Shown here: positions 1 to 64,000 of the stretch, in pieces
Position numbering within the stretch: position 1 is the first letter of the stretch
Layout of the letters: each line of letters starts with the position of its first letter
Origin: an uncultured Methanosarcinales archaeon
Lineage (GTDB): Archaea > Nanobdellota > Nanobdellia > Woesearchaeales > JAGWAF01
DNA: 64,000 bases
Direction: 5' to 3'
NCBI GenBank assembly: GCA_964414985.1
Contig: CAYPXA010000003.1
Coordinates: forward strand, 5,055-69,054
Notes under the pieces: model-generated
The model's database searches: none
The model's input: the letters and a program-made list of their open reading frames with translations, nothing else
What the model was told of the DNA's origin: nothing
Program-made: the position numbers and the translations under genes

Positions 1-959
1 TAGACTACCCTGATGACAATACAGACTACTGGCCTGCTTACTGGAACAAGCTTGACGACAAGTCAGTTCCTGAAAACTCGCCGGATTACACTATTGTTTA
101 TCCAAACTTGAGGAATATGTGCGTATCTTCATCAGGCGCAAATGTCATAATTGCCTCGCACGCACCGCAGTACGATCTTGAGATGAGGGGAAATGACCTT
201 GTAATAAGGAATTTGCAGATGGGCTATCACGACAATGGAAACATTGTTGCACTTTCATGCAATGGCGCTGCAAGCTTCTTCAGGCTGACAATTACAGAAT
301 CAGAATCTGCTCCAAGCATAGTGGGGCTTGATGAAATCATAGTTTACATTCATGAAGACCTTTCAATAAACCTTGAAAGGCATGAGTACGACCCTGACAG
401 CGCTCCAAGCCAGCTAAGCTGGTTTTACACTGCAAGATGGGACTCATTTTTGAAATTCAGCGTTTCACTTGAAGGAAAAACACTAAGGATACACCCAAGA
501 GCGCTGGGCAGCAGCGAGATAAAGCTCAGGCTTGTTGACAGCACAGGTCTTTTTGAGGAAAAAAAGGTTCCTGTAAGGGTTGTAAGGAGGGATTCTCCAG
601 CGCCTCAGCCAGCTCCTTCAGATGATGAGCCAAGCACAGGGCTTTTTGTATCCTCAATCAGGATAAGCACAAACAGCCTTAATGCAGGAGACGAGCTCAA
701 TGCATTTATCACAGTCAAGAACTCAGGTGAAAAAGACCTTGAGGATGTAAAGGTTGCAATGGTCATACAGGACTTATCAGCAAGGGGTGCTGCAGGCCCA
801 TTCGACCTTAAGAAAGGAAGGACAATGACAATACCTGTAAGGATATTCATTGACTCTGACGCAGTGATAAGCCAGAACGTTTATGATGCCAGGTTTACAA
901 TCAGCAACGGAGACGCAAGAAGGGTTGTTTACAGGGAAATAGACGTGGAAACAGATTAG
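1..959 (+). CDS. Cell-surface protein, C-terminal portion (5' end lies upstream of window); CARDB-like beta-sandwich repeats
   Basis: The reading frame is open from base 3 through the ATG at 108, so the gene starts before the window. Motifs such as ITVKNSGEKDLEDVKVAMVIQ resemble CARDB/DUF11 adhesion-type domains, which are also repeated in the next two ORFs. Confidence 0.5.
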   Translation, partial: DYPDDNTDYWPAYWNKLDDKSVPENSPDYTIVYPNLRNMCVSSSGANVIIASHAPQYDLEMRGNDLVIRNLQMGYHDNGNIVALSCNGAASFFRLTITESESAPSIVGLDEIIVYIHEDLSINLERHEYDPDSAPSQLSWFYTARWDSFLKFSVSLEGKTLRIHPRALGSSEIKLRLVDSTGLFEEKKVPVRVVRRDSPAPQPAPSDDEPSTGLFVSSIRISTNSLNAGDELNAFITVKNSGEKDLEDVKVAMVIQDLSARGAAGPFDLKKGRTMTIPVRIFIDSDAVISQNVYDARFTISNGDARRVVYREIDVETD

Positions 960-1132
960 GCAGACTAATATACATTACTCAATAATAGTAAATGACAATA
1001 ACTACTCATGTATAAAGATTCAACGAAACCTTTATATATGACTGCCTATTAATACCGGCTGAAAGAGAGGGAGAAAATGCCTTGCAAAAAGGCAAAATCA
1101 AATTCAAATAATCAAGGTGGGGGTAAGGAAAA

Positions 1133-2416
1133 ATGAACATAAAACATTTGGGACTATTGGCATTAATGCTGGTTATGGCTTCAATATTTTCAGGAGCTGC
1201 ATCAGCTGCAGACGTGCCAGTTTATGTCAAGGAAGTTAAGATTGACGGCACTTTCATAAGGCCTTATGATGTCAACAGGCTTGGAATTGAAAGGGGCGAC
1301 GAAATCGAGGTAAAAGTCGTGCTTACATCACTCGGGTCTGCTGCAAACGTACAGGTTGAGGCAGAAATCAAGGGATATGAGTATGACGACAAGGAACAGA
1401 CCTCAGACATAACCCACACATTTGATGTCGAGCCAAACGTAACATATGTCAAGACTCTCAATGTTCCAGTCCCAAGCAGGATAGAGGAAGACAGCTACAA
1501 GCTGAGGATAACAATCACAGACAGGGACAATGACGAGATAACACTCAATTACAACCTTAAGATAGACGCACCAAGGCACGAGCTTGTCATCAGAGACATT
1601 GTTCTTACACCTGAAGATGAGATAACAGCAGGAAGGGCGCTTCTCGCAACTGTAAGAGTCAAGAACATGGGAGACAGGGACGAGGACAGCGTAAAGGTCA
1701 CAGTAAGCATACCTTCACTCGGGCTTAGCGCATCAGACTACATTGATGAGGTTGAGTCAGGCGATTCTGAAACATCGCAGGAGCTCTACCTAAGGATACC
1801 AGCATGCGCAGAAGCAGGGGATTATGACGTTGTTGCAGAAGTAGAGTATGACGACGGCTATGAAGATGCTTCAAAGACTGCTTCAATCACAGTGCAGGAA
1901 AGCGATGTATGCGAAGCATCAGCAGCTGCATCATCCAGCGAGCCAGAAGTTGTAATAGGCTCAGCACTTGAGAATATTGCAGCAGGCGAAGGCGGAGCAA
2001 TCTACCCAATCACAATAACAAACAAGGCATCAGCAAGCAGGACATACTCTGTAACTGTTGACGGCCTGAACGACTGGGGAACTGCAAAGATAAGCCCAAC
2101 AAGCACAATTGTCGTAGGAGCAGGAAAGACAGAGAGCTTCTATGTATTTGTTGCAGCAAACGCAGATGCAGCAGCAGGCCAGCAGGTCTTCACTGCAACT
2201 GTCAAGCAGGGCTCAAACACAGTCAAGCAGGCAGCTCTTACAGCAAACATCGTTGAGCCTCAGGGTTCAGGATGGGGCAATGCAAGGAAAGGCCTTGAAA
2301 TTGCAGTTGTTGTGCTGGCAGGCCTTCTTGTAATACTCGCCCTTGCAATCGGCTTCAGCAGGCTCAAGGGAGAGGAAAAGGAAGACTCTGACAAAGAAAC
2401 AGAAACTTACTACTAA
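1133..2416 (+). CDS. Secreted surface protein with repeated CARDB-like domains and C-terminal membrane anchor
   Basis: N-terminal signal peptide MNIKHLGLLALMLVMASIFSGAASA. Repeated xVKNxGDRDED-type motifs. C-terminal hydrophobic segment LEIAVVVLAGLLVILALAIGF followed by an acidic tail. Confidence 0.65.
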   Translation: MNIKHLGLLALMLVMASIFSGAASAADVPVYVKEVKIDGTFIRPYDVNRLGIERGDEIEVKVVLTSLGSAANVQVEAEIKGYEYDDKEQTSDITHTFDVEPNVTYVKTLNVPVPSRIEEDSYKLRITITDRDNDEITLNYNLKIDAPRHELVIRDIVLTPEDEITAGRALLATVRVKNMGDRDEDSVKVTVSIPSLGLSASDYIDEVESGDSETSQELYLRIPACAEAGDYDVVAEVEYDDGYEDASKTASITVQESDVCEASAAASSSEPEVVIGSALENIAAGEGGAIYPITITNKASASRTYSVTVDGLNDWGTAKISPTSTIVVGAGKTESFYVFVAANADAAAGQQVFTATVKQGSNTVKQAALTANIVEPQGSGWGNARKGLEIAVVVLAGLLVILALAIGFSRLKGEEKEDSDKETETYY

Positions 2417-2458
2417 GCTTCTTTTCTTTTTTTCTTTTTTGGCTTATTTTTTTTGCCG
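2417..2458 (+). terminator. Oligo-T tract (archaeal-type terminator) after surface-protein gene
   Basis: cttcttttctttttttcttttttggcttattttttttgcc lies immediately after the stop codon. Confidence 0.4.
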
Positions 2459-2497
2459 CATTTGGGGCGCAGCCTAAAACAGGGGAAAGCAGTAAAA

Positions 2498-5400
2498 ATG
2501 AAACAAACCAAAAAACCAATTTTGATTATTGCAGCATTTTTGGTTATTCTTGCGCTTTCACTTCAGGCATCAGCGCTTTTTGAGGATTTCTCAGCTTCAT
2601 CATCACAGACAGTGTATGCAGGAGAGTGCTCTTCTTCAGCGAGCAGGATTGCTGTAAAGAACACAGGCGCAATCACTTCTTCATATTCAGTGCATCTTGA
2701 AGGAAAGGCAGCAGCATGGGCGACATATGCGCCATCTGAATTTTCCCTAAAGCCGCTTGAATCAAAGGATTTGTTTGTATACATCAGCGCACCATGCAAT
2801 GCAGAGGGCAAATACCCACTTCAGACTTACATTAAAACAGCACTCGGGCTTGAAAAGGCTCTTGAGCAGGACATAATCATAACAGAATCAAAAAACATAG
2901 AGATAACCCCTAAAGTTTACTCAAGCAAAATAAAGCCATGCGGAACAGCGTCATACAAATTTGAGCTCAGGAACACAGGTGCATTCACAGAAACATACGA
3001 GATTTCAGCATCAGGCGATTTTGCAGACAAAACAACATTCAGCCAGAGCATAATCACACTTGAAAGCGGAAAGTCAGCATCTTTTGAGATGCACGTTATT
3101 CCTCCATGCAGCAAATGGGGAGATTATTCGCTTTCATTCAATACAAAGGCAAAGCTTAGCGGAGCATCTTCAAAAACAGAGGGAATCTCGCTTGAAATCG
3201 AGAAAGACTACAGCTTTTCAATGACCTTTGGAAAGATACTTCCTTTAAGCAGCATGAGCCTAAACTCCACATCAGATGAATTTGAGGCATACGACGGAAG
3301 CTACAGGTTCTGCGAGCATGAGTCAGGATATATACCTGTTCTTGTTGAGAACAATGCAGCATTTGCAAACACATTCTACTTTGGCCTTAAAGGCGAGGAA
3401 TGGGCTTCACTTAGCGGAACTTCAGCAGAAATACCTGGAAACGGAGCTGCATACCTCAACATAATAATCAGCCCATCAATGATTGCAAACCTGGATTCGC
3501 AGATAACAGTTTCAGCAAGGACTGATTTGGGAGATGCAAGGGCATCTGCAGAAAAGCAGGTAAGCCTTGGAATATGCCACATTCCAGAGATTGCGCAATC
3601 AATCAGCAGGATAAAGACATACTACAACGCGTCATTTACAGAGATTCCAATAACAAACACAGGCTCAGAGCAGACAGAATACAGGCTTGAGGCAGAAGGC
3701 GCAGACTGGATTTCAATAACTCCAGAATCCATAGAGCTGCAGCCAGGAGAGGAAGGAAAAGCATACCTCTATCTCCAGCCGACAAATGAGACTGTAGAAG
3801 GAAGCTATGCAATTGCAGTAAAGGCATACCCTGAATGCAGCAGGCCTGCTTGCTCAACAGCATATGCAAAGCAGATTGAGGTTTCAATAAAAGAGCCAAG
3901 GCTCTCAAACATGATTTTTGACGAGTATCTTCCATTCACAATAATTTTCTTTGTGCTTCTTGCAGTGATTGCAGTCCTTATGGTGCTGTTTGCAATGCAC
4001 CTTGAAAAGACAAAGGACAAAAGGGCAAGGGCAGCAGAGAAGAGAAGCATTGCAAGGCAGAAGGCAAGGGAAGCAAAAGAAAAGGCAAGGCAGAAAAGAA
4101 TGCTGGAAAGGCAGAAGCACATTGCAGCAAGAAATGCAGAAAAGGAAAAGAGAAGGCTTGCCAGGCAGAAAGAGAAGGAAAAGGCAAGGGCTGAGCTCGA
4201 AAAGAAAAAGCTGCAGAAAAAGGCTGCAAAAGAAAAGAAGAATGCAGAGAAGGCAAAGCTTAAGGCAGAGAAGGCAAGAATAAAGGCTGAAAATGCAAAA
4301 GCCAGGGAAAAGCTTGCTGCAGAAAGGGCAAAAGCAAAGGAAGAAAAAAGAAAAGCGCTTGAGCAGAAGAGCAAAGAAAAGGAGCAGAAAGCCCAGGCAA
4401 GAAAGTCTGCTGAAAAAAGAGCGCCTTCAGCGCCATTTAAGGACAGCAAGCTGATGAAATGGCTCAAATTGGCAATTCTAATACTAATAATACTCGCAGC
4501 AGCTGCGCTTTTATCAGCTGCAGTCTATTACATCATAATTTTTGCAGCAGCAGTACTGCAGTACAAAAATTACATAATCTGGGGAGCGATAATCGCAGCC
4601 ATAATCATAATACTTCTTATCCTCATTGAATCAGCAATGCACAGGTTCTACAGGCAGGCTTCATGGAAATCAATAATGCCTGGCCAGAAGAAAGTGCTTT
4701 TTGTCAAATGGAAGAAAGGGCTTGGCGAAGTCATATTCCAGCTCAAGAAGCCTGTCCAGAATGCAAGAGTAAGCGCGAGAAAATCATTCGGCCACCCTGT
4801 TTTCCTGCAGGCAGGCGGAAAGGTCTACCAGTACTTTGGAGTCAATAAAAGCTTTGACAACAAGGATATTGAGAAAGTAAGCTTCAGGTTCAGGGTAGAT
4901 AAAAAGTGGCTTGCAAGGAACAATATCCCTTCAGATTCAGTCAAGCTTATGAGATACAACAATGAGTCCTGGACAGCAGCAGACACAAGGATGATTTCAC
5001 AGGCATCAGCATTAGGAAAATACAATTATTATGAGGCATCTTTATCTTCATGCAGCATTTTTGCAATAACAGGAAAGCCTGAGCCAAAGAAGCAGGAGAA
5101 GGAAGAGCCTAAGAAAAAGGAGAAAGAAGAGTTAAAAAAGCAGGAAGAGCTTAGGAAGCAGGAGAAGGAAGAGCTTAGGAAACAGGAAAAGGAAGAGAAA
5201 AAGGCAGAGGCAAAGAAAGTTGCTGAAAAGAAAAAGCAGCAGGAAAAGCCAAAAGCTCCAAAGAAAAAGAAGAAGACATCATTGAAATGGCTTTGGTACA
5301 CTCTTATTGCATTAATACTGCTCGTGCTTTTGGGCATAGGCATATACTATCTGGCTGTCAACTTTGATTTCAGCATTTTTGGAAGCCAGGCTGAAGAGGC

Positions 5401-6049
5401 ATTGAATGCAACATCATCACTTTCAAATGAGACTATAATTACTGCAGCGAATGCAACTTTGGCGCCTTCACTGAAGGATACTATTGAGCCTGAAGCAAAT
5501 GCAACTGTGGTGCCTGCAGTGAATGTAACCATTGAGCCTGAATTAAATGATACTTTGATACCAATTCCAAATGCAACTGCAAACATCTCATCAGAGCCAG
5601 AGCATGCAAATGAAACAGATGTTGAAGATGCAGAAAGCGAGTGGGGCATACCCACCCAGGAATGGAATGAGGACAAATCGCACGAGCTTGACCTTTCAGC
5701 ATACTTTTATGACCCTGATGACGACAGGCTTTTTTTCACCTATACAACCCTTGAGCACATACAGGTGAGCGTAGATGAGGAAGGCATTGCAACATTCACA
5801 CCAGAAAAAGACTGGCATGGCGAGGAAAAGGTCGCATTCACAGCAGAAGACGGCAAGGGAGGCCTGGCAAGCAGCAATGAATTCACATTAAGAGTTCTTG
5901 AATCTTCAGAAGAGCCTTTGATGGACAGGCTTAAGAGCAGCTTTGCAATGTACTCCAACTTTGTAATAGTTGGAATAATCCTGCTTGTATTAATCATACT
6001 TCTTATCGAGTTCAGGAAGCCGATACTTAAATTTCTTGAAGAAGACTAA
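2498..6049 (+). CDS. Giant (about 1180 aa) multi-TM surface protein with CARDB-like domains, two K/E/R-rich charged helical tracts and a glycosylation-sequon-rich stalk
   Basis: Probable ATG at 2498 (the track start at 2453 is TTG) gives signal peptide MKQTKKPILIIAAFLVILALSLQASA. There are several NTG..S-type beta-sandwich repeats. A TM helix near aa 490 is followed by a roughly 140-aa E/K/R/A tract (nt about 4010-4440), a TM cluster, a second KKQEKEE tract (nt about 5090-5290) and another TM. Nine N-x-S/T sequons occur in about 75 aa (nt about 5400-5630). A C-terminal TM helix is present. Confidence 0.55.
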   Translation: MKQTKKPILIIAAFLVILALSLQASALFEDFSASSSQTVYAGECSSSASRIAVKNTGAITSSYSVHLEGKAAAWATYAPSEFSLKPLESKDLFVYISAPCNAEGKYPLQTYIKTALGLEKALEQDIIITESKNIEITPKVYSSKIKPCGTASYKFELRNTGAFTETYEISASGDFADKTTFSQSIITLESGKSASFEMHVIPPCSKWGDYSLSFNTKAKLSGASSKTEGISLEIEKDYSFSMTFGKILPLSSMSLNSTSDEFEAYDGSYRFCEHESGYIPVLVENNAAFANTFYFGLKGEEWASLSGTSAEIPGNGAAYLNIIISPSMIANLDSQITVSARTDLGDARASAEKQVSLGICHIPEIAQSISRIKTYYNASFTEIPITNTGSEQTEYRLEAEGADWISITPESIELQPGEEGKAYLYLQPTNETVEGSYAIAVKAYPECSRPACSTAYAKQIEVSIKEPRLSNMIFDEYLPFTIIFFVLLAVIAVLMVLFAMHLEKTKDKRARAAEKRSIARQKAREAKEKARQKRMLERQKHIAARNAEKEKRRLARQKEKEKARAELEKKKLQKKAAKEKKNAEKAKLKAEKARIKAENAKAREKLAAERAKAKEEKRKALEQKSKEKEQKAQARKSAEKRAPSAPFKDSKLMKWLKLAILILIILAAAALLSAAVYYIIIFAAAVLQYKNYIIWGAIIAAIIIILLILIESAMHRFYRQASWKSIMPGQKKVLFVKWKKGLGEVIFQLKKPVQNARVSARKSFGHPVFLQAGGKVYQYFGVNKSFDNKDIEKVSFRFRVDKKWLARNNIPSDSVKLMRYNNESWTAADTRMISQASALGKYNYYEASLSSCSIFAITGKPEPKKQEKEEPKKKEKEELKKQEELRKQEKEELRKQEKEEKKAEAKKVAEKKKQQEKPKAPKKKKKTSLKWLWYTLIALILLVLLGIGIYYLAVNFDFSIFGSQAEEALNATSSLSNETIITAANATLAPSLKDTIEPEANATVVPAVNVTIEPELNDTLIPIPNATANISSEPEHANETDVEDAESEWGIPTQEWNEDKSHELDLSAYFYDPDDDRLFFTYTTLEHIQVSVDEEGIATFTPEKDWHGEEKVAFTAEDGKGGLASSNEFTLRVLESSEEPLMDRLKSSFAMYSNFVIVGIILLVLIILLIEFRKPILKFLEED

Positions 6050-6055
6050 TTAATC

Positions 6056-7204
6056 CTAAACAATTCCTAAAAAGTTTGAGATTGTGTAAAGCACTCCGAG
6101 CAGGAAAACTGCCATTATTCCATATTCAACTGCAGCAAGCCTTCTTAATGAATATTCTGGCTTTCTCTTTCCGAGCTTTATCGCCTTCTGGTATATCAGG
6201 ACAATAAGTATTCCCTCAATGCCCATTGCAAATCCGCCTGTTATGTCTATAATTCCTACAAAGCTTTTTTTAAGGATTAAGTTAAGGATGAAGAAAAAAA
6301 CAAGGGGCGGAACAACAGTCAATGCCCAGGCCCATCCCCTGCTTATCTTGTAGTCATAATTGTACATTTCCTTGAGCGCAAGGCCGAGAGTAAGGAAGCT
6401 GGTTGCCATTGCAAGCACTGCAAAAATATTTCCAAGATAGAACATCTTTGCGCCTACAACCTCTGCAAGCCCTGTAGTTGCTATCTCGCTTGTTGCAATT
6501 CCATTTGAACCTACTATAACTATGCTGAAGATTATGTAAAGCGCTGCAGGTATCAGCGAGCCTGCAATTATTGCCTTCTTGAGAAGCTTTCTGTTTTTAA
6601 TAAGCTCTTCCTTCATTTCAGGAATAGCAACAGAGCCTGCAAGAGAAAATAGGATTACGCCGAAAGGAACAAATATCATTTTTGGATTGAATACGCTTAA
6701 GTTTGCAATTTCTATCTTAGGCGCTGCAAAAACTGAAATAAGGAGTATTATTCCAACTACTATGGCTGAAAGCAGCAGCTCGCTTTTTTCAACTGCCTTG
6801 AGCCCCCTGTGCACAATATATGACATTAATGCATAAAAACCTAGGCTGTAATACAATGGGCTGCCTGTTTTGAAAAGTGCAGCAAGAATCTCACCCTCTC
6901 CTATAAAATAGGCAAGCAATGCTCCATAAATCCCGAAGACCATTGCAAATATCATAAACTTCTCGCCTGTTTTTCCGAGATAAAGCCTTGCGTATCCTGC
7001 AAGCTGGTGGTTGCCTTCAGTCCTAAGGACAACCTCTCCAAGGTAAAGATAGAGGAAAAGAACTGCTGTGCTTATCACAGCAAGGTTTGCCAGCCCTGTA
7101 AGAAACCCGGCTTGTGCTATCACATAAGGTATGCCCAGCACTCCTGCGCCTATTATTGTGCCTGTAAGAGTGGCTATTGCCGAGTAAAAGTGTTTTGACT
7201 GCAT
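6056..7204 (-). CDS. Amino acid permease (AAAP / Trp-Tyr permease-like family)
   Basis: It has 10-11 predicted TM helices. The N-terminal motif TGTIIGAGVLGIPY is typical of amino-acid/auxin permease-type transporters. Confidence 0.65.
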   Translation of the reverse strand: MQSKHFYSAIATLTGTIIGAGVLGIPYVIAQAGFLTGLANLAVISTAVLFLYLYLGEVVLRTEGNHQLAGYARLYLGKTGEKFMIFAMVFGIYGALLAYFIGEGEILAALFKTGSPLYYSLGFYALMSYIVHRGLKAVEKSELLLSAIVVGIILLISVFAAPKIEIANLSVFNPKMIFVPFGVILFSLAGSVAIPEMKEELIKNRKLLKKAIIAGSLIPAALYIIFSIVIVGSNGIATSEIATTGLAEVVGAKMFYLGNIFAVLAMATSFLTLGLALKEMYNYDYKISRGWAWALTVVPPLVFFFILNLILKKSFVGIIDITGGFAMGIEGILIVLIYQKAIKLGKRKPEYSLRRLAAVEYGIMAVFLLGVLYTISNFLGIV

Positions 7205-7291
7205 AATCCTTTTTTTCGCAATCCCCTTTAAATACTTTTTTAAAAACAGAGGCAGGCATTGTATTTAGCTTAGCTGCACTTATTGATTTTT

Positions 7292-7387
7292 CATTGCCGC
7301 GCTCCGTGACTATTATTGAACCTCTTCTGTTCAGGAGTCACCTTTTGAGAAATGTCAAACATAGATTACTTCGCTTGGCGGCAATGC
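7292..7387 (+). repeat. Family-A MITE-like element copy A1 (about 96 nt, terminal inverted repeats CATTGCCGC...GCGGCAATG)
   Basis: Near-identical to copies at 7389, 12197, 14686, 30897, 36016, 36113 and 41682. Internal palindrome GTGACT...AGTCAC. Confidence 0.85.
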
Positions 7388-7388
7388 A

Positions 7389-7484
7389 CATTGCCGCGCT
7401 CCGTGACTATTATTGAACCTCTTCTGTTCAGGAGTCACCTTTTGAGAAATGTCAAACAACAAGTACTTCGCTAGGCGGCAATGC
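7389..7484 (+). repeat. Family-A element copy A2 (tandem with A1, one base spacer)
   Basis: 96 nt and >90% identical to A1. It differs only in the segment before the right TIR. Confidence 0.85.
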
Positions 7485-7512
7485 TTTAGAACACAGGCTA
7501 CGTAACTCTAAA

Positions 7513-8169
7513 TTACCTTATGAGCTGCCTTTTCTTCAGAATTTCCTTGAACTTCTCAAAATCAGGGCTGTGCTTGAACTCCTTCAGCTTTTCAGGGTCA
7601 AGCATCTTCATGACTTTTGTTGAGATTTCTGCAATCTCCTTTATGTCCTGAATGTCCTCGGAAATCTCATCGTTTGCATCCTCAAGCTCTTCTTCAGCTC
7701 CGGTCTTTGCAAACACCTTTCCAAAAATCCTTGAGAATAAGCCTTCCTTGGAAGACTCATCTTCATAATCATCTTCAATTTCATAGTCTTCAGGAGTTGG
7801 GGCGTGCTGCTTTCCTGTTGCCTCCTCGATGACAACCTCTTTTTCAGAATCATCAGCCTGCTCTTCGTTGCTTGAGGCAGCTTTTCCCTTCAGCCATCCC
7901 CACAAAGTTTTTTTCTTTGAGCCTTCCTCAAAATCAGTTTCCATTGATTTTTCCTCCTGCTCCTGCTGGCCTTTGGATTTTTTTGGAGCTTCGCCTCCGT
8001 AAGTTTCAACTTCAGGATGCATTCGGGCTTCTTCCTTCCTGCTTTTTCTGCTGAAAGACTTTGCAAACCCCATTATGCCAGTTTTTTCCTTTTTTCTTCG
8101 AACAGAAAGATATGATGAAATGTCTTTGTCAATCTCTTTGCGCCTTTCATTGTCCTGCGTGTTGTCCAT
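7513..8169 (-). CDS. Hypothetical acidic, K/E-rich low-complexity protein
   Basis: ORF of 218 aa. No recognisable catalytic motifs. Highly charged. Confidence 0.4.
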   Translation of the reverse strand: MDNTQDNERRKEIDKDISSYLSVRRKKEKTGIMGFAKSFSRKSRKEEARMHPEVETYGGEAPKKSKGQQEQEEKSMETDFEEGSKKKTLWGWLKGKAASSNEEQADDSEKEVVIEEATGKQHAPTPEDYEIEDDYEDESSKEGLFSRIFGKVFAKTGAEEELEDANDEISEDIQDIKEIAEISTKVMKMLDPEKLKEFKHSPDFEKFKEILKKRQLIR

Positions 8170-8252
8170 GCCTGAACGAAAGCTTTAGTTATATAAAAAC
8201 TTTATGATATTGCACCAAAAAGCTTATAATCCGGATAAAGAAATGAATTGCC

Positions 8253-9149
8253 ATGGAAAAAAGGAGTGAAAACACGCTCAAAAAGACCAGCCAATGCATA
8301 AGAAGTGCAGAGTTTGCAGGCCAATTCTATGCTTCAGGCAAAGATGAGCTTAATGAAGAAATAAGGCAGTGCTTTCTTTCTGAATTCGGGCCTGGCGAGC
8401 TTCCTTCAGGCAAATTAAACAATGGGATTGCAGGCGCAATATGCCCTCATGCAGGATTTATGTTTTCAGGGCCGTGCGCAGCGCATGCCTACAAGAAGAT
8501 TGCAGAGTCTCCAAAGCCGGATACTTTTGTAATAATCGGATTAAGCCACGAAGGAATGGGCTCGTGCATCTCACTTCAGGATTGGGAAACTCCATTAGGC
8601 ATTGCAAAGAATGACATTCAGCTTTCGAAGGCAATATCCCTCAAAGGAATACCTTCAGATGAGGATGCGCACAGCCATGAGCACTCAATTGAAGTCCAGA
8701 TTCCATTCCTTCAGTTTGCCTGCAAAAACCCAAAAATTGTGCCGATTATTGCAGGCGAAGGCATGCCTCCTGAAAAGATTGGCAGTGCTGTTGCAGCTGC
8801 TGCAAAAGAGCTTGGCAGGAAAATAATAATCATTGCATCAAGCGACTTTACCCATTACGGGCCTGCATACGGCTATGCTCCTTTCGGCAAAGATGCAAGG
8901 GAAAAAATGGAAAAGCTTGACATGGGAGCAGTTCAGAAGATAACTGCGCTTGACTCAAAAGGGTTTATCAGCTATGTTAAAAAGCATGATGCAACAATCT
9001 GTGGAAGGATGCCAATTGCATCCGTAATCGAGGCAGTTAAGCTGATGGGATCAGCAAAGGCATCGCTTCTGAAATACTACACTTCAGGCGACATTTCAGC
9101 TGAAAGCGGAAACTCTGTGGGATATGCCTCCATAGTGTTTGAAAAATGA
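8253..9149 (+). CDS. MEMO1-family protein (AmmeMemoRadiSam system protein B)
   Basis: Conserved motifs GAICPHAGFMFSG, IIGLSHEG and SSDFTHYGPAYGY are characteristic of the Memo/extradiol-dioxygenase-like family. Confidence 0.8.
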   Translation: MEKRSENTLKKTSQCIRSAEFAGQFYASGKDELNEEIRQCFLSEFGPGELPSGKLNNGIAGAICPHAGFMFSGPCAAHAYKKIAESPKPDTFVIIGLSHEGMGSCISLQDWETPLGIAKNDIQLSKAISLKGIPSDEDAHSHEHSIEVQIPFLQFACKNPKIVPIIAGEGMPPEKIGSAVAAAAKELGRKIIIIASSDFTHYGPAYGYAPFGKDAREKMEKLDMGAVQKITALDSKGFISYVKKHDATICGRMPIASVIEAVKLMGSAKASLLKYYTSGDISAESGNSVGYASIVFEK

Positions 9150-9484
9150 TTCTCAACAAAAAAACAGGAAAAAAGGCAGCAGGAAATTTTAGATTCTGCA
9201 GGAGCAGCTTTTCAAAATGCCTTGGCCTGATGTTCAGGCTCAAGCCTTCAGTGCTTATTTTTGAATTTGATAAGGAGCAGAAAGTTCCGCTTCACATGCT
9301 TTTTGTGTTCTTTCCAATAGACGTGATTTATCTTGACAGCGCAAAAAAAGTTGTTGAGCTCAAAGAAAATTTCAGGCCTTTCTCATTCTACAGCCCTTCA
9401 ATAAAATCAAAGTATGTTATTGAGCTGCCTGCAGGCTCAATAAAAAGTTCTGGGACAAAAAAAGGCCACACCCTGGCTTTCTGA
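9146..9484 (+). CDS. DUF192-family protein
   Basis: Overlaps the upstream stop by 4 nt (operon). The C-terminal YVIELPAG motif is typical of DUF192/COG1430. Confidence 0.55.
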   Translation: MILNKKTGKKAAGNFRFCRSSFSKCLGLMFRLKPSVLIFEFDKEQKVPLHMLFVFFPIDVIYLDSAKKVVELKENFRPFSFYSPSIKSKYVIELPAGSIKSSGTKKGHTLAF

Positions 9485-9487
9485 TCT

Positions 9488-10183
9488 TTAAATGCTGTTT
9501 TGTATGAATCCCCTAATTGCATCCCCAAAATAAGCGTTGAGTGTTGCAAGCAGCAGAAGCTTTGCAGTGATTCCTATTGTCGAGAATATAAAGAATTTTT
9601 TGAAAGAATAACGTGCAGCTCCAACAACAACAGAAACCGGCTGGATTGGAAATAAAAGCATGTTTCCGAAAAGAAGCACTGCAGCTCCCCATTTTGTGAC
9701 AAGCTTGTGGAACTTTTCGAACTTGTCTCCAACAATCATTTTGACCAGCCGTGTCCCAAAAGCAAATCCAAAAATATAGTTAATGCTCATTCCCATCATA
9801 TAGCCGATAACTGCAAGTATCACCAGGAAAGGAAGAGAATATCCAAGAGTAAGATAATAAAGGAATACAGCTTCCTGGGGAAGGAACACAAAAAACAGCG
9901 CTCCAAAGAAGCTTATGTAAAACAGGCCGAGAATTGTCTTTTGGGAGATTTCTCCTGCAATATGCGAAATTACAGACCACACATAAGGGTTCATTTTAAG
10001 CAGGGCCAGGATTTCATCCTGGTAAAAAAGGTAAGCCAGGTATACTATTGAAATCAGGATTACTGCAATAAACAGCTTGTCAAGAAGGCCTGTCTTGCTC
10101 TCTGATTTATGATGCACATGCTTAATATGAGCAGGTTCATGCTGAGGAATGTGAGAGCTGTGCAATTCATGCTTTTTTTCCAT
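9488..10183 (-). CDS. DedA/VTT-family membrane protein with His-rich N-terminal tail
   Basis: Multi-TM. The FGNMLLFPIQPVSVVVGAARYSFKKFFIFSTIG segment matches the DedA R-x-P...G-x-x-R-x-F signature. The N-terminus HELHSSHIPQHEPAHIKHVHHK is His-rich. Confidence 0.6.
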   Translation of the reverse strand: MEKKHELHSSHIPQHEPAHIKHVHHKSESKTGLLDKLFIAVILISIVYLAYLFYQDEILALLKMNPYVWSVISHIAGEISQKTILGLFYISFFGALFFVFLPQEAVFLYYLTLGYSLPFLVILAVIGYMMGMSINYIFGFAFGTRLVKMIVGDKFEKFHKLVTKWGAAVLLFGNMLLFPIQPVSVVVGAARYSFKKFFIFSTIGITAKLLLLATLNAYFGDAIRGFIQNSI

Positions 10184-10277
10184 AATTCCAATTCTATAGC
10201 TTGACTTTTAAAAACTTTGTGCAAAAGCAACATTTTTATAAATGGCGCAGTTTTTTCATATATGCCCAGGTTATAAT

Positions 10278-10411
10278 GGGGACGTAGTATAACCTGGCTA
10301 GAATAAGTGGCTCCAGTAATGGAGCGATGAGGCGAAAGCCGATGATTAAGCGGTTGGTCTGTCGCTTGATGAAGAGACCACTGGATCCGGGTCCGAATCC
10401 CGGCGTCCCCA
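10278..10411 (+). tRNA. tRNA-Trp (anticodon CCA) containing a 60-nt intron at the canonical 37/38 position
   Basis: Acceptor stem GGGGACG/CGUCCCC. T-arm CCGGG-UCCGAAU-CCCGG. Anticodon stem AGUGG/CCACU with loop CUCCAG[intron]A. Mature length is 74 nt. The 3' half closely resembles archaeal tRNA-Trp. It is followed by an oligo-T tract. Confidence 0.65.
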
Positions 10412-10432
10412 TTTTCCTTTTTTTAAAAGGTG
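10412..10432 (+). terminator. Oligo-T terminator after tRNA-Trp
   Basis: ttttcctttttttaaaagg directly follows the discriminator base. Confidence 0.45.
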
Positions 10433-10436
10433 CTGC

Positions 10437-11372
10437 ATGAAATTTGTTGAAGTAAAAAACCTGAAAAAATCTTATACAATCAAAGGAAAGAAGATTGAGG
10501 CAGTCAAAGGAATATCATTTGACATAAAGGAAGGCGAGATTTTCGGGTTTTTAGGGCCGAACGGCGCAGGAAAGACAACAACAATCGACATACTTAGCGG
10601 AATCCTGACAAAGGATTCAGGCGAAATAAGGATTTTTGGAAAAGACCCTGAAAAGGAAAGGGAATATGTAAGAAACCATATGAATGTCTCAACTGCATAC
10701 TACCCATTGTCAGGAGCGCTTACTATCCAGCAGAATCTTAGAGTTTATGCCAAGCTGTACAATGTCAAAAATGCAGAGCAGAAAATAACACAGCTTATGA
10801 AAGACTTTGAAATTTACCACCTTAGAAACAAGAGCGTGGACAAGCTAAGCTCTGGCGAGAAGACAAGAACAACCCTGTGCAAGGGGCTTATCAACAATCC
10901 AAAGCTTCTTCTTCTTGACGAATGCACTGTTGGGCTGGACCCTTCAATCGCAGAAAAGACAAGGGGCATTCTCAAGAAATACCACAAGGAGCACAAGCCG
11001 GCAATACTTTTCACTTCGCATTACATGCATGAAGTTGAGGAATTATGCTCAAGGATTGCATTCATGAGCCACGGCAGGATAATCAGCATAGGCTCGACAG
11101 AGGCGCTGAAGAAGCTCATAAAGAAGCACACTGTGAAAATGCACATTGTTTCAGGAATGAGCGAGGCTGAAAAATTCTTCAAAAAGAAAGGCATAGAAAT
11201 TTCTTTGGTTTCAAATAATGTGATAAAGTTTGACATAAGCGCAAAGGGCGAGCAGCTTTACAGCATGCTGCACGAGCTTTTCAGGAAAGGCGTAAGGATA
11301 AAGGACCTTTACATAAAGAGGCCTACGCTTGATGACATTTTCATCAAGATTGCAAAGGGTGATCTCAAATGA
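10437..11372 (+). CDS. ABC transporter ATP-binding protein
   Basis: Walker A GPNGAGKTT. Signature-like LSSGEKTR. Walker B LLLLDE. Confidence 0.85.
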   Translation: MKFVEVKNLKKSYTIKGKKIEAVKGISFDIKEGEIFGFLGPNGAGKTTTIDILSGILTKDSGEIRIFGKDPEKEREYVRNHMNVSTAYYPLSGALTIQQNLRVYAKLYNVKNAEQKITQLMKDFEIYHLRNKSVDKLSSGEKTRTTLCKGLINNPKLLLLDECTVGLDPSIAEKTRGILKKYHKEHKPAILFTSHYMHEVEELCSRIAFMSHGRIISIGSTEALKKLIKKHTVKMHIVSGMSEAEKFFKKKGIEISLVSNNVIKFDISAKGEQLYSMLHELFRKGVRIKDLYIKRPTLDDIFIKIAKGDLK

Positions 11373-12154
11373 AAATGCACAGGATACTTGCGCTCTGGCT
11401 CAAATATTATTATATTACAAGGAACAAGCTCGACAGGGTATTTGACTTATTTTACTGGCCTCTTGTAGACCTTTTTGTATGGGGCTTTGCGACATACTAC
11501 ATCAACTCGCTTTCAGACGTAAATGTAATCAGCATGCTTCTCGGCGGAGTAATCATGTGGCTTTTCATATGGCGCGCATCGCAGGACATTGCTGTTTATG
11601 TGCTTGAAGAGTTCTGGAACAAGGATTTGTACAACCTTTACACAACTCCGATTACAACAGCAGAGCACATGCTTTCCATAATCATGTTTGGGGTTGCAAG
11701 GGCGCTCATATCTTTTGTACTGCTCTTTTTCATGGCGCTGCTGATGTACTCATTCAACATATTTCAGCAGTTTGGGCTTTACCTTCCTTTGTTTGCAGCA
11801 ATTCTCACTCTTGTGGGATGGGTAATGGGGCTTTTTGTTACTGCAATTGTATTCAGGTTCGGCCACAGGATGCAGGTTTTTGCATGGAGCGCAGTCTGGG
11901 CTGTACAGCCGTTCTCATGCGTATTTTACCCGCTGAGCAGCCTGCCTGGGTGGGCTCAACATGTTGCAGTGGTAATGCCTCCAACTCATGTGTTTGAGGC
12001 AATGAGAAATGTGATTTCCGGAGCTCCTGTCAGCTGGGGGGGAATTGCATACTCAATTATTTCAACATTTGCGCTGCTTGTGATTGTTTCATTTGTTCTT
12101 AAGAAGGCTATTGAATACGGCAAAAGGACAGGGCTTATTGCAAAGTGCGAGTAA
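11369..12154 (+). CDS. ABC-2 type transporter permease
   Basis: Start overlaps the ATPase stop (ATGA). Six predicted TM helices, consistent with ABC-2 family topology. Confidence 0.7.
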   Translation: MKMHRILALWLKYYYITRNKLDRVFDLFYWPLVDLFVWGFATYYINSLSDVNVISMLLGGVIMWLFIWRASQDIAVYVLEEFWNKDLYNLYTTPITTAEHMLSIIMFGVARALISFVLLFFMALLMYSFNIFQQFGLYLPLFAAILTLVGWVMGLFVTAIVFRFGHRMQVFAWSAVWAVQPFSCVFYPLSSLPGWAQHVAVVMPPTHVFEAMRNVISGAPVSWGGIAYSIISTFALLVIVSFVLKKAIEYGKRTGLIAKCE

Positions 12155-12171
12155 GGCAGGCCTGCTAAAAT

Positions 12172-12292
12172 GAGTACTTCGCTGGGCGGCAATGCGCATT
12201 GCCTCGCTTCGTGACTATTATTGCATCGCTTCTTTAAAGGAGTCACGTGTTAATCAATATCAGAAAAGGAGTACTTCGCTGGGCGGCATTGC
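12172..12292 (+). repeat. Family-A element: partial right end (12172-12195) immediately followed by a diverged full copy A3 (12197-12292)
   Basis: GAGTACTTCGCTGGGCGGCAATGC precedes CATTGCCTCGCTTCGTGACTATTATTGC...GGCGGCATTGC. The full copy has more substitutions than the other copies. Confidence 0.75.
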
Positions 12293-12385
12293 TGGATTTA
12301 AAAGTAAATAATGAGATAAAATAATAAGCTAAAAGAATAAAATAAAATTTAAAAATAAGATAAAAATAATAAAAACAAACTTATC

Positions 12386-13807
12386 TTAGTACCTATAATG
12401 GTCTGCCTTGTAAGGCCCGCCTGCTTTTACGCCAAGGTATTCAGCCTGCGCTTTTGTCAGCACAGTGAGCTTTGCGCCAAGCTTTCCAAGATGAAGCCTT
12501 GCAACTTCCTCATCAAGCTCTTTAGGCAGCATGTAAACTCCTATCTTCATTTTTTTCTCCCAAAGCTCAATCTGCGCAAGAACCTGGTTTGTAAACGAGC
12601 TTGACATCACAAAGCTGGGGTGGCCTTTTGCATTGCCCAGGTTTACCAGCCTTCCTTTTGAAAGGAGAATTATTGAATGGCCATCCGGAAATTCAAACCT
12701 GTCGACTTGGGGCCTGATATTTATGCACTTAATTCCTGGAAGCTTCTCAAGCCTGCTTACCTCAATTTCATTGTCAAAATGGCCTATGTTGCACACTATT
12801 GCGCAGTCCTTCATTTTCTGCATGTGCTCAAGTGTGATTATGTCCCTGTTGCCTGTTGCTGTAACATATATGTCGCCGATTGGAAGGGCATCCTCGACAG
12901 TCTTGACTTCATAGCCTTCCATTGACGCCTGGAGCGCGCAGATTGGGTCTATTTCAGTAACAATGACTCTTGCGCCGAATCCCCTCATTGACTGGCAGCA
13001 TCCCTTGCCGACATCTCCGTAGCCGCAGACTACAACAACCTTTCCTGCAACCATGACATCAGTGCCTCGTTTTATGCCGTCTGCAAGGCTCTCCCTGCAG
13101 CCGTAGAGGTTGTCAAACTTTGATTTTGTAACAGAATCATTGACATTTATCGCAGGGAAAAGCAGCTTTTTTTCAGCAAGCATCTGGTAGAGCCTGTGCA
13201 CTCCTGTTGTTGTTTCTTCTGAAACTCCCTTTATTTCTTTTGAAATTCTCGACCATCTCGAGCTGTCCTCTGCATAAATTTCCTTGAGGCATGCAATCAG
13301 CTCCCTGCAATCCTCGCTTTCTCCGCTGCAGTCCTTATCCAGAATTGAAGGGTCTTTTTCAGCCTCAACTCCCTTGTGGACCATCATAGTGGCATCTCCG
13401 CCGTCGTCGACAATAAGATGCGGGCCTTTGCCATCGCCAAAGTCAAGCGCCTTCTGCGTGCACCACCAGTATTCCTTAAGAGTTTCTCCTTTCCACGCAA
13501 AAACTGCAATGCCTGTTTTGGCAATTGCAGCTGCAGCAGAATCCTGCGTTGAGTAGATGTTGCATGACGCCCATCTGACTTCTGCTCCGAGCGCTGCAAG
13601 AGTTTCAATAAGCACTGCAGTCTGAACAGTCATGTGCAGGCTGCCCATTATCCTTGCGCCTTTCAAAGGCTTTTTGCTGCCGAACTTCTCCCTTAGAGCC
13701 ATAAGTCCTGGCATTTCCTTCTCTGCAAGCATTAGTTCCTTCCTGCCCAATTCGGCAAGGCTTATGTCACTTACTTTGTATTGTTTTCCTTCATCCATTA
13801 ATATCAC
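12386..13807 (-). CDS. ahcY: Adenosylhomocysteinase (S-adenosyl-L-homocysteine hydrolase)
   Basis: 473 aa. NAD-binding [15 protein letters not shown]. Conserved [13 protein letters not shown] and [11 protein letters not shown] motifs. Confidence 0.9.
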
Positions 13808-14004
13808 CAGAGTTGTGGAATCATGGGAATCTTATATACTTTATGCAAAAAAAACTCAATTTTGTCCAACAAAATCAATAAATTACGGACAAATATCAAA
13901 AGATTTAAATATAAGTTGAACAAACTCTCTAATGCCTGTGGTGGGGGTGGTCCGTTGGCTATCCAGGGCTCAAGGCCCTGCGGGCTTCCCGGCAGGCTAT
14001 TATT

Positions 14005-14427
14005 ATGAAACTGGACAGCAGGGACTCGAAGATACTGAATGAGCTTAGGAAAAACAGCAGGTCTACTGTCAGGGAAATTGCGAAGCGCACAGGAACAAGA
14101 CCTTCAACTGTCCATCAAAGAATTGCCAGGCTCAAGGAAGACGGCATTATAGAAAAGTTCACAATAAAGACGAGCAATGCAAAGCTCGGCGAGAACTTCA
14201 TAGTCTTCATGAGCATATCAACAAGCAGGGACATTGAAGAGCAGTTTTTCCAGAGCCCTCATATCAAGGAGGTTTTTGGGATAACAGGCGAGTACGACCT
14301 TTTGCTCAAGCTCAAATTCAGGGATATTGAAGAGTTCAACAATTTTATCATATCAGTAAGGCAGAACAAGGCAATAACCAAAACAATCACCTCGATTGCG
14401 ACAATTGCAATAAAAGAGGAAATTTAA
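14005..14427 (+). CDS. Lrp/AsnC-family transcriptional regulator
   Basis: N-terminal HTH LDSRDSKILNELRKNSRSTVREIAKRTGTRPSTVHQRIARLKEDGII plus a C-terminal RAM domain. Confidence 0.85.
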   Translation: MKLDSRDSKILNELRKNSRSTVREIAKRTGTRPSTVHQRIARLKEDGIIEKFTIKTSNAKLGENFIVFMSISTSRDIEEQFFQSPHIKEVFGITGEYDLLLKLKFRDIEEFNNFIISVRQNKAITKTITSIATIAIKEEI

Positions 14428-14534
14428 GAAATCACATTTAAAGGGCAGGGACTTCCGGAAACACCCCCAAACGCTTTCTTTGGAAGTCCCGGCCTTTTAA
14501 TATTCCAGTTCTTGGGCATTGCTTCGTGAGGATT

Positions 14535-14653
14535 ATTGCCTTGCTTAAGGCCAAAACTCTAACTTTCTCAACTTTGTGTTCGTCGCGAGGGGATGCTCCC
14601 TACGGGAGCGCAGAACAATAAAAAACAATAGCGGGAGTTTTGGAGCAAGGCAA
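14535..14653 (-). repeat. Family-B MITE-like element copy B1 (about 119 nt, TIR TTGCCTTGCT...AGCAAGGCAA, palindromic core GAGGGGATGCTCCCTACGGGAGC)
   Basis: Reverse-complement match to 41796-41913. A partial arm also occurs at 36218-36250. Confidence 0.75.
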
Positions 14654-14685
14654 TCGTTGCAATGCAAAACACCACGGCAATGCTG

Positions 14686-14780
14686 CATTGCCGCGCTCCG
14701 TGAATATTATTGAATCTCTTCTGTTCAGGAGTCACCTTTTGAGAAATGTCAAGAACGAGTACTGCGCTGGGCGGCAATGC
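14686..14780 (+). repeat. Family-A element copy A4
   Basis: CATTGCCGCGCTCCGTGAATATTATTGAATCTCTTCTGTTCAGGAGTCACC...GGCGGCAATGC. It lies adjacent to B1. Confidence 0.85.
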
Positions 14781-14811
14781 TGTTAATGCTTAATCTGATT
14801 ATGCTGGCAAA

Positions 14812-15828
14812 TTACTGCTGAATAATGCTCTTTACTTCGTCCTTAAGGCAGCAGTTCAGCCTTGCTCCGACCTGTGCAACAACCTTTGATGCAGCCCAGC
14901 TTCCTATCCTTCCGCATACATCAACAGGAAGCCCTCTTGAAATGCCAAAAAGAAATCCTGCAGCATACATGTCTCCTGCGCCTGTAGTGTCAACAGCCTT
15001 TGCAATGAACGGCTCAATCCTGAATGATTTATTGCCCTGCTTTACAAGCGAGCCTTTTGCGCCAATCTTGACAACCGCAGTCTTGCAGTATTTTGAAAGC
15101 TCTTCGAGTGCATCTTCAGGCCTGCCTGAATCAGGCATTCCAGCGAATGCAAAAGCCTCTTTCTCATTTGCAAAAACAATGTCAGCATATTCCCTGGCAA
15201 TCTCCCTCATCTGCCCAAGGTTTCTTTTCACAAGCCCTGCATCTGCAAGGTCTATTGAGACCATAACGCAGTTCTTCTTTGCAAGCGAGAGTGCGTGCAT
15301 TGCAGTCTCCTTAAGCCCCGCATCCTCAAGCTGGTATCCTTCAGTGTGGAATATCCTGCTTTTCACAATATCCTCTTCCAGGACATCCTCTTTTTTGAGG
15401 TGGATTGAGGCTCCGAGGTGGGTTGCAAAAGTCCTTTCGCTGTCAGGAGTTATGAAAGTTATTGCGTGGCCTGTTGCCTTTGAGCTGTGCTTCCTTATCC
15501 TTGAGCAGACTCCGCAGTCAGCGCTTTTCTGCTCGTAAACCTCTCCATACAAATCATGGCCCACTTTTCCGCAGAACGCTACCCTGCCTCCGAGCGCTGC
15601 AATTCCTGCAAGCGTGTTTGCAGTGCTTCCGCCTGGAGCAGTCCTCACATTGTATGATTCCAGCTTTTTCATGAGCTTTTTTGACTCATCTTCGCTGATT
15701 AATGTCATGCTGCCTTTTTCAAGGCTAAGCTCTACAAGCTCCTTGTCTTCCATTTCTACAAGAAAGTCCATAAGCGCGCTTCCGATTCCGAATGCGTCAA
15801 ATTCTTTTTCAGGGCAGTCCATAACCAT
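14812..15828 (-). CDS. PfkB-family sugar/nucleoside kinase (ribokinase-like)
   Basis: C-terminal VDTTGAGDMYAAGFLFG (PfkB signature 2). N-terminal GG dipeptide region. Confidence 0.8.
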   Translation of the reverse strand: MVMDCPEKEFDAFGIGSALMDFLVEMEDKELVELSLEKGSMTLISEDESKKLMKKLESYNVRTAPGGSTANTLAGIAALGGRVAFCGKVGHDLYGEVYEQKSADCGVCSRIRKHSSKATGHAITFITPDSERTFATHLGASIHLKKEDVLEEDIVKSRIFHTEGYQLEDAGLKETAMHALSLAKKNCVMVSIDLADAGLVKRNLGQMREIAREYADIVFANEKEAFAFAGMPDSGRPEDALEELSKYCKTAVVKIGAKGSLVKQGNKSFRIEPFIAKAVDTTGAGDMYAAGFLFGISRGLPVDVCGRIGSWAASKVVAQVGARLNCCLKDEVKSIIQQ

Positions 15829-15926
15829 AGTGATTGAGCTTTTGCTTTAAAACGTTTTGGTTGGCTGCGCTTTTTATTCTTTTTCAACCCGAATAATTTA
15901 TATACCAGATTATTTTAAAATGAGAC

Positions 15927-16448
15927 ATGGCTGATGAAACAAGGCTGATACCAAGGCTGGCTGAAACAGGAGCAGGCGCTGAAAAAAAGGCTGCAGAGCT
16001 TGCAAACCTCATGATTGAGCTTCTTGAAAACACTGTAAAATCATTTGAATTCCAGAAGAGGGATGCTGCAAAGGCTTTCAGCGATGTAGACATGCTTGCG
16101 CGCGAGTCAGGGATATACAGCATGAATGGAAGTGCGCCAAGCGAATTCATGCTCTGCTCCTACCTTTTCAGGCTAAGGCTTTTGATAAGCGCATACAGGT
16201 CAAATATGGACAAGTCAGTTGCAGAAGAAATATACTCAATCTATCCGCTTGCAAAGCAGGCAGCGATTGGAATGGATAAGCAGAGGCTTAGGTTTTATCT
16301 TACATACATAAAGAGCATACACAAGATTATTGTTTCACAGGTTTACCCTCATATAATGTGGGATGCTGGAAGAAAGATTTCAGGAGCAGCAGATTTGGGA
16401 GCAATTTCAAGGACTGCGTTCTTTACAAAATCCCGAAGAGAGCTTTGA
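15927..16448 (+). CDS. Hypothetical alpha-helical protein
   Basis: 173-aa ORF with plausible coding statistics. No recognisable motif. Confidence 0.4.
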   Translation: MADETRLIPRLAETGAGAEKKAAELANLMIELLENTVKSFEFQKRDAAKAFSDVDMLARESGIYSMNGSAPSEFMLCSYLFRLRLLISAYRSNMDKSVAEEIYSIYPLAKQAAIGMDKQRLRFYLTYIKSIHKIIVSQVYPHIMWDAGRKISGAADLGAISRTAFFTKSRREL

Positions 16449-16462
16449 ATTCTTTAGATTTT

Positions 16463-17035
16463 TTATCTGCACTTTATCTGCCTTATTTCCTTTATGCTGT
16501 TGAGCAGGGAGCGCTTGTATCCAGGATACCTTTTCTCAAGAGAGTCAATAAGCAGCCTTATTTTGTCCTTCTTCTTTTCAGGCCTGCTGAATTTCAGGCA
16601 TTTGGCTTTTGCAATTGCAGTTATCTCGTCTTCGCTAAGCTCTTTTAAGAGCATTATTGAATTTTTTGGAAAGGAGGCTTCTTTTTTTCCAGAGAACAAT
16701 GCTGAAAGAAAATGAGTGCATTCATCCTCAAGAGACCATGGAATTACAACTCTGGCATTTGCAGGCTTGCTGATGCCTGCTGCGCTTTTTGCAGAGCGTA
16801 TTTTTACATTAACCGGAAGCCCCTGCACAATATCTCTGAACAGGGCAATGCTTGCTTTGGATTTTGCGCTGCCATCATCAATGAATACAATAGTTTCGCC
16901 TTTATTGACAGGGCCTGACTGCTTAAGCCCCTTCCTTACCCTTTTTTCAGAAAGCTCAAGAAGGCATTTTGTGCACAGCGCGCCTGTATTGCTGACTTCA
17001 ATAGCTGCATTCCTTCTGCATTTTATGCATTTCAT
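16463..17035 (-). CDS. TtuA/NcsA-like PP-loop family protein with N-terminal zinc ribbon. The PP-loop appears degenerate, so the protein is probably non-catalytic.
   Basis: N-terminal CxxC...CxxC. The C-terminus EDEITAIAKAKCLKF...RLLIDSLEKRYPGYKRSLLNSI resembles the TtuA C-terminus. The SGGKDS position reads DDGSAKSKAS. Confidence 0.45.
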   Translation of the reverse strand: MKCIKCRRNAAIEVSNTGALCTKCLLELSEKRVRKGLKQSGPVNKGETIVFIDDGSAKSKASIALFRDIVQGLPVNVKIRSAKSAAGISKPANARVVIPWSLEDECTHFLSALFSGKKEASFPKNSIMLLKELSEDEITAIAKAKCLKFSRPEKKKDKIRLLIDSLEKRYPGYKRSLLNSIKEIRQIKCR

Positions 17036-17053
17036 GTTTTATCTTTATTAGTG

Positions 17054-17068
17054 CCCTATATAAAAACC
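17054..17068 (-). promoter_or_regulatory. TATA-box-like element about 20-30 nt upstream of the 16463-17035 gene
   Basis: Minus-strand sequence TTTTTATATAGGGC. Confidence 0.4.
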
Positions 17069-17212
17069 TGGCGCCTTTCAGAGCCATTTAAAAAGCTTTG
17101 GGTTGTTACTACTTTAGAATGCTCAAATAACCGAAAGCTTTAAATATAACCTACACTATACACTAGTAGTAACATAGGTAGTCATGATATTCATGATCTA
17201 TCACCTCTTTTT

Positions 17213-17246
17213 CCCGCGCAGACGTCCTTCGGGGTGTCTGCGAGGG
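17213..17246 (-). other. Very stable 15-position stem-loop with UUCG tetraloop, 27 nt downstream of the Lon-like gene stop
   Basis: CCCGCGCAGACGUCC-UUCG-GGGUGUCUGCGAGGG forms 14 pairs with one G.A mismatch and a C(UUCG)G loop. Confidence 0.5.
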
Positions 17247-17272
17247 TTTAATCTTCCAGAACAGCGAAAGCG

Positions 17273-19096
17273 CTAATTTTTTCTCTTGCTTTTTGCCTTA
17301 TTCCTTTTTCCAGGCTTAGCTTTTGCAGCAGGATTGCGCTTATTTCCTGCTGATGCAAGCCTTCCAAGAACAAATCCTATGCCCAGGCCTATGAGGAGCA
17401 TTCCTATAATCTGCCTGTCAATTCTTCCAATGCTAATCAGCTTCTGAATGCTGAACCCCTCTGTTTTTTCAAAGTAAAATTCAAAGCTGCTTAACTCCAT
17501 TGCATATTCAGAATAGATTATTGCAGCTGACTCATCTTCTCCTGCGAGAGCCTTTGCATATTCAAGGTATGAATACCCCATTATAGGAAAAATTCCCTCG
17601 TTCTGCTGCTCGATAACTACCTTTTCTGCAGCTCTGATTTTCTGGCTTAAAATAAGGCTTAGCGCGTCTTTTTCAACACCAATAAGCCCGAGAATTGCAT
17701 TGGCTTCTGCCTTTGCCTTGCTTGCCTTGTATGTGCACATCTCAAAATTTCCATTCCGCTGGTCCTTCTTTGCGCTCTCAATGCCCTTCCTTGTGTCTGA
17801 AAGTGTGCCGTCAAAATAGAAGTTGACATAATTGAAGCGCTCTTCAGCCTCTGAAATCTTTATGCTGCACGCCTCTGCAAGAGTCTCATTGTTTATCTCA
17901 AAATCCTGGCCTTCAAGCCCAAAAAAATAGCTCCAGGTGTATGCTGAAAAAAGCCTTTCTTCGCCGTAAGCAAGCCAGTATGCAGATTTTTTCCTGTCTC
18001 CAATGTCCTTTTCAACATTAGACCTTGTTTCTGCAGCCTCATCAACCCTCTCCTTTGAAATCATGTAAGCCTGGATGTCTGTTATTGTCTTAATTTCCTT
18101 TGAGCTTAAGCCTTCATCTACCTTTGCTATCTCTCTTTCAAGCTTCTCAACCAATTCCATTGTCCTGTTTTCTGAAAAGTTTTTCAGGAAGTAAATCATT
18201 GACCTGTACTCAAGGTTTGCCCTGAAGCAGTAGGATGCAGCAGTGTAATAATCATGGTTTTCAAAAGACTTCATTGCTTTTGCAGTGCTGTTCACAGCTT
18301 CTTTTTCAGAATCTGCCATGAACTCCTCGTATTGTCCTGGTGGAATTGAAGGCGATTCAAGATACTCCTTCTGGAGGGATTCGCTTCTGCTGCAAAGCAT
18401 TTCTGCAAGCTCCTTCATTATGCTTTCATACTCGCTGCTTGCCTTAAGCTCGCCTTTATCCTCCGCTGGCTTAATTCCTGTGAACTCAAAAAGTGCATCA
18501 TCAAGGCTTGCAACACCTATAAGCTCAATGCCCATTTCTTCTGCAATTATGCTGGCATTTGAAGTGTTTGATACAATCTCCCATTCAGGCACAAGGACCT
18601 TTGAAATTCCCGCTTTTGCAGCAGCATCAATCTTTTCATTCACACCGCCGACAGGCCCGATAAGCCCTCCTGAATTTATTGTGCCTGTAATCGCAATTCC
18701 GTCCTTAAGCTTCAGGTCTTCAAGCATTGCAGAGGTAAGGACTGCAGCTGCAGCCCCTGCGCTCGGCCCGCCTACAAGAGAGCTTTCAGCCTTTATTGTG
18801 TAAATAAAGTCATACGCCCCGCATTCAGTTTTTGAGTGCTTGCATGCAAGCTGCTTTGCAAACCTCATTGACATCTGGGTGTCAAGCTTTGACATTGGGT
18901 ATGTGTTTACAAAAACCCTTCCAGACCCTTTGATTATCTCGAGGCTAAGGTCTGCAACGCTTCCTGAAAGGCTGCCGTCCTCCAGCTCTGAAACTGCAAG
19001 GAGCTTTATCCTTCCTTCTGTTGTGATTGCTGCAGCGCACTGGGCAGTCAAAACTGCCAGAACAAACATTGCTGCAAAAAAAACGCCCTTATTCAT
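17273..19096 (-). CDS. Secreted/membrane-anchored Lon-like S16 serine protease domain protein
   Basis: Signal peptide MNKGVFFAAMFVLAVLTAQCAAA. Lon proteolytic-domain motifs GGPSAGAAAAV (catalytic Ser) and KAGISKVLVP (catalytic Lys). A roughly 380-aa helical C-terminal region. Terminal TM helix plus basic tail AKAKPGKRNKAKSKRKN. Confidence 0.7.
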   Translation of the reverse strand: MNKGVFFAAMFVLAVLTAQCAAAITTEGRIKLLAVSELEDGSLSGSVADLSLEIIKGSGRVFVNTYPMSKLDTQMSMRFAKQLACKHSKTECGAYDFIYTIKAESSLVGGPSAGAAAAVLTSAMLEDLKLKDGIAITGTINSGGLIGPVGGVNEKIDAAAKAGISKVLVPEWEIVSNTSNASIIAEEMGIELIGVASLDDALFEFTGIKPAEDKGELKASSEYESIMKELAEMLCSRSESLQKEYLESPSIPPGQYEEFMADSEKEAVNSTAKAMKSFENHDYYTAASYCFRANLEYRSMIYFLKNFSENRTMELVEKLEREIAKVDEGLSSKEIKTITDIQAYMISKERVDEAAETRSNVEKDIGDRKKSAYWLAYGEERLFSAYTWSYFFGLEGQDFEINNETLAEACSIKISEAEERFNYVNFYFDGTLSDTRKGIESAKKDQRNGNFEMCTYKASKAKAEANAILGLIGVEKDALSLILSQKIRAAEKVVIEQQNEGIFPIMGYSYLEYAKALAGEDESAAIIYSEYAMELSSFEFYFEKTEGFSIQKLISIGRIDRQIIGMLLIGLGIGFVLGRLASAGNKRNPAAKAKPGKRNKAKSKRKN

Positions 19097-19206
19097 AGGG
19101 TTATGCTTCCAGCCGAGTTATTTAAGCTTTTTGATTGGCCTGGCTGTGAACAAAATAAGGGCCAGCTGCGTTTGATGCAGTCTAATTCACTGTGCTCTTT
19201 TATTTT

Positions 19207-19226
19207 TTAGCCATAATTATGGCTAA
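19207..19226 (+). promoter_or_regulatory. Perfect 20-bp palindrome TTAGCCATAATTATGGCTAA immediately upstream of TATA box of RHH gene (putative operator)
   Basis: Exact reverse-complement symmetry. It is followed by AAATATTTATATATTA (TATA-like, about 19233-19248) 22 nt before the ATG at 19270. Confidence 0.5.
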
Positions 19227-19269
19227 ATTTAGAAATATTTATATATTAGGCATTACAAAATTATGAACT

Positions 19270-19434
19270 ATGGTCCAGAATGAGGTAAGGGTAACGCTTT
19301 CAGCAGAGATGAAGGAAAGGCTTTTTGCAAGAGCCAAATCGCTCGGCATTAAGCCTACTGAGTACATAAGAAGCCTTATCATCGAGGATTTCAAGCCTGA
19401 TGCTGCAAGGCTTGAGCTTAGGAAAATCAGGTAA
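19270..19434 (+). CDS. Ribbon-helix-helix (CopG/Arc/MetJ-like) DNA-binding protein, 54 aa (not in ORF track)
   Basis: Translation MVQNEVRVTLSAEMKERLFARAKSLGIKPTEYIRSLIIEDFKPDAARLELRKIR. A beta-strand RVTLSAEM is followed by two helices, which is the typical RHH pattern. Confidence 0.55.
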   Translation: MVQNEVRVTLSAEMKERLFARAKSLGIKPTEYIRSLIIEDFKPDAARLELRKIR

Positions 19435-19513
19435 ATAATCAGCTAGGCAAACAATCAGTCGGGTAAATAATCATTCAAAAAGTCTGGCAAAAAATCAGCC
19501 AGAAAAAAATCAG
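19425..19513 (+). promoter_or_regulatory. Array of six (A)AATCAG(C/T) direct repeats spaced 12-25 nt between RHH gene and first pilin gene
   Basis: AATCAG at 19425, 19437, 19453, 19493 and 19508. Variant AATCAT at 19468. Shine-Dalgarno-like AAGAGGTG at 19521 precedes the TTG start at 19534. Confidence 0.45.
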
Positions 19514-19533
19514 TCAAAAAAAGAGGTGCTGTC

Positions 19534-19959
19534 TTGAAAAGATTAATTTGCGCTTCTGCAAAAGCGCAGGTGGCAATGGAATACCTAATCATTATAGGCT
19601 TTGTTGCCATAGTCACAATCCCACTCATTATCATTTTTGAGACAAACTCAAAGGACACTACAGACGAAATATCTTCTGCCCAGGTATACCAGATATCAAA
19701 GAGGATTGCAGACGGAGCAGAGACAGTATACTATCTGGGAGAGCCTTCAAGGCTTACAATAAAAGCATACCTGCCCGACAAAATAAGCCAAATCTCAATA
19801 GGCAGCCACGAAATCTCATTCAAAATGAGGAGAGGCAGCATTGAGGATGACATTGTGGTATACACTCCCATCAATATTTCAGGAAACCTCTCCAAAACCC
19901 AGGGCGTCCATTACATAAGCATTGAGAGCAGGGGGGGATATGTTTGGGTTTCAGGATAA
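19534..19959 (+). CDS. Class-III signal peptide (type IV pilin-like) protein 1
   Basis: N-terminus MKRLICASAKA|QVAMEYLIIIGFVAIVTIPLIIIF. Charged n-region, Q at +1, E at +5, then a roughly 20-aa hydrophobic stretch. Confidence 0.65.
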   Translation: MKRLICASAKAQVAMEYLIIIGFVAIVTIPLIIIFETNSKDTTDEISSAQVYQISKRIADGAETVYYLGEPSRLTIKAYLPDKISQISIGSHEISFKMRRGSIEDDIVVYTPINISGNLSKTQGVHYISIESRGGYVWVSG

Positions 19960-20354
19960 GCAAAACTTTTTTTGGAAAGTCGCAGGTTGCGATGGAATTT
20001 GTAATGCTTGTCATGCTGGCATTCATGATAATGGCTGTTTTTTCAGTCATTGCAAGGGACAGGATGATGGACCTAAGGCAGGAAGAAGAGTATGCATATC
20101 TTCAGGATGTTGTTTCATACGTCAATTCTGAAATACTGATTGCATCAAATGTTGAAGACGGCTATTCAAGGCAGTTTTCAATACCTTCAACACTCAACGG
20201 AGTAATCTACAACATCTCATTTTCGCAGGGATACATAACTGCAGAGTCAGTTCACCATGAGTATGCTGCAAGGACTGCGGAAGTTGAGGGAAGCATTGCA
20301 AAAGGCCAAAACACAATATCAAAGAAAAATGGGACTGTCTATATCAATAGCTGA
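19944..20354 (+). CDS. Class-III signal peptide pilin-like protein 2
   Basis: N-terminus ...TFFGKS|QVAMEFVMLVMLAFMIMAVFSVIA. Overlaps the previous gene by 16 nt. Confidence 0.6.
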   Translation: MGFRISKTFFGKSQVAMEFVMLVMLAFMIMAVFSVIARDRMMDLRQEEEYAYLQDVVSYVNSEILIASNVEDGYSRQFSIPSTLNGVIYNISFSQGYITAESVHHEYAARTAEVEGSIAKGQNTISKKNGTVYINS

Positions 20355-20826
20355 TTCATCAGGCAGAAAGGCTCAGGTGTGGTACATCGACTTTATGGTA
20401 GGCCTGCTTATAATGATAACAGCAGCAGTCATCTACTTTAATTTCTACGGCAATCTTTCAGATGATTCTGAATCAGACTGGCAGGAGCTTATTATAGACT
20501 CAAAATCAATAAGCTCTGCGCTTATGTCATCAGGAAGCCCGCCTGGCTGGAATGCATCAAATGCAAGCTCAATAGGAATTACAGACGGAAACTACAGGAT
20601 AAACACAACCAAGTTTGAATACCTCAAATCAATGGAATATGCAGATGCAAAGGCTGCATTCAAGACCCGGTTTGATTTTCACATTTTCATAAAAGGCGCT
20701 GACAACAGCATAACTGATGAATACGGGATAAACTCAACAAGCCCTAAGCTTCTTGTCCAGACTGCAAGGTTTGCAATCTACAATTCAACAATCCAGAGGG
20801 TGGTGCTGCACTTATGGAAAAATTAG
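20329..20826 (+). CDS. Pilin-like protein 3 (start revised to internal ATG)
   Basis: MGLSISIADSSGRKA|QVWYIDFMVGLLIMITAAVIYF. The track ORF 20257-20826 overlaps the upstream gene by about 100 nt, so the ATG at 20329 is the likelier start. Confidence 0.5.
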   Translation: MGLSISIADSSGRKAQVWYIDFMVGLLIMITAAVIYFNFYGNLSDDSESDWQELIIDSKSISSALMSSGSPPGWNASNASSIGITDGNYRINTTKFEYLKSMEYADAKAAFKTRFDFHIFIKGADNSITDEYGINSTSPKLLVQTARFAIYNSTIQRVVLHLWKN

Positions 20827-23800
20827 GCAGATTTTGCAGCAGGCTTTGCGCTAGGCATGGCAGGAAGGCAATATTCTTCACTCTCGACGCGCTTATAGCC
20901 TCAGGCATACTTCTCATAGGCCTTGTTCTTATTTCCTCAACCCATATAAACAGGCAGCCTACAGTGCACTTAAGCTATCTGTCATCAGACCTGATAGGAA
21001 CGCTTTCGGAGCTGAAGGTTGGCGAGATTGAGAATGATTATGTTGAGCAGCTGATTGCATCAGGCAGCATTGCAAGGCTGAACAACACAATTGCAGAGCA
21101 GATAGGCGAATTCTGGGCTGAAGACAGCATAGGCCTTGCTGAAAACCTTACAATGGAAATAATAGGAGATTCAATCCCCCAGAACTACGGCTATGCTGTC
21201 CTTGTAAACGGCGAATCAATACACTCAAGAAGCACAGGGCTCAACAACTCCCTGATAAGCAGCAGGAAAATAATTTCAGGATATGCAAAGCTTAGGCCTG
21301 TTTTCGGATTCACCTCAAAAGCATTCCTTACAGGAATAAAGAGCAGGAAATCATCATCAATAGCTTATTTTGGGGGATTTGTAGGCGAGGGAAACATAAC
21401 TGCAAAAATTGAGCTTCCCCAGAACATCACCAACATAACAGGAGTAATGCTTGAAGCATTGACAGGAACAGACGCAAAGTTTTACATCAACGGCCAGTAC
21501 TCCGGCTCTTTCCCAAAAGGCTCAGGCAACGGCTCATACATAAAGCCGAGCACCTGGAACATTGAAGAGCAGTACTGGAGCAGCCTCCACGGAGGGATGA
21601 ATAACTTTTCTGTAAGGTTTGAGCAGATAAACGAAAACTTCACTGCAAGCGGCCCAAAATACATTGGCGGAGGATATTTCAAGGTTTCATACATCACTCC
21701 TGACAACAAAGAGCTCGGAGTATCATATGCCGGAGGCACTGCTTCATCAAAATCCTGGCTTCCTGGAATAGACGGGCTTGTAAACCTTTACACCTCAATT
21801 TATGTGCCTGGCAACTTGAGCTCAATGAGTGTTTACCTTGACTTTGAAAGCAACTACACAACATACCTGACTATAGGCGGGACAACAGTGTATGAGGCAA
21901 AGGCAAACGGCTCTACAATTGTCAACATTTCAAATTCGCAGCTTGCCTCAATTTTCTCGAGTGATGGGGTGAGCTACAGCAGCATGAGCATGGAAACAAT
22001 TCCTGTAAGGCTTGGCCTGAAAAACATAACAAAAACAGGAGCTATGCTTGATTCAGTGCTTGTAACAGATGTAAGCGGAAGCATGGACTGGAGAATGGAC
22101 CAGGACAATGTTGACGGCACTGTAAGGCAGTGCAGCAGCAGCGACCTTAATCTAAATAGCACTCAACGGCTTAGCGTTGCAAAATGCGCTGGAAAAGATT
22201 TTGTTGACACAATACTTGGAACAGAAGGACCTCTTGTAGGCCTTGCAAGCTACCAAAGCTCAACATCCAGCACACTCTGGCTGACAAACAGCTCTGAAGA
22301 CCTTTATGATGAGATTGACAGCTATAATGCAGAAGGAGGAACATGCATATGCTGCGGAGTAAACAGCGCAGTCGAGATGCTGAAAAATGACTCCCAGGTA
22401 ATGATTGTTCCAAGAAGGGCATCTTCCTGGAGATATGATGACAATGACTTAAGTTCAGACCCTTCAGGCTGGACAAGCTTAGGGTTTTCAGATTCCTCTT
22501 GGAGTCAGGGAAGGGCTGCGCTCGGCAACGGCTACAGCGGGCTTAATACTGTGATAAGCAAGTATGAAGGATATTATTATTTCAGGAAAAAATTCAATCT
22601 CACAAATGCTTCAGACATCTCTTTTGCAAGGCTTTATGTTTATTCTGACGACGGCGCAAGCATCTACATAAACGGCAACCTTGTTGACAATGATATTCTC
22701 AACACTCACACAGCATCCTACTGGAACAGGCAGGTCAACATAAACACATCAATCCTGAATGACGGAGAAAACATAATTGCAGCCAAAGTCAGGAACAGGA
22801 GAAGCTGCTTTTTCACATGGTGCTGGGATACAAATGTTGCGTTTGACCTTGAGCTTGCAGGAAGCAGCACACAGCTTGCAGAGTCTGCGAAGAAAAAAGC
22901 GATGATAGTAATGACTGACGGAGAGGCAAACCAGGAGTGCGCTTTGCAGGGAACTACTGGAGACCTTAACAATGACGGGTATTCAGACACTGCAAAGGAT
23001 GATGCAATAAAAGCTGCATGCGATGCCTATAATGAATATGGGATTACAGTCTACACTGTTGGATTTGGGATAGGCGCAGATGATGACACTTTGGAATATA
23101 TGGCAAACTGCACTGACGGAGCGTACTTCAGCTCTTCAAATTATGAGGAGCTTAAAGAAACATACTTGATTATAGCAAATGAGCTGATTACATATTCTGA
23201 AACCCAGCGGTTCAACCAGACAATAACAGCAGAAACATCATTAAGCCCTGAATCATTCATAGAATTCAGCTACACTCCTGAAATTCCTCAGATGTCATAC
23301 GGAGAAGTTACTGTGACTGCATCAGGCGAGATTTTTGGAAACACAATCAGCAAAGGCTCAATATTCATTCCTGAAGGCGCAGTGCTTTCAGAGCTTTCTG
23401 CAACATCATATTCTGCAGACAAGTGGACAGACACAGTATTTGTCGAGAACAGCGCAGGAAAATCTGGAGTTTTCAACCTTAGCGATTTCGGAAGCTTTTA
23501 CCGGGACCTTGGCGATGCCTTCAAAGTAAGCATTCCAACATCAATTATAATTCCTGAAGAGCAGAACAACATAACTGTGCGCACAGGAATAAGCCCTGCA
23601 AACACAACAGGAGGCTCTGAATACAACAGGCTCATCTACACCTTAAGGATAGGCGGACTGCTTGATTACGGCGGAGTTTTTTCATATTCAGAAGGATGCA
23701 CATGGAGCCTTGAATTCGAGGACGGAACTTCAGGAGAGGTTAATGTGCCTTTAGATTATTCAGGAAACCAGACATGCTATTACTCAAATGCAACCTACGG

Positions 23801-23975
23801 AGAAGATGATGCTCTTGACGATGCAGCCTACAGGCTTTACAGCAGGCTTGACCTTGACTCAAACGGAAAGCTGGACATAAAGCTTGATGAAAACAACCTT
23901 GAGGCAGACACAATCTCAATTTCAGACGTCCCTTCGCTTTGGGGGCCTGCAGTTGTAGAGGTGAGAATATGGTGA
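20814..23975 (+). CDS. Large (1053 aa) putative pilus-tip adhesin: pilin-like N-terminal TM segment plus vWA domain and PA14-like lectin domain
   Basis: N-terminus GRKAIFFTLDALIASGILLIGLVLI. vWA MIDAS VLVTDVSGSMDW...MTDGEANQ...YTVGFG. PA14-like YYYFRKKFNLTNASDISFARLYVYSDDGASIYINGNLVDNDI. Confidence 0.6.
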   Translation: MEKLGRFCSRLCARHGRKAIFFTLDALIASGILLIGLVLISSTHINRQPTVHLSYLSSDLIGTLSELKVGEIENDYVEQLIASGSIARLNNTIAEQIGEFWAEDSIGLAENLTMEIIGDSIPQNYGYAVLVNGESIHSRSTGLNNSLISSRKIISGYAKLRPVFGFTSKAFLTGIKSRKSSSIAYFGGFVGEGNITAKIELPQNITNITGVMLEALTGTDAKFYINGQYSGSFPKGSGNGSYIKPSTWNIEEQYWSSLHGGMNNFSVRFEQINENFTASGPKYIGGGYFKVSYITPDNKELGVSYAGGTASSKSWLPGIDGLVNLYTSIYVPGNLSSMSVYLDFESNYTTYLTIGGTTVYEAKANGSTIVNISNSQLASIFSSDGVSYSSMSMETIPVRLGLKNITKTGAMLDSVLVTDVSGSMDWRMDQDNVDGTVRQCSSSDLNLNSTQRLSVAKCAGKDFVDTILGTEGPLVGLASYQSSTSSTLWLTNSSEDLYDEIDSYNAEGGTCICCGVNSAVEMLKNDSQVMIVPRRASSWRYDDNDLSSDPSGWTSLGFSDSSWSQGRAALGNGYSGLNTVISKYEGYYYFRKKFNLTNASDISFARLYVYSDDGASIYINGNLVDNDILNTHTASYWNRQVNINTSILNDGENIIAAKVRNRRSCFFTWCWDTNVAFDLELAGSSTQLAESAKKKAMIVMTDGEANQECALQGTTGDLNNDGYSDTAKDDAIKAACDAYNEYGITVYTVGFGIGADDDTLEYMANCTDGAYFSSSNYEELKETYLIIANELITYSETQRFNQTITAETSLSPESFIEFSYTPEIPQMSYGEVTVTASGEIFGNTISKGSIFIPEGAVLSELSATSYSADKWTDTVFVENSAGKSGVFNLSDFGSFYRDLGDAFKVSIPTSIIIPEEQNNITVRTGISPANTTGGSEYNRLIYTLRIGGLLDYGGVFSYSEGCTWSLEFEDGTSGEVNVPLDYSGNQTCYYSNATYGEDDALDDAAYRLYSRLDLDSNGKLDIKLDENNLEADTISISDVPSLWGPAVVEVRIW

Positions 23976-24940
23976 TTTCCAGGATGAGGTCAAGCAAAAA
24001 GGCGATATTCTTTACATTCATTGCAATAATGCTGATTGCAACAGCGCTTTTCTCATTTACAGTCCATTCAAGGTACAGCTTGAAGTCCAAGGCGCTTGTC
24101 ATAGAAACAAGGGTAAGCACAATGAACAGCTTCATGGCAGACATAGACAAGGACATAGAAAGAGGGCTTTTCATCTCATCGCACAGGTCTGTTTTATCTC
24201 TAATTGACTGGGTTTCGTCAGAAGGAAAATTCCTGAATGACACAGAATCCGGATTTGCAGAGCTGCTTCTGAACGGAACTCTTTACGGAGAGCAGCAGTC
24301 TTTGATGGAATCAACCACATTTCCAGACTGGGCTTCAAAGATGCAGCAGCAGGGAAGCAGGATAAACCTTCAGATAAGCATGGCTGTCCAAAATGTGTCT
24401 ATTGCACATTCAGATCCCTGGACTTTGAATGTACTCCTTGAAACTTTGGTTTATGTGAAAGATTCAACAGGCCTTGCAGAATGGAACACAACAAAATCAA
24501 TTTCTGCATTAGTCTCAATACTGGGCATGGAAGACCCGATTTATGCGCTTAAGACAGGCGGAAAAGCTGCAAACAAATTCAATATTACCCCATTTGAGCA
24601 TTTTGTTGAAGGAAATGACACTTCAAACCTTCAGAGCCATGCAGAGCACTCTTATTACATCAGCTGGAGCATGGCTCCCAGCTTCCTTATGAGGCTTGAA
24701 GGCAATTTCAGCACTTCAGAATATGGAATAGAAAGCCTTGTCAACCTGCAGGAGCTGATTGACCAGGGAATCCAGGTGCAGCAGCGCAGCATTGTTGACC
24801 ACATATACTGGTCAAACAGGACAATTTCATCATCTTTGATTTCAGGAATGCCTTCCTGGTTCAGGCTTGACAATGAGAACAATCCGGAAGAAGGCATGAC
24901 CAGGCTTGAGCGCTATGAAGCAGAGGACCTTGCATCATGA
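23969..24940 (+). CDS. Pilin-like / pseudopilin protein sharing KKAIFFT N-terminal motif with the adhesin
   Basis: ATG overlaps the adhesin stop (ATGGTGA). N-terminus MVISRMRSSKKAIFFTFIAIMLIATALFSF. Confidence 0.5.
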   Translation: MVISRMRSSKKAIFFTFIAIMLIATALFSFTVHSRYSLKSKALVIETRVSTMNSFMADIDKDIERGLFISSHRSVLSLIDWVSSEGKFLNDTESGFAELLLNGTLYGEQQSLMESTTFPDWASKMQQQGSRINLQISMAVQNVSIAHSDPWTLNVLLETLVYVKDSTGLAEWNTTKSISALVSILGMEDPIYALKTGGKAANKFNITPFEHFVEGNDTSNLQSHAEHSYYISWSMAPSFLMRLEGNFSTSEYGIESLVNLQELIDQGIQVQQRSIVDHIYWSNRTISSSLISGMPSWFRLDNENNPEEGMTRLERYEAEDLAS

Positions 24941-25009
24941 GCAGCATGCCAACGCAAAGATTTTTAAAGTATTGGGAGAATATAAATGCAAAAGAGGTGA
25001 ATGGCATAG

Positions 25010-26164
25010 ATGGGAGATTGCTCGCTGATTGAGACAGGAGTAGACAAGCTTGTAACCCTTATTAGGAAGAACAAAAAGCTTTCTGTTGCAGAGGCTGCTA
25101 AGCAGCTTGGAGTTTCAACAGTTGTTGTTGAAGAGTGGGCTGACTTTCTTGAGGAAGAGGGGATAATAAGCATAGAATACAAGTTTACAACCCCCTATCT
25201 TGTTGAACGGCTTCTTACAAAGGATGAGCTTGTTAAAAAGGAGAAGGAATTCGGCGGCAAGAAGGAGGCTTTTGTAAGAAAGGCAGAGGTTGCGCTTGCG
25301 CTTCTTGACAGGGAAAGCGAGACATTCCAGAAAATACGCGAGCAGTTTGACGGGCTTAAGAAAGACTTAGGCACTGAAATCAAGAAGGTAAAGGGAGACT
25401 TAAAAGACCTTGAGAAATATGAGGAGCTGAAGAACAGGCTTGACCAGCAGATTCAGAGCCAGCAGAAGGAGTTCAAGGAAAGCATATCACAGGTTGAATC
25501 TCAGATTTCAAGGGAGCAGAAAAAGTATTCTGAAATACTCAAGGATATTGACCTTGAGGAAAAGCAGCTTGACAAGGAGAAGCTTGAGGCGCTTTCAATA
25601 AGGGAGCGCGAAAACCTCCTTATGCAGAAGCTTGCAGAATTCAGGAAAGGAATCGAGAAAATTGAGAAGAGCATAGAGTCTGAAGACAAGGTTGTATCCA
25701 GCTCTGAAGAGCACATCTCAAGGCTTAAGGAGCTTGCAGATTCTGTCAAGCAGAGCGTAGAGGAAAGAAGAAGCGAGCTTGAAAAGCTGTTTGAGCAGAA
25801 GAAAGAGCAGGAGAAGAACATTGCAAGGATGCAGGAAGAGATACTTGCAAAGGCAAAGGAGAAGAAGAGCGAGATAGATGCAAGAGTCCAGGATGGCCAG
25901 GGAGCATCTCACCAGTTTTCAGTATTCTTTGACAAAAAGGCAAGGGTCGAGGCAATGCTCAAAAAGCTTAACGACGAAAGGAACGACCTTGAGAAGGAGC
26001 TTATTCACCTTATACAGAAGGCAAAGGCGTTCAGCATAGCATCAAAGTCAGCTGCAGTTGGAAAGCACATGTCAGAGCTGAAGAAGACATTTGATTCAAT
26101 AGACAAGAAAAAAGGCCTGTTTGAGACAGAGCTGAAAAAGCTTGCAAGCTTCCTGAAAAGCTGA
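25010..26164 (+). CDS. Winged-helix (N-terminal) plus long coiled-coil protein embedded in pilus locus
   Basis: N-terminus LSVAEAAKQLGVSTVVVEEWADFLEEEGIISIE is HTH-like. The remaining roughly 300 aa show heptad-rich K/E/L coiled coil. Confidence 0.5.
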   Translation: MGDCSLIETGVDKLVTLIRKNKKLSVAEAAKQLGVSTVVVEEWADFLEEEGIISIEYKFTTPYLVERLLTKDELVKKEKEFGGKKEAFVRKAEVALALLDRESETFQKIREQFDGLKKDLGTEIKKVKGDLKDLEKYEELKNRLDQQIQSQQKEFKESISQVESQISREQKKYSEILKDIDLEEKQLDKEKLEALSIRERENLLMQKLAEFRKGIEKIEKSIESEDKVVSSSEEHISRLKELADSVKQSVEERRSELEKLFEQKKEQEKNIARMQEEILAKAKEKKSEIDARVQDGQGASHQFSVFFDKKARVEAMLKKLNDERNDLEKELIHLIQKAKAFSIASKSAAVGKHMSELKKTFDSIDKKKGLFETELKKLASFLKS

Positions 26165-26196
26165 TGCTTGATTAATATCTAAACTAATATTCCAAA

Positions 26197-27810
26197 ATGG
26201 CAAAAAAAAGAGGCGTTAAAAAGGTGCATGGCAGAGCCAGGCATCACCTGCAAAAGCGCAGCAGGCCCAAGGCTTCAAGGCATCCTGCGCGAAAGAGTGC
26301 AGCTGCAGGAAAGCAGTCTGAACACCAGCACTTTGGCAACGCAAAAGTCATAGACTCATACAAATTTACATCCCTAAACATGCCTATTTCTGTAAGGATT
26401 TTTATGGAGCAGGATGACTTTGTCCCAAGATACGAGCTCTCAATCAGCACAATAAGCAGAAACACTGAAATAATTCTTGAAAGGATAAGAAAGGAGCTTG
26501 TCCACAAAGTCAGCCTTGGAATGGTAGACATAACGCAGGCAAAGCGTTCAGGAATAATAGAAGACAAGTTCAGCGAGACAATAAAGGACCTTGTCCAGAA
26601 ATACTTTCCAGACATAGACGAGCAGACTTCAAACTTTCTTTCATCATACCTTATCCAGAAGTCATTAGGACTAGGCCAGATTGAAATACTTATGGACGAT
26701 GAGGCTCTTGAGGAGATTGCAGTAAACTCTGCAGAGGAGCCTGTATGGGTCTACCACAGAAAGCACGGCTGGCTCAAGACAAATATCAGAGTTGAAAGCG
26801 AGGAAAAGATAAGGCACTATGCATCAATGATAGGCAGGAAAGTCGGAAGGCAGATTACAATACTTAATCCTCTTATGGACGCAAACCTTGACACAGGCGA
26901 CAGGGTAAACGCCACTCTTATGCCAATTTCAAATGTCGGAAACACAATAACACTTCGAAAGTTTGCGACAAAGCCATGGACAATAACTTCATTCATAAAA
27001 GCAGGAGCGATATCAGCTGCTGCTGCAGCGCTCATATGGCAGGCAGTGCATTACGAGATGTCTGCGCTGATTGCAGGAGGAACTGCTTCAGGAAAGACAT
27101 CCATGCTCAACGTTGTTGCGAACTTCTTTCCCCCAAACCAGAGGATAATCTCAATTGAAGACACAAGGGAAATAAAGCTTCCTGCGTTTCTGCACTGGCT
27201 TCCGATGGTCACAAGGCTTGCAAATCCTGAAGGAAAGGGAGAGATAAGCATGCTTGACCTGCTTGTAAACTCCTTGAGGCAGAGGCCTGACAGGATTATA
27301 GTCGGAGAAATAAGGAAGAAAAGGGAAGCTGAAGTCCTTTTTGAGGCAATCCACACAGGCCATTCAGTCTATGCAACAGTCCACGCAAACGATGTCAAGG
27401 AGACAATAACAAGGCTTACAAACCCTCCAATTGAAATTCCAAAGTCAATGCTTCCTGCAGTATCGCTTATAATTGTGCAGTACAGGAACAGGAGGACAGG
27501 CAACAGGAGGACATTCCAGATTGCTGAAATACTGCCTGACTCATCTGCAAACATACTTATGCAGCACAACACAAAGACTGACAAACTCGAAACAGTAAGC
27601 AAGAGCAAGGTGCTTACAAAAGAGCTTGAGCTTTACACAGGCACATCAGCAGCTGCATTTGCAAAGGAAGTTGCTGAAAAAGAGGCAGTCCTGAAATGGC
27701 TTGTGAAGCAGGACATAGACGGAGTTGACAATGTAGGCAGGGTAATTGCAGAGTACTACACAAACAAGGAGAACCTAATGAAGTATGTGCGCCACAACAG
27801 AAAAATGTAG
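26197..27810 (+). CDS. Type II/IV secretion-system ATPase (VirB11/FlaI/TadA-like) with basic N-terminal extension
   Basis: Walker A GGTASGKTS. Walker B and Asp-box RIIVGEIR. His-box AIHTGHSVYATVHAN. The first roughly 60 aa are K/R/H-rich (MAKKRGVKKVHGRARHHLQKRSRPKASRHP). Confidence 0.8.
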   Translation: MAKKRGVKKVHGRARHHLQKRSRPKASRHPARKSAAAGKQSEHQHFGNAKVIDSYKFTSLNMPISVRIFMEQDDFVPRYELSISTISRNTEIILERIRKELVHKVSLGMVDITQAKRSGIIEDKFSETIKDLVQKYFPDIDEQTSNFLSSYLIQKSLGLGQIEILMDDEALEEIAVNSAEEPVWVYHRKHGWLKTNIRVESEEKIRHYASMIGRKVGRQITILNPLMDANLDTGDRVNATLMPISNVGNTITLRKFATKPWTITSFIKAGAISAAAAALIWQAVHYEMSALIAGGTASGKTSMLNVVANFFPPNQRIISIEDTREIKLPAFLHWLPMVTRLANPEGKGEISMLDLLVNSLRQRPDRIIVGEIRKKREAEVLFEAIHTGHSVYATVHANDVKETITRLTNPPIEIPKSMLPAVSLIIVQYRNRRTGNRRTFQIAEILPDSSANILMQHNTKTDKLETVSKSKVLTKELELYTGTSAAAFAKEVAEKEAVLKWLVKQDIDGVDNVGRVIAEYYTNKENLMKYVRHNRKM

Positions 27811-27930
27811 CGCATTCCTTAATTTATAATAATTAATAATCAGGAAAGGGTGGTTTGAATCAGGTCAAATATATTTGAGAGGATTGCAAAGTCATTCCCA
27901 GCCCTCGGGCTGAAGCTAAGGCAGTCTGGA

Positions 27931-28674
27931 ATGAAATACACGCCTGTTGAATTTGTAAGGCGCGCAGCATTCACCTCATTCTACATGACCACAATGATAA
28001 TCTTCCTTCTTGGAGCGCTTTTCATGAAGCTTGATATACTTTTGAGGGTGCTCTATTTTGTATTCCCCCTGCTTTTTGTAGGGATGTTTTTTTACTTTAT
28101 GAAGCTGCCAGAGGCAAAGATTATCAGGCGCGAAAAGGACATTGACAAGGAGATAGTGTTTGCAGGAAGGTTCCTTGTTGTCGAGCTTGAAAGCGGAGTG
28201 CCATTGTACAACGCGCTTGTCAATGTCTCTAAAAGCTACCCTACAATAGGAAAGGCAATAAACGAGATAATTGAGGATGTAGACCTTGGAGCAACAATCG
28301 AAGAGGCGATTGAGGAGGCAATTGAGCTCACGCCCTCGCAGGATTTCAGGAAGCTGCTCTGGCAGATAATGAATTCACTCAAGACAGGCGCAGATGTTTC
28401 ATCATCCCTCGGAGCAGTTGTTGACCAGATTACAAGGGAGCAGATAATTGCTGTAAAGGAATACGGCAGGAAGCTAAACCCCCTTGCAATGTTCTACATG
28501 ATGATTGCAGTAATAGTGCCATCATTGGGAGTTACAATGCTGATAGTGCTTTCAAGCTTTCTTTCATTTGAGATGGGGCTTTCATCACTTATGGTGCTTG
28601 TGCTTGCCATAGCCTTAATCCAGTTCATGTTCATAGCAATAATCCGGTCGTCAAGGCCTTCAGTTGAAATCTAA
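27931..28674 (+). CDS. TadB/FlaJ-like membrane protein (single T2SSF domain)
   Basis: N-terminal TM helices, a cytoplasmic T2SSF-like domain (LYNALVNVSKSYPTIGKAINEII...) and C-terminal TM helices. Confidence 0.65.
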   Translation: MKYTPVEFVRRAAFTSFYMTTMIIFLLGALFMKLDILLRVLYFVFPLLFVGMFFYFMKLPEAKIIRREKDIDKEIVFAGRFLVVELESGVPLYNALVNVSKSYPTIGKAINEIIEDVDLGATIEEAIEEAIELTPSQDFRKLLWQIMNSLKTGADVSSSLGAVVDQITREQIIAVKEYGRKLNPLAMFYMMIAVIVPSLGVTMLIVLSSFLSFEMGLSSLMVLVLAIALIQFMFIAIIRSSRPSVEI

Positions 28675-28675
28675 A

Positions 28676-29812
28676 ATGGAAAATCAGGCAAAAAATCCAG
28701 GAGAGAAGAAAAAGACAGGCTGGATAAGGCAGGAGGCTGAAAAGCTGACCCATTTTAAAGAGCATTACGAGCGCGCCAAGAAGAAAGAGAAGGAGATTAA
28801 GGAGAAGCGCAAGGATAAGATAAGGCAGCAGCGCAAGTACATGCTTAGGAACTACATTGAAAAGGCAGGATTAAGCATAAAGGAGGAAAGGGTTACAAAG
28901 ACTCTTTTCAATTTCTGCATTATAATCAACCTTATTATTTCCGCATACCTGATTTACTTTTTTTCATTTGAGTCTGATTCAAACCTTGTTTTTGTAGTCA
29001 TAGTCATGGCAATAGTATGGGCGCTGATTTTTTTTGGAGTGCTTTTCCTTGTCTGGCTGCTGTTTTACCTGATGCTTGACTTTAGGATATTCCAGAGAAA
29101 GACAAGCATAGAGGATGTCCTTGCAGACTTCCTCCAATTGACATCTGCAAACATCAGGGCTGGAATGCCTATTGACAGGGCGCTGTGGTTTTCAGTCAGG
29201 CCTAGGTTCGGGGTTCTTGCAAACGAGATTGAGATTGTTGCAAAGGAGACAATGAGCGGAAAGGACCTTGAGACTGCGCTTACAGACTTCACAAAAAAGT
29301 ACGACTCGCCTCTTCTTAAAAGGTCGATGAGCCTGCTTATTGAAGGCCTTAGGGCTGGCGGAGAAGTTGGGGAGCTCCTCAACAAGATTTCAACAAACAT
29401 ATCAGAATCAAGGATAATGAAGAAGGAGATGTCAGCAAACGTAACAACTTATGTAATCTTCATAACCTTTGCGACAGTTGCTGCAGCGCCTGTGCTTTTT
29501 GCGCTCTCAAACCAGCTCCTGCACATAATACATTCAATAGTCTCAACAATATCGCTTCCTTCCGGAGGTGTTGCAGGCTTTGGCGCTTCTTTCACAACTC
29601 TTGCAATAAAGCCTTCAGACTTCAGGCTTTTTTCAGTCATAATGCTTACAGTAACCTCATTTTTTTCAGCTGCAATAGTTGCAATCATAAGAAGGGGCAG
29701 CGTAAAGGCAGGCCTGAAGTACATTCCGTCATTCATAATCACTGCAGTAATCCTGTTTTACATTTCAGACTTCTTTTTGGGAAAAGTGCTGGGGTCTATG
29801 CTTTTGTCGTAG
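28676..29812 (+). CDS. TadC/FlaJ-like membrane protein (second T2SSF domain), K/E-rich N-terminus
   Basis: ATG 1 nt after the upstream stop (the track start at 28664 is TTG). T2SSF-like segment ANIRAGMPIDRALWFSV...GELLNKIS. Multiple TM helices. Confidence 0.65.
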   Translation: MENQAKNPGEKKKTGWIRQEAEKLTHFKEHYERAKKKEKEIKEKRKDKIRQQRKYMLRNYIEKAGLSIKEERVTKTLFNFCIIINLIISAYLIYFFSFESDSNLVFVVIVMAIVWALIFFGVLFLVWLLFYLMLDFRIFQRKTSIEDVLADFLQLTSANIRAGMPIDRALWFSVRPRFGVLANEIEIVAKETMSGKDLETALTDFTKKYDSPLLKRSMSLLIEGLRAGGEVGELLNKISTNISESRIMKKEMSANVTTYVIFITFATVAAAPVLFALSNQLLHIIHSIVSTISLPSGGVAGFGASFTTLAIKPSDFRLFSVIMLTVTSFFSAAIVAIIRRGSVKAGLKYIPSFIITAVILFYISDFFLGKVLGSMLLS

Positions 29813-29817
29813 CGCTT

Positions 29818-29832
29818 CAAAACATTTATATA
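29818..29832 (+). promoter_or_regulatory. BRE/TATA promoter AAAACATTTATATAT upstream of pilin gene 29854
   Basis: An identical 15-mer recurs upstream of the next pilin gene (30295-30309). Confidence 0.5.
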
Positions 29833-29853
29833 TTTGAATTTTAATTTTAGGGT

Positions 29854-30282
29854 ATGGCCAAAAAAGGACAGGCAGCAATGGAGTTTTTGATGACCTATGG
29901 CTGGGCTATACTTGCAATTCTTGCAGCAATAGGCGCGCTTGCTTATTTCGGTGTTTTGACTCCAACAAAGTTCCTGCCTGAAAAGTGCGTTTTTCCGCAG
30001 GGAATGGCGTGCCTTGACTTTCAGGTTGAGGCTTCAGATGCAAAGTTCGTGATACAGCCTGCTTTTGGCGCAGACGCATTCATTTACAATGCAACAATCG
30101 CAGAGTGCGATGCAGTCTTTATTGACAGGATTGTGGACAGCCAGCTTATGCTCAACTTTACGAACTGCGACAACGGAATTGAGGGAGACCAGTTCAGGGA
30201 AAAGCTTGTTGTGACATATTCTTTAAGGGGAAGCCCGATTGTCAAGCAGATGGATGCAGACGTAACCACGAATGTAAGATAA
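29854..30282 (+). CDS. Epd-like type IV pilin (class-III signal peptide, KGQ motif)
   Basis: MAKKG|QAAMEFLMTYGWAILAILAAIGALAYFGVL. Q+1/E+5. Resembles methanogen Epd pilin signal peptides. Confidence 0.75.
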   Translation: MAKKGQAAMEFLMTYGWAILAILAAIGALAYFGVLTPTKFLPEKCVFPQGMACLDFQVEASDAKFVIQPAFGADAFIYNATIAECDAVFIDRIVDSQLMLNFTNCDNGIEGDQFREKLVVTYSLRGSPIVKQMDADVTTNVR

Positions 30283-30294
30283 ATCTTTTCTGTC

Positions 30295-30309
30295 AAAACA
30301 TTTATATAT
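30295..30309 (+). promoter_or_regulatory. BRE/TATA promoter AAAACATTTATATAT upstream of pilin gene 30370
   Basis: Same motif as 29818. Downstream SD-like AAAAGAGGTG at about 30351. Confidence 0.5.
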
Positions 30310-30369
30310 CAGTATATTAATTTGTATATCAGAACAATCAATCTATACATAAAAGAGGTGAATAGCAAA

Positions 30370-30810
30370 ATGTTCAAAAAAGGACAGGCAGCAATGGAGT
30401 TCTTGATGACCTACGGCTGGGCAATCCTTGTTGTGCTTGCAGCAATCGGCGCTCTTGCATATTTCGGAGTATTGAGCCCTGACAGGTTTCTGCCAGAGAA
30501 GTGCACACTGCCATCAGGCATGGCGTGCTTAGACTTTACAGCAAGCTCAAGCCAGATTCAGTTGGTTATCCAGAACAGCGGCGGATTTGACATGAATAAT
30601 GTAAACGTGTCACTTGACGTTGAAGGCGGAAGTGTTGTTTCATGCTCACCAGCAGACGACTCAACATTGACTGATTCAGAGCAGGACACATTTACCTGCA
30701 CAGGCACATTTGCATCCGGAAAGCTTAAGGCTGACTTGAATGTTGCATATGTCAATGCACAGACACAATTGAGCCATACCAAAGCCGGCGAGCTTATTGC
30801 AAAGATATAA
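30370..30810 (+). CDS. Epd-like type IV pilin paralog (class-III signal peptide, KGQ motif)
   Basis: MFKKG|QAAMEFLMTYGWAILVVLAAIGALAYFGVL. N-terminal 35 aa nearly identical to the preceding pilin. Confidence 0.75.
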   Translation: MFKKGQAAMEFLMTYGWAILVVLAAIGALAYFGVLSPDRFLPEKCTLPSGMACLDFTASSSQIQLVIQNSGGFDMNNVNVSLDVEGGSVVSCSPADDSTLTDSEQDTFTCTGTFASGKLKADLNVAYVNAQTQLSHTKAGELIAKI

Positions 30811-30870
30811 AGCAATAACCAATCTGTTTTTTTATTTTTTTATTTAATATTTTTTTCTAAGAATTTTAGG
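30811..30870 (+). terminator. Long T-rich terminator region after pilin genes
   Basis: ctgtttttttatttttttatttaatatttttttc. Confidence 0.45.
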
Positions 30871-30896
30871 GTATAAAATTTGATGGTTAGAATGAG

Positions 30897-30990
30897 CATT
30901 GCCGCGCTTCGTGCCACTAATTGCTCCGCTTCTAATCAGGAGCCACCTTTTGAAAGATGTCCAGAATGAGTACTGCGCTAGGCGGCAATG
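30897..30990 (+). repeat. Family-A element copy A5 (diverged internal sequence)
   Basis: CATTGCCGCGCTTCGTGCCACTAATTGCTCCGCTTCTAATCAGGAGCCACC...GGCGGCAATG. Confidence 0.8.
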
Positions 30991-31015
30991 AAAACAAAAA
31001 CAAAAAAATAAAAAT

Positions 31016-31447
31016 TTACCGTCTTCCTTTTCTTGAGCGCTTCGGCTTTGCCCTGGATGCAGCTTTTCTTGCTGTTTTCCTGGCTTTTCGTGCAGCCTTT
31101 GAAACTGCCTTCTTTGCGCCTTTCCTTGCTTCAGCCATTGCTTTCTTTGCAATCCTTCTTAGCTTTGGCTTTGCGCGCATTGCAGCCTTCCTTGCCCTCT
31201 GCTTTGCCTCGGCAATAAGCGGCTTTGCCTTCTTCATCTCCTTCTTAACTTCCTGCCTGACAAAGTTCTGAAGCCTCTGCCTTTCCAGGTTTGCTTCAGC
31301 AGTAATCCTTGAAACAAGCTCTTTTGCCTCTTTCCGGCTTATCACTCCTGACTTTGCCATCTCATTAACTTCCTTGGCGATTTCCTTCTGCGTGATTCTC
31401 GCAGCCTTAACTCCAAGGCTTACCAGCTTTTTTGCTGTCTTAAACAT
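31016..31447 (-). CDS. Highly basic small protein with Ala/Lys/Arg-rich histone-H1-like tail (putative nucleic-acid-binding)
   Basis: C-terminal AKKAMAEARKGAKKAVSKAARKARKTARKAASRAKPKRSRKGRR. Lies 4 nt downstream of the UbiB-like gene on the same strand. Confidence 0.45.
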   Translation of the reverse strand: MFKTAKKLVSLGVKAARITQKEIAKEVNEMAKSGVISRKEAKELVSRITAEANLERQRLQNFVRQEVKKEMKKAKPLIAEAKQRARKAAMRAKPKLRRIAKKAMAEARKGAKKAVSKAARKARKTARKAASRAKPKRSRKGRR

Positions 31448-31451
31448 CTGC

Positions 31452-33125
31452 TCACCTCCATATCGAGCCTTCTTTTACTATTGAAGCCAAAAGCATGATT
31501 CCCATGAATCCTGCAATTGTATAAATTATCAAAGAGGGAAATGACATCCCCCAAAAATCAGGCCCTGTGCCTGAATGCATCAGAAGCGCACCGCCTATTA
31601 TCAGTGCAGCCATTATCATTGCGTATGAAAGCCTGTTGCTGCTCCTGTCAATGTCGGATGCAAGCCTTTTCAAATCTGTATCCTCAATGTCTATCTTGAC
31701 TACTCCCTGCTTTATTCGCTGCAGCACTGAAAGTGTTTCTGAAGGTATCATCTCAAGCACTTCTGCAATGTCCTGCGACTTCCTCATAAAGTTTGCAAAC
31801 GACTCTTTAGAGATTGCCTTTTTCTTCAGGTAGCCCTGGACATATGCCTGGGATTCCTTTACAAAGTTGAATCTCGGGTTTAGCATCATTCCTGTTCCTT
31901 CTGCAGTGAGAAGCGCCTTTGCAAGAAGCACCATGTCAGGAGGCATCTTTATGCTGTTCTTTATGCATGAGTCAAAAAGCCTGTGGAGCATATGAGTTAC
32001 CCTTACCTGCCTCATTTCTGAGCCATACCATCCGCTGACAATGTCATTTACATCGCTCTTGAATTTTTCAAGGTCTGCGCCAGGCTCAGGCCTGCCGATT
32101 AAAAGAAGCTGGTTTACAACTCCGTCAATATCCCTATTGACCAAAGCAACATAAAGCTTTACACCCTCCTTTCTCAAATAAGGTGTGAGGCTGCCTACTA
32201 TTCCAAAATCAAGAAGTGCGATTGAGCCCTTTTCAAGCACGAGAATGTTGCCTGGGTGCAGGTCTGCGTGGAATACGCTCTGCTCAAAAACCTGCTTGAG
32301 GCAGGTGTTGATTATGGAGCTAAGGACTTTTTCTTTGGGAAATTCTTTCTTGTCCCGTATAAGGTCGCTTAGCTTTCTTCCATGAATATATTCCATGGTA
32401 AGCACCCTCTTAGAGGTGTAATCCCTGTAAAGCTTTGGAATCCTGACATATTCTGCATCCTTAAGATTCTCGTAAAACTGCTCGATGTTTCCTGCCTCAA
32501 CAAGGAAGTTAAGCTCGTTTTTGGTGTACCTCTCAAACTCCTTTGCGATAGCCATTGGAGAGTATTTTCCGAATGCCTTTGACTTCTCAAGCCGGGCAGC
32601 AACATGGTAAATAATGTCTATGTCTGCCTTGAAAGCATCTTCAGCTCCAGGCCTCTGCACTTTTACAACAACCTTCTTTCCGTTTTTTAGGACTGCATAA
32701 TGCACCTGGCTGACTGATGCAGCGCCGATTGGCTTGTCTGAAAATGTGCTGAAAACTTTTTTCAATGGCTTGCCAAGCTCTTTTTCAATTATCTCTTTTG
32801 CCTTTGCAGGCGAGAAAGGCGGAACCTTGTCCTGCAGCTTTGCAAACTCTGCGCACAAACTTTCAGGAACAAGGTCAGGCCTTAAGCTAAGCATCTGCCC
32901 TAGCTTGACATAAGCTCCGCCAAGCTCCTCAAATGACTTCCTTAGCCTGGATTCAGGAGAGTCAGGCTCTGCATATTTGTGGAATGCAATCTTTTTTGAG
33001 AAAGGAAGGTGGGCTTTCAGGCCGTACTTCTGTATAAAATAGCCAAGGCCGTTCCTGAAAAGGACATTTACAACCCTTGAAACCCTCTCAAGGTCCCTTA
33101 TGCCGGAAGAAATTCCCATGTTCAC
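31452..33125 (-). CDS. ABC1/UbiB-family atypical protein kinase
   Basis: Motifs GGAYVKLGQMLSLRPDLVP and HADLHPGNILV. C-terminal TM helices. Confidence 0.8.
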   Translation of the reverse strand: MNMGISSGIRDLERVSRVVNVLFRNGLGYFIQKYGLKAHLPFSKKIAFHKYAEPDSPESRLRKSFEELGGAYVKLGQMLSLRPDLVPESLCAEFAKLQDKVPPFSPAKAKEIIEKELGKPLKKVFSTFSDKPIGAASVSQVHYAVLKNGKKVVVKVQRPGAEDAFKADIDIIYHVAARLEKSKAFGKYSPMAIAKEFERYTKNELNFLVEAGNIEQFYENLKDAEYVRIPKLYRDYTSKRVLTMEYIHGRKLSDLIRDKKEFPKEKVLSSIINTCLKQVFEQSVFHADLHPGNILVLEKGSIALLDFGIVGSLTPYLRKEGVKLYVALVNRDIDGVVNQLLLIGRPEPGADLEKFKSDVNDIVSGWYGSEMRQVRVTHMLHRLFDSCIKNSIKMPPDMVLLAKALLTAEGTGMMLNPRFNFVKESQAYVQGYLKKKAISKESFANFMRKSQDIAEVLEMIPSETLSVLQRIKQGVVKIDIEDTDLKRLASDIDRSSNRLSYAMIMAALIIGGALLMHSGTGPDFWGMSFPSLIIYTIAGFMGIMLLASIVKEGSIWR

Positions 33126-33247
33126 CTCTTTTAGAAGAATAAATTGGGAGGATTGTTTATAAATTTTGTCAAAATAAGAGATGGCAGATGAAAGAATATG
33201 CAGAATTGCATCATCAAATTTATATATTCCTAGTGCACGAAGAAGTT

Positions 33248-33697
33248 AACATGAAAATAGTAAGCCTAAAAAGAAGCCATGTTGATGACGCTGCAAGAGT
33301 CATGGCTGAAGCGTATAACATCAGCTATCGCCTTGCAAAAAAGGAGATAACATCCAAAGAGCGAAAAGAAGAGTGGATGGTTGCAATAATAGACTGCAAA
33401 GTTGCTGGATTTATGGGCTATTTTTTTGACCATTCGCATTATGCCAATTTCTTGGAGGATATTGCTGTAAGCAAGGAGCATAGGCACAAGGGAGTTGCAA
33501 CAGCGCTCCTAAAAAAATTCGTGGAAATAAGCAGGAAAAGCCAGCCTAAAAAACAGCCCTACTGCCTTAGCAGCACCAAAATATCCAACAAGGCAAGCAT
33601 CAGGCTGCACTTGGGTTTTGGATTCCGCAAATTAGGCACACTAAAAAAGCTGCATTACGGGCAAGATGAAATATTTTTTGGGTATAAAATGTGGTAA
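33248..33697 (+). CDS. GNAT-family N-acetyltransferase
   Basis: Motif A IAVSKEHRHKGVATALLKKFVE. The start is taken at the internal ATG (MKIVSL). The track ORF begins at 33188. Confidence 0.65.
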   Translation, partial: NMKIVSLKRSHVDDAARVMAEAYNISYRLAKKEITSKERKEEWMVAIIDCKVAGFMGYFFDHSHYANFLEDIAVSKEHRHKGVATALLKKFVEISRKSQPKKQPYCLSSTKISNKASIRLHLGFGFRKLGTLKKLHYGQDEIFFGYKMW

Positions 33698-33767
33698 AAA
33701 ATTCTGGAAAATCATTTTCTCGCCTAAATTCCAAACCTTTTTAAAGTATTGCTGACTTTGAAAAATT

Positions 33768-35978
33768 ATGTACGAGCTTATCATAACGGAAAAGCCGAAT
33801 GCTGCAAAGAAGATTGCAGAGGCTCTTGCCGACGGAAAGCCATTGAAAAAAAGCCTGAACGGAGCTCCTTACTACGAGGTTACCCATTCAGGAAAGGATC
33901 TTGTTGTTGGATGCGCAGTAGGCCACCTTTTCGGGCTTAGGCAGAAGGACAAGAAGGCAAAGCTGCCTATATTCGACATAGAATGGGCTCCAACATATGA
34001 GATTACAAAGTCAGGCGCATTCTCAAAGAAGTATGCTGCTGCACTGAAAAAAGTAGCAAAGGATGCAACTTCATTTACAGTTGCAACAGATTACGACGTC
34101 GAGGGTGAAGTGATAGGCCTGAATGTCGTCAGGTTCATCTGCAGGAAAAACGACGCCCGCAGGATGAAGTTCTCAACTCTTACAAAGGACGAGCTTGTCC
34201 AGGCATATGAGCACTGCCAGAAAACCCTTGACTGGGGCCAGGCAAATGCAGGCGAGACAAGGCACATTCTGGATTGGTATTACGGAATTAATGTTTCAAG
34301 GGCTCTTACAAAGGCAATAAGCTCAACAGGCCATTTCAAGCTGATGTCCACAGGAAGGGTTCAGGGGCCTGCGCTCAAGCTTATTGTCGAGAAGGAAAAG
34401 GAAATCCAGGCATTCAAGCCAGAGCCGTACTGGATGGTTTCGCTCAGCGGAGCTGTAAAGGCAGGAAGCTTTGAGGCTTGGCACGAAAAAGAAAGGATAT
34501 GGGACGAGAAAGAGGCAGACAGGATATTTCAGAAAGTCAGAGGAGAGAAGTCTGCTTCTGTAAAAGACGTTGAGACAAGCAAGTTCACGCAGGCACCGCC
34601 TTATCCGTTTGACCTTACTTCGCTTCAGATTGAGGCGCACAAATGCGTAGGCATATCTCCAAAGGCAACTCTTGAGATTGCGCAGGACCTTTACACTGGA
34701 GGATATATTTCATACCCAAGAACATCTTCGCAGCAGCTGCCTGAAGCAATCGGCTACAGGAAGATAATAAGCGATCTTTCAAAATCAAAGAATTTCAAGG
34801 CAAATGCAGAATTCCTGCTTGCAAGAAAGCAGCTCAAGCCAAACAACGGCAAAAAGGTCGACCCTGCGCACCCGGCAATCTACCCTACAGGAATTGTGCC
34901 AAAGCTGGACGACAGGAAGATTAAGATTTATGACTTGATTGTCAAGAGATTCATGGCAACATTCGGAGATGACGCTGTAAGGCAGACAGTCAAGGCTTTA
35001 ATTGACGTTAAAAGCGAAATATTCATTGCAAAAGGCACAACAACAATCGAGAAAGGATGGCACACTCTTTACAGCCCTTATGTCATGCTCAAGGAGGAAG
35101 AGCTTCCTGCAATGGCAAAGGGCGAAGCTGTCAAAGTTAGCGATGTTGCAAAGCATGACAAAGAGACAACACCTCCCAAAAGGTACACTGAAAGCTCAAT
35201 AATAAAAGAGCTTGAGAAGAGAAACCTTGGAACAAAGGCGACAAGGGCCCAGATTGTGGACACCCTTTTCCAGAGGGGTTATGTCGACGGAAAGGCAATT
35301 CAGGCAACAGAGATAGGCATAAGGACTTCAGACACTCTTTCAAAGCACTGCCAGCTGCTGGTCGACGAAGCCATGACAAGGCATTTTGAAGAGGAGATGG
35401 ACATGATAAGGGACAAGACAAAAACCCCTGACAATGTCCTGGACGAAGCAAGAAAAGTTGTAACTGAAATTGTTGATGAGTTCAGAAAGGATGAGAAGGC
35501 AATAGGCGAAGAGCTTTATGCTGCAAACAGGGAAACAGTCAATGTGATGACCCAGGTCGGAAAATGCCCTATATGCCACGATGGAATTCTTGCAATAAGA
35601 AAGGGAAGGTTCGGCCATTTCATTGCGTGCGGAAAATACCCTGAGTGCAAGACAATATTCTCAATACCCCAAGGACTTGTCAAGCCTACAGGAGAGGTAT
35701 GTTCATTCTGCGGCTACCCAAAAGTCAAGATTATCAAGAAGAGGAAAGGCCCCCAGGATGTCTGCATAAATCCAAAGTGCCCAGGAAAGATGAAGGGCTA
35801 CACTTCAGAGCAGATGAAGGAGATGGATGATATTGGCACTGGAAAGACTGAAAAGCCATGCCCGAAATGCAAGGTTGGAAAGCTTGTCCTTAGGAAGTCA
35901 ATCTACGGCGCGTTTATCGGCTGCAATCAGTATCCGAAGTGCAGGTACACGCAGAAGATTGAGAAGCAGGAAGAGTAA
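33768..35978 (+). CDS. topA: DNA topoisomerase IA (archaeal topo I/III type) with C-terminal C4 zinc ribbons
   Basis: TOPRIM ELIITEKP...VATDYDVEGEVIG. Active-site region ISYPRTSSQ (catalytic Tyr). Three C-terminal CxxC...CxxC zinc ribbons. Confidence 0.9.
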   Translation: MYELIITEKPNAAKKIAEALADGKPLKKSLNGAPYYEVTHSGKDLVVGCAVGHLFGLRQKDKKAKLPIFDIEWAPTYEITKSGAFSKKYAAALKKVAKDATSFTVATDYDVEGEVIGLNVVRFICRKNDARRMKFSTLTKDELVQAYEHCQKTLDWGQANAGETRHILDWYYGINVSRALTKAISSTGHFKLMSTGRVQGPALKLIVEKEKEIQAFKPEPYWMVSLSGAVKAGSFEAWHEKERIWDEKEADRIFQKVRGEKSASVKDVETSKFTQAPPYPFDLTSLQIEAHKCVGISPKATLEIAQDLYTGGYISYPRTSSQQLPEAIGYRKIISDLSKSKNFKANAEFLLARKQLKPNNGKKVDPAHPAIYPTGIVPKLDDRKIKIYDLIVKRFMATFGDDAVRQTVKALIDVKSEIFIAKGTTTIEKGWHTLYSPYVMLKEEELPAMAKGEAVKVSDVAKHDKETTPPKRYTESSIIKELEKRNLGTKATRAQIVDTLFQRGYVDGKAIQATEIGIRTSDTLSKHCQLLVDEAMTRHFEEEMDMIRDKTKTPDNVLDEARKVVTEIVDEFRKDEKAIGEELYAANRETVNVMTQVGKCPICHDGILAIRKGRFGHFIACGKYPECKTIFSIPQGLVKPTGEVCSFCGYPKVKIIKKRKGPQDVCINPKCPGKMKGYTSEQMKEMDDIGTGKTEKPCPKCKVGKLVLRKSIYGAFIGCNQYPKCRYTQKIEKQEE

Positions 35979-36015
35979 ATAGCTTGGTTCTTATCAGTTC
36001 AAAATCAAACACGAG

Positions 36016-36110
36016 CATTGCCACCTAGCGCAGTACTTGTTCTTTGAGTTTGATTAACACGTGACTCCTTTGAAGAAGCGAGAGCAAATGCGACACGAAG
36101 CGCGGCAATG
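36016..36110 (-). repeat. Family-A element copy A6 (reverse orientation)
   Basis: CATTGCCACCTAGCGCAGTACTTG...GTGACTCCTTTGAAGAAG...GCGCGGCAATG. Confidence 0.8.
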
Positions 36111-36112
36111 CG

Positions 36113-36206
36113 CATTGCCGCCCAGCGCAGTACGCATTCTGGACATTGCTCAAAAGGTGACTCCTAACCAGAAGCAGTGCAAAAAGCATCACGAAGCGTG
36201 GCAATG
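36113..36206 (-). repeat. Family-A element copy A7 (tandem with A6, reverse orientation)
   Basis: CATTGCCGCCCAGCGCAGTACG...GGTGACTCCTAACCAGAAGC...GTGGCAATG. Confidence 0.8.
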
Positions 36207-36217
36207 CAAAATTAGTT

Positions 36218-36250
36218 AGTGCATTGAGTTTTGGCCTTAAGCAAGGCAAT
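36218..36250 (+). repeat. Family-B element fragment (one terminal arm only)
   Basis: GAGTTTTGGCCTTAAGCAAGGCAA matches the B-element TIR arm. Confidence 0.55.
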
Positions 36251-36319
36251 GTTTAATCTGATTCTGCGCCTGCCATTTTTAAATAGCTTTAAATAATGCC
36301 TTAAACATTCCAATATGCC

Positions 36320-37339
36320 ATGATAAACACAGGCTTTGAAAAAACATTCCTGCAGAAGGACTCTTTTACAGACATCCTCGGCCAGGACGAAACAAAGAGG
36401 CAGATAAAGTCAGCGCTCCTTATGGGCAGGCACATAATCATATCAGGCCCTCCTGGAGTTGGAAAGACAACCATTGCAAGGAACATTGCAAGGCTTTTGC
36501 CTGAAATTACAGTAAATGACTGCGACTTCCACTGCGAGCCGAAGAGCCCAATCTGCCCTTCGTGCATTGCAAAGAAAAGCCAGAAGACAAAAAAGATAGG
36601 CGGAGAGCAGAGGTTTGTGAGGATACAGGGAAGCCCTGACCTTGCAGTCGAGGACCTTTTGGGTGACATAGACCCAATCAAGGCTTTGAAGTTCGGGCCT
36701 ATGAGCATTGAGGCATTCACTCCAGGAAAGATATTCAAGGCAAACAACGGAATGCTTTTCTTCGATGAAGTCAACAGGTGCCCTGAAAAGCTCCAGAACG
36801 CGCTGCTTCAGGTGCTTCAGGAAGGCGAAGCAACAATCGGAAGCTACTCTGTCGAGCTTCCTGCAAATTTCATTTTTATCGGAACAATGAACCCTGAAGA
36901 CTCTTCAACAGAAAGGCTTTCAGATGTTTTTGCAGACAGGTTTGACATAATCCACATGGGATATCCTGAAACACTCGAAATCGAGAAAAGCATAGTATTA
37001 TCCAAAGGGAAAAAGCTGGATGTTGATTTTTCAGAAGAGCTTATCAGCCTTGCAGTCCTTTTTGTGAGGCTGCTAAGGGAAAACAAGGAGCTTGAGAAAA
37101 AGCCGTCTGTAAGGGCTTCAATCGGGCTTTATGAAAGGGCGCAGGCAAATGCATACCTCGCAAAGAGGAAGTCTGTTACTGCAGAAGACATTGCAGATGC
37201 CATAATCTCTGTCTTAAGCCACAGGATAGAGCTCAAGCCTTCTGTAAAATACCTGCAGACTAATGAAGATTTCTTAAAAGTCGAGCTCAAGCAGTTTGCT
37301 GAAGAGCACGAAGAATTTGAAAGCGGTGGTTGCCGGTGA
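36320..37339 (+). CDS. ChlI/BchI-like AAA+ ATPase (Mg-chelatase subunit I homolog, MoxR-related)
   Basis: Walker A ISGPPGVGKTT. ChlI-type Cys insertion LPEITVNDCDFHCEPKSPICPSCIAKK. Walker B MLFFDEVN. Sensor motifs. Confidence 0.75.
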   Translation: MINTGFEKTFLQKDSFTDILGQDETKRQIKSALLMGRHIIISGPPGVGKTTIARNIARLLPEITVNDCDFHCEPKSPICPSCIAKKSQKTKKIGGEQRFVRIQGSPDLAVEDLLGDIDPIKALKFGPMSIEAFTPGKIFKANNGMLFFDEVNRCPEKLQNALLQVLQEGEATIGSYSVELPANFIFIGTMNPEDSSTERLSDVFADRFDIIHMGYPETLEIEKSIVLSKGKKLDVDFSEELISLAVLFVRLLRENKELEKKPSVRASIGLYERAQANAYLAKRKSVTAEDIADAIISVLSHRIELKPSVKYLQTNEDFLKVELKQFAEEHEEFESGGCR

Positions 37340-38513
37340 CATACAGCAGGCCAGCGTAAAGGAGCTTAAGCCGATAGACGAGATAAAAGGCTCTCTTGCA
37401 CCCTCTGAAGAGGACAAGCTCATGAGGTCTGTCCTCAGCAACGACAAGGAGACAATTGAGGAGGGCAAGATAATAACAGAAGCGATAAACCAGGGCCTCA
37501 ACTCATTCACTCCAGACCTTGCTTTTGAAAATCTTGTAAACAACTATTCTATTGCAAAAAACATATACGGAGAAACTCTCATAAGGCTTCTTTCATCATA
37601 CAATCCGTCTTTTGTTGCAAAAAACCTGGGCATACCTGAATTCAGGAGGGAGCTCAAGCAGAAGCTGCAGGAAAACATAGACAAGCTGAAGGACAAGGGA
37701 ATTCTTAACAGCGACGGCACAATATCTGAAAAAGGGCTTGCGCTTGCCTCGCTTGTGATGTACACAGAGGAGCTTAACCACATAATGCCCAAGGGAATTC
37801 TTGGCACAAAGGTGCACAAGAAGGCATCGCATTACGGAGACAAGGAAAACATAAGGGCTTACAAAAAGCAGGACAGATATAGGGACATTGCGATAAAAAG
37901 CGCAGTAAGGCTTGCAATAAGAAGAGGCCACAGGGAGCTTTCTGAAGACGACCTGCGCACATTTGAAAGGCAGAGCAAGGGCTCGGTCTATGTTGTTTAT
38001 GGAATTGATGCGTCAGGAAGCATGAAGGGAAAAAAGATTGAGGTTGCAAAAAAGGCAGGCATTGCGCTTGCATACAAGGCAATCTCATCCAAGGACAAGG
38101 TAGGGCTTGTTGTTTTTGGGACAGACATAAAGGATTCAGTCGAGCCTACGCTTGACTTCAGCTACCTGCTGAAAAAGATAGTTTCAATAAGGGCGTCAAT
38201 GCAGACAGACTTCAAGGCAATGCTTGAAAAGGCTATTGAGATGTTTCCTTCAGAAAAGGTCACAAAGCACCTAATCATACTTACAGACGCAATGCCCACA
38301 GTCGGAGACAGGCCTGAAGACGAAGCAATGGAGTCTGTGTCAAGGGCAAGAAGCCACGGCATAACAATCTCAATAGTGGGCATAAACCTTTCAAAAGAGG
38401 GAAAAGAGCTAAGCCAGAAGATTGTCCAGCTCGGAGACGGCAGGCTCTATGTCGTAAAAAGCCTTGAGAACCTTGACAGGATTATTCTTGAGGACTATTA
38501 TTCTGTTGCTTGA
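37296..38513 (+). CDS. vWA-domain protein (ChlD-like partner of the AAA+ ATPase)
   Basis: C-terminal vWA with MIDAS VVYGIDASGSMKG...LTDAMPT. The true start may be a downstream GTG/ATG because the track ORF overlaps the upstream gene by 44 nt. Confidence 0.65.
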   Translation: MLKSTKNLKAVVAGDIQQASVKELKPIDEIKGSLAPSEEDKLMRSVLSNDKETIEEGKIITEAINQGLNSFTPDLAFENLVNNYSIAKNIYGETLIRLLSSYNPSFVAKNLGIPEFRRELKQKLQENIDKLKDKGILNSDGTISEKGLALASLVMYTEELNHIMPKGILGTKVHKKASHYGDKENIRAYKKQDRYRDIAIKSAVRLAIRRGHRELSEDDLRTFERQSKGSVYVVYGIDASGSMKGKKIEVAKKAGIALAYKAISSKDKVGLVVFGTDIKDSVEPTLDFSYLLKKIVSIRASMQTDFKAMLEKAIEMFPSEKVTKHLIILTDAMPTVGDRPEDEAMESVSRARSHGITISIVGINLSKEGKELSQKIVQLGDGRLYVVKSLENLDRIILEDYYSVA

Positions 38514-39378
38514 GCACAATCCTGCTTTCTTCCCTGCAGGGCATAGGGTAAGAATCCGGGAACTTATGGTGGAGCACAACATTCTGAATCTCATAGAACC
38601 TGTCTTCAGAAATCTTCCAGAATCTAAGCAGCCTTTCCTGAACGCAGTTTTCAGCTTCAAACTCTTTTCCAGAAAAATTATTGGACAGCAAGCCTTCCTG
38701 CAGGAGGCCTGATTCAAGCAGCTTTCCGTAGTGCCTGAACATATCCCTTTCCCATTCTTTATATACTTTTTTCTCTCCTGAAGTTGGTTTTTTTGCTGAC
38801 TTGAACAGAAGAGACTGCTCGTCATTAAGCGAGTATGTTTCTGAAAGAAGCAATGCAATCTTCTTTTCCTGCTCTGTGTTCAGGCCTGGTGCAGAAAGAA
38901 CTATATTCACAATTTCATATTCCAGATTTCCTATCTTTAAAATCCTGGGAGAGTATCCTGTGCTTTTGATATTTACCCCTTTTCTTTTGTATTTCATGCA
39001 CAATTCAAGCACTTCATGAGAATTTGTCCTTGCTGAAAGAAAAGATTCCATTTCTGCGCTTATCACCCTCTGCACATCAAAAAAGTCAGGGTTTTCAAAG
39101 CAAAACTTTGCTTCAGGATTTGAATTGCCGAAATATTCAGGGCAGGATATCAGATTGCCGCTTTCGTCTTCAATGTGCGCGCCAAACACCATCCCATTTC
39201 CTTTTTCATTGTTGAACAAGAGGCCTACAAGCCCGTTCATCCTGCACACTGCTGACTCTTTCTTCATTACAAGCGCTTCTTCACAGTCCTTTTCCACAAT
39301 GTACCCTATCTTTGGAAGCTCCTGCTTCATCCAGCTTGAATAGAATTCCTGCTCCTTCCTGATTTCTTCTTTGTCCAT
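38482..39378 (-). CDS. Hypothetical protein (298 aa), convergent and overlapping vWA gene 3' end
   Basis: Long ORF with several Cys and His. No recognisable family. Confidence 0.4.
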   Translation of the reverse strand: MDKEEIRKEQEFYSSWMKQELPKIGYIVEKDCEEALVMKKESAVCRMNGLVGLLFNNEKGNGMVFGAHIEDESGNLISCPEYFGNSNPEAKFCFENPDFFDVQRVISAEMESFLSARTNSHEVLELCMKYKRKGVNIKSTGYSPRILKIGNLEYEIVNIVLSAPGLNTEQEKKIALLLSETYSLNDEQSLLFKSAKKPTSGEKKVYKEWERDMFRHYGKLLESGLLQEGLLSNNFSGKEFEAENCVQERLLRFWKISEDRFYEIQNVVLHHKFPDSYPMPCREESRIVLKQQNNSPQE

Positions 39379-39501
39379 GCCGCTTCACTCACTAAATTAT
39401 GCAATGCTTATGCACAGTTTATGCACTGCTTTATCACTGGGAATTTAAAAAGGTGAGGGATTCCCCATATATTTATAAATGAACTTCAATAATTCATTGT
39501 T

Positions 39502-40104
39502 ATGAAAATACTTGCATTGGTTGACATGCACGGAAGCTTAAGGGCGCTGAAAAAAGCTGAAGCGCTTGCACATGACAAGAAGCCTGACGCAATAGTCTGC
39601 GCAGGAGACATCTCCATCTTTGAGCAGCACCTTGAGCAGATGCTTGCAGGGCTTGCAAAGCTGAAGATTCCAGTCATTATTGTGCATGGCAATCATGAGT
39701 CTGAAAAGTCAATGAGGCTTGCATGCTCAAAGCACAAGAACCTTTTTTTCATACACAGAAAAACATTTAATTTCAACGGAGTGCTTTTCATAGGATGGGG
39801 AGGCGGCGGATTCTCGACAAGGGACAGGGAGTTTGAGAAAATATCGCCTCTGCTCGAGGAAAAGATGAAGGGCTATGAAAAAGCAGTATTTGTAACGCAT
39901 GCACCTCCTTACAAGACCAATCTTGACAAGATACTTGAAGAGGACTGCGGAAGCAGGTCATTCAGGAATTTCATTAAGAAGAATTCAGGAAAGATAAAGG
40001 CTGCAGTTTCAGGCCATCTCCACGAGAATTCAGGAAAGGAGGACCATATTGGGGATACAAGAGTTTTGAACCCAGGGCCTTTCGGAAAAATAATCACAAT
40101 CTAA
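39502..40104 (+). CDS. Calcineurin-like metallophosphoesterase
   Basis: Motifs LALVDMHGS, GDIS and HGNHE (phosphoesterase signature). Confidence 0.75.
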   Translation: MKILALVDMHGSLRALKKAEALAHDKKPDAIVCAGDISIFEQHLEQMLAGLAKLKIPVIIVHGNHESEKSMRLACSKHKNLFFIHRKTFNFNGVLFIGWGGGGFSTRDREFEKISPLLEEKMKGYEKAVFVTHAPPYKTNLDKILEEDCGSRSFRNFIKKNSGKIKAAVSGHLHENSGKEDHIGDTRVLNPGPFGKIITI

Positions 40105-40122
40105 AAATCAAAGGCGATTCTA

Positions 40123-41676
40123 ATGATGCTTTCAAACGCAATAAAAAACAAGGAGCTTGCTTCTGAAGAGGAATGGTCTTCATACATAGGCAGCCTCAAG
40201 GCTGCAGGAAAGCCTGAAAAGGATGGGCTCAAAGAAGCGCTTGTTCTGGCAGTTGAAAAGAGAATCCCAAAAAAGAGGTTCGGCATACTTTTTTCAGGCG
40301 GAGTAGACTCATCATTTATTGCGCTTCTGTGCAGCAGGGCAAAGGCTGATTTTGCATGCTATGCTGTAGGCCTTGAAGGCTCTGCAGACATTGAATCTGC
40401 AAAGAGGGCTGCAAAGCTCATGAAGCTGGACCTTAAGGCAAAGATTTTGACAATGAAAGAGGCAGAGTCTGCAATTAAAAAAGTGACAGAAATAGTAGGC
40501 CCTGATGTCATGAAAGTTGGTGTAGGCGCAGTAATCTATGAGGCTGCAAAGCTCGCAAAAAAAGACGGCATTGAAATAGTGTTTTCAGGGCTTGGCTCTG
40601 AAGAGGTATTTGCAGGATACGAAAGGCATGTAAAATCAAAGGACATAAATGACGAATGCTGGAATGGGCTTAAGGCAATGCACCAGCGCGATTTTACAAG
40701 GGATTATGCTATTGCTGAAGAGCTGGGCGCTGAAATAATGACTCCTTTTCTTGACAAGGATGTTATCATTCAAGGAATGCAGGTGCCTGCACACAAAAAA
40801 ATCAAGGGAAGCAACAAGAAGCTGATACTAAGAGAGATTGCAGAGGAAATGGGGCTTCCAAAGGAGATTGCATGGAGGCAGAAAAAGGCTGCGCAGTACG
40901 GCTCAAGGATACAGAAGGCAATGAAATCACTTGCATCAAATGCAGGATTCAATAGGATAACAGAATACCTCATGCAGTTCTACAAGCCGAGAAATATGAA
41001 GCTGGGCGCGCTTGTAAGCTCGGGAAAAGACAGCATCTATGCAATGTACACAATGATGAAAAGAAACTATGAGATAGGCTGCATGATAACAATGAAAAGC
41101 ATTAATCCTGACTCTTACATGTTCCACTCTGCTGCTGTCGAGATGGCAGCGCTTCAGGCAAAGGCAGCAGGCATACCAATAATAGAAGTTGAGACTAAAG
41201 GCGAGAAGGAGGAAGAGCTTGCAGACCTGAAAAATGCGCTTGAAATGGCGCAGAAACAGCACGGCATAAAAGGAATTGTGAGCGGAGCGCTGTACTCAAG
41301 CTATCAGAAAGAAAGGGTTGATAGGATTGCGGAATCTTTAGAACTCAAGTCGTTTGCGCCTTTGTGGCACATTGACCAGGAAAAGCTTTTGAAGGACATA
41401 ATCAGCACAGGATTTGAGTTTATGCTCACCAAGATTGCTGCAGAAGGCCTTGACAAGTCTTGGCTCAACAGGGAGATTACTGAAAAGGATGTTGACAGGC
41501 TTGTGCTCCTCAACAAGAAAGTCGGGCTTAACATTGCATTTGAAGGAGGAGAGGCAGAGTCTTTGATGGTTTCAGGCCCAATCTTCAAAAAGAGGATAAA
41601 AATCATCGAGTCTGAAATCGACGAGGAAAGCCCTATTCTTGCAACACTCAAGATAAAAAAGGCAGAGCTTGTTTAG
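40123..41676 (+). CDS. Fusion of an asparagine-synthetase-like PP-loop domain (no glutaminase domain) with a Dph6/MJ0570-like diphthine-ammonia ligase-type PP-loop domain
   Basis: N-terminal half FGILFSGGVDSSFIALL...VFSGLGSEEVFAGYERH (AsnB C-domain). C-terminal half LGALVSSGKDSIYAMY...GIVSGALYSSYQKERV...FAPLWHIDQEKLL (alpha-ANH Dph6-like). Confidence 0.6.
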   Translation: MMLSNAIKNKELASEEEWSSYIGSLKAAGKPEKDGLKEALVLAVEKRIPKKRFGILFSGGVDSSFIALLCSRAKADFACYAVGLEGSADIESAKRAAKLMKLDLKAKILTMKEAESAIKKVTEIVGPDVMKVGVGAVIYEAAKLAKKDGIEIVFSGLGSEEVFAGYERHVKSKDINDECWNGLKAMHQRDFTRDYAIAEELGAEIMTPFLDKDVIIQGMQVPAHKKIKGSNKKLILREIAEEMGLPKEIAWRQKKAAQYGSRIQKAMKSLASNAGFNRITEYLMQFYKPRNMKLGALVSSGKDSIYAMYTMMKRNYEIGCMITMKSINPDSYMFHSAAVEMAALQAKAAGIPIIEVETKGEKEEELADLKNALEMAQKQHGIKGIVSGALYSSYQKERVDRIAESLELKSFAPLWHIDQEKLLKDIISTGFEFMLTKIAAEGLDKSWLNREITEKDVDRLVLLNKKVGLNIAFEGGEAESLMVSGPIFKKRIKIIESEIDEESPILATLKIKKAELV

Positions 41677-41681
41677 GGCTG

Positions 41682-41776
41682 CATTGCCGCCCAGCGCAGT
41701 ACTTCTTGTTTGACATTGCTCGAAAGGTGACTCCTGAACAGAAGCAGTCCAATAGTCGACACGGAGCGCGGCAATG
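41682..41776 (-). repeat. Family-A element copy A8 (reverse orientation)
   Basis: CATTGCCGCCCAGCGCAGTACTTC...GGTGACTCCTGAACAGAAGC...GCGCGGCAATG. Confidence 0.8.
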
Positions 41777-41795
41777 CTTAACAATCAGTTTACTT

Positions 41796-41913
41796 TTGCC
41801 TTGCTCCAAAACTCCATTTGTTGTTTCTGATAGTTCTGCGTTCCCGTAGGGAGCATCCCCTCGCAACGAACAAGATGTTTAGAATTATTGAGTTTGGGCC
41901 TTAAGCAAGGCAA
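41796..41913 (+). repeat. Family-B element copy B2
   Basis: TTGCCTTGCTCCAAAACTCC...CCCGTAGGGAGCATCCCCTCGC...GGGCCTTAAGCAAGGCAA. It is the reverse complement of B1. Confidence 0.75.
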
Positions 41914-41957
41914 TTTCTGCACTGAACTCGAGCAATGCTGCTGCTTAATTTGCATTA

Positions 41958-42905
41958 TCAGAACTTCATAATCCTTTTCTTTGTGTCCTTCTTCATCATC
42001 AGGACAACCCTGGATTCAGGCTGCTCGTCAATAATCTTGTATTTGCAGAACTTTGAAATTTCCTTTGAGAACTCAACAACATCATGGTGGTAGGGCATGT
42101 TTGCTTTTTCAAGCCTCTGCCTTGACGCACCTACAAACATGTATGCCTTGACCTCGACAAAATTAGGGTCTGCCTTTTCTATCAGCTTTGCATATTCTTC
42201 AGGAAACTCCATATTTATATTTTTTACAAGTGTTATCCTTATTGCAGTCCTTGTCTTTTTCTTCAGCTTTTTGAGCACTTCAAGAGACTTGTTGAGCCTT
42301 TCCCACGCATCCTTGAGGCTGGGCCTGTCAACCTTGATGAGAATCTCTTTTGTGGGTGCATCAACTGAAAGATAAAGCTGGGTTGGAGGCTCTAGCTTTT
42401 CAAGCACTTCAGGAAGCATTCCGTTTGTAACAACAAAAGTGGACTTTTTCCTCTTGTGAAGAAGGCTTATCAGCTCGTTGAGCTTGGGGTAGATTGTAGG
42501 CTCTCCGGAAAGCGAGATTGCATAATGCATCGGCTCCCATGCCTCTTTCAGCTTTTTCATGTTTACTTTTGGGTTTCCCCCAAATCCTGAAAGAAGCTTT
42601 TTCTGCTGGCCTGCACAGTTTTCAATAATCATTTCAGGGTCATCAACATCGCCTTCCATCTTAAGGCCGATTGTGTGCTCCACAGGCCTCCAGCAGATTA
42701 CGCAATGGTTCTGGCAGAATCCTATTGAAGGAGTCATCTGGCAGCATCTGTGGCATCTTATGCCATAAAACTTTTCCTTGTAGCAGACTCCCTCATCGCA
42801 CAGCGACTTTTTAGTCCAGGTGCATATTTTCACTGCAGAATGCTCTCCTATAAAGCCATACTGCTGCTTTTCAAGAAGGCTTTTCAGCTCTTTGGGAATC
42901 TTCAT
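41958..42905 (-). CDS. taw1: tRNA 4-demethylwyosine synthase (radical SAM, Taw1/TYW1)
   Basis: Radical-SAM cluster motif CQNHCVICWRP. Additional N-terminal Cys cluster. Size and architecture match archaeal Taw1. Confidence 0.75.
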   Translation of the reverse strand: MKIPKELKSLLEKQQYGFIGEHSAVKICTWTKKSLCDEGVCYKEKFYGIRCHRCCQMTPSIGFCQNHCVICWRPVEHTIGLKMEGDVDDPEMIIENCAGQQKKLLSGFGGNPKVNMKKLKEAWEPMHYAISLSGEPTIYPKLNELISLLHKRKKSTFVVTNGMLPEVLEKLEPPTQLYLSVDAPTKEILIKVDRPSLKDAWERLNKSLEVLKKLKKKTRTAIRITLVKNINMEFPEEYAKLIEKADPNFVEVKAYMFVGASRQRLEKANMPYHHDVVEFSKEISKFCKYKIIDEQPESRVVLMMKKDTKKRIMKF

Positions 42906-42959
42906 AGTATAAAAAGAAGAATCATAAGATATATAAAGATTAGCTGTTTCTTCCAGCCC

Positions 42960-43460
42960 ATGAAACTGGACGATGTTCTTGCAAATCTGGAATCACACCA
43001 GGAGTTTGCAGACTGGAAAAAGAAGAACAGTTCATGCTACCTTGCGCACGCATTCCTTATGATGGACAAGGCAAATGAGAACACCTGGCAGGTAGGCTAC
43101 TATAATCCTAAAACAGACATGATGACTACATTTATACTTGAAGGAGACAAGCTCCAGATATCTCCTGAAATGAACATATTCAAGAGGCCAGGCTGCACAG
43201 TTGACGCGCTTGACCCAAAAAAGGTGAAGATAGGCTCTGTTCAGGCAATAGAGTGTGCAGAGCAGGTAGTGTCTGAAAACTACCCTAAGATAAGCCCGAT
43301 AAAAATGTTTTTCATAATCCAGAATGTCAAGGATGAGGGCCACATTTATAATGTCACTTTTATTACACAGGATTTTCAGGCAGCAAACATAAGGATTTCA
43401 ACAGAGACAGGCAAAGTATTGTGCCACAAGATTGAAAAAATACTTGACTTTAAAAAATAG
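42960..43460 (+). CDS. Hypothetical protein (167 aa; start revised to ATG 42960 to avoid antisense overlap with taw1)
   Basis: In-frame internal ATG (MKLDDVLANLESHQEF...). No family recognised. Confidence 0.4.
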   Translation: MKLDDVLANLESHQEFADWKKKNSSCYLAHAFLMMDKANENTWQVGYYNPKTDMMTTFILEGDKLQISPEMNIFKRPGCTVDALDPKKVKIGSVQAIECAEQVVSENYPKISPIKMFFIIQNVKDEGHIYNVTFITQDFQAANIRISTETGKVLCHKIEKILDFKK

Positions 43461-43493
43461 GTCAGATTATAATCCAAAACAGGGGGTCTTATC

Positions 43494-43919
43494 ATGGAAA
43501 TTAAAGTAAAAAGGCTTGACAAGGAAATAGAGCTTCCAGCTTTTGCGCATGCGCACGACGCAGCAATCGACTTGAGGTCTGCTGAAGACGGAATTATGCA
43601 GCCGATGGAAAAGAAGGTCTTTAAGACAGGGCTGGCTTTTGCAATCCCTCAAGGATATGCAGGGCTTATCTGGGACAGGTCAGGCCTTGCTGCAAAAAAC
43701 TCAATAAAGACAATGGCTGGAGTAATTGATGCAGGCTACAGGGGCGAAGTGGGAGTTGTCCTTATCAATCTCGGAAAAGAGGCTTTCAAAGTCGAGAGGG
43801 GCATGAGGATTGCTCAGATGCTTTTCCATCCCATACTTAATGCAAGCCTTCATGAAACTGAAGAGCTTGACGATACAGAAAGGGGCGCAGGCGGGTTCGG
43901 CTCTACTGGAACGCGCTAG
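43494..43919 (+). CDS. dut: dUTP diphosphatase (dUTPase/dCTP-deaminase superfamily)
   Basis: Motifs AAIDLRS and GVIDAGYRGEVGVVLIN. C-terminal GGFGSTG. Confidence 0.8.
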   Translation: MEIKVKRLDKEIELPAFAHAHDAAIDLRSAEDGIMQPMEKKVFKTGLAFAIPQGYAGLIWDRSGLAAKNSIKTMAGVIDAGYRGEVGVVLINLGKEAFKVERGMRIAQMLFHPILNASLHETEELDDTERGAGGFGSTGTR

Positions 43920-44605
43920 AATCTGATTTTTTCTTTTACCAGTTTTATTATTTTTTTGCCTATTTCTTCCTTTGCCATAATAGCATTGCCCTTCATGCAT
44001 TCAACCTTGACCCAGTCAGGGTGCACTTCAAGAAGGTGCAGGTATGCCTCGCTTGCATTTTTCAAGTGCCCAAGGTCTTCTTCGTGCAAATCCTTTTTTT
44101 TGCCGTTTATGTATTCTCTCGAGCCTTTTTTATCTACAAGCTCCTGCCCTATTTCAGGAGGGACATAAAGAAATATTGTGATGTCAGGCTTTGGAATGCC
44201 AAAAATATCATATTCAAGGTGCTCAACCCACTTCCAGAACTTTTCCCTTTCAGCCCTTTCCTTTATTTTTCCGCCCTGATGGCCCATGTTGCTTTCAGCA
44301 TACCTGTTTGAAATGACAATCTTTCCCTGCTCAAGCCATTTTTTTATTTTAAAAGAAGCATCGTACCTGTCGCACGCAAAAAAAACAGAGCCCCTGTAAG
44401 GCCCGACTTCATCTGCTGTTCCATATTTTCCGTTAAGGTATTCTTCAGCCAATCCTGCAGACTTCCTGCCGTACTGCGGAAATTCAATAACCTCAACATC
44501 TTTTCCTGCTTTTCTCAGGTTTTCTGCAAGTATTTCTGTCTGCGTTGCCTTTCCGCTTCCGTCTGTTCCTGCAATAACAATAAGCTGGCCTTTCATTTTT
44601 ATCAC
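43916..44605 (-). CDS. tmk: Thymidylate kinase
   Basis: P-loop IVIAGTDGSGKATQ. DRY-like motif CDRYDAS. Lid region. Confidence 0.8.
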   Translation of the reverse strand: MIKMKGQLIVIAGTDGSGKATQTEILAENLRKAGKDVEVIEFPQYGRKSAGLAEEYLNGKYGTADEVGPYRGSVFFACDRYDASFKIKKWLEQGKIVISNRYAESNMGHQGGKIKERAEREKFWKWVEHLEYDIFGIPKPDITIFLYVPPEIGQELVDKKGSREYINGKKKDLHEEDLGHLKNASEAYLHLLEVHPDWVKVECMKGNAIMAKEEIGKKIIKLVKEKIRF

Positions 44606-45846
44606 TTTAATCTGGCTGATTTTTCACTATTTATACTTTGCGATTGGCAGTATATTCCCTTCCTTACTGCTGGAAACGCGCTTCCGACAGTGAATATCGA
44701 GCCTGTGACAAGCGCAAACCCTTTTTTTCCTGCCTTCAGCCTTGCATACTCAACTGCATCCTTCACATTCATTATTATTGTGGCTTTTTTCTTTTTTATG
44801 AACCTTGCAATGTCTTCAGGCATTGCAGCCCTTTCCATTTCAGGCCTTGTAATCACAACCTCTTTTGCAAGAGGCTCAAGATAACTGCATATTGACTTTA
44901 TGTCCTTGTCCTTCATTATGCCTATCACAAGAACAACATCCTTTATTTTCATCCTCTTTATTTCTGAAGCAAGCACTTCTGCGCTTCTGCTGTTGTGGCA
45001 GCAGTCAAAAATCAAATTTTCAGCTGCAAACTCAAGCCTGCCAGGCCATTCTGCAGACAAAAGGCCTTTTTCAACAGCACCACAGCTTATCTTAATCCCT
45101 TTTTTCCTGAGAACATTCACAGCCTCAACTGCTGCAGCTGCATTCCTCTGCTGAAACTCGCCTTTTAGCGAGATTTTGAATCGTTTCTTTTTTGCAGGAT
45201 AAACAATGCTTCCTTTTTTTTGAGCAGCTTTTTTTATCACACTTAGCCATGGCCCTTTTTCAGAAACAACAACCGGAACTCCAGGCTTGATTATGCCTGC
45301 CTTTTCAAAAGCTATCTTGTCTATTGTATCCCCCAGGTGCTCGACATGGTCCAAAGAAATGTTTGTTATGACAGAAACTTCAGGAGTTATTGCGTTTGTT
45401 GCATCAAGCCTTCCTCCAAGCCCGACTTCAACAACAGCAAAGTCAACCTTCTGCTCTGCAAAATACAGGAATGCAATTGCAGTAACAACTTCAAAATAAG
45501 TGTGCTTTCTTATGAGCGGCTTAATCCTTTCAACAAGAGATGCAAGATGCTTTTTGCCTATCATCCTGCCGCCAACAATAATCCTTTCCCTGAAATCAAC
45601 CAGGTGGGGGCTTGTGAACATGCCCACTTTAAATCCCTGCTCTGAAAGAATTGATGCAATGAATGCGCATACAGAGCCTTTTCCCTTTGTGCCTGCAATA
45701 TGGACAGACTTAAACTTTTTTTCAGGATTTCCAAGTTTTTCAAGAAGCTCTTTGATATTCTCAAGGCCGAGCTTCATCCCGAATTTCTCCCTGGAGTAGA
45801 TGTAATCCAGCGCTTCTTCATACCTCATTTTTTTGCCTCGCTGCAT
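44602..45846 (-). CDS. folC: Folylpolyglutamate synthase / dihydrofolate synthase (Mur-ligase family)
   Basis: Motifs HIAGTKGKGSV (P-loop) and TNISLDHVEHLG. Confidence 0.8.
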   Translation of the reverse strand: MQRGKKMRYEEALDYIYSREKFGMKLGLENIKELLEKLGNPEKKFKSVHIAGTKGKGSVCAFIASILSEQGFKVGMFTSPHLVDFRERIIVGGRMIGKKHLASLVERIKPLIRKHTYFEVVTAIAFLYFAEQKVDFAVVEVGLGGRLDATNAITPEVSVITNISLDHVEHLGDTIDKIAFEKAGIIKPGVPVVVSEKGPWLSVIKKAAQKKGSIVYPAKKKRFKISLKGEFQQRNAAAAVEAVNVLRKKGIKISCGAVEKGLLSAEWPGRLEFAAENLIFDCCHNSRSAEVLASEIKRMKIKDVVLVIGIMKDKDIKSICSYLEPLAKEVVITRPEMERAAMPEDIARFIKKKKATIIMNVKDAVEYARLKAGKKGFALVTGSIFTVGSAFPAVRKGIYCQSQSINSEKSARLK

Positions 45847-47093
45847 CAGTAGAAAACAAAATTCCTGCAGAGCTCTTTTACTTCCTGCCTTATCCTTGCA
45901 TGAAGCTCTGCATTGTCAATGTTTCCGAGAACTTTTGCAATCCACTCCCCAACCTGCTTCATTTCAGGCTCCTTCATCCCTCTTGTTGTTAGGGTTGGCG
46001 TGCCCATCCTTATTCCTGAAGGCTTGAATGGAGTGCTTGGGTCGAATGGAATCGTGTTTGCATTTGCAATAATGCCTGCGCTTTCAAGAGCAACAGCAGC
46101 CTGCTTTCCCATGCCTTCTTTTGCTATTCCCTTTGTCCTGATAAGGTCGATAAGAATCAGGTGGTTGTCAGTGCCGTTTGAGACAAGCTTAATCCCGTTT
46201 TCCATAAGAGTCTCTGCAAGCGCTTTTGCATTCCTTACAATCTGGCTTGAGTATTCCTTGAATTCAGGCTGCATTGCCTCCCTGAATGCAACTGCCTTTG
46301 CTGCAATCGTGTGCTCATGAGGCCCGCCCTGCAGTCCTGGAAAAACAGCCTTGTCAATCTGCTTTGCAAACTTTTCCTTGCAGAGTATAATCGCGCTCCT
46401 CGGCCCCCTCAATGTTTTGTGGGTTGTAGTTGTAACAACATCTGTAAATGGCAAAGGCGAAGGATGAACTCCTCCTGCAACAAGCCCTGCAATATGCGAT
46501 ATGTCTGCCATGCTTACCGCTCCAACAGACTCTGCAATGTCGTGGAACTCCTTAAAATCAATAGTCCTGGGATATGCTGTAAATCCGCTTAGAACTATTT
46601 TTGGCTTCTGCTGCTCTGCAATCTTCCTGACTTTGTCCATGTCAATAAGCTCAGTCTCCTTTTCAACTCCATACTCAATGAAATTGTAGTATTTTCCTGA
46701 AAAGTTGACAGGGCATCCATGAGTAAGGTGGCCTCCATGGCTCAAGTTCATACCCATTATTTTGTCCTTAAGCTCAAGAAGCGCAAAATAGACAGCCATG
46801 TTTGCAGGGCTGCCGGAGTTTGGCTGGACATTTGCATGCTCTGCATTAAACAGCTTTTTTGCCCTCTCAATCGCAAGAATCTCAATATCATCAACAAATG
46901 CGTTTCCCTGGTAATACCTTTTCTTGGGATAGCCTTCTGCATACTTGTTCATGAGCACAGAGCCTGCAGCCTCAAGAACTGCTTTGCTTGAATAATTCTC
47001 TGAAGGAATCATGTTAAGCTCATTCCTCTGCCTTTCAAGCTCATTTTCTATTATGCTGTGCACTTCAGGGTCATGCTCCTTGATAGGGCTCAT
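45846..47093 (-). CDS. glyA: Serine hydroxymethyltransferase
   Basis: Motifs [24 protein letters not shown] and PLP-site [13 protein letters not shown]. Confidence 0.9.
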
Positions 47094-47608
47094 TTTTTCC
47101 TCCTGTAAGTTTCAAAAGTGAATGAAACCATTTTTTTGTCCCGCTTGTTTATGCCCTGGCCTTCTTCGCTCTTAACAAGCTCCCACTGTGAAAAATCAAT
47201 TTCAGGAAAGAAAGTGTCTGCATCAAACTCCTGCTGAATCCTTGTAAGCTCAAGAGTGTCTGCATGCTGCAGCCCAAGCTTGTAGATGCTTGCTCCTCCG
47301 CAGATGTACACCTTGCTTTTATCCTTAAGGTAATCCATTGCCTTTTCCCATGAATTAAAAACAACAGTGCCTTCAGGATTATAATCTTCCTTGAATGACA
47401 GGATTATGTTTTCCCTTCCTGGAAGAGGCCTTGCGTTTTCAGGCAGAGACTCATAAGTCTTTTCTCCCATAACACAGGGATTTCCCATTGTCAGCTCCTG
47501 AAAGTGCTGGAAGTCCTCTTTTATGTGCCATGGAATTTCGCCGTTCCTGCCGATAGCATTGTTTTTTGCAACAGCAGCAATGACTATTATTTCAGCCATA
47601 CGATTCAC
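47090..47608 (-). CDS. folA: Dihydrofolate reductase
   Basis: N-terminus [21 protein letters not shown]. Motif [11 protein letters not shown]. Confidence 0.85.
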
Positions 47609-47610
47609 CT

Positions 47611-48483
47611 CTAAACTGCGATTTCAAATGAGATTTTTGGATAGCTTTCATAGCCCTCCAATTTGGTGTCTTCATAATTCCATTCAAATATTGACTTGAA
47701 ATTATCTGTCTTTATTGATGGAAGCCTAAATTTGCAAGGGTCTCTTGAAAGCTGCTCCTTTGCACCGTCAACATGGTTTTCGTAGATATGGGTGTCTCCC
47801 AAAAATCCTATCAGCTTTCCTTCCTCCATTTTTGCCTCTTTTGCAAGAAGATGAAGAAGGATTGCGTAGCTTGCTATGTTGAAAGGAAGACCAAGCATTG
47901 TGTCAACAGACCGCTGGTTCCAGATAAGGTTAAGCTTTTTTCCTGTTGAAATAATGTGGAATGAGTAATGGCATGGAGGCAGAGCCATCTTATGCATTGC
48001 AGACGGGTTCCACGCTGAAACAATCATTCTCCTGTCAGAAGGGTCTGACTTCAGCTTTTCAACAACATTCTTCAGCTGGTCAATGCCTTTTCCAGAATAG
48101 TCAGAATCATAGCTTTCGTATTCTGCGCCAAAATGCCTCCACTGGAAGCCGTAAACAGCGCCAAGGTCCCTTTCTTCAGCCATCTTATTCTTGGATTCAT
48201 CATCGTGGCCGTAAGGAGCTTTCTGGGGGTTGGCCCATTCATTCCAGATGTAGTTCTTCCTGTCCTGAAGCCATTTCTTGTCTGTTATTCCTTTTATGAA
48301 GAACTCCAGCTCTGAAGCAATGCACTTGAAAGGCATTTTCTTTGTAGTCAGAAGAGGGAATCCGAGAGACATGTCATGCTCAAACTTGACTCCAGGAACT
48401 GAAATTGCCTTTATCCCTGTCCTGTTTTGAGTCCAGGTTCCGCTTTCAAGAATGTGCTTTACAATGTCCAGATACGACTTCAT
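47611..48483 (-). CDS. thyA: Thymidylate synthase (ThyA type, folate-dependent)
   Basis: Motifs TQNRTGIKAIS, active-site LPPCHYSFH, SVDTMLGLPFNIASYA and GDTHIYENH. Confidence 0.9.
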   Translation of the reverse strand: MKSYLDIVKHILESGTWTQNRTGIKAISVPGVKFEHDMSLGFPLLTTKKMPFKCIASELEFFIKGITDKKWLQDRKNYIWNEWANPQKAPYGHDDESKNKMAEERDLGAVYGFQWRHFGAEYESYDSDYSGKGIDQLKNVVEKLKSDPSDRRMIVSAWNPSAMHKMALPPCHYSFHIISTGKKLNLIWNQRSVDTMLGLPFNIASYAILLHLLAKEAKMEEGKLIGFLGDTHIYENHVDGAKEQLSRDPCKFRLPSIKTDNFKSIFEWNYEDTKLEGYESYPKISFEIAV

Positions 48484-48582
48484 TATAAGCTGATACCCCC
48501 TGTTTTTTTGATTTCATATTTCTATATAAACATTTCTATTTGGCATCGAAAGGATAATAAATGAAAACAGCTTTCCAGGATT

Positions 48583-49326
48583 ATGCTCAAGCTAAGCGAC
48601 TATGCAGTAATACTCAAAGGATTGCTCAACACAAACAATTCAATTGTAATGGGATGCTCATGCGAAGTAAAGTACAGCGGAAGGGCTGAAAGCTTTCTTC
48701 CTGAAGGAGACAGGACAATCATAATCAAGGAAGACAGCACGCTTCTTGTGCACCAGCCTACAGGAAACAACCCTGTGAACTATATGAAGGCAGGAACAAC
48801 GCATTCTGTTGCTTTAGAGGATGAAAAGATGGTCATCAAAAGCAAGAATCCTGCTGTAAAGGAGTTCATGGATATTTTGATAACAAAGATGCACTTCTTC
48901 AACTACCTTAAAATGAATGACAGCCAGTCAATAGAGCTGCAGGGCACAGAAAAGGACATGGCAGAAATGCTTATGAAAAGGCCTGACCTTGTCGAGCCTG
49001 GCTTCAGGCCGCTTAACATGGAAGAGCACACCAAATACGGATTTATTGATGTCTTTGGGTTTGACAAGGACAACAACCTTCTTGTAGTTGAGTGCAAAAG
49101 GTACAAGGCAGACCTTGCAGCTGTCACACAGCTTAGAAGGTATGTTGAAAAGATAAAGGAATCCAAGGGAGTTGTGCATGTCCGCGGAATGCTTGCAGCT
49201 CCAGGCATATCTTCAGGCGCGCTTGCAATGCTCAAGGACTGGGGATTCTCATTTATTTCTGTGAATCCTCCAAAGTATCTTGAGAAGTTTGACAAGACCC
49301 AGTCAAAACTCGGGCATTTCTCATAA
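48583..49326 (+). CDS. nucS: Mismatch-specific endonuclease NucS/EndoMS
   Basis: C-terminal RecB-like nuclease motifs GFIDVFGFDKDNNLLVVECKRYKAD and QLRRYVE. N-terminal dimerisation/DNA-binding domain. Confidence 0.8.
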   Translation: MLKLSDYAVILKGLLNTNNSIVMGCSCEVKYSGRAESFLPEGDRTIIIKEDSTLLVHQPTGNNPVNYMKAGTTHSVALEDEKMVIKSKNPAVKEFMDILITKMHFFNYLKMNDSQSIELQGTEKDMAEMLMKRPDLVEPGFRPLNMEEHTKYGFIDVFGFDKDNNLLVVECKRYKADLAAVTQLRRYVEKIKESKGVVHVRGMLAAPGISSGALAMLKDWGFSFISVNPPKYLEKFDKTQSKLGHFS

Positions 49327-49654
49327 GCTCCCTGATTTTCCTGCTTTTGATTTCAGACAGGCAGAAGCATGACTGGCAGTCTATTATCATTCCAGAGTCA
49401 AAGTCAAGGACAAGGTAGCCAGCGTCCAAATCTTCGATGAAGTTTTGGTTTTCTAAGCTTTGTGTTTCGGGTTTGTTGATTTGCGCTTTGAGTTCTGCAC
49501 TCTGCTTTGTTTTCAGAATCTTAATAGCCTGCCTGTAGTGCATTGATGAAACACTCATTTTTCTGTTTTCAACAACTATCAGGCAGATGTTTGACATGAA
49601 TAAAAGAATGAAAAAAAGATTAATATGGCTATCTGCAAAAAACCCGGAATGTTT

Positions 49655-50770
49655 TCAGGCAAATTTGCCAAAGACAAATCCGGCAGCTGCTGCATACACT
49701 ATTACAATGCCCACATATGCGGCAGTCTTCTTTGTTCCAAGCACTTTTCTTATTACAAGCATGTTCGGAAGGCTTAATGAAGGGCCTGCAAGAAGCAAAG
49801 CTAAAGCAGGGCCTGAGCTCATTCCCTTTGAAATCAGCGCCTGAATTATAGGGACTTCAGTCAGAGTTGAAAAATACATGAATGCTCCGAATACAGCTGC
49901 AGCAATGTTGCCGATTATTGTATTTTGGCCCACAACATTTTCAATTATTGATTGAGGCAAAAGCGGCATTATGAATCCTGCAACAAACACTCCAATAAAC
50001 AGCAAAGGAATAAGCATTTTTGAGAAGCTCCATGTCTCATTCAGCCATTTCTGCGCAGCGTGGTCCTTAAACTTCCACAGCACAAGGCAGACAACTCCCA
50101 AGGTAAACACAGCCATTACTGAATACTTTATCGATTTGCTAATCTGAAGCCCGTTTACAACAAGCACTCCAATCATCAATCCGAAGAATGCAAGCATGAC
50201 CTTATTTGAGATTTTAGTTTCTTCTGTTTCCTGTATGAGAAGCTTTTCCTTGTCAACCTTTTCCCTGAAAATTGCCTGCATTGTAATGCCTGCAAGTATT
50301 GACAGCAGGACTGCGGATATAATCCTTGCAATTCCTATCTTTATTCCAAGGACGCTTAGCGTAAGGAACATTGCTGCAATATTTATTGCAGGGCCTGCGA
50401 AAAGGAAAGTTATTGCAGGGCCTAATCCAGCACCCCTTTTTCTTATTCCGGCAAACAACGGAAGGATAGTGCAGGAGCAGACTGCAAGTATTGCTCCTGA
50501 AACAGATGCAACTCCGTATGAAACATGCATTTTTGCCTCGTGCCCCAAATATTTCATCACTTTTTCTTTCTTGATGAATATTGCAATCGCGCCTGCGATG
50601 AACAATGCAGGAACCAGGCAGGTCAAAACATGCAGCCTTGCATACTCATGCAGAAGGTCAAATGCAGACTGCATTGATACTTTAAACCATTCTGCCTGGG
50701 AAGGCACAAAGTAAAGCAGTGCAAAAACAATTCCGATCCATATCATCATATTCCAGTCTTTTCTTTCCAT
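49655..50770 (-). CDS. COG0701/DUF318-family permease
   Basis: Multi-TM. Conserved CSC motif (LAVCSCTILPLF). Commonly clustered with ArsR and thioredoxin-like genes. Confidence 0.65.
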   Translation of the reverse strand: MERKDWNMMIWIGIVFALLYFVPSQAEWFKVSMQSAFDLLHEYARLHVLTCLVPALFIAGAIAIFIKKEKVMKYLGHEAKMHVSYGVASVSGAILAVCSCTILPLFAGIRKRGAGLGPAITFLFAGPAINIAAMFLTLSVLGIKIGIARIISAVLLSILAGITMQAIFREKVDKEKLLIQETEETKISNKVMLAFFGLMIGVLVVNGLQISKSIKYSVMAVFTLGVVCLVLWKFKDHAAQKWLNETWSFSKMLIPLLFIGVFVAGFIMPLLPQSIIENVVGQNTIIGNIAAAVFGAFMYFSTLTEVPIIQALISKGMSSGPALALLLAGPSLSLPNMLVIRKVLGTKKTAAYVGIVIVYAAAAGFVFGKFA

Positions 50771-51481
50771 TTAAACCACCATTATTGCTGTATAATAAAT
50801 TCCGGTAGCCACAAATATGCCTGCAACTATCTTTCTTGCCCACTTTTCAAAAATTTCTATTTTGCCCATGACATTGCCAAGCTTTGATACGCTGAAAACC
50901 AGCATGAATGAGAATATTATAACTGGCAGGCCTGTTGCCAATGCAAAAACTGCTGGAATGATAAATCCGTCTCCATAATTCAGCGCAAGGGGTATAAGCA
51001 TCCCAAAGAAAAGCACTGCGCTGAACGGGCAGAATGCAAGCGCAAATACCACTCCGAGAAGGAAAGCTCCCAAAAATCCCTTGTTTGCGAGTTTTTCCTT
51101 CAACTTGGCTATTGTTTTATTATCTTTCAGAAAGCTGAACTTTATTATGTCCAGCATGACAACGCCAATTATGATAAGCATAGGCCCGAGAATCCTTTCT
51201 CCGTATTTCTGCAAAAATAATGAGATTGACTGGGTGTTTACTCCAATCCAGACTATCATCGATGCGATTGCAACATAAGTAAACATCCTTCCAAGAGTGT
51301 AAAGAAATCCCACTGCAAGAGTATGCCTGCTGTTGCCAATCCTCTTGCTTGTGTAGGCTATCGCAGTTATGTTTGTGGCAAGAGGGCACGGGCTTATTGC
51401 AGTCATCAGCCCTATAAAGAAAGCTGCAATTATCGGGATTCCGCTTGTTCCCATTGCCTCCATGAATGCCATTAATCCCAT
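50771..51481 (-). CDS. ccdA: CcdA/DsbD-like transmembrane thiol-disulfide electron-transfer protein
   Basis: Two TM Cys motifs AISPCPL and ALAFCPFSAV. Six TM helices. Confidence 0.7.
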   Translation of the reverse strand: MGLMAFMEAMGTSGIPIIAAFFIGLMTAISPCPLATNITAIAYTSKRIGNSRHTLAVGFLYTLGRMFTYVAIASMIVWIGVNTQSISLFLQKYGERILGPMLIIIGVVMLDIIKFSFLKDNKTIAKLKEKLANKGFLGAFLLGVVFALAFCPFSAVLFFGMLIPLALNYGDGFIIPAVFALATGLPVIIFSFMLVFSVSKLGNVMGKIEIFEKWARKIVAGIFVATGIYYTAIMVV

Positions 51482-51933
51482 CAGCTTAAATCTCCGGCTA
51501 ATCTCTTTTCAATAATTCCTTTGAGGTAAGCCAAGTAATCTTCTTTGTCATTAACCTTGTACCAGACATTAGTATTCTGCTCTGCAATAAACTTTCCATC
51601 TTTTGTATAAGTTCCAATCCACAAAGATGCGCTGTTGACTCTGTATTTTGCAACCAAATCCCTGTTTTCAGCCAGCTCGCCGTTGATATGGCCAAAAACA
51701 ATCTTGCCTGACTTTAATTCATCTGCAAAATATGTATTCACAGTCTCTTCTGCATAATCACCTACAGTAATGCATGAATAGCACTGGTGAGTTCCATGAA
51801 AATGGTAGATTTCAAGCTTATCAACCTCTATTGGCTCAACAGCATCTGCAACACTGCTTCCATTGATTTGCTGGCTGTTTGAGCATCCTGAAACTATTAA
51901 AGACGCTAACACCAAAAATAATATTTTATTCAT
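51481..51933 (-). CDS. Lipoprotein with CxxC motif (putative thiol-disulfide oxidoreductase-like)
   Basis: Lipobox LIVSGCSNS. Motif HQCYSC. Confidence 0.45.
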   Translation of the reverse strand: MNKILFLVLASLIVSGCSNSQQINGSSVADAVEPIEVDKLEIYHFHGTHQCYSCITVGDYAEETVNTYFADELKSGKIVFGHINGELAENRDLVAKYRVNSASLWIGTYTKDGKFIAEQNTNVWYKVNDKEDYLAYLKGIIEKRLAGDLS

Positions 51934-52169
51934 TTAAGCCACTCCTTTATCTCGCTTACTTCAGCAACTTTGCCATAGCTCTTGACTTTTCCGTCGATAA
52001 CTATTGCAGGAGTTGACATAACTCCGTACTCAACAATCTCGTTGATGCCTGTTACTTTCACAATTTCTGCCTTCTTTCCTGTTTCTTCCAATGCCTTTTT
52101 TGCGTTTGCCTCAAGCTGTTTGCATTTTGGGCATCCTGTTCCTAATATTTCGATTTTCATATTTCTCAC
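51930..52169 (-). CDS. Small thioredoxin-fold protein (redox-active disulfide protein 2-like)
   Basis: 79 aa. Motif GTGCPKCKQ. Confidence 0.75.
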   Translation of the reverse strand: MRNMKIEILGTGCPKCKQLEANAKKALEETGKKAEIVKVTGINEIVEYGVMSTPAIVIDGKVKSYGKVAEVSEIKEWLK

Positions 52170-52170
52170 C

Positions 52171-52446
52171 TTATTGGATTTTGGAGTTTCTTTTGAGAAT
52201 CCTTAAAATGCCGGCAATCCTCTTATCCTTAATAGAGTAAATTACCTTCTTTCCTTCCCTTCTTGAATCCAGCAAGCCGGACTTCACAAGCTTTGCAAGG
52301 TGCATTGATGTGTTGGGCTGCGCCCTGCAGATTAAAGAAGGTATTTTGCATGCGCATTTCTCGCCGTCAAGAAGGGATTTCACTATTTTGTACCTTGTTT
52401 CTTCGCTGAGCGCCTTAAGCAGCCTGATGTCGTCCTTGGTACTCAT
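52171..52446 (-). CDS. arsR: ArsR/SmtB-family transcriptional regulator
   Basis: HTH motif ETRYKIVKSLLDGEKCACKI...SMHLAKLVKSGLL. Confidence 0.8.
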   Translation of the reverse strand: MSTKDDIRLLKALSEETRYKIVKSLLDGEKCACKIPSLICRAQPNTSMHLAKLVKSGLLDSRREGKKVIYSIKDKRIAGILRILKRNSKIQ

Positions 52447-52499
52447 ATCAATGAGTATTGATATGTTATTTATAAGCCTTTTGATTTTTAAGATTTGAT

Positions 52500-52916
52500 T
52501 TAGAAATAGAAATCCAGCTCGTCAGACCTTATGACAGTCTCTTTCTTTTCAGAGCTTTCAGGCTTGAACTGCTTGGGGGATGAAGGTGCTGCCTGCTGCA
52601 CAGAAGCTTTGCTTGGCTCATTCTGCCTGGCCTGCGGCTTCTGCTGGCTTCCCTGCACTGCAGCTTCAAAATCAGGGTTTGCTCTCATTGCTTTGCTCCA
52701 GCTCACATTTCCGCAGCGCATGCACCTGAAGTAGGGCCCGAACTTTCCTGACTGCACGTCAAGCCATTCTCCGCAGATGCATTTCAGTTCAGGCAGGCTT
52801 GCATCCTTATGGGTTAGGCAGACAGGAACGCCTGCACTGTTTTCAGTCACTGCCTGCTTTCCGCAGAACGGGCATTTGTCAACCTTTGAAGCACCATAAA
52901 CCTTTTTGAAGCGCAT
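52500..52916 (-). CDS. Zinc-ribbon protein (topoisomerase-type C4 zinc finger-like)
   Basis: CPFCGK...C and CICGEWLDVQSGKFGPYFRCMRCGN. Confidence 0.45.
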   Translation of the reverse strand: MRFKKVYGASKVDKCPFCGKQAVTENSAGVPVCLTHKDASLPELKCICGEWLDVQSGKFGPYFRCMRCGNVSWSKAMRANPDFEAAVQGSQQKPQARQNEPSKASVQQAAPSSPKQFKPESSEKKETVIRSDELDFYF

Positions 52917-53068
52917 ACCAATTGGTTTTTGCAGGTGTTTAAAAGATTTGCGGGAAGAGAGAGGAATTTTAAGTTTAAAGCGCTATTGAAGAGTAAATTA
53001 TTTATAATCTGCATTCAGGTTAGATAACTCTCGATAAATTTAATAATGTTTTTTGATTTCTAATTGGT

Positions 53069-53659
53069 ATGTTGCAATACCATCACTGCATGCCTTTGGA
53101 TATTGTGTCCTACAGCCTAATAAAACCCTGCCCTGAACACGCGGATGAGGACTTTAAAGGCGCATACTCCTGGCTGGAAAAAGAAATTGGCTTTTATCCG
53201 CTATTCTTGGCTGTTGGCACAGATGATGAAGACATCCGAATGACAGGCTACCAGAATCAATGGAGAATAATTTTGTCAGAAGGAAATAACGGAAAAGAGT
53301 ACCAGAAAAAAGGTGATTTTCCGAACTATGCCCTTTTTTCATTTGAAGAGATTGATGGCGTTTTTATGGATTATAATAATTGGCATATCGCATTGAATGC
53401 AGGCCATAAAAGCTATCAAATGACTGACTATGAAAAGCGGCTGATTTTCAAGCCATCCTGGCCTAAATCAAAATGGCTGAGAAAAGCAAGGAAAGAGAAG
53501 TGCTCAGTACAATTAGCAGCTCCAGAATTATACATGCCAGATGCTGGAAGAATCTGGGTTAGAAACAGGCAATCCAAAGAGTTATTAGCCTCAATGGGTT
53601 TTGGCAATGTTGAACAAAGAAGGCTTTTGCTTGAAGAGCCAGAACGCAAGGGTATTTAG
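53069..53659 (+). CDS. Hypothetical protein (196 aa)
   Basis: Long ORF in a locally AT-rich region. No recognised motifs. Confidence 0.4.
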   Translation: MLQYHHCMPLDIVSYSLIKPCPEHADEDFKGAYSWLEKEIGFYPLFLAVGTDDEDIRMTGYQNQWRIILSEGNNGKEYQKKGDFPNYALFSFEEIDGVFMDYNNWHIALNAGHKSYQMTDYEKRLIFKPSWPKSKWLRKARKEKCSVQLAAPELYMPDAGRIWVRNRQSKELLASMGFGNVEQRRLLLEEPERKGI

Positions 53660-53720
53660 CAATAATAGGCATTTTCTGCACATCACAAAATATTTATACC
53701 CCTTCAGCATCTTTTTTGTC

Positions 53721-54272
53721 ATGAAAATAATTGCAATAACCGGAATGCCTGGGTCTGGAAAGAAGACAATAAGAGATGAGCTTGAGAAAAGGGGAATACC
53801 TGTTTTTGTCATGAGGACAGTTGTTGAAGACGAGCTAAGGGAAAAAGGCATTGAGCCTACCAACGAGGCATTAAGGGAGTATGCAACAGAGCTTAGGAAG
53901 AAGTTCGGCTATGACATTGTTGCAAGAAAATCTCTTGAAAGGGCAAAGGCTCTTGGCTCTGGCACTGTTGTTTTGGACGGCATAAGAGGTGAAACTGAAA
54001 TTGAGTTCCTTAAAAGCCAGAAAGGAGTTGAGTTCATACTTATTGCCGCAATCGCATCTGCAGAAACAAGGTTTGAAAGGCTGAAGCAGAGAGGCCTTCA
54101 GTGGGATATGAAAACAAAGGCAGAGTTCGAGTACAGGGACAACAAGGAATTAAGCTGGGGTTTGGACAAGGCAATAGCAATGGCTGACTACAGCATTGAA
54201 AACGAAGGAACTCGCGAAGAGTTTGAGAAAAAAGCAAGGGAAACAATAAGCAGGATACTAGGAAATCCTTAG
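53721..54272 (+). CDS. P-loop nucleotide kinase (archaeal UPF0200 / dephospho-CoA-kinase-like family)
   Basis: N-terminal MKIIAITGMPGSGKKT (the revised ATG start has a P-loop at the N-terminus). Motif DGIRGETEIEFL. Confidence 0.55.
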   Translation: MKIIAITGMPGSGKKTIRDELEKRGIPVFVMRTVVEDELREKGIEPTNEALREYATELRKKFGYDIVARKSLERAKALGSGTVVLDGIRGETEIEFLKSQKGVEFILIAAIASAETRFERLKQRGLQWDMKTKAEFEYRDNKELSWGLDKAIAMADYSIENEGTREEFEKKARETISRILGNP

Positions 54273-54509
54273 CAGCTTAAGCCTTGATGATGCTCCTGAG
54301 ACAATTTCAACCTTCTTCTTTGAAAGTTTTGAGAAGAACTTTATAATTTCTGCATTTGCCTTGCCTGATTCAGGCTGGGCATGGACATTGACCTTAAGCG
54401 CGCCTTTTGATTCGTCAAAGCATATTATTTCTGTCTTTGGGGAGTTTGGCTTTGCAGATATCTTCAGCTTTCCGCATGAAATATAGCCTTCAGCTTCAGC
54501 CCAATCCAT
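54258..54509 (-). CDS. DUF167 (YggU-like) protein
   Basis: Start revised to MDWAEAEG. Motif AKPNSPKTEI...VHAQPESGKANAEIIKFFS. Confidence 0.55.
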   Translation of the reverse strand: MDWAEAEGYISCGKLKISAKPNSPKTEIICFDESKGALKVNVHAQPESGKANAEIIKFFSKLSKKKVEIVSGASSRLKLLRIS

Positions 54510-54510
54510 T

Positions 54511-54810
54511 TTAAGAATAGTCTCTCCAGGTGTGCTTGCATTTTGTGCACTTGAGGAACTTTGTTGGAGGCTCATCTGCAGCCCTTGTCTGGACTTCCCA
54601 GAAATACGCCTTTGTGCAGCCGCACTTGTGGCACTCTGCTGTTGTTTCCGGAAGAGTCTTCTCGTCATTCTCAGTGTCAACAACCTCAATTTCCCTGCTT
54701 TTGCAGCTTTCCTTCTTCTCGCATATTTTTAGGTTTTCTCCATCTTCTGCCTTGTAGCCGCAGCTGCATTTTTTAGAAAGCATTATTGAGCCGCATTTCT
54801 TGCAAAACAT
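54511..54810 (-). CDS. tfs: Transcription factor S / RNA polymerase subunit M (TFIIS-type zinc ribbon)
   Basis: N-terminal MFCKKCGS...C Zn-ribbon. C-terminal TFIIS motif QTRAADEPPTKFLKCTKCKHTWRD. Confidence 0.8.
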   Translation of the reverse strand: MFCKKCGSIMLSKKCSCGYKAEDGENLKICEKKESCKSREIEVVDTENDEKTLPETTAECHKCGCTKAYFWEVQTRAADEPPTKFLKCTKCKHTWRDYS

Positions 54811-54812
54811 CT

Positions 54813-55463
54813 TCAAGCACCTATTCCTGCAATCCTTAGCAGGCCTACAAACCCTATCTTTATCCATCCAAGGAAAGGAAGCCTGAAAAACGCCTTCCCA
54901 AGAACCTTCTCAGGCATTATTCCCTTTTCAAATTCAGCAGACCCGCAGTTGTTGTCTCCCTTTGTAAAATATTTTCCGTCTTTGATTTCAACAACCCTGT
55001 GGATGATAGGGTCAGCCCTCTGCGCAACATTAAAAACTATGACATCTCCAACTTCTATGTTTTTTGGGCTTTTCAGCACCATTATGTCTCCCTTGTTGAA
55101 GCCGTTCCTAAACCCGAATTCCCTGAACTCCATTTTGGTTATGAGGTAAGGGATGTAAAGCTCCTCCTGGCTTGACTTTTCATCGCAGCCTGATGAAGTG
55201 CAGCAGGATTCAGCTTCCCACCAATCATCAAATCCTGAATTGTGCTCCATGCTTCCTGAAATTACTGCAACAACAGGATGTGTTGTGCCAAGCGCAAAGC
55301 CAAGCCCTGGATAAACCATGAATTTTATTATGACAAATGCAAGAATTATGTTGACAGCCCAGCTTAGCGGGCTGTTGCTTTCCCAGATAAAATGCCATGC
55401 CTTCTTTGCAGCCTTTTTTGCCTTTGCCAAACCTTTTTCTGCCATCCTCCTGCTAATGAGCAT
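54813..55463 (-). CDS. Signal peptidase I (archaeal Sec11/S26B type)
   Basis: N-terminal TM. Ser box VVAVISGSMEHN. GDIMVLKSP and GDVIVFN boxes. The start is approximate (track ORF 54813-55541). Confidence 0.65.
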   Translation of the reverse strand: MLISRRMAEKGLAKAKKAAKKAWHFIWESNSPLSWAVNIILAFVIIKFMVYPGLGFALGTTHPVVAVISGSMEHNSGFDDWWEAESCCTSSGCDEKSSQEELYIPYLITKMEFREFGFRNGFNKGDIMVLKSPKNIEVGDVIVFNVAQRADPIIHRVVEIKDGKYFTKGDNNCGSAEFEKGIMPEKVLGKAFFRLPFLGWIKIGFVGLLRIAGIGA

Positions 55464-55491
55464 AACTATTATAAAGCTTTCGTGTTTATAT

Positions 55492-55974
55492 ATGCCTATG
55501 GACAGGCCAAGATTTAATTTCCAAAACAGGCACCCAAACAAGGATTATTTTGAGGGAGTGCTGCAGCTTAGGAACTGCACAGAGGAGGCTTATAATTTTA
55601 TAGCCAATACCATGGAAAAGGACGGCACAGTCTGGATTGCAAAAGAAATCAAGATAAAAGACGGCGTTGACCTCTATGTAAGCTCAAACAAGTTTCTCAA
55701 GAAGATAGGCAAGCTTCTTAGGGAGAATTTTCCAGGAGAAATGAAATCCACCTCAAGGCTTTTTACAAGGGACAGGCAGTCATTCAAGGATGTTTACAGG
55801 GGTACAGTGCTTTTCAGGATGCCTTCTTTCAGAAAAGGCGACAGGGGCATTTTCAACGGAGAGGAAGTTGAAGTTGTTTCAATCGGCGAAAGGGTGGTCC
55901 TTAAGGATGTAAAGACAGGAAAAAAAATGCAGTACAGGTTTGATGATGTCAACAAGACATTCAAAGCCTGTTAA
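55492..55974 (+). CDS. NMD3-like domain protein (putative ribosome-biogenesis/export adaptor homolog lacking zinc finger)
   Basis: GVLQLRN...GTVWIAKEIKIKDGVDLYVSSNKF...YRGTVLFRMP resembles the Nmd3 N-terminal/OB region. Start revised to the ATG at 55492. Upstream TATA-like CTATTATAAAG. Confidence 0.4.
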   Translation: MPMDRPRFNFQNRHPNKDYFEGVLQLRNCTEEAYNFIANTMEKDGTVWIAKEIKIKDGVDLYVSSNKFLKKIGKLLRENFPGEMKSTSRLFTRDRQSFKDVYRGTVLFRMPSFRKGDRGIFNGEEVEVVSIGERVVLKDVKTGKKMQYRFDDVNKTFKAC

Positions 55975-56681
55975 GAATTCTGGATTATGATTATGTTTCC
56001 CCTGCCTTTCTTTATCTTTTTGAGCCTGCCTTCAGACTCAAGCTGGGAAATTATGAGCGAGATTTTTGCTTCAGACTGCGGAAAGCTTTCCCTTATCTCC
56101 TTTTGAGTTGTCCTTCCGCCCTGCTTTCTTATGAAATCAAGGACCTCCTTTTCATCGCCCTGGGCTGCAGAAATCTCTGCCTTCTCCTTCTTTATGTCCT
56201 TTTCCCTAAGCCGGATTATAAGGAAGAATGCTGCAACTGAAATTATGAGCGCTGCAACAGCAATCAGGCCAGGCCCTCCGCTGCTTCCATCTGCATCCAT
56301 GCTGAAGTCTGCATCACTGATTATCTGCTCTTCCTCCTCCATGCTTGGAAAAAGTATAAGGTCAATCACATAGCTGCCTTCTTCTTTGATAGTAATATTC
56401 TCCTCTGCAGATGCTGAAATAATTCCATTGTCATACTTTTTTGCAGAGATTGCATAGCTTCCTGGCGCTGCATAAAATGAGTAGGTTGAGTTCTTTGCAA
56501 CCTTCTGCTGCTTTGGCTGGGTGCTTATCTCAATTATTGCGCCGTCTGCCTCATTAAGCTCAATGTCATAAACAGTGCCGTGCACTTCTGCTGCATAAGA
56601 ATTGTCTGATGAAGCAGAAAAAGCTGCCAGCGCTGCAACTATCACAAGAGCAAACGATGCATATATGTTTTTTCCAGCCAT
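55971..56681 (-). CDS. Membrane-anchored protein: signal peptide, carboxypeptidase-regulatory-like beta domain, TM helix, cytoplasmic winged-helix DNA-binding domain
   Basis: MAGKNIYASFALVIVAALAAFSA. TM LIAVAALIISVAAFFLII. C-terminal EVLDFIRKQGGRTTQKEIRESF...SQLESEGRLKKI (wHTH). Confidence 0.5.
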   Translation of the reverse strand: MAGKNIYASFALVIVAALAAFSASSDNSYAAEVHGTVYDIELNEADGAIIEISTQPKQQKVAKNSTYSFYAAPGSYAISAKKYDNGIISASAEENITIKEEGSYVIDLILFPSMEEEEQIISDADFSMDADGSSGGPGLIAVAALIISVAAFFLIIRLREKDIKKEKAEISAAQGDEKEVLDFIRKQGGRTTQKEIRESFPQSEAKISLIISQLESEGRLKKIKKGRGNIIIIQNS

Positions 56682-56905
56682 GCCCTTTTTTTATCAGCCT
56701 GAATATAAAAACTTTGTGTAAAGCAAAAGGAGGCAGAATAAAGCTTCCTAAAGCTTAAGCAGGCTTTTTCTCCGATTTTTTTTCTCTTGCTGAAAGTATG
56801 CTTATAAACAAAGTGCGCTTAAAGGGTATATGCACGCATGCATTTACACATAAGCATATACTTGTGCATACGCATGCTGCAAAAACAATCAAGAATTAAA
56901 ATAAA

Positions 56906-58093
56906 ATGCTGGAGGGACAAAAAATGAAAAAAATGTTGGCAATGCTTTTGCTGGCAATGGTCTTTATAGGGCTTACGCCATTGGCCTTGGCAAAAAGCAA
57001 TGGAAACGGCATAATTGAAAATGCCTCTAATGGAAAAGTGGACAGAATTGAGTCAGCAGCAAATGAAGCAAAATCCAGGATTGATTCAGCCAGAGACAGG
57101 TATGAATCTGCAAAGGACAAGCTTGCTGATGCAAAGGAAAGGTACCAGAATTCCCAGGAAAAGATAGAGAAGTCAAGGGAAAGGTACAAAGAATGCGAAG
57201 GCAGCGAGACTGCTGAATGCGAGCAGTTGAGGCAGGAAGTAAAATCAGAAACCAAAAGCTTCCTTTCAAGCGCAGCAGACAGGGTAATATCCTCGCTTGA
57301 GCAGCTCAAGGAGAAGATACTGCTTTCAGAGGACTTTACAGAGGATGAGAAGCAGGAAAAGATAGCAGAGCTTGAATCAAAGATTGCTGAAATAGAAGGG
57401 GCGCAGGAGTCTGTTGAAAGCCTCGGCAACGAGAGCTCATCTTCAGAGATAAAGGCTGCTTCGCTTCAGATAAGCAATGCATGGAAAAAGACGCAGAAGT
57501 CAATGAAGGCAAATGCAGGCGAGCTGCTCAATGAAAAGATTGGCGGCATAATCGTAAAGTCTGAAAAGCTTTCAGAAAGGCTTGAAAATGCAATGCAGAA
57601 GCTTGAGTCGCAGGGAACTGACATTTCAGGAATTGACTCTCTGAAGGCTGAGTTTGACTCAAAGCTTGCAAGCGCAAAATCAAACTATGAGCTTGCCTCT
57701 GAAAAGTTCACTGCTGCAAGGTCTGAAACAGGAAGTGCAGAGCAGGAAATGAAGGATGCAACAGATTACATGAGGGCTGCGCACAAAGACCTTAAGGATG
57801 CCAATGCGCTGCTTTCCAAAATCCTGAAAGAGCTGAAGTCTACATCAGGCGGAGAGAAGGCGCTGAAGGACTCATCAGAAGATGAGAATGAATCAGAAGA
57901 TGAAACAGAATCTGAAGATGAGACTGAAGACGAAACTGAGCTTGAAGATGAGCAGGAAGATGAATCAGAATCTGAAGATGAGACTGAGTCAGATGATGAG
58001 ACTGAAGACGAAACTGAGCTTGAAGATGAGGATGAATCTGAATCAGAAGACGAAGATGAATCTGAAGATGAGGGCAACCAGACATCTGCTTAA
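56906..58093 (+). CDS. Secreted coiled-coil protein with acidic E/D/S/T low-complexity C-terminal repeat
   Basis: Signal peptide MKKMLAMLLLAMVFIGLTPLALA. Heptad-rich middle. C-terminal SEDETESEDETEDETELEDE tandem units (an approximately 66-nt DNA duplication at about 57895-58025). Confidence 0.55.
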   Translation: MLEGQKMKKMLAMLLLAMVFIGLTPLALAKSNGNGIIENASNGKVDRIESAANEAKSRIDSARDRYESAKDKLADAKERYQNSQEKIEKSRERYKECEGSETAECEQLRQEVKSETKSFLSSAADRVISSLEQLKEKILLSEDFTEDEKQEKIAELESKIAEIEGAQESVESLGNESSSSEIKAASLQISNAWKKTQKSMKANAGELLNEKIGGIIVKSEKLSERLENAMQKLESQGTDISGIDSLKAEFDSKLASAKSNYELASEKFTAARSETGSAEQEMKDATDYMRAAHKDLKDANALLSKILKELKSTSGGEKALKDSSEDENESEDETESEDETEDETELEDEQEDESESEDETESDDETEDETELEDEDESESEDEDESEDEGNQTSA

Positions 58094-58111
58094 GGCAGAA
58101 GGTGAGCTAAA

Positions 58112-58342
58112 ATGAAAACAGCTATAATTGCAGTTTTGGCAGTCCTGGCAGTTGCATTGCTGGCATCAGGATGCTCGCAGAAGCAGGAATCTTCAGTCCA
58201 GGCGCAGCCATCTGGAGTTCAGGCAAGCCCTGAAATTGATTCAGGAATGTCTGAAATCAATGCGCTTGATTCAGAGCTGGACATGACCGAGCTGGACAGC
58301 CTGGATTCAGAGCTTGACGAGATAGGAGAACTATTCTCCTGA
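58112..58342 (+). CDS. Small acidic lipoprotein
   Basis: Lipobox LLASGCSQ. 76 aa. Followed by a T-rich terminator. Confidence 0.45.
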   Translation: MKTAIIAVLAVLAVALLASGCSQKQESSVQAQPSGVQASPEIDSGMSEINALDSELDMTELDSLDSELDEIGELFS

Positions 58343-58382
58343 TTTTTTTATTTTATTTTTTTGATTTCTTTTGATTTATGCG
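58343..58382 (+). terminator. T-rich terminator
   Basis: tgatttttttattttatttttttgatttcttttgattt. Confidence 0.4.
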
Positions 58383-58427
58383 CTTTCCTTCCAAAAATTT
58401 ATATAATAATCCTCATGGCTATTAATT

Positions 58428-59489
58428 ATGATAACAATCGACGGAAGCTATGGAGAGGGAGGGGGCCAGATAATCAGGACTGCGCTTGCTCTTTCAACTC
58501 TGCTCAAAGTTCCGTTCAAGGCTGTGAACATAAGAAAAGGAAGGGGCAAGCCAGGCCTAAAGCAGCAGCATATTGCCTGCATCAATGCGCTCAAGAGCCT
58601 GTGCAATGCAAAAGCAGACGGAGATGAGGCAGGCTCAACAGAGCTTCTTTTTGCTCCTGGAGAGATAAAGTCAAGGTCGTTGAGCATTGACATAGGCACT
58701 GCAGGCTCTACAACTTTGCTTCTTCAGTCTTTGCTCCTTCCGTGCATACTTGCACCCCACCCTGTAAAGCTTGAGATTAAGGGAGGAACTTCAGGCAAAT
58801 GGCAGATGCCTTTTGACTATTTCACCCATGTAATGCTGCCGCATCTTGCAAAGTATGCAGATATCAGGCATTCAATGAAGAGAAGAGGTTATTATCCTGA
58901 AGGAGGCGGCTGCATTGAGCTGAAAATTGCGCCAAAGTTCAGCATGGAATCAAGAAGTTCAGCTCCTATGATAATGCTGAAAGAGCGGAATGGCTCAATG
59001 GTTGTAAAGGGAATTTCACACGCATCTTTAATGCTTCAGGAGGCAAGGGTTGCAGAAAGGCAGGCTGATGCAGCAAAATTCCTGATTTCATCAGCAGGAT
59101 GCAGGCCTGACATCGCAGTTGAATACTCAAACACATCATGCCCTGGAAGCGGCATCACATTGTGGGCGTTCTTTTCAGACAGCGAGACAAATGACATAAA
59201 TCCTGTAATAATCGGCGCAGACATAGAGGGTGAAAAAGGAAAGCCTGCAGAAGATGTAGGAACAGAGGCTGCAAAGCTGCTTATTTCAGAGCTGAACAGC
59301 GGCGCTCCTGTCGACAGCCACCTTGCTGACAGCCTTGTTCCTTTTCTTGCAGTCTTCGGCGGCTCAATAAAAACTTCTGAAATAACAGCCCATACCAGGG
59401 CAAACATCTATGCTTCAGAAATGTTTCTCGGAAAGCGATTTGAAATAGACGAAAAAGAAAAGATTATTTCTGCTGCAAAGCCTGCTTAG
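58428..59489 (+). CDS. rtcA: RNA 3'-terminal phosphate cyclase
   Basis: N-terminal IDGSYGEGGGQIIRTALALS. Histidine-containing insert domain. Confidence 0.85.
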   Translation: MITIDGSYGEGGGQIIRTALALSTLLKVPFKAVNIRKGRGKPGLKQQHIACINALKSLCNAKADGDEAGSTELLFAPGEIKSRSLSIDIGTAGSTTLLLQSLLLPCILAPHPVKLEIKGGTSGKWQMPFDYFTHVMLPHLAKYADIRHSMKRRGYYPEGGGCIELKIAPKFSMESRSSAPMIMLKERNGSMVVKGISHASLMLQEARVAERQADAAKFLISSAGCRPDIAVEYSNTSCPGSGITLWAFFSDSETNDINPVIIGADIEGEKGKPAEDVGTEAAKLLISELNSGAPVDSHLADSLVPFLAVFGGSIKTSEITAHTRANIYASEMFLGKRFEIDEKEKIISAAKPA

Positions 59490-59509
59490 GCAATGCAAAA
59501 AAAGAAAAA

Positions 59510-61879
59510 TTACGAGAGGTATGCAAGCTTAAGGCTTGTCTGAAGGTCTCTCAAATCGTAGTCAACAGCCCTTTTTTCAGAGTCATCAGTTATTTTTTTC
59601 TGGTGCTTCCTTATCTCAAGGATAAGAGCCTTGGCCTTGTCAAGCTCGCCTGAGCTTATTGCCCCTCTTGCCTCGCTTACAAGCCTTATTACGCCAAGCC
59701 CTTTTTCCTCGCTTGAAAGCTGGAACCTGGTTTCAGGAGCTGCATGGCTGACAACGCTTTGAGGCATGGCATAGGATAGCCTGGGCATCTCCTGCTCAAA
59801 ATTGGAATATTCCCTTTCAAGGGAGGGAAGCTGCCTTGCAATATTCTTATAGCCTTTCTTCTTCTTTTCAGCCTGCTCGAGCCTGCCTGCAATCCTTGCA
59901 GCCTTCTCAAGAAGCTTCCTTGCGCCATCCCTCTTTTTCTTTGCAGCCTTTTCCATAATCCTTGCGCTGGCTTCCATCTGCTTCACAGGCTTGACTTCTG
60001 CCTTGAACTTAAGCTCTTCCTTCTCGAGCTGGGCAACCCTTGCAACAAGCTTTTCCTCTTCCTTTTCAAGCCTCTTTTTGTCTGCCTCAAACTCCTTCAT
60101 TGTTGAAATAAGCTCTGATTCCTTTTCAGAAAGCTCTGCCATTGTCTGGCTGACCATTGCATCCATTGAGCCCTTCTTTTCTGCAAGCGCAGAGCTCATA
60201 ACCTCAAAATCATTCTTTTTCTGGAGCCACTCGCTGTTTATGCGCTCAAGCTCCTCCCTTCTTGCCTTTAATTCAGTGTCAAGCGAGTCCTTTTCCTCTC
60301 GCAGCTCTTCCTTCATTGTCTTTATGAGCTCTTCAGACTTCAGCCATTTCAGCTCCCTTACTCCGAGCTCCTTTTCCCTCTGGCTGATGTCCTTCTCCTT
60401 TTCAGAGACTGAAACTCCCCTGTCAATTATGTCTTTTTCCTGCCAGGCAAGCGCTTCCTTCTTCTCGAGCATCTGCTTTTCAACAGCCTCAATCTCCTCT
60501 CTTTTCTTTTTGAACTGCATTGCAGCGTACTCAAGCGCTCCCTTGCTCTTCTCTATATCCTTTGCGAGTATTGAATTTTCAGACATCAGCTGTGATTTGC
60601 TTTCCTTCAGCTCTGCCACTTCCTTGATAATCTTCTGGTATGGCACTGAAAGCTTTGATGCCTCATCCATCTCAAGCTTTCTTGCATTCAGCTCCTGCTC
60701 AAGCGCGTTCAGTTTGCTTTCCTTCTGGCTGAATGCCTTTTCCTGTGCACTGATTTTCTTAAGGCGCGACTGCGCTTCTGCAAGGTCCTTCCTTGCGCCT
60801 GCAACCTTTTGCTGCATCTCAAGGACTTCCTTCTCCTTCTTCTCAAGCGAGCCTATCTTCTTTTCATAGTCATCTATTTTTGCAGTGCCTATCTTCTCCT
60901 GCTCTGCAATGCTTGATTCCTTTTCCTTGAGCATCTGCTCTTTGGTGGAGAGTATTTTTTCCTTTTCGAGAAGCTGGCCCTCAACCTCGTTGAGCTCATT
61001 TACCCTCTGGAGGAATTCAGCCTCTTTCTTCTTGAATTTTGAAATCTGGCTCTTGAGGTCCTTTTCAACTGCCTGCAGTATTCTCTGCCTCTCCTTTATT
61101 GCAGCATTGAGGTCAACCTCCTTTGCCTTTAGAATAGAAACTTCTTCTGAAGCCCTTGCCCTTTCCTTGATTACTCCCTTGCTTTCCCTGTAGGCCTCAT
61201 TAAGGCTGCGCTCCTTCATCTCAAGGTCTTTTTCCTTTGCAGAAAGCATGTTCTTCAGGCTTTCAAAGTGCTCCTTGTTCTTTGCCCATTCCTTTGCAGC
61301 TGCCTCTTCCCTAAGCTTGAGGCTTTCAGCCCTTGCATTGTTTTCCTTTGTTGATTTTTTGATGAAATTTTCAAGCTTCCTGACCATCGACTCCCTTTCC
61401 TTGATTGCCTTTTCAAGAATTGCGACTTTTTCCTTGTCCTTTGCAACTTCTGTTGAAAGCTTTTCCTTTTCTTCAAGAATCTGGTCCTTCTTGGAAACAA
61501 TCCTTGAAACTACCGACTGGGCCTGGCTAAGCTCCCTGCCTCTTTTTTCAAGGTTTATCTCCTTGTCTGCAAGTATGTTTTCCTTCTGCTTTAGCAGCGC
61601 GTCTTTTTTTGCAAGCGCCTCTTCTGCAGACATCAGCTCCTTCTGCTTTGACTCAAACGCCTTCAAAAGCTTCCTGTTTTCGCTTACGAAGCTTTCAAGC
61701 TCCTTTTTTTCAGAATTTAGCGATGCAATTTCCCCAAGAAGGCTGTCTTTCTGCTTTTCTTCCTTTGACTTTGGCGCAGCAGGTGCTGCTTCAGAAGGGG
61801 CATCAGATTTTGCCCTTGAGAACCATGATTTTTTCTTTTCAACCTGTACTTCCTTTGGTGGTCTGATCTCTACTGCCAT
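59510..61879 (-). CDS. Large (789 aa) coiled-coil protein (SMC/myosin-tail-like, K/E-rich)
   Basis: Continuous heptad-rich K/E/L/A sequence. C-terminal about 100 aa non-coiled. All antisense ORFs in this span are low-complexity artefacts. Confidence 0.55.
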   Translation of the reverse strand: MAVEIRPPKEVQVEKKKSWFSRAKSDAPSEAAPAAPKSKEEKQKDSLLGEIASLNSEKKELESFVSENRKLLKAFESKQKELMSAEEALAKKDALLKQKENILADKEINLEKRGRELSQAQSVVSRIVSKKDQILEEKEKLSTEVAKDKEKVAILEKAIKERESMVRKLENFIKKSTKENNARAESLKLREEAAAKEWAKNKEHFESLKNMLSAKEKDLEMKERSLNEAYRESKGVIKERARASEEVSILKAKEVDLNAAIKERQRILQAVEKDLKSQISKFKKKEAEFLQRVNELNEVEGQLLEKEKILSTKEQMLKEKESSIAEQEKIGTAKIDDYEKKIGSLEKKEKEVLEMQQKVAGARKDLAEAQSRLKKISAQEKAFSQKESKLNALEQELNARKLEMDEASKLSVPYQKIIKEVAELKESKSQLMSENSILAKDIEKSKGALEYAAMQFKKKREEIEAVEKQMLEKKEALAWQEKDIIDRGVSVSEKEKDISQREKELGVRELKWLKSEELIKTMKEELREEKDSLDTELKARREELERINSEWLQKKNDFEVMSSALAEKKGSMDAMVSQTMAELSEKESELISTMKEFEADKKRLEKEEEKLVARVAQLEKEELKFKAEVKPVKQMEASARIMEKAAKKKRDGARKLLEKAARIAGRLEQAEKKKKGYKNIARQLPSLEREYSNFEQEMPRLSYAMPQSVVSHAAPETRFQLSSEEKGLGVIRLVSEARGAISSGELDKAKALILEIRKHQKKITDDSEKRAVDYDLRDLQTSLKLAYLS

Positions 61880-62047
61880 TTTGCCTCTTTTCCCCCGCTA
61901 TGAGCCGTATACAATATGATATTTCTATCTGTTTTATATACTGAAAACTATACAAAAATTTGGTTATTCCTTTATATACTTTTGTTATCTCTCCGGAATA
62001 GGTACTATTTGATACCATAAGGTTTTTAAAAGACATATCAATTCCAG

Positions 62048-62239
62048 ATGCAAAAGGGATTCAAAATGAAACAAAACAAGAAATGCGCATCATGCAAAAA
62101 GGAAATAACCAATGACCAGGGTGCAGTCAACTTTATGTGCCCTAACTGCGGAAAATATGAGATAATCAGGTGCACACACTGCAGGACTCTTTCTGCAAAG
62201 TACAAGTGCCCTGAATGCGGATTTGAAGGGCCAAACTAA
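62048..62239 (+). CDS. Small zinc-ribbon protein (two CxxC pairs x2)
   Basis: Motifs CASCKK...CPNCGK...CTHCRT...CPECG. Immediately upstream of aEF-1beta, as is often seen in archaea. Confidence 0.55.
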
Positions 62240-62240
62240 A

Positions 62241-62519
62241 ATGGCTAATGTAATTGTAACTCTCAAGATAATGCCTGAGTCGCCTGATACAGACCTCTCT
62301 TTAATTGAATCTGAATCAAAAAAGATGATTGAGGCTTTTGCAGGCAAGGGAGACATGAAGGCAGAGCAGGAGCCTGTTGCATTCGGGCTTAAGGCTTTGA
62401 AGATTATGTTCATACTTGACGAGAATAAAGGAACTACAGACAAGCTTGAGGCTGAGATTGCAGCAGTTGCTGGAGTCAATTCTGTTGAAGTCACTGATGT
62501 CAGAAGGGCTATAGGGTAA
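62241..62519 (+). CDS. Elongation factor 1-beta (aEF-1beta)
   Basis: MANVIVTLKIMPESPDTDL...PVAFGLKALKIMF...VNSVEVTDVRRA matches archaeal EF-1beta. Confidence 0.85.
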   Translation: MANVIVTLKIMPESPDTDLSLIESESKKMIEAFAGKGDMKAEQEPVAFGLKALKIMFILDENKGTTDKLEAEIAAVAGVNSVEVTDVRRAIG

Positions 62520-63588
62520 GCGCTTTTTTGATTATTCTGGGCATTTCTTTTTCAGGCGCATTGCTTCTTATTCCTGTATCTGAAAAATGAGTTGGTGAAG
62601 AAAGATATCCTTCCTGCGAAAGCGCTGCCATTACAGCTGCAGACCTGGGTATTGCCAGCTTCTCCCTCTTGCATATCTGGTGGATGTCATAAAATCCGAT
62701 GCCTGCTATTTTTGACTCTGCAGCAATCAGCCTGCACAGCCTTGAGCCTGCGAGCGCTGAAATCCTTGCTGCAAGCGCTGAATCCCAAAGGCTGCCTGCC
62801 CACATCGGGCCTGCTTCCTTGAACATCAAGTGCTGGCTGATGATTTCATCAACCTTTGACTTGCTTTTTTCGCACCTGAAAAAAACCCTCATGTAATGCT
62901 GGTCTGAATATGAATAAATGGGGGTTAGCGCCTTCTCAAACTGCGCTCCAACAAGCTGCACCTTTCTTATAAGAATCCTGATTCCAGCCTCATGCTGAAT
63001 TTCATTCCTGAGAGGCACAGCCCAGTATTTTCTCATGCATGCTTCAGGGTATGTTCCTGCAAGCGCAGAAGTGTCTGTTGCAGTCACAGCAAGAATCCCT
63101 CCTCTTGAAACCCTTTTTGCAGCAGAGTCCAGGAAAGGGTTGGGTGTTCCAAAAGGGTCAATGTCAATATAGTCAAAGCCAGTGCTTTCAAGAAGGAAAA
63201 GGCTTGCATCCTTCATTGACAATTCCATTCCAGCCTTTTTCTCGCTTATCTTGTTGAGCTTGATGTTTTTCTTTATGATATTAACTGCATTTTCGCTAAG
63301 GTCATTCATGCTTATGCTTTCAAGCTTTCCCTTTTTCAGCTCAAGCGCAAACCTTATTCCCCTGATGCCTGTTCCTGCAAGAGGCAGTGCAGCCCGCATA
63401 TTCATATCATCTACTGAATTAAGAAGGAATACTGATATATCCCTGTTTGTCTTCATAACCGGGTTGTAGAAGACAGGCATCTTTTTTGATACCTTTTCAT
63501 CTGCAGGCCCGACAATCACAGCTTTTCCCTCGCTGATTTTTGCGTACAGCTTTTTTTTAGCTGATGCAGGCTTGCTCTTGTTTTTCAT
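62509..63588 (-). CDS. trm1: tRNA (guanine26-N2)-dimethyltransferase Trm1
   Basis: Motifs VFYNPVMKTNRDISV and DIDPFGTPNPFLDSAAKRVSRGGILAVTATD. Confidence 0.85.
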   Translation of the reverse strand: MKNKSKPASAKKKLYAKISEGKAVIVGPADEKVSKKMPVFYNPVMKTNRDISVFLLNSVDDMNMRAALPLAGTGIRGIRFALELKKGKLESISMNDLSENAVNIIKKNIKLNKISEKKAGMELSMKDASLFLLESTGFDYIDIDPFGTPNPFLDSAAKRVSRGGILAVTATDTSALAGTYPEACMRKYWAVPLRNEIQHEAGIRILIRKVQLVGAQFEKALTPIYSYSDQHYMRVFFRCEKSKSKVDEIISQHLMFKEAGPMWAGSLWDSALAARISALAGSRLCRLIAAESKIAGIGFYDIHQICKREKLAIPRSAAVMAALSQEGYLSSPTHFSDTGIRSNAPEKEMPRIIKKALTL

Positions 63589-63727
63589 AGCGCTTCTGTC
63601 TATTAGGCATATTAAAACTTATTGTTTTGGGCAGGATAAGCTTAAATATTTGGGGCCATTCTCATTATATTAGTCATTAAGCCAGGTTAAGCCAATTAAA
63701 TGCTTATTTGGTCAAGGAGGTGGAAAA

Positions 63728-63901
63728 ATGGTTGAAGTCAGCGAAGAGGCGTTCCAGGAGGTTGCAGACGAGCTGCGAGACGTCATAAACTGGGTTGCAG
63801 TTTTCAATGAAGAGTATGCTCTTCCAGAAGAGATTGCCAGGCAGCTTGGCTCAAGGCTAAGGGCAATTGCAGAAAAGCTAGGGCTTGAGACAATAGACTG
63901 A
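63728..63901 (+). CDS. Small hypothetical protein (57 aa, not in ORF track)
   Basis: MVEVSEEAFQEVADELRDVINWVAVFNEEYALPEEIARQLGSRLRAIAEKLGLETID. Preceded by SD-like AAGGAGGTGG. Followed by a long T-rich terminator. Confidence 0.35.
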   Translation: MVEVSEEAFQEVADELRDVINWVAVFNEEYALPEEIARQLGSRLRAIAEKLGLETID

Positions 63902-63968
63902 TTTTTTGTTTCTGATTATTTCTTTATTTTTTTTATTGCTTTTTGCTTTACAGTTTTTAATTTTTTTT
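63902..63968 (+). terminator. T-rich terminator
   Basis: ttttttgtttctgattatttctttattttttttattgctttttgc. Confidence 0.4.
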
Positions 63969-64000
63969 CCAGAAAAATAATCGGCTGAGGCGCATGTCCT

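What the first reader, a model, noticed from the sequence alone, without database searches (positions are those of the whole stretch)
20814..23975. 1053-aa pilin-anchored vWA + PA14-like putative tip adhesin
The N-terminal segment GRKAIFFTLDALIASGILLIGLVLI looks like a prepilin-type anchor. It is followed by a vWA domain with intact MIDAS (DxSxS...T...D) and a PA14-like beta-sandwich (YVYSDDGASIYINGNLVDND) of the kind used for carbohydrate binding. Such tip-adhesin minor pilins are known in bacteria (PilC/PilY1 and vWA tip pilins of Gram-positives) but are rarely described in archaea.
Basis: partly seen in the sequence, partly recalled or inferred. Interest (0 to 1): 0.6.

Follow-up and report, generated by a model that had tools for sequence, protein, structure and literature searches.

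The report
Archaeal pilus adhesin with swappable lectin insert
This gene in a tiny symbiotic (DPANN) archaeon encodes a giant pilin-like protein that probably sits on a type IV pilus and carries a metal-dependent adhesion domain interrupted by a sugar-binding-type module, and relatives swap that module in and out, making it a good candidate for how these archaea recognise what they attach to.

Summary

- **N-terminus:** it is a class III (prepilin-type) signal, not a Sec signal. [KR][KR][G/A] precedes the roughly 21-residue hydrophobic helix in about 95% of 119 homologs, and Asp at +6 is invariant.
- **Operon:** the gene is fourth of five consecutive pilin-like genes. They sit in a conserved Epd/Tad-like ("System 1") type IV filament operon with an ATPase, a split platform protein and two putative major pilins.
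- **vWA domain:** it is genuine, and all five MIDAS residues are conserved in 114-120 of 120 homologs.
- **"PA14-like" segment:** it is a separate 160-aa β-jelly-roll inserted into the vWA fold (residues 528-691). By profile and fold it is galactose-binding-domain-like (GH2-N / rhamnosidase-N / CBM67-like), not PA14.
- **Family:** about 1,000 representatives and 406 genome loci, all in DPANN archaea. The insertion point is a hot-spot holding 0, about 160, 400, 620 or more than 850 aa, including Laminin-G, MAM and pentraxin-like modules and nested domains.
- **Closest known:** bacterial modular minor pilins TadG/CpaL and S. sanguinis PilB.

I class it as a new archaeal variant of a known kind. 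Pilus incorporation, signal cleavage and ligand are inferred, not shown.

The parts
20814..23975 (+). Gene for the 1053-aa class III-signal, vWA-containing modular pilin-like protein (the finding)
   Evidence: ORF; identical gene call on two other contigs; homolog family
20814..20939 (+). Class III (prepilin-type) signal. Leader is residues 1-19 ending R17-K18-A19. Predicted cleavage is before I20. Hydrophobic alpha1N helix is residues 20-42, with F22, T23 and invariant D25 (+6).
   Evidence: Position statistics over 119 homologs; helix 20-42 in the AF2 model
20970..22022 (+). N-terminal scaffold: helical bundle (residues 53-117) plus beta-rich domains (127-403). Conserved family-wide, with no Pfam or PDB sequence match.
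   Evidence: AF2 model; conservation; no Pfam hits in 11 members
22047..22382 (+). vWA domain, first half (residues 412-523): beta1 with MIDAS D419-x-S421-x-S423, the minor variable loop 'site 1' (424-452), and T510
   Evidence: Pfam VWA_2 positions 2-98; MIDAS conservation; site-1 length variation
22395..22886 (+). Inserted galactose-binding-domain-like beta-jelly-roll (residues 528-691), closest to rhamnosidase-N / CBM67 / GH2-N. Carries the S611-D612-D613-G614 motif.
   Evidence: Pfam Bac_rhamnosid_N at 25.5 bits; NCBIfam rhamnosidase E 1.3e-6; profile vs 3W5M E 1.1e-6; domain model pLDDT 83; Foldseek top 50 all GH2-N
22887..23189 (+). vWA domain, second half (residues 692-792): beta4 ending in MIDAS D702-G703, then the remaining alpha/beta units
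   Evidence: Pfam VWA positions 102-171; AF2 secondary structure
23196..23972 (+). C-terminal beta-rich scaffold (residues 795-1053) with conserved Cys962/Cys988. The extreme C-terminus is highly conserved (P1040, W1043-G1044-P1045, strand 1046-1052, W1053-COOH).
   Evidence: Conservation; AF2 model
19534..19959 (+). Small pilin-like gene (141 aa), signal AKA|QVAMEY with Glu at +5: putative minor pilin
   Evidence: Weak Pfam Class_IIIsignal hit; ortholog N-termini; synteny 50/80
19944..20354 (+). Small pilin-like gene (136 aa), signal GKS|QVAMEF with Glu at +5: putative minor pilin
   Evidence: synteny 44/80
20329..20826 (+). Pilin-like gene (165 aa from the internal Met), signal RKA|QVWYID with Asp at +6
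   Evidence: Gene call; ortholog N-termini; synteny 56/80
23972..24940 (+). Pilin-like gene (322 aa), signal KKA|IFFTFIAI with no acidic residue at +5/+6. Its start overlaps the vWA stop codon. No known family.
   Evidence: synteny 65/80; no PDB or Pfam match
25010..26164 (+). Cytoplasmic HTH plus long coiled-coil protein (384 aa), conserved between the pilin block and the ATPase
   Evidence: Weak Pfam HTH hits; synteny 33/80
26197..27810 (+). Type IV filament assembly ATPase (FlaI/TadA-like)
   Evidence: Pfam T2SSE E 2.4e-36; NCBIfam FlaI-like E 1.7e-76 and TadA family E 1.5e-55
27931..29812 (+). Two adjacent platform-protein genes (T2SSF domain; 247 aa and 382 aa), the TadB/TadC-like split platform
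   Evidence: Pfam T2SSF E 1.8e-17 and 6.9e-14; synteny 41-42/80
29854..30810 (+). Two tandem paralogous pilin genes (142 aa and about 146 aa; 66% identical), signal KKG|QAAMEFLMTYGWAIL: putative major pilins
   Evidence: synteny 28/80

Best explanation
The gene encodes a modular minor pilin (pseudopilin) of an archaeal Epd/Tad-like ("System 1") type IV pilus in a DPANN archaeon, most likely from the Woesearchaeota/Nanoarchaeota group.

Proposed mechanism:
1. The protein is inserted into the membrane through its N-terminal hydrophobic helix.
2. A prepilin peptidase removes the short basic leader after A19 (inferred).
3. The mature protein joins the four neighbouring pilin-like proteins through bundling of their alpha1N helices. 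This forms the complex that initiates the filament and ends up at its distal tip, as the TadE/TadF/TadG(CpaL) and GspHIJK complexes do in bacteria (inferred by analogy).
4. The roughly 1000-residue extracellular part presents two binding devices. One is a vWA domain whose intact MIDAS would bind a divalent cation and an acidic ligand residue. The other is a CBM67/GH2-N-like jelly-roll inserted into the vWA between the helix after T510 and strand beta4. Its invariant Asp-Asp/Asn-Gly motif aligns with the Ca2+/sugar site of CBM67, suggesting glycan binding (inferred).
5. Across the family this insertion point gains, loses and nests lectin-type modules on a constant scaffold. That would retune what the pilus sticks to, plausibly host-cell surface glycoproteins of these episymbionts.

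Shown here: sequence features, domain folds, conservation, synteny and insert variability.
Inferred: cleavage, incorporation into the pilus, tip position and ligands.
For: Class III signal:
- Across 119 homologs, -3 is K/R in 113, -2 is K/R in 111, -1 is G/A/S in 117, +3 is F in 116 and +6 is D in all 119.
- Leaders are mostly 4-9 aa, followed by about 21 uncharged residues.
- There is a single hydrophobic segment.

Context:
- There are five consecutive genes with class III-type N-termini, in three flavours: E at +5, D at +6, and none.
- The operon also has an ATPase, two T2SSF platform genes and two QAAMEF-type pilins.
- This gene order recurs in the 80 loci examined. Hits: p333 65/80, p189 56/80, ATPase 43/80, with many contigs truncated.
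- A split platform with a DPANN/methanogen distribution matches System 1 / Epd (preprint 10.64898/2026.04.22.720090).

vWA and MIDAS:
- Pfam VWA is above its cut-off.
- MIDAS is conserved in 114-120 of 120 homologs.
- The AF2 model has pLDDT 85.9.
- Foldseek finds ITIH1 (E 6e-11), PilB (E 3e-8) and Mfa5 (E 2.5e-7).

Insert:
- Homologs without the insert have a contiguous vWA.
- Family and fold assignment rests.
- D612-D613 align with D179-N180 of SaRha78A CBM67. The Asp-Asp pair is described as the Ca2+/sugar site of this lectin family (PMC11512411).

Extracellular character: 27 N-glycosylation sequons against 13.9+/-3.1 expected, and conserved cysteine pairs.

Variable hot-spot:
- Insert lengths range from 12 to 857 aa, with Laminin_G_3, MAM, pentraxin, DUF2341 and Reelin-B modules and nesting.
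- At least 22 state changes are needed on the scaffold tree, against 61 when labels are shuffled.

Precedents:
- CpaL is a Tad minor pilin with a MIDAS vWA split by a beta-rich domain (PMC12607857).
- TadG/KilN are the large modular subunits of heterotrimeric Tad tips (PMC12075869).
- PilB is a vWA modular pilin that acts as an adhesin (PMC8179133).
Against: - No A24 prepilin peptidase gene is in the window. A crude motif scan of the flanks of 80 related loci also found none. Makarova et al. 2016 noted that two nanoarchaea lack a recognisable one.
- The protein itself gets no Pfam Class_IIIsignal or N-methyl hit.
- The acidic residue is Asp at +6, not the canonical Glu at +5.
- In the AF2 model the N-terminal helix is only 23 residues long. 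A low-confidence linker and a helical bundle follow it, not a canonical pilin head. The Foldseek match to PilB probably comes from the vWA module.
- By the connectivity of the alpha/beta fold, the insert leaves the face opposite the MIDAS. The two sites may therefore not cooperate.
- GH2-N-type jelly-rolls are often structural rather than sugar-binding.
- There are no experimental data for any member, and no cultured organism is known to carry the locus.
Confidence: 0.6

Rival explanations
1. The protein is mainly an assembly-initiation ("licensing") subunit, the archaeal analogue of GspK/PilK/CpaL. Its conserved extreme C-terminal beta-strand would complete the minor-pilin complex. The bulky vWA and insert part would be dispensable for assembly and act, if at all, as a mechanosensor rather than a specific adhesin.
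For: - The extreme C-terminus is among the most conserved parts (P1040, W1043, G1044, P1045, W1053). Nearly all homologs end at the same position, and the model has a terminal strand at 1046-1052.
- In Caulobacter, the C-terminal strand of CpaL is required for piliation, while its middle ~470 residues are largely dispensable (PMC12918778).
- CpaL and PilY1 vWA domains are implicated in surface sensing (PMC12607857).
Against: - This is not exclusive of adhesion. It explains the scaffold but not why MIDAS is invariant in ~1000 representatives, nor why lectin-type modules are repeatedly gained, lost and nested at one site.
- The neighbour p333, which lacks the acidic residue, is an equally good candidate for the GspK-like cap.
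Confidence: 0.2
2. The N-terminal helix is an uncleaved signal-anchor. The protein would be a membrane-tethered cell-surface adhesin or pilus-base anchor, co-expressed with the pilus but never part of the filament. This was the older idea for TadG.
For: - There is a single N-terminal hydrophobic segment.
- No prepilin peptidase was found nearby.
- Weak NCBIfam and PDB similarity to BatA-type membrane-anchored vWA proteins.
- Makarova et al. 2016 cite the hypothesis that TadG anchors the pilus to the membrane.
Against: - G/A/S is near-invariant immediately before the hydrophobic segment, after two basic residues (117/119). That is the signature of A24 peptidase substrates and has no obvious role in a plain signal-anchor.
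- The same motif class is shared with the operon's bona fide pilin-like genes.
- Recent work places TadG/CpaL at the tip.
Confidence: 0.15
3. It is a Sec-secreted soluble enzyme or carbohydrate-active protein, suggested by the rhamnosidase/GH2-like segment, and is unrelated to the pilus.
For: Weak NCBIfam and PDB hits to alpha-L-rhamnosidase and GH2 enzymes.
Against: - The hits cover only the non-catalytic N-terminal jelly-roll of those enzymes. No catalytic domain is detected.
- The hydrophobic segment is about 21 residues long, with conservation on its N-terminal side and no conserved AxA-type site after it.
- The gene is tightly embedded in the pilin block, with overlapping start and stop codons.
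Confidence: 0.03

Closest known systems
TadG / CpaL, the large minor pilin-like subunit of bacterial Tad (type IVc) pili (e.g. Caulobacter crescentus CpaL, Myxococcus KilN)
   Same: - N-terminal prepilin-type helix followed by a large extracellular body.
- In CpaL, a MIDAS-bearing vWA fold is split by a beta-rich inserted domain.
- It is encoded with small minor pilins next to a TadA-type ATPase and a split TadB/TadC-type platform.
- It has a variable modular distal domain ("adaptable tips").
- It has a conserved extreme C-terminus.
- The Tad system is thought to derive from the archaeal Epd-like system.
   Different: - No detectable sequence homology. There are no Pfam TadE/Tad hits.
- The N- and C-terminal scaffold domains are unmatched.
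- The protein is about 1.7 times larger than CpaL.
- Five rather than three pilin-like genes lie in the block.
- By the residue ranges given for CpaL (148-203 | 384-626), the insertion site in the vWA differs from the one here (after the T510 helix).
- The host is archaeal, so there is no secretin or outer membrane.
PilB of Streptococcus sanguinis, a bimodular type IV minor pilin with a vWA module (PDB 7B7P/7BA2)
   Same: - Class III signal protein carrying a MIDAS vWA module that mediates adhesion.
- Structural match at Foldseek E 3e-8 to 8e-7.
- Same concept of a functional module grafted onto a pilin.
   Different: - PilB has a canonical bacterial N-methyl pilin module and an uninterrupted vWA at its C-terminus.
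- The survey in that paper covered bacteria only, with no mention of archaea.
- In the present protein the vWA sits in the middle of a larger, unique scaffold and hosts a nested lectin-type domain.
Epd pilus / archaeal TFF "System 1" (Methanococcus maripaludis epd cluster)
   Same: - Archaeal locus with one ATPase, two platform genes and several class III-signal pilins.
- It is reported in methanogens and DPANN.
[quoted passage not shown]
   Different: - The census preprint does not mention any vWA or MIDAS component (0 occurrences).
- Homology between this protein and the Methanococcus Epd proteins was not tested here.
CBM67 / rhamnosidase-N / GH2-N sugar-binding jelly-rolls (S. avermitilis SaRha78A 3W5M; Pleurotus ostreatus lectin 6T1D)
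   Same: - The inserted domain shares fold and weak but significant sequence similarity.
- Its invariant D-D/N-G motif aligns with the Ca2+/sugar-binding D179-N180 of CBM67.
   Different: - Here the module is not attached to a glycosidase. It is inserted into a vWA fold of a pilin-like protein.
- Sugar binding is untested.
- The best structural matches are GH2-N domains, which often have no lectin function.
PilY1/PilC tip adhesins and Gram-positive sortase-pilus tip adhesins (RrgA, SpaC) / Mfa5
   Same: - These are pilus-associated vWA/MIDAS adhesins.
- RrgA and SpaC have beta-rich insertions in the vWA (from the literature).
- Mfa5 is a Foldseek hit.
   Different: - PilY1 is not a pilin and is defined by a C-terminal beta-propeller, which is not detected here.
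- Sortase pilins use LPXTG and isopeptide chemistry, which is absent here.

Membership tests
Class III signal peptide / type IV pilin-like proteins (archaeal) | Short basic leader ending in [K/R]-[G/A/S] immediately before the hydrophobic segment | tested here: met
   Query has R17-K18-A19|I20. In 119 homologs, -2 is K/R in 111 and -1 is G/A/S in 117. Leaders are mostly 4-9 aa.
Class III signal peptide / type IV pilin-like proteins (archaeal) | About 20 hydrophobic residues forming the N-terminal alpha1N helix of the mature protein | tested here: met
   About 21 uncharged residues follow the motif. Helix 20-42 in the AF2 model.
Class III signal peptide / type IV pilin-like proteins (archaeal) | Acidic residue at +5 of the mature protein | tested here: inconclusive
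   Invariant Asp at +6, not Glu at +5 (119/119). Neighbour p189 also has D at +6. pil141, pil136 and pil142 have E at +5. p333 has none.
Class III signal peptide / type IV pilin-like proteins (archaeal) | Match to curated signal or pilin profiles (Pfam Class_IIIsignal, N_methyl) | tested here: not met
   No such hit for this protein at E<=1. Only neighbour pil141 gives a sub-threshold Class_IIIsignal hit.
Class III signal peptide / type IV pilin-like proteins (archaeal) | Encoded with a type IV filament ATPase and platform protein | tested here: met
   T2SSE ATPase and two T2SSF genes lie 2-5 kb downstream on the same strand. Synteny is conserved.
Class III signal peptide / type IV pilin-like proteins (archaeal) | Cleavage by an A24 prepilin peptidase and incorporation into a filament | not testable with these tools
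   No peptidase gene in the window or in locus flanks by a crude motif scan. This needs biochemistry or a complete genome.
von Willebrand factor A domain with MIDAS | Profile match above the curated threshold, and a Rossmann-like alpha/beta fold | tested here: met
   PF00092 at 30.8 bits against 23.8. Alternating beta/alpha elements in the model. Foldseek finds ITIH1, PilB, Mfa5 and 4FX5.
von Willebrand factor A domain with MIDAS | Complete MIDAS: DxSxS, Thr and Asp | tested here: met
   D419, S421, S423, T510 and D702 are conserved in 120, 114, 119, 116 and 118 of 120 homologs.
von Willebrand factor A domain with MIDAS | Divalent metal binding and metal-dependent ligand binding | not testable with these tools
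   Requires recombinant protein.
PA14 domain | Match to the PA14 profile (PF07691) | tested here: not met
   No PA14 hit for the query at E<=1. Only 2 of 16 relatives give E~0.02.
PA14 domain | PA14 fold among the closest structural neighbours | tested here: not met
Galactose-binding-domain-like jelly-roll (Bac_rhamnosid_N / GH2_N / CBM67) | Profile match | tested here: met
   Bac_rhamnosid_N at 25.5 bits against a cut-off of 25 for the isolated domain. NCBIfam rhamnosidase E 1.3e-6. Domain profile vs 3W5M E 1.1e-6. The match is marginal but consistent.
Galactose-binding-domain-like jelly-roll (Bac_rhamnosid_N / GH2_N / CBM67) | Fold | tested here: met
   Domain model has pLDDT 83 and pTM 0.80. 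Foldseek TM 0.5-0.62, E down to 1.6e-6, against GH2-N domains.
Galactose-binding-domain-like jelly-roll (Bac_rhamnosid_N / GH2_N / CBM67) | Ca2+/sugar-binding Asp-Asp(Asn) site of CBM67-type lectins | tested here: inconclusive
   D612-D613 (D invariant, D/N, G invariant in 16 sequences) align with D179-N180 of SaRha78A. The role of these residues is taken from PMC11512411 and from my recollection of Fujimoto 2013, which could not be opened.
TadG/CpaL-type Tad minor pilin | Architecture: prepilin-type N-terminus, large body with MIDAS vWA, conserved C-terminal strand, adjacent small minor pilins, TadA-type ATPase and split platform | tested here: met
   compared with the descriptions.
TadG/CpaL-type Tad minor pilin | Sequence homology to TadE/TadG families (Pfam TadE, Tad) | tested here: not met
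   No such Pfam or NCBIfam hits in the query or in 10 diverse members. Direct comparison with the CpaL sequence or model was not possible.
TadG/CpaL-type Tad minor pilin | [quoted passage not shown] | not testable with these tools
   No multimer prediction or model coordinates were available. Only conservation of the C-terminus is shown.
PilY1/PilC tip adhesin | C-terminal PilC/PilY1 beta-propeller domain; not itself a pilin | tested here: not met
   No Neisseria_PilC/PilY1 profile hit. The protein has its own class III-type N-terminus.

The most novel reading that the evidence does not exclude
This family would be the archaeal counterpart, and possibly the evolutionary precursor, of TadG/CpaL. 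It would be the tip-located licensing subunit of Epd/Tad-type pili in DPANN archaea, and it would also serve as their host-recognition adhesin. In this reading one loop of the vWA domain acts as a cassette site where lectin-type modules (CBM67-like, Laminin-G, MAM, pentraxin-like and an unknown nested domain) are inserted, nested and lost. The insert type would set the host or surface range of these obligate episymbionts.
Probability: 0.3. Interest if true: 0.8.

Novelty: new variant of a known kind. Interest (0 to 1): 0.6.

Why it matters
How DPANN archaea, which are ultrasmall and mostly obligate episymbionts, find and hold on to their hosts is largely unknown. Type IV pili are suspected, but no adhesin has been pinned down.

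This family gives a concrete and widespread candidate. It has about 1,000 sequence clusters and 406 species-level genome loci. Its anatomy can be tested directly:
- a MIDAS site to mutate;
- a lectin-type insert to put on glycan arrays;
- natural insert variants to correlate with host or habitat.

It also extends the "modular pilin" principle from bacteria to archaea. The principle was established for S. sanguinis PilB and for Tad TadG/CpaL. Here it appears in the Epd-like system from which bacterial Tad pili are thought to derive. That bears on whether large tip or licensing subunits were an ancestral feature of type IV filaments.

The domain-in-domain(-in-domain) insertion hot-spot is also a neat case of modular protein evolution.

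Tried and rejected
- **PA14 assignment:** rejected.
- **Sec signal peptide:** rejected on the position of the conserved motif and the length of the hydrophobic segment.
- **Glycosidase function:** rejected, because only the non-catalytic jelly-roll matches.
- **PilY1-like propeller:** not found.
- **Prepilin peptidase:** a search of the window by motif and by Pfam on membrane-protein ORFs found none. A crude GxGD motif scan of multi-TM ORFs in 80 related loci also found none. This is not proof of absence.
- **Scaffold domains:** Pfam scans of the N- and C-terminal scaffold domains in 11 members gave nothing.
- **Neighbour p333:** its profile has no PDB-sequence or Pfam match.
- **Nested extra domain** of the 1250-aa homologs: no Pfam or PDB-sequence match.
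- **Paralogy among operon proteins:** only the N-terminal helices of p333 and the vWA protein resemble each other, and pil142 and pil162 are paralogs.
- **Organism naming:** no rRNA or tRNA in the window, and public sources give no name. Placement rests on the labels of related MAGs. Several of these read "uncultured Methanosarcinales" from automated submissions and are probably mislabelled; that is my judgement.
- **Sigma-70 promoter and terminator scan:** run, but not meaningful for an archaeon.

Full report
Window 20814..23975 (+) is a 1053-codon ATG ORF. An independent gene caller called it identically on two other public contigs.
- GRKAIFFTLDALIASGILLIGLVLI at residues 16-40;
- a vWA domain with DxSxS (D419, S421, S423), T510 and D702;
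- YVYSDDGASIYINGNLVDND at residues 607-626.

The gene is not a chance ORF. It has more than 200 homologs in a word-indexed search and about 1,007 representatives of 50%-identity clusters at E<=1e-30 in an exhaustive profile search. It also has 406 loci in one-genome-per-species bacterial and archaeal genomes. Those genomes are labelled Woesearchaeota, Nanoarchaeota/Nanoarchaeia, Aenigmatarchaeota, Micrarchaeia, Altiarchaeota and Nanohalarchaeota. Some automated "uncultured Methanosarcinales" labels appear among them, and I regard these as unreliable.

The window has no rRNA or tRNA, and public sources give the protein no name. Placement in DPANN therefore rests on its relatives.

**2. The N-terminus is a class III (prepilin-type) signal, not a Sec signal.** I anchored 119 homologs on the invariant Asp25. 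The positions before the hydrophobic stretch are:

| Position | Residue | Count (of 119) |
|---|---|---|
| -3 | K/R | 113 |
| -2 | K/R | 111 |
| -1 | G/A/S | 117 |

After them comes h-(F/Y)-F(116)-T/S(112)-x-D(119), then about 21 uncharged residues. The leader is usually only 4-9 residues long. The conserved motif therefore sits on the N-terminal side of the hydrophobic segment, which is where A24 prepilin peptidases cut. No conserved small-x-small site follows the segment. The AF2 model puts a helix at residues 20-42, and it is the only hydrophobic segment.

Three caveats apply. The protein gets no Pfam Class_IIIsignal hit. The acidic residue is Asp at +6 rather than Glu at +5. No prepilin peptidase gene was found in the window or near related loci.

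**3. Context: a conserved Epd/Tad-like type IV filament operon.** All of the following genes lie on the + strand, mostly with overlapping or abutting start and stop codons:

| Gene | Coordinates | Signal / identity |
|---|---|---|
| pil141 | 19534 | AKA\|QVAMEY |
| pil136 | 19944 | GKS\|QVAMEF |
| p189 | 20329 | RKA\|QVWYID |
| the vWA protein | 20814 | RKA\|IFFTLD |
| p333 | 23972 | KKA\|IFFTFIAI |
| coiled-coil/HTH protein | 25010 | cytoplasmic |
| FlaI/TadA-like ATPase | 26197 | T2SSE E 2.4e-36 |
| two T2SSF platform genes | 27931, 28664 | split platform |
| two tandem pilins | 29854, 30322 | KKG\|QAAMEFLMTYGWAIL |

tblastn of these proteins against 80 related loci shows the same order again and again. 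Counts are p333 65/80, p189 56/80, pil141 50/80, ATPase 43/80 and platform 41-42/80, and many contigs end inside the locus.

Ortholog N-termini show three conserved flavours of signal:
- Glu at +5 in pil141, pil136 and the QAAMEF pilins;
- Asp at +6 in p189 and the vWA protein;
- no acidic residue in p333, which is reminiscent of GspK/PilX-type caps.

One ATPase, a split platform, many class III pilins and a DPANN/methanogen distribution together match the "System 1" (Epd-type) archaeal filaments of a 2026 census preprint (10.64898/2026.04.22.720090). That preprint mentions adhesin-like and galactose-binding-domain proteins in the Methanococcus epd cluster, but it never mentions a vWA component. 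Makarova et al. 2016 discuss vWA proteins only as cytoplasmic regulators and cite bacterial TadG.

**4. Anatomy of the protein.** An AF2 model built from 68 homologs has mean pLDDT 85.9. Its parts are:
- helix 20-42;
- a helical bundle at 53-117;
- beta-rich domains at 127-403;
- the first vWA half at 412-523;
- a beta-sandwich at 528-685;
- the second vWA half at 694-792;
- a beta-rich C-terminal region at 808-1052, ending in a strand at 1046-1052.

Pfam sees the vWA in two pieces separated by about 160 residues. Family members that lack this segment have one contiguous vWA match, for example P0076 residues 398-588 on profile positions 4-172. The sandwich is therefore an insertion into the vWA fold. 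The MIDAS residues are conserved in 114-120 of 120 sequences.

Foldseek of the whole model against the PDB returns vWA/MIDAS adhesion proteins: ITIH1 (E 6e-11), the S. sanguinis modular pilin PilB (E 3e-8) and the type V pilus tip protein Mfa5. It also returns GH2 and rhamnosidase enzymes, through the insert.

The N- and C-terminal scaffold domains match no Pfam family in 11 members.

The protein looks extracellular. It has 27 N-glycosylation sequons against 13.9+/-3.1 expected from composition, and eight conserved cysteines.

**5. The "PA14-like" segment is a galactose-binding-domain-like jelly-roll.**
- Scanned alone, the insert passes the Pfam threshold for Bac_rhamnosid_N (25.5 against 25 bits).
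- NCBIfam aligns residues 512-659 to a Streptomyces rhamnosidase model (E 1.3e-6).
- A 16-sequence profile of the insert hits the S. avermitilis rhamnosidase 3W5M at E 1.1e-6, over two adjacent beta-sandwich domains that include the CBM67 region.
- The same profile hits the CBM67-like Pleurotus ostreatus lectin at about 1e-3.
- A separate AF2 model of the insert has pLDDT 83 and pTM 0.80. Its top 50 Foldseek matches are all the N-terminal sugar-binding jelly-roll of GH2 glycosidases, at TM 0.5-0.62.
- PA14 shows up only as E 0.02 hits in 2 of 16 relatives.

S611-D612-D613-G614 (D invariant, D/N, G invariant) aligns with D179-N180 of CBM67. An Asp-Asp pair is described as the Ca2+/sugar-binding site in this lectin family (PMC11512411). 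A carbohydrate-binding role is plausible but unproven, since GH2-N domains are often structural.

From the connectivity (helix 512-523, then the insert, then strand beta4), the insert should leave the vWA on the face opposite the MIDAS. This is my inference from the general alpha/beta topology.

**6. A family-wide insertion hot-spot.** In 120 homologs the N-terminal part (about 380-420 aa) and the C-terminal part (about 260 aa) are nearly constant in length. The segment between the two vWA halves varies widely:

| Segment length | Number of homologs (approx.) |
|---|---|
| 12-15 aa (no insert) | 39 |
| about 175 aa (the query type) | 17 |
| 260-300 aa | 6 |
| about 380-425 aa | 41 |
| about 620 aa | 9 |
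| up to 857 aa | a few |

- **Longer inserts:** they keep the two halves of the query-type sandwich and nest extra domains in the loop at about query residues 575-587.
- **Different modules:** other inserts are Laminin_G_3 (E 1e-20 to 1e-27), pentraxin, MAM, DUF2341 and Reelin-B-like.
- **Second variable loop:** a smaller one lies directly after the MIDAS DxSxS. It is 28 aa as a rule, 56-80 aa in 26 homologs and about 120 aa in 5.
- **Phylogeny:** on a neighbour-joining tree of the scaffold, insert class needs at least 22 changes, against 60.8+/-2.6 for shuffled labels. The query's clade sits beside a no-insert clade. Insert content is therefore inherited but repeatedly remodelled.
- **Rate of change:** within the query's subtype, the insert is about as conserved as the scaffold (identities). 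The variation is in domain content, not hypermutation.

**7. Mechanism proposed.** The closest characterised analogues are bacterial.
- *Caulobacter* CpaL is a Tad minor pilin fused to a MIDAS vWA that is itself split by a beta-rich domain. It is modelled at the tip with CpaJ and CpaK (PMC12607857).
- TadG/KilN are the large modular subunits of heterotrimeric Tad tip complexes with "adaptable" distal domains (PMC12075869).
- PilB of S. sanguinis is a vWA modular pilin that binds host proteins (PMC8179133).
- A 2026 preprint shows that the extreme C-terminal beta-strand of CpaL is needed to license pilus assembly, while its middle part sits atop the tip (PMC12918778).

The present family shares these features: a prepilin-type N-terminus, a large middle body and a very conserved extreme C-terminus (P1040, WGP1043-1045, W1053). 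I therefore propose that, together with the four neighbouring pilin-like proteins, it forms the initiation/tip complex of the pilus. In that complex it would display a MIDAS site and a lectin-type module for attachment.

For episymbiotic DPANN archaea the obvious target is the host cell surface. Type IV pilus genes of Nanoarchaeota have been noted for high non-synonymous diversity (PMC6142677).

Cleavage, filament incorporation, tip position and ligands are all inferences.

**8. Rivals.**
- (a) It is mainly an assembly-licensing subunit, with adhesion secondary. This is compatible with the data. It does not explain the invariant MIDAS or the module swapping.
- (b) It is an uncleaved signal-anchor surface protein or base anchor. 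The near-invariant G/A at -1 disfavours this, but it is not excluded while no peptidase has been found.
- (c) It is a secreted glycosidase-like protein. I reject this, because only the non-catalytic jelly-roll matches.

**9. Novelty.** The kind is known in bacteria: a modular minor pilin with a vWA adhesion module.

I found no description of such a protein in archaea. The term vWA is absent from the 2026 archaeal census. The only two papers combining DPANN, von Willebrand and pili mention each term only once or twice, in works on archaeal post-translational modification and Pyrococcus archaellum regulation. The modular-pilin survey covered bacteria only.

The scaffold domains are unannotated, and the nested insertion hot-spot is distinctive. 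I rate it a new variant of a known kind.

Noticed in passing
window 23972-24940 (+): The 322-aa pilin-like neighbour p333 has a class III-type N-terminus (KKA|IFFTFIAI), but orthologs conserve no acidic residue at +5/+6, as in the GspK/PilX-type tip caps of bacteria. It is the most consistently co-located gene (65/80 loci) and matches no Pfam family or solved structure.
   Followed up: partly
window 25010-26164 (+): A 384-aa cytoplasmic protein with an N-terminal winged-helix/HTH-like region and a long coiled coil sits between the pilin block and the ATPase. It recurs there in 33/80 related loci, so it may be a regulator or cytoplasmic machine component.
   Followed up: partly
window 29854-30282 and 30322-30810 (+): Two tandem paralogous pilin genes (66% identical) have an almost invariant mature N-terminus, QAAMEFLMTYGWAIL, across DPANN loci. 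They are probably the major pilins of the filament.
   Followed up: partly
window 17273-19096 (-): A 607-aa protein with an N-terminal signal-like segment, a Lon protease (S16) C-terminal proteolytic domain, a C-terminal hydrophobic segment and a lysine-rich tail is divergently oriented just upstream of the pilus operon. A homolog lies near 9 of 80 related loci.
   Followed up: partly
homologs P0023, P0026, P0078, P0108 etc.; related loci such as L024, L027, L043: The 1250-1480-aa relatives carry one or two copies of a ~230-aa domain (with a GDDGWDxD motif) nested inside the jelly-roll insert. This makes a domain-in-domain-in-domain arrangement. The nested domain has no Pfam or PDB-sequence match.
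   Followed up: partly
homologs P0009-P0011, P0014, P0083: A second, smaller variable site lies directly after the MIDAS DxSxS loop (query residues 424-452). It carries ~120-aa insertions of unknown fold in a few members and 56-80 aa in 26 others. By topology this site, unlike the main one, should lie on the MIDAS face.
   Followed up: no
window 1133-2416 and 2453-6049 (+): Two further predicted surface proteins (427 aa and 1198 aa) have Ig-like domains (NPCBM_assoc, FixG_C, Big_9, Cadherin_5). The larger one also has several hydrophobic segments. They add to a cell-surface-rich gene content in this window.
   Followed up: no
window 59510-61879 (-): A 789-aa ORF coincides with the strongest strand-composition skew in the window (GC skew -0.27 and AT skew -0.38 at 60001-62000). 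It starts with a Lys/Glu/Pro/Ala-rich low-complexity region. It was not examined further.
   Followed up: no
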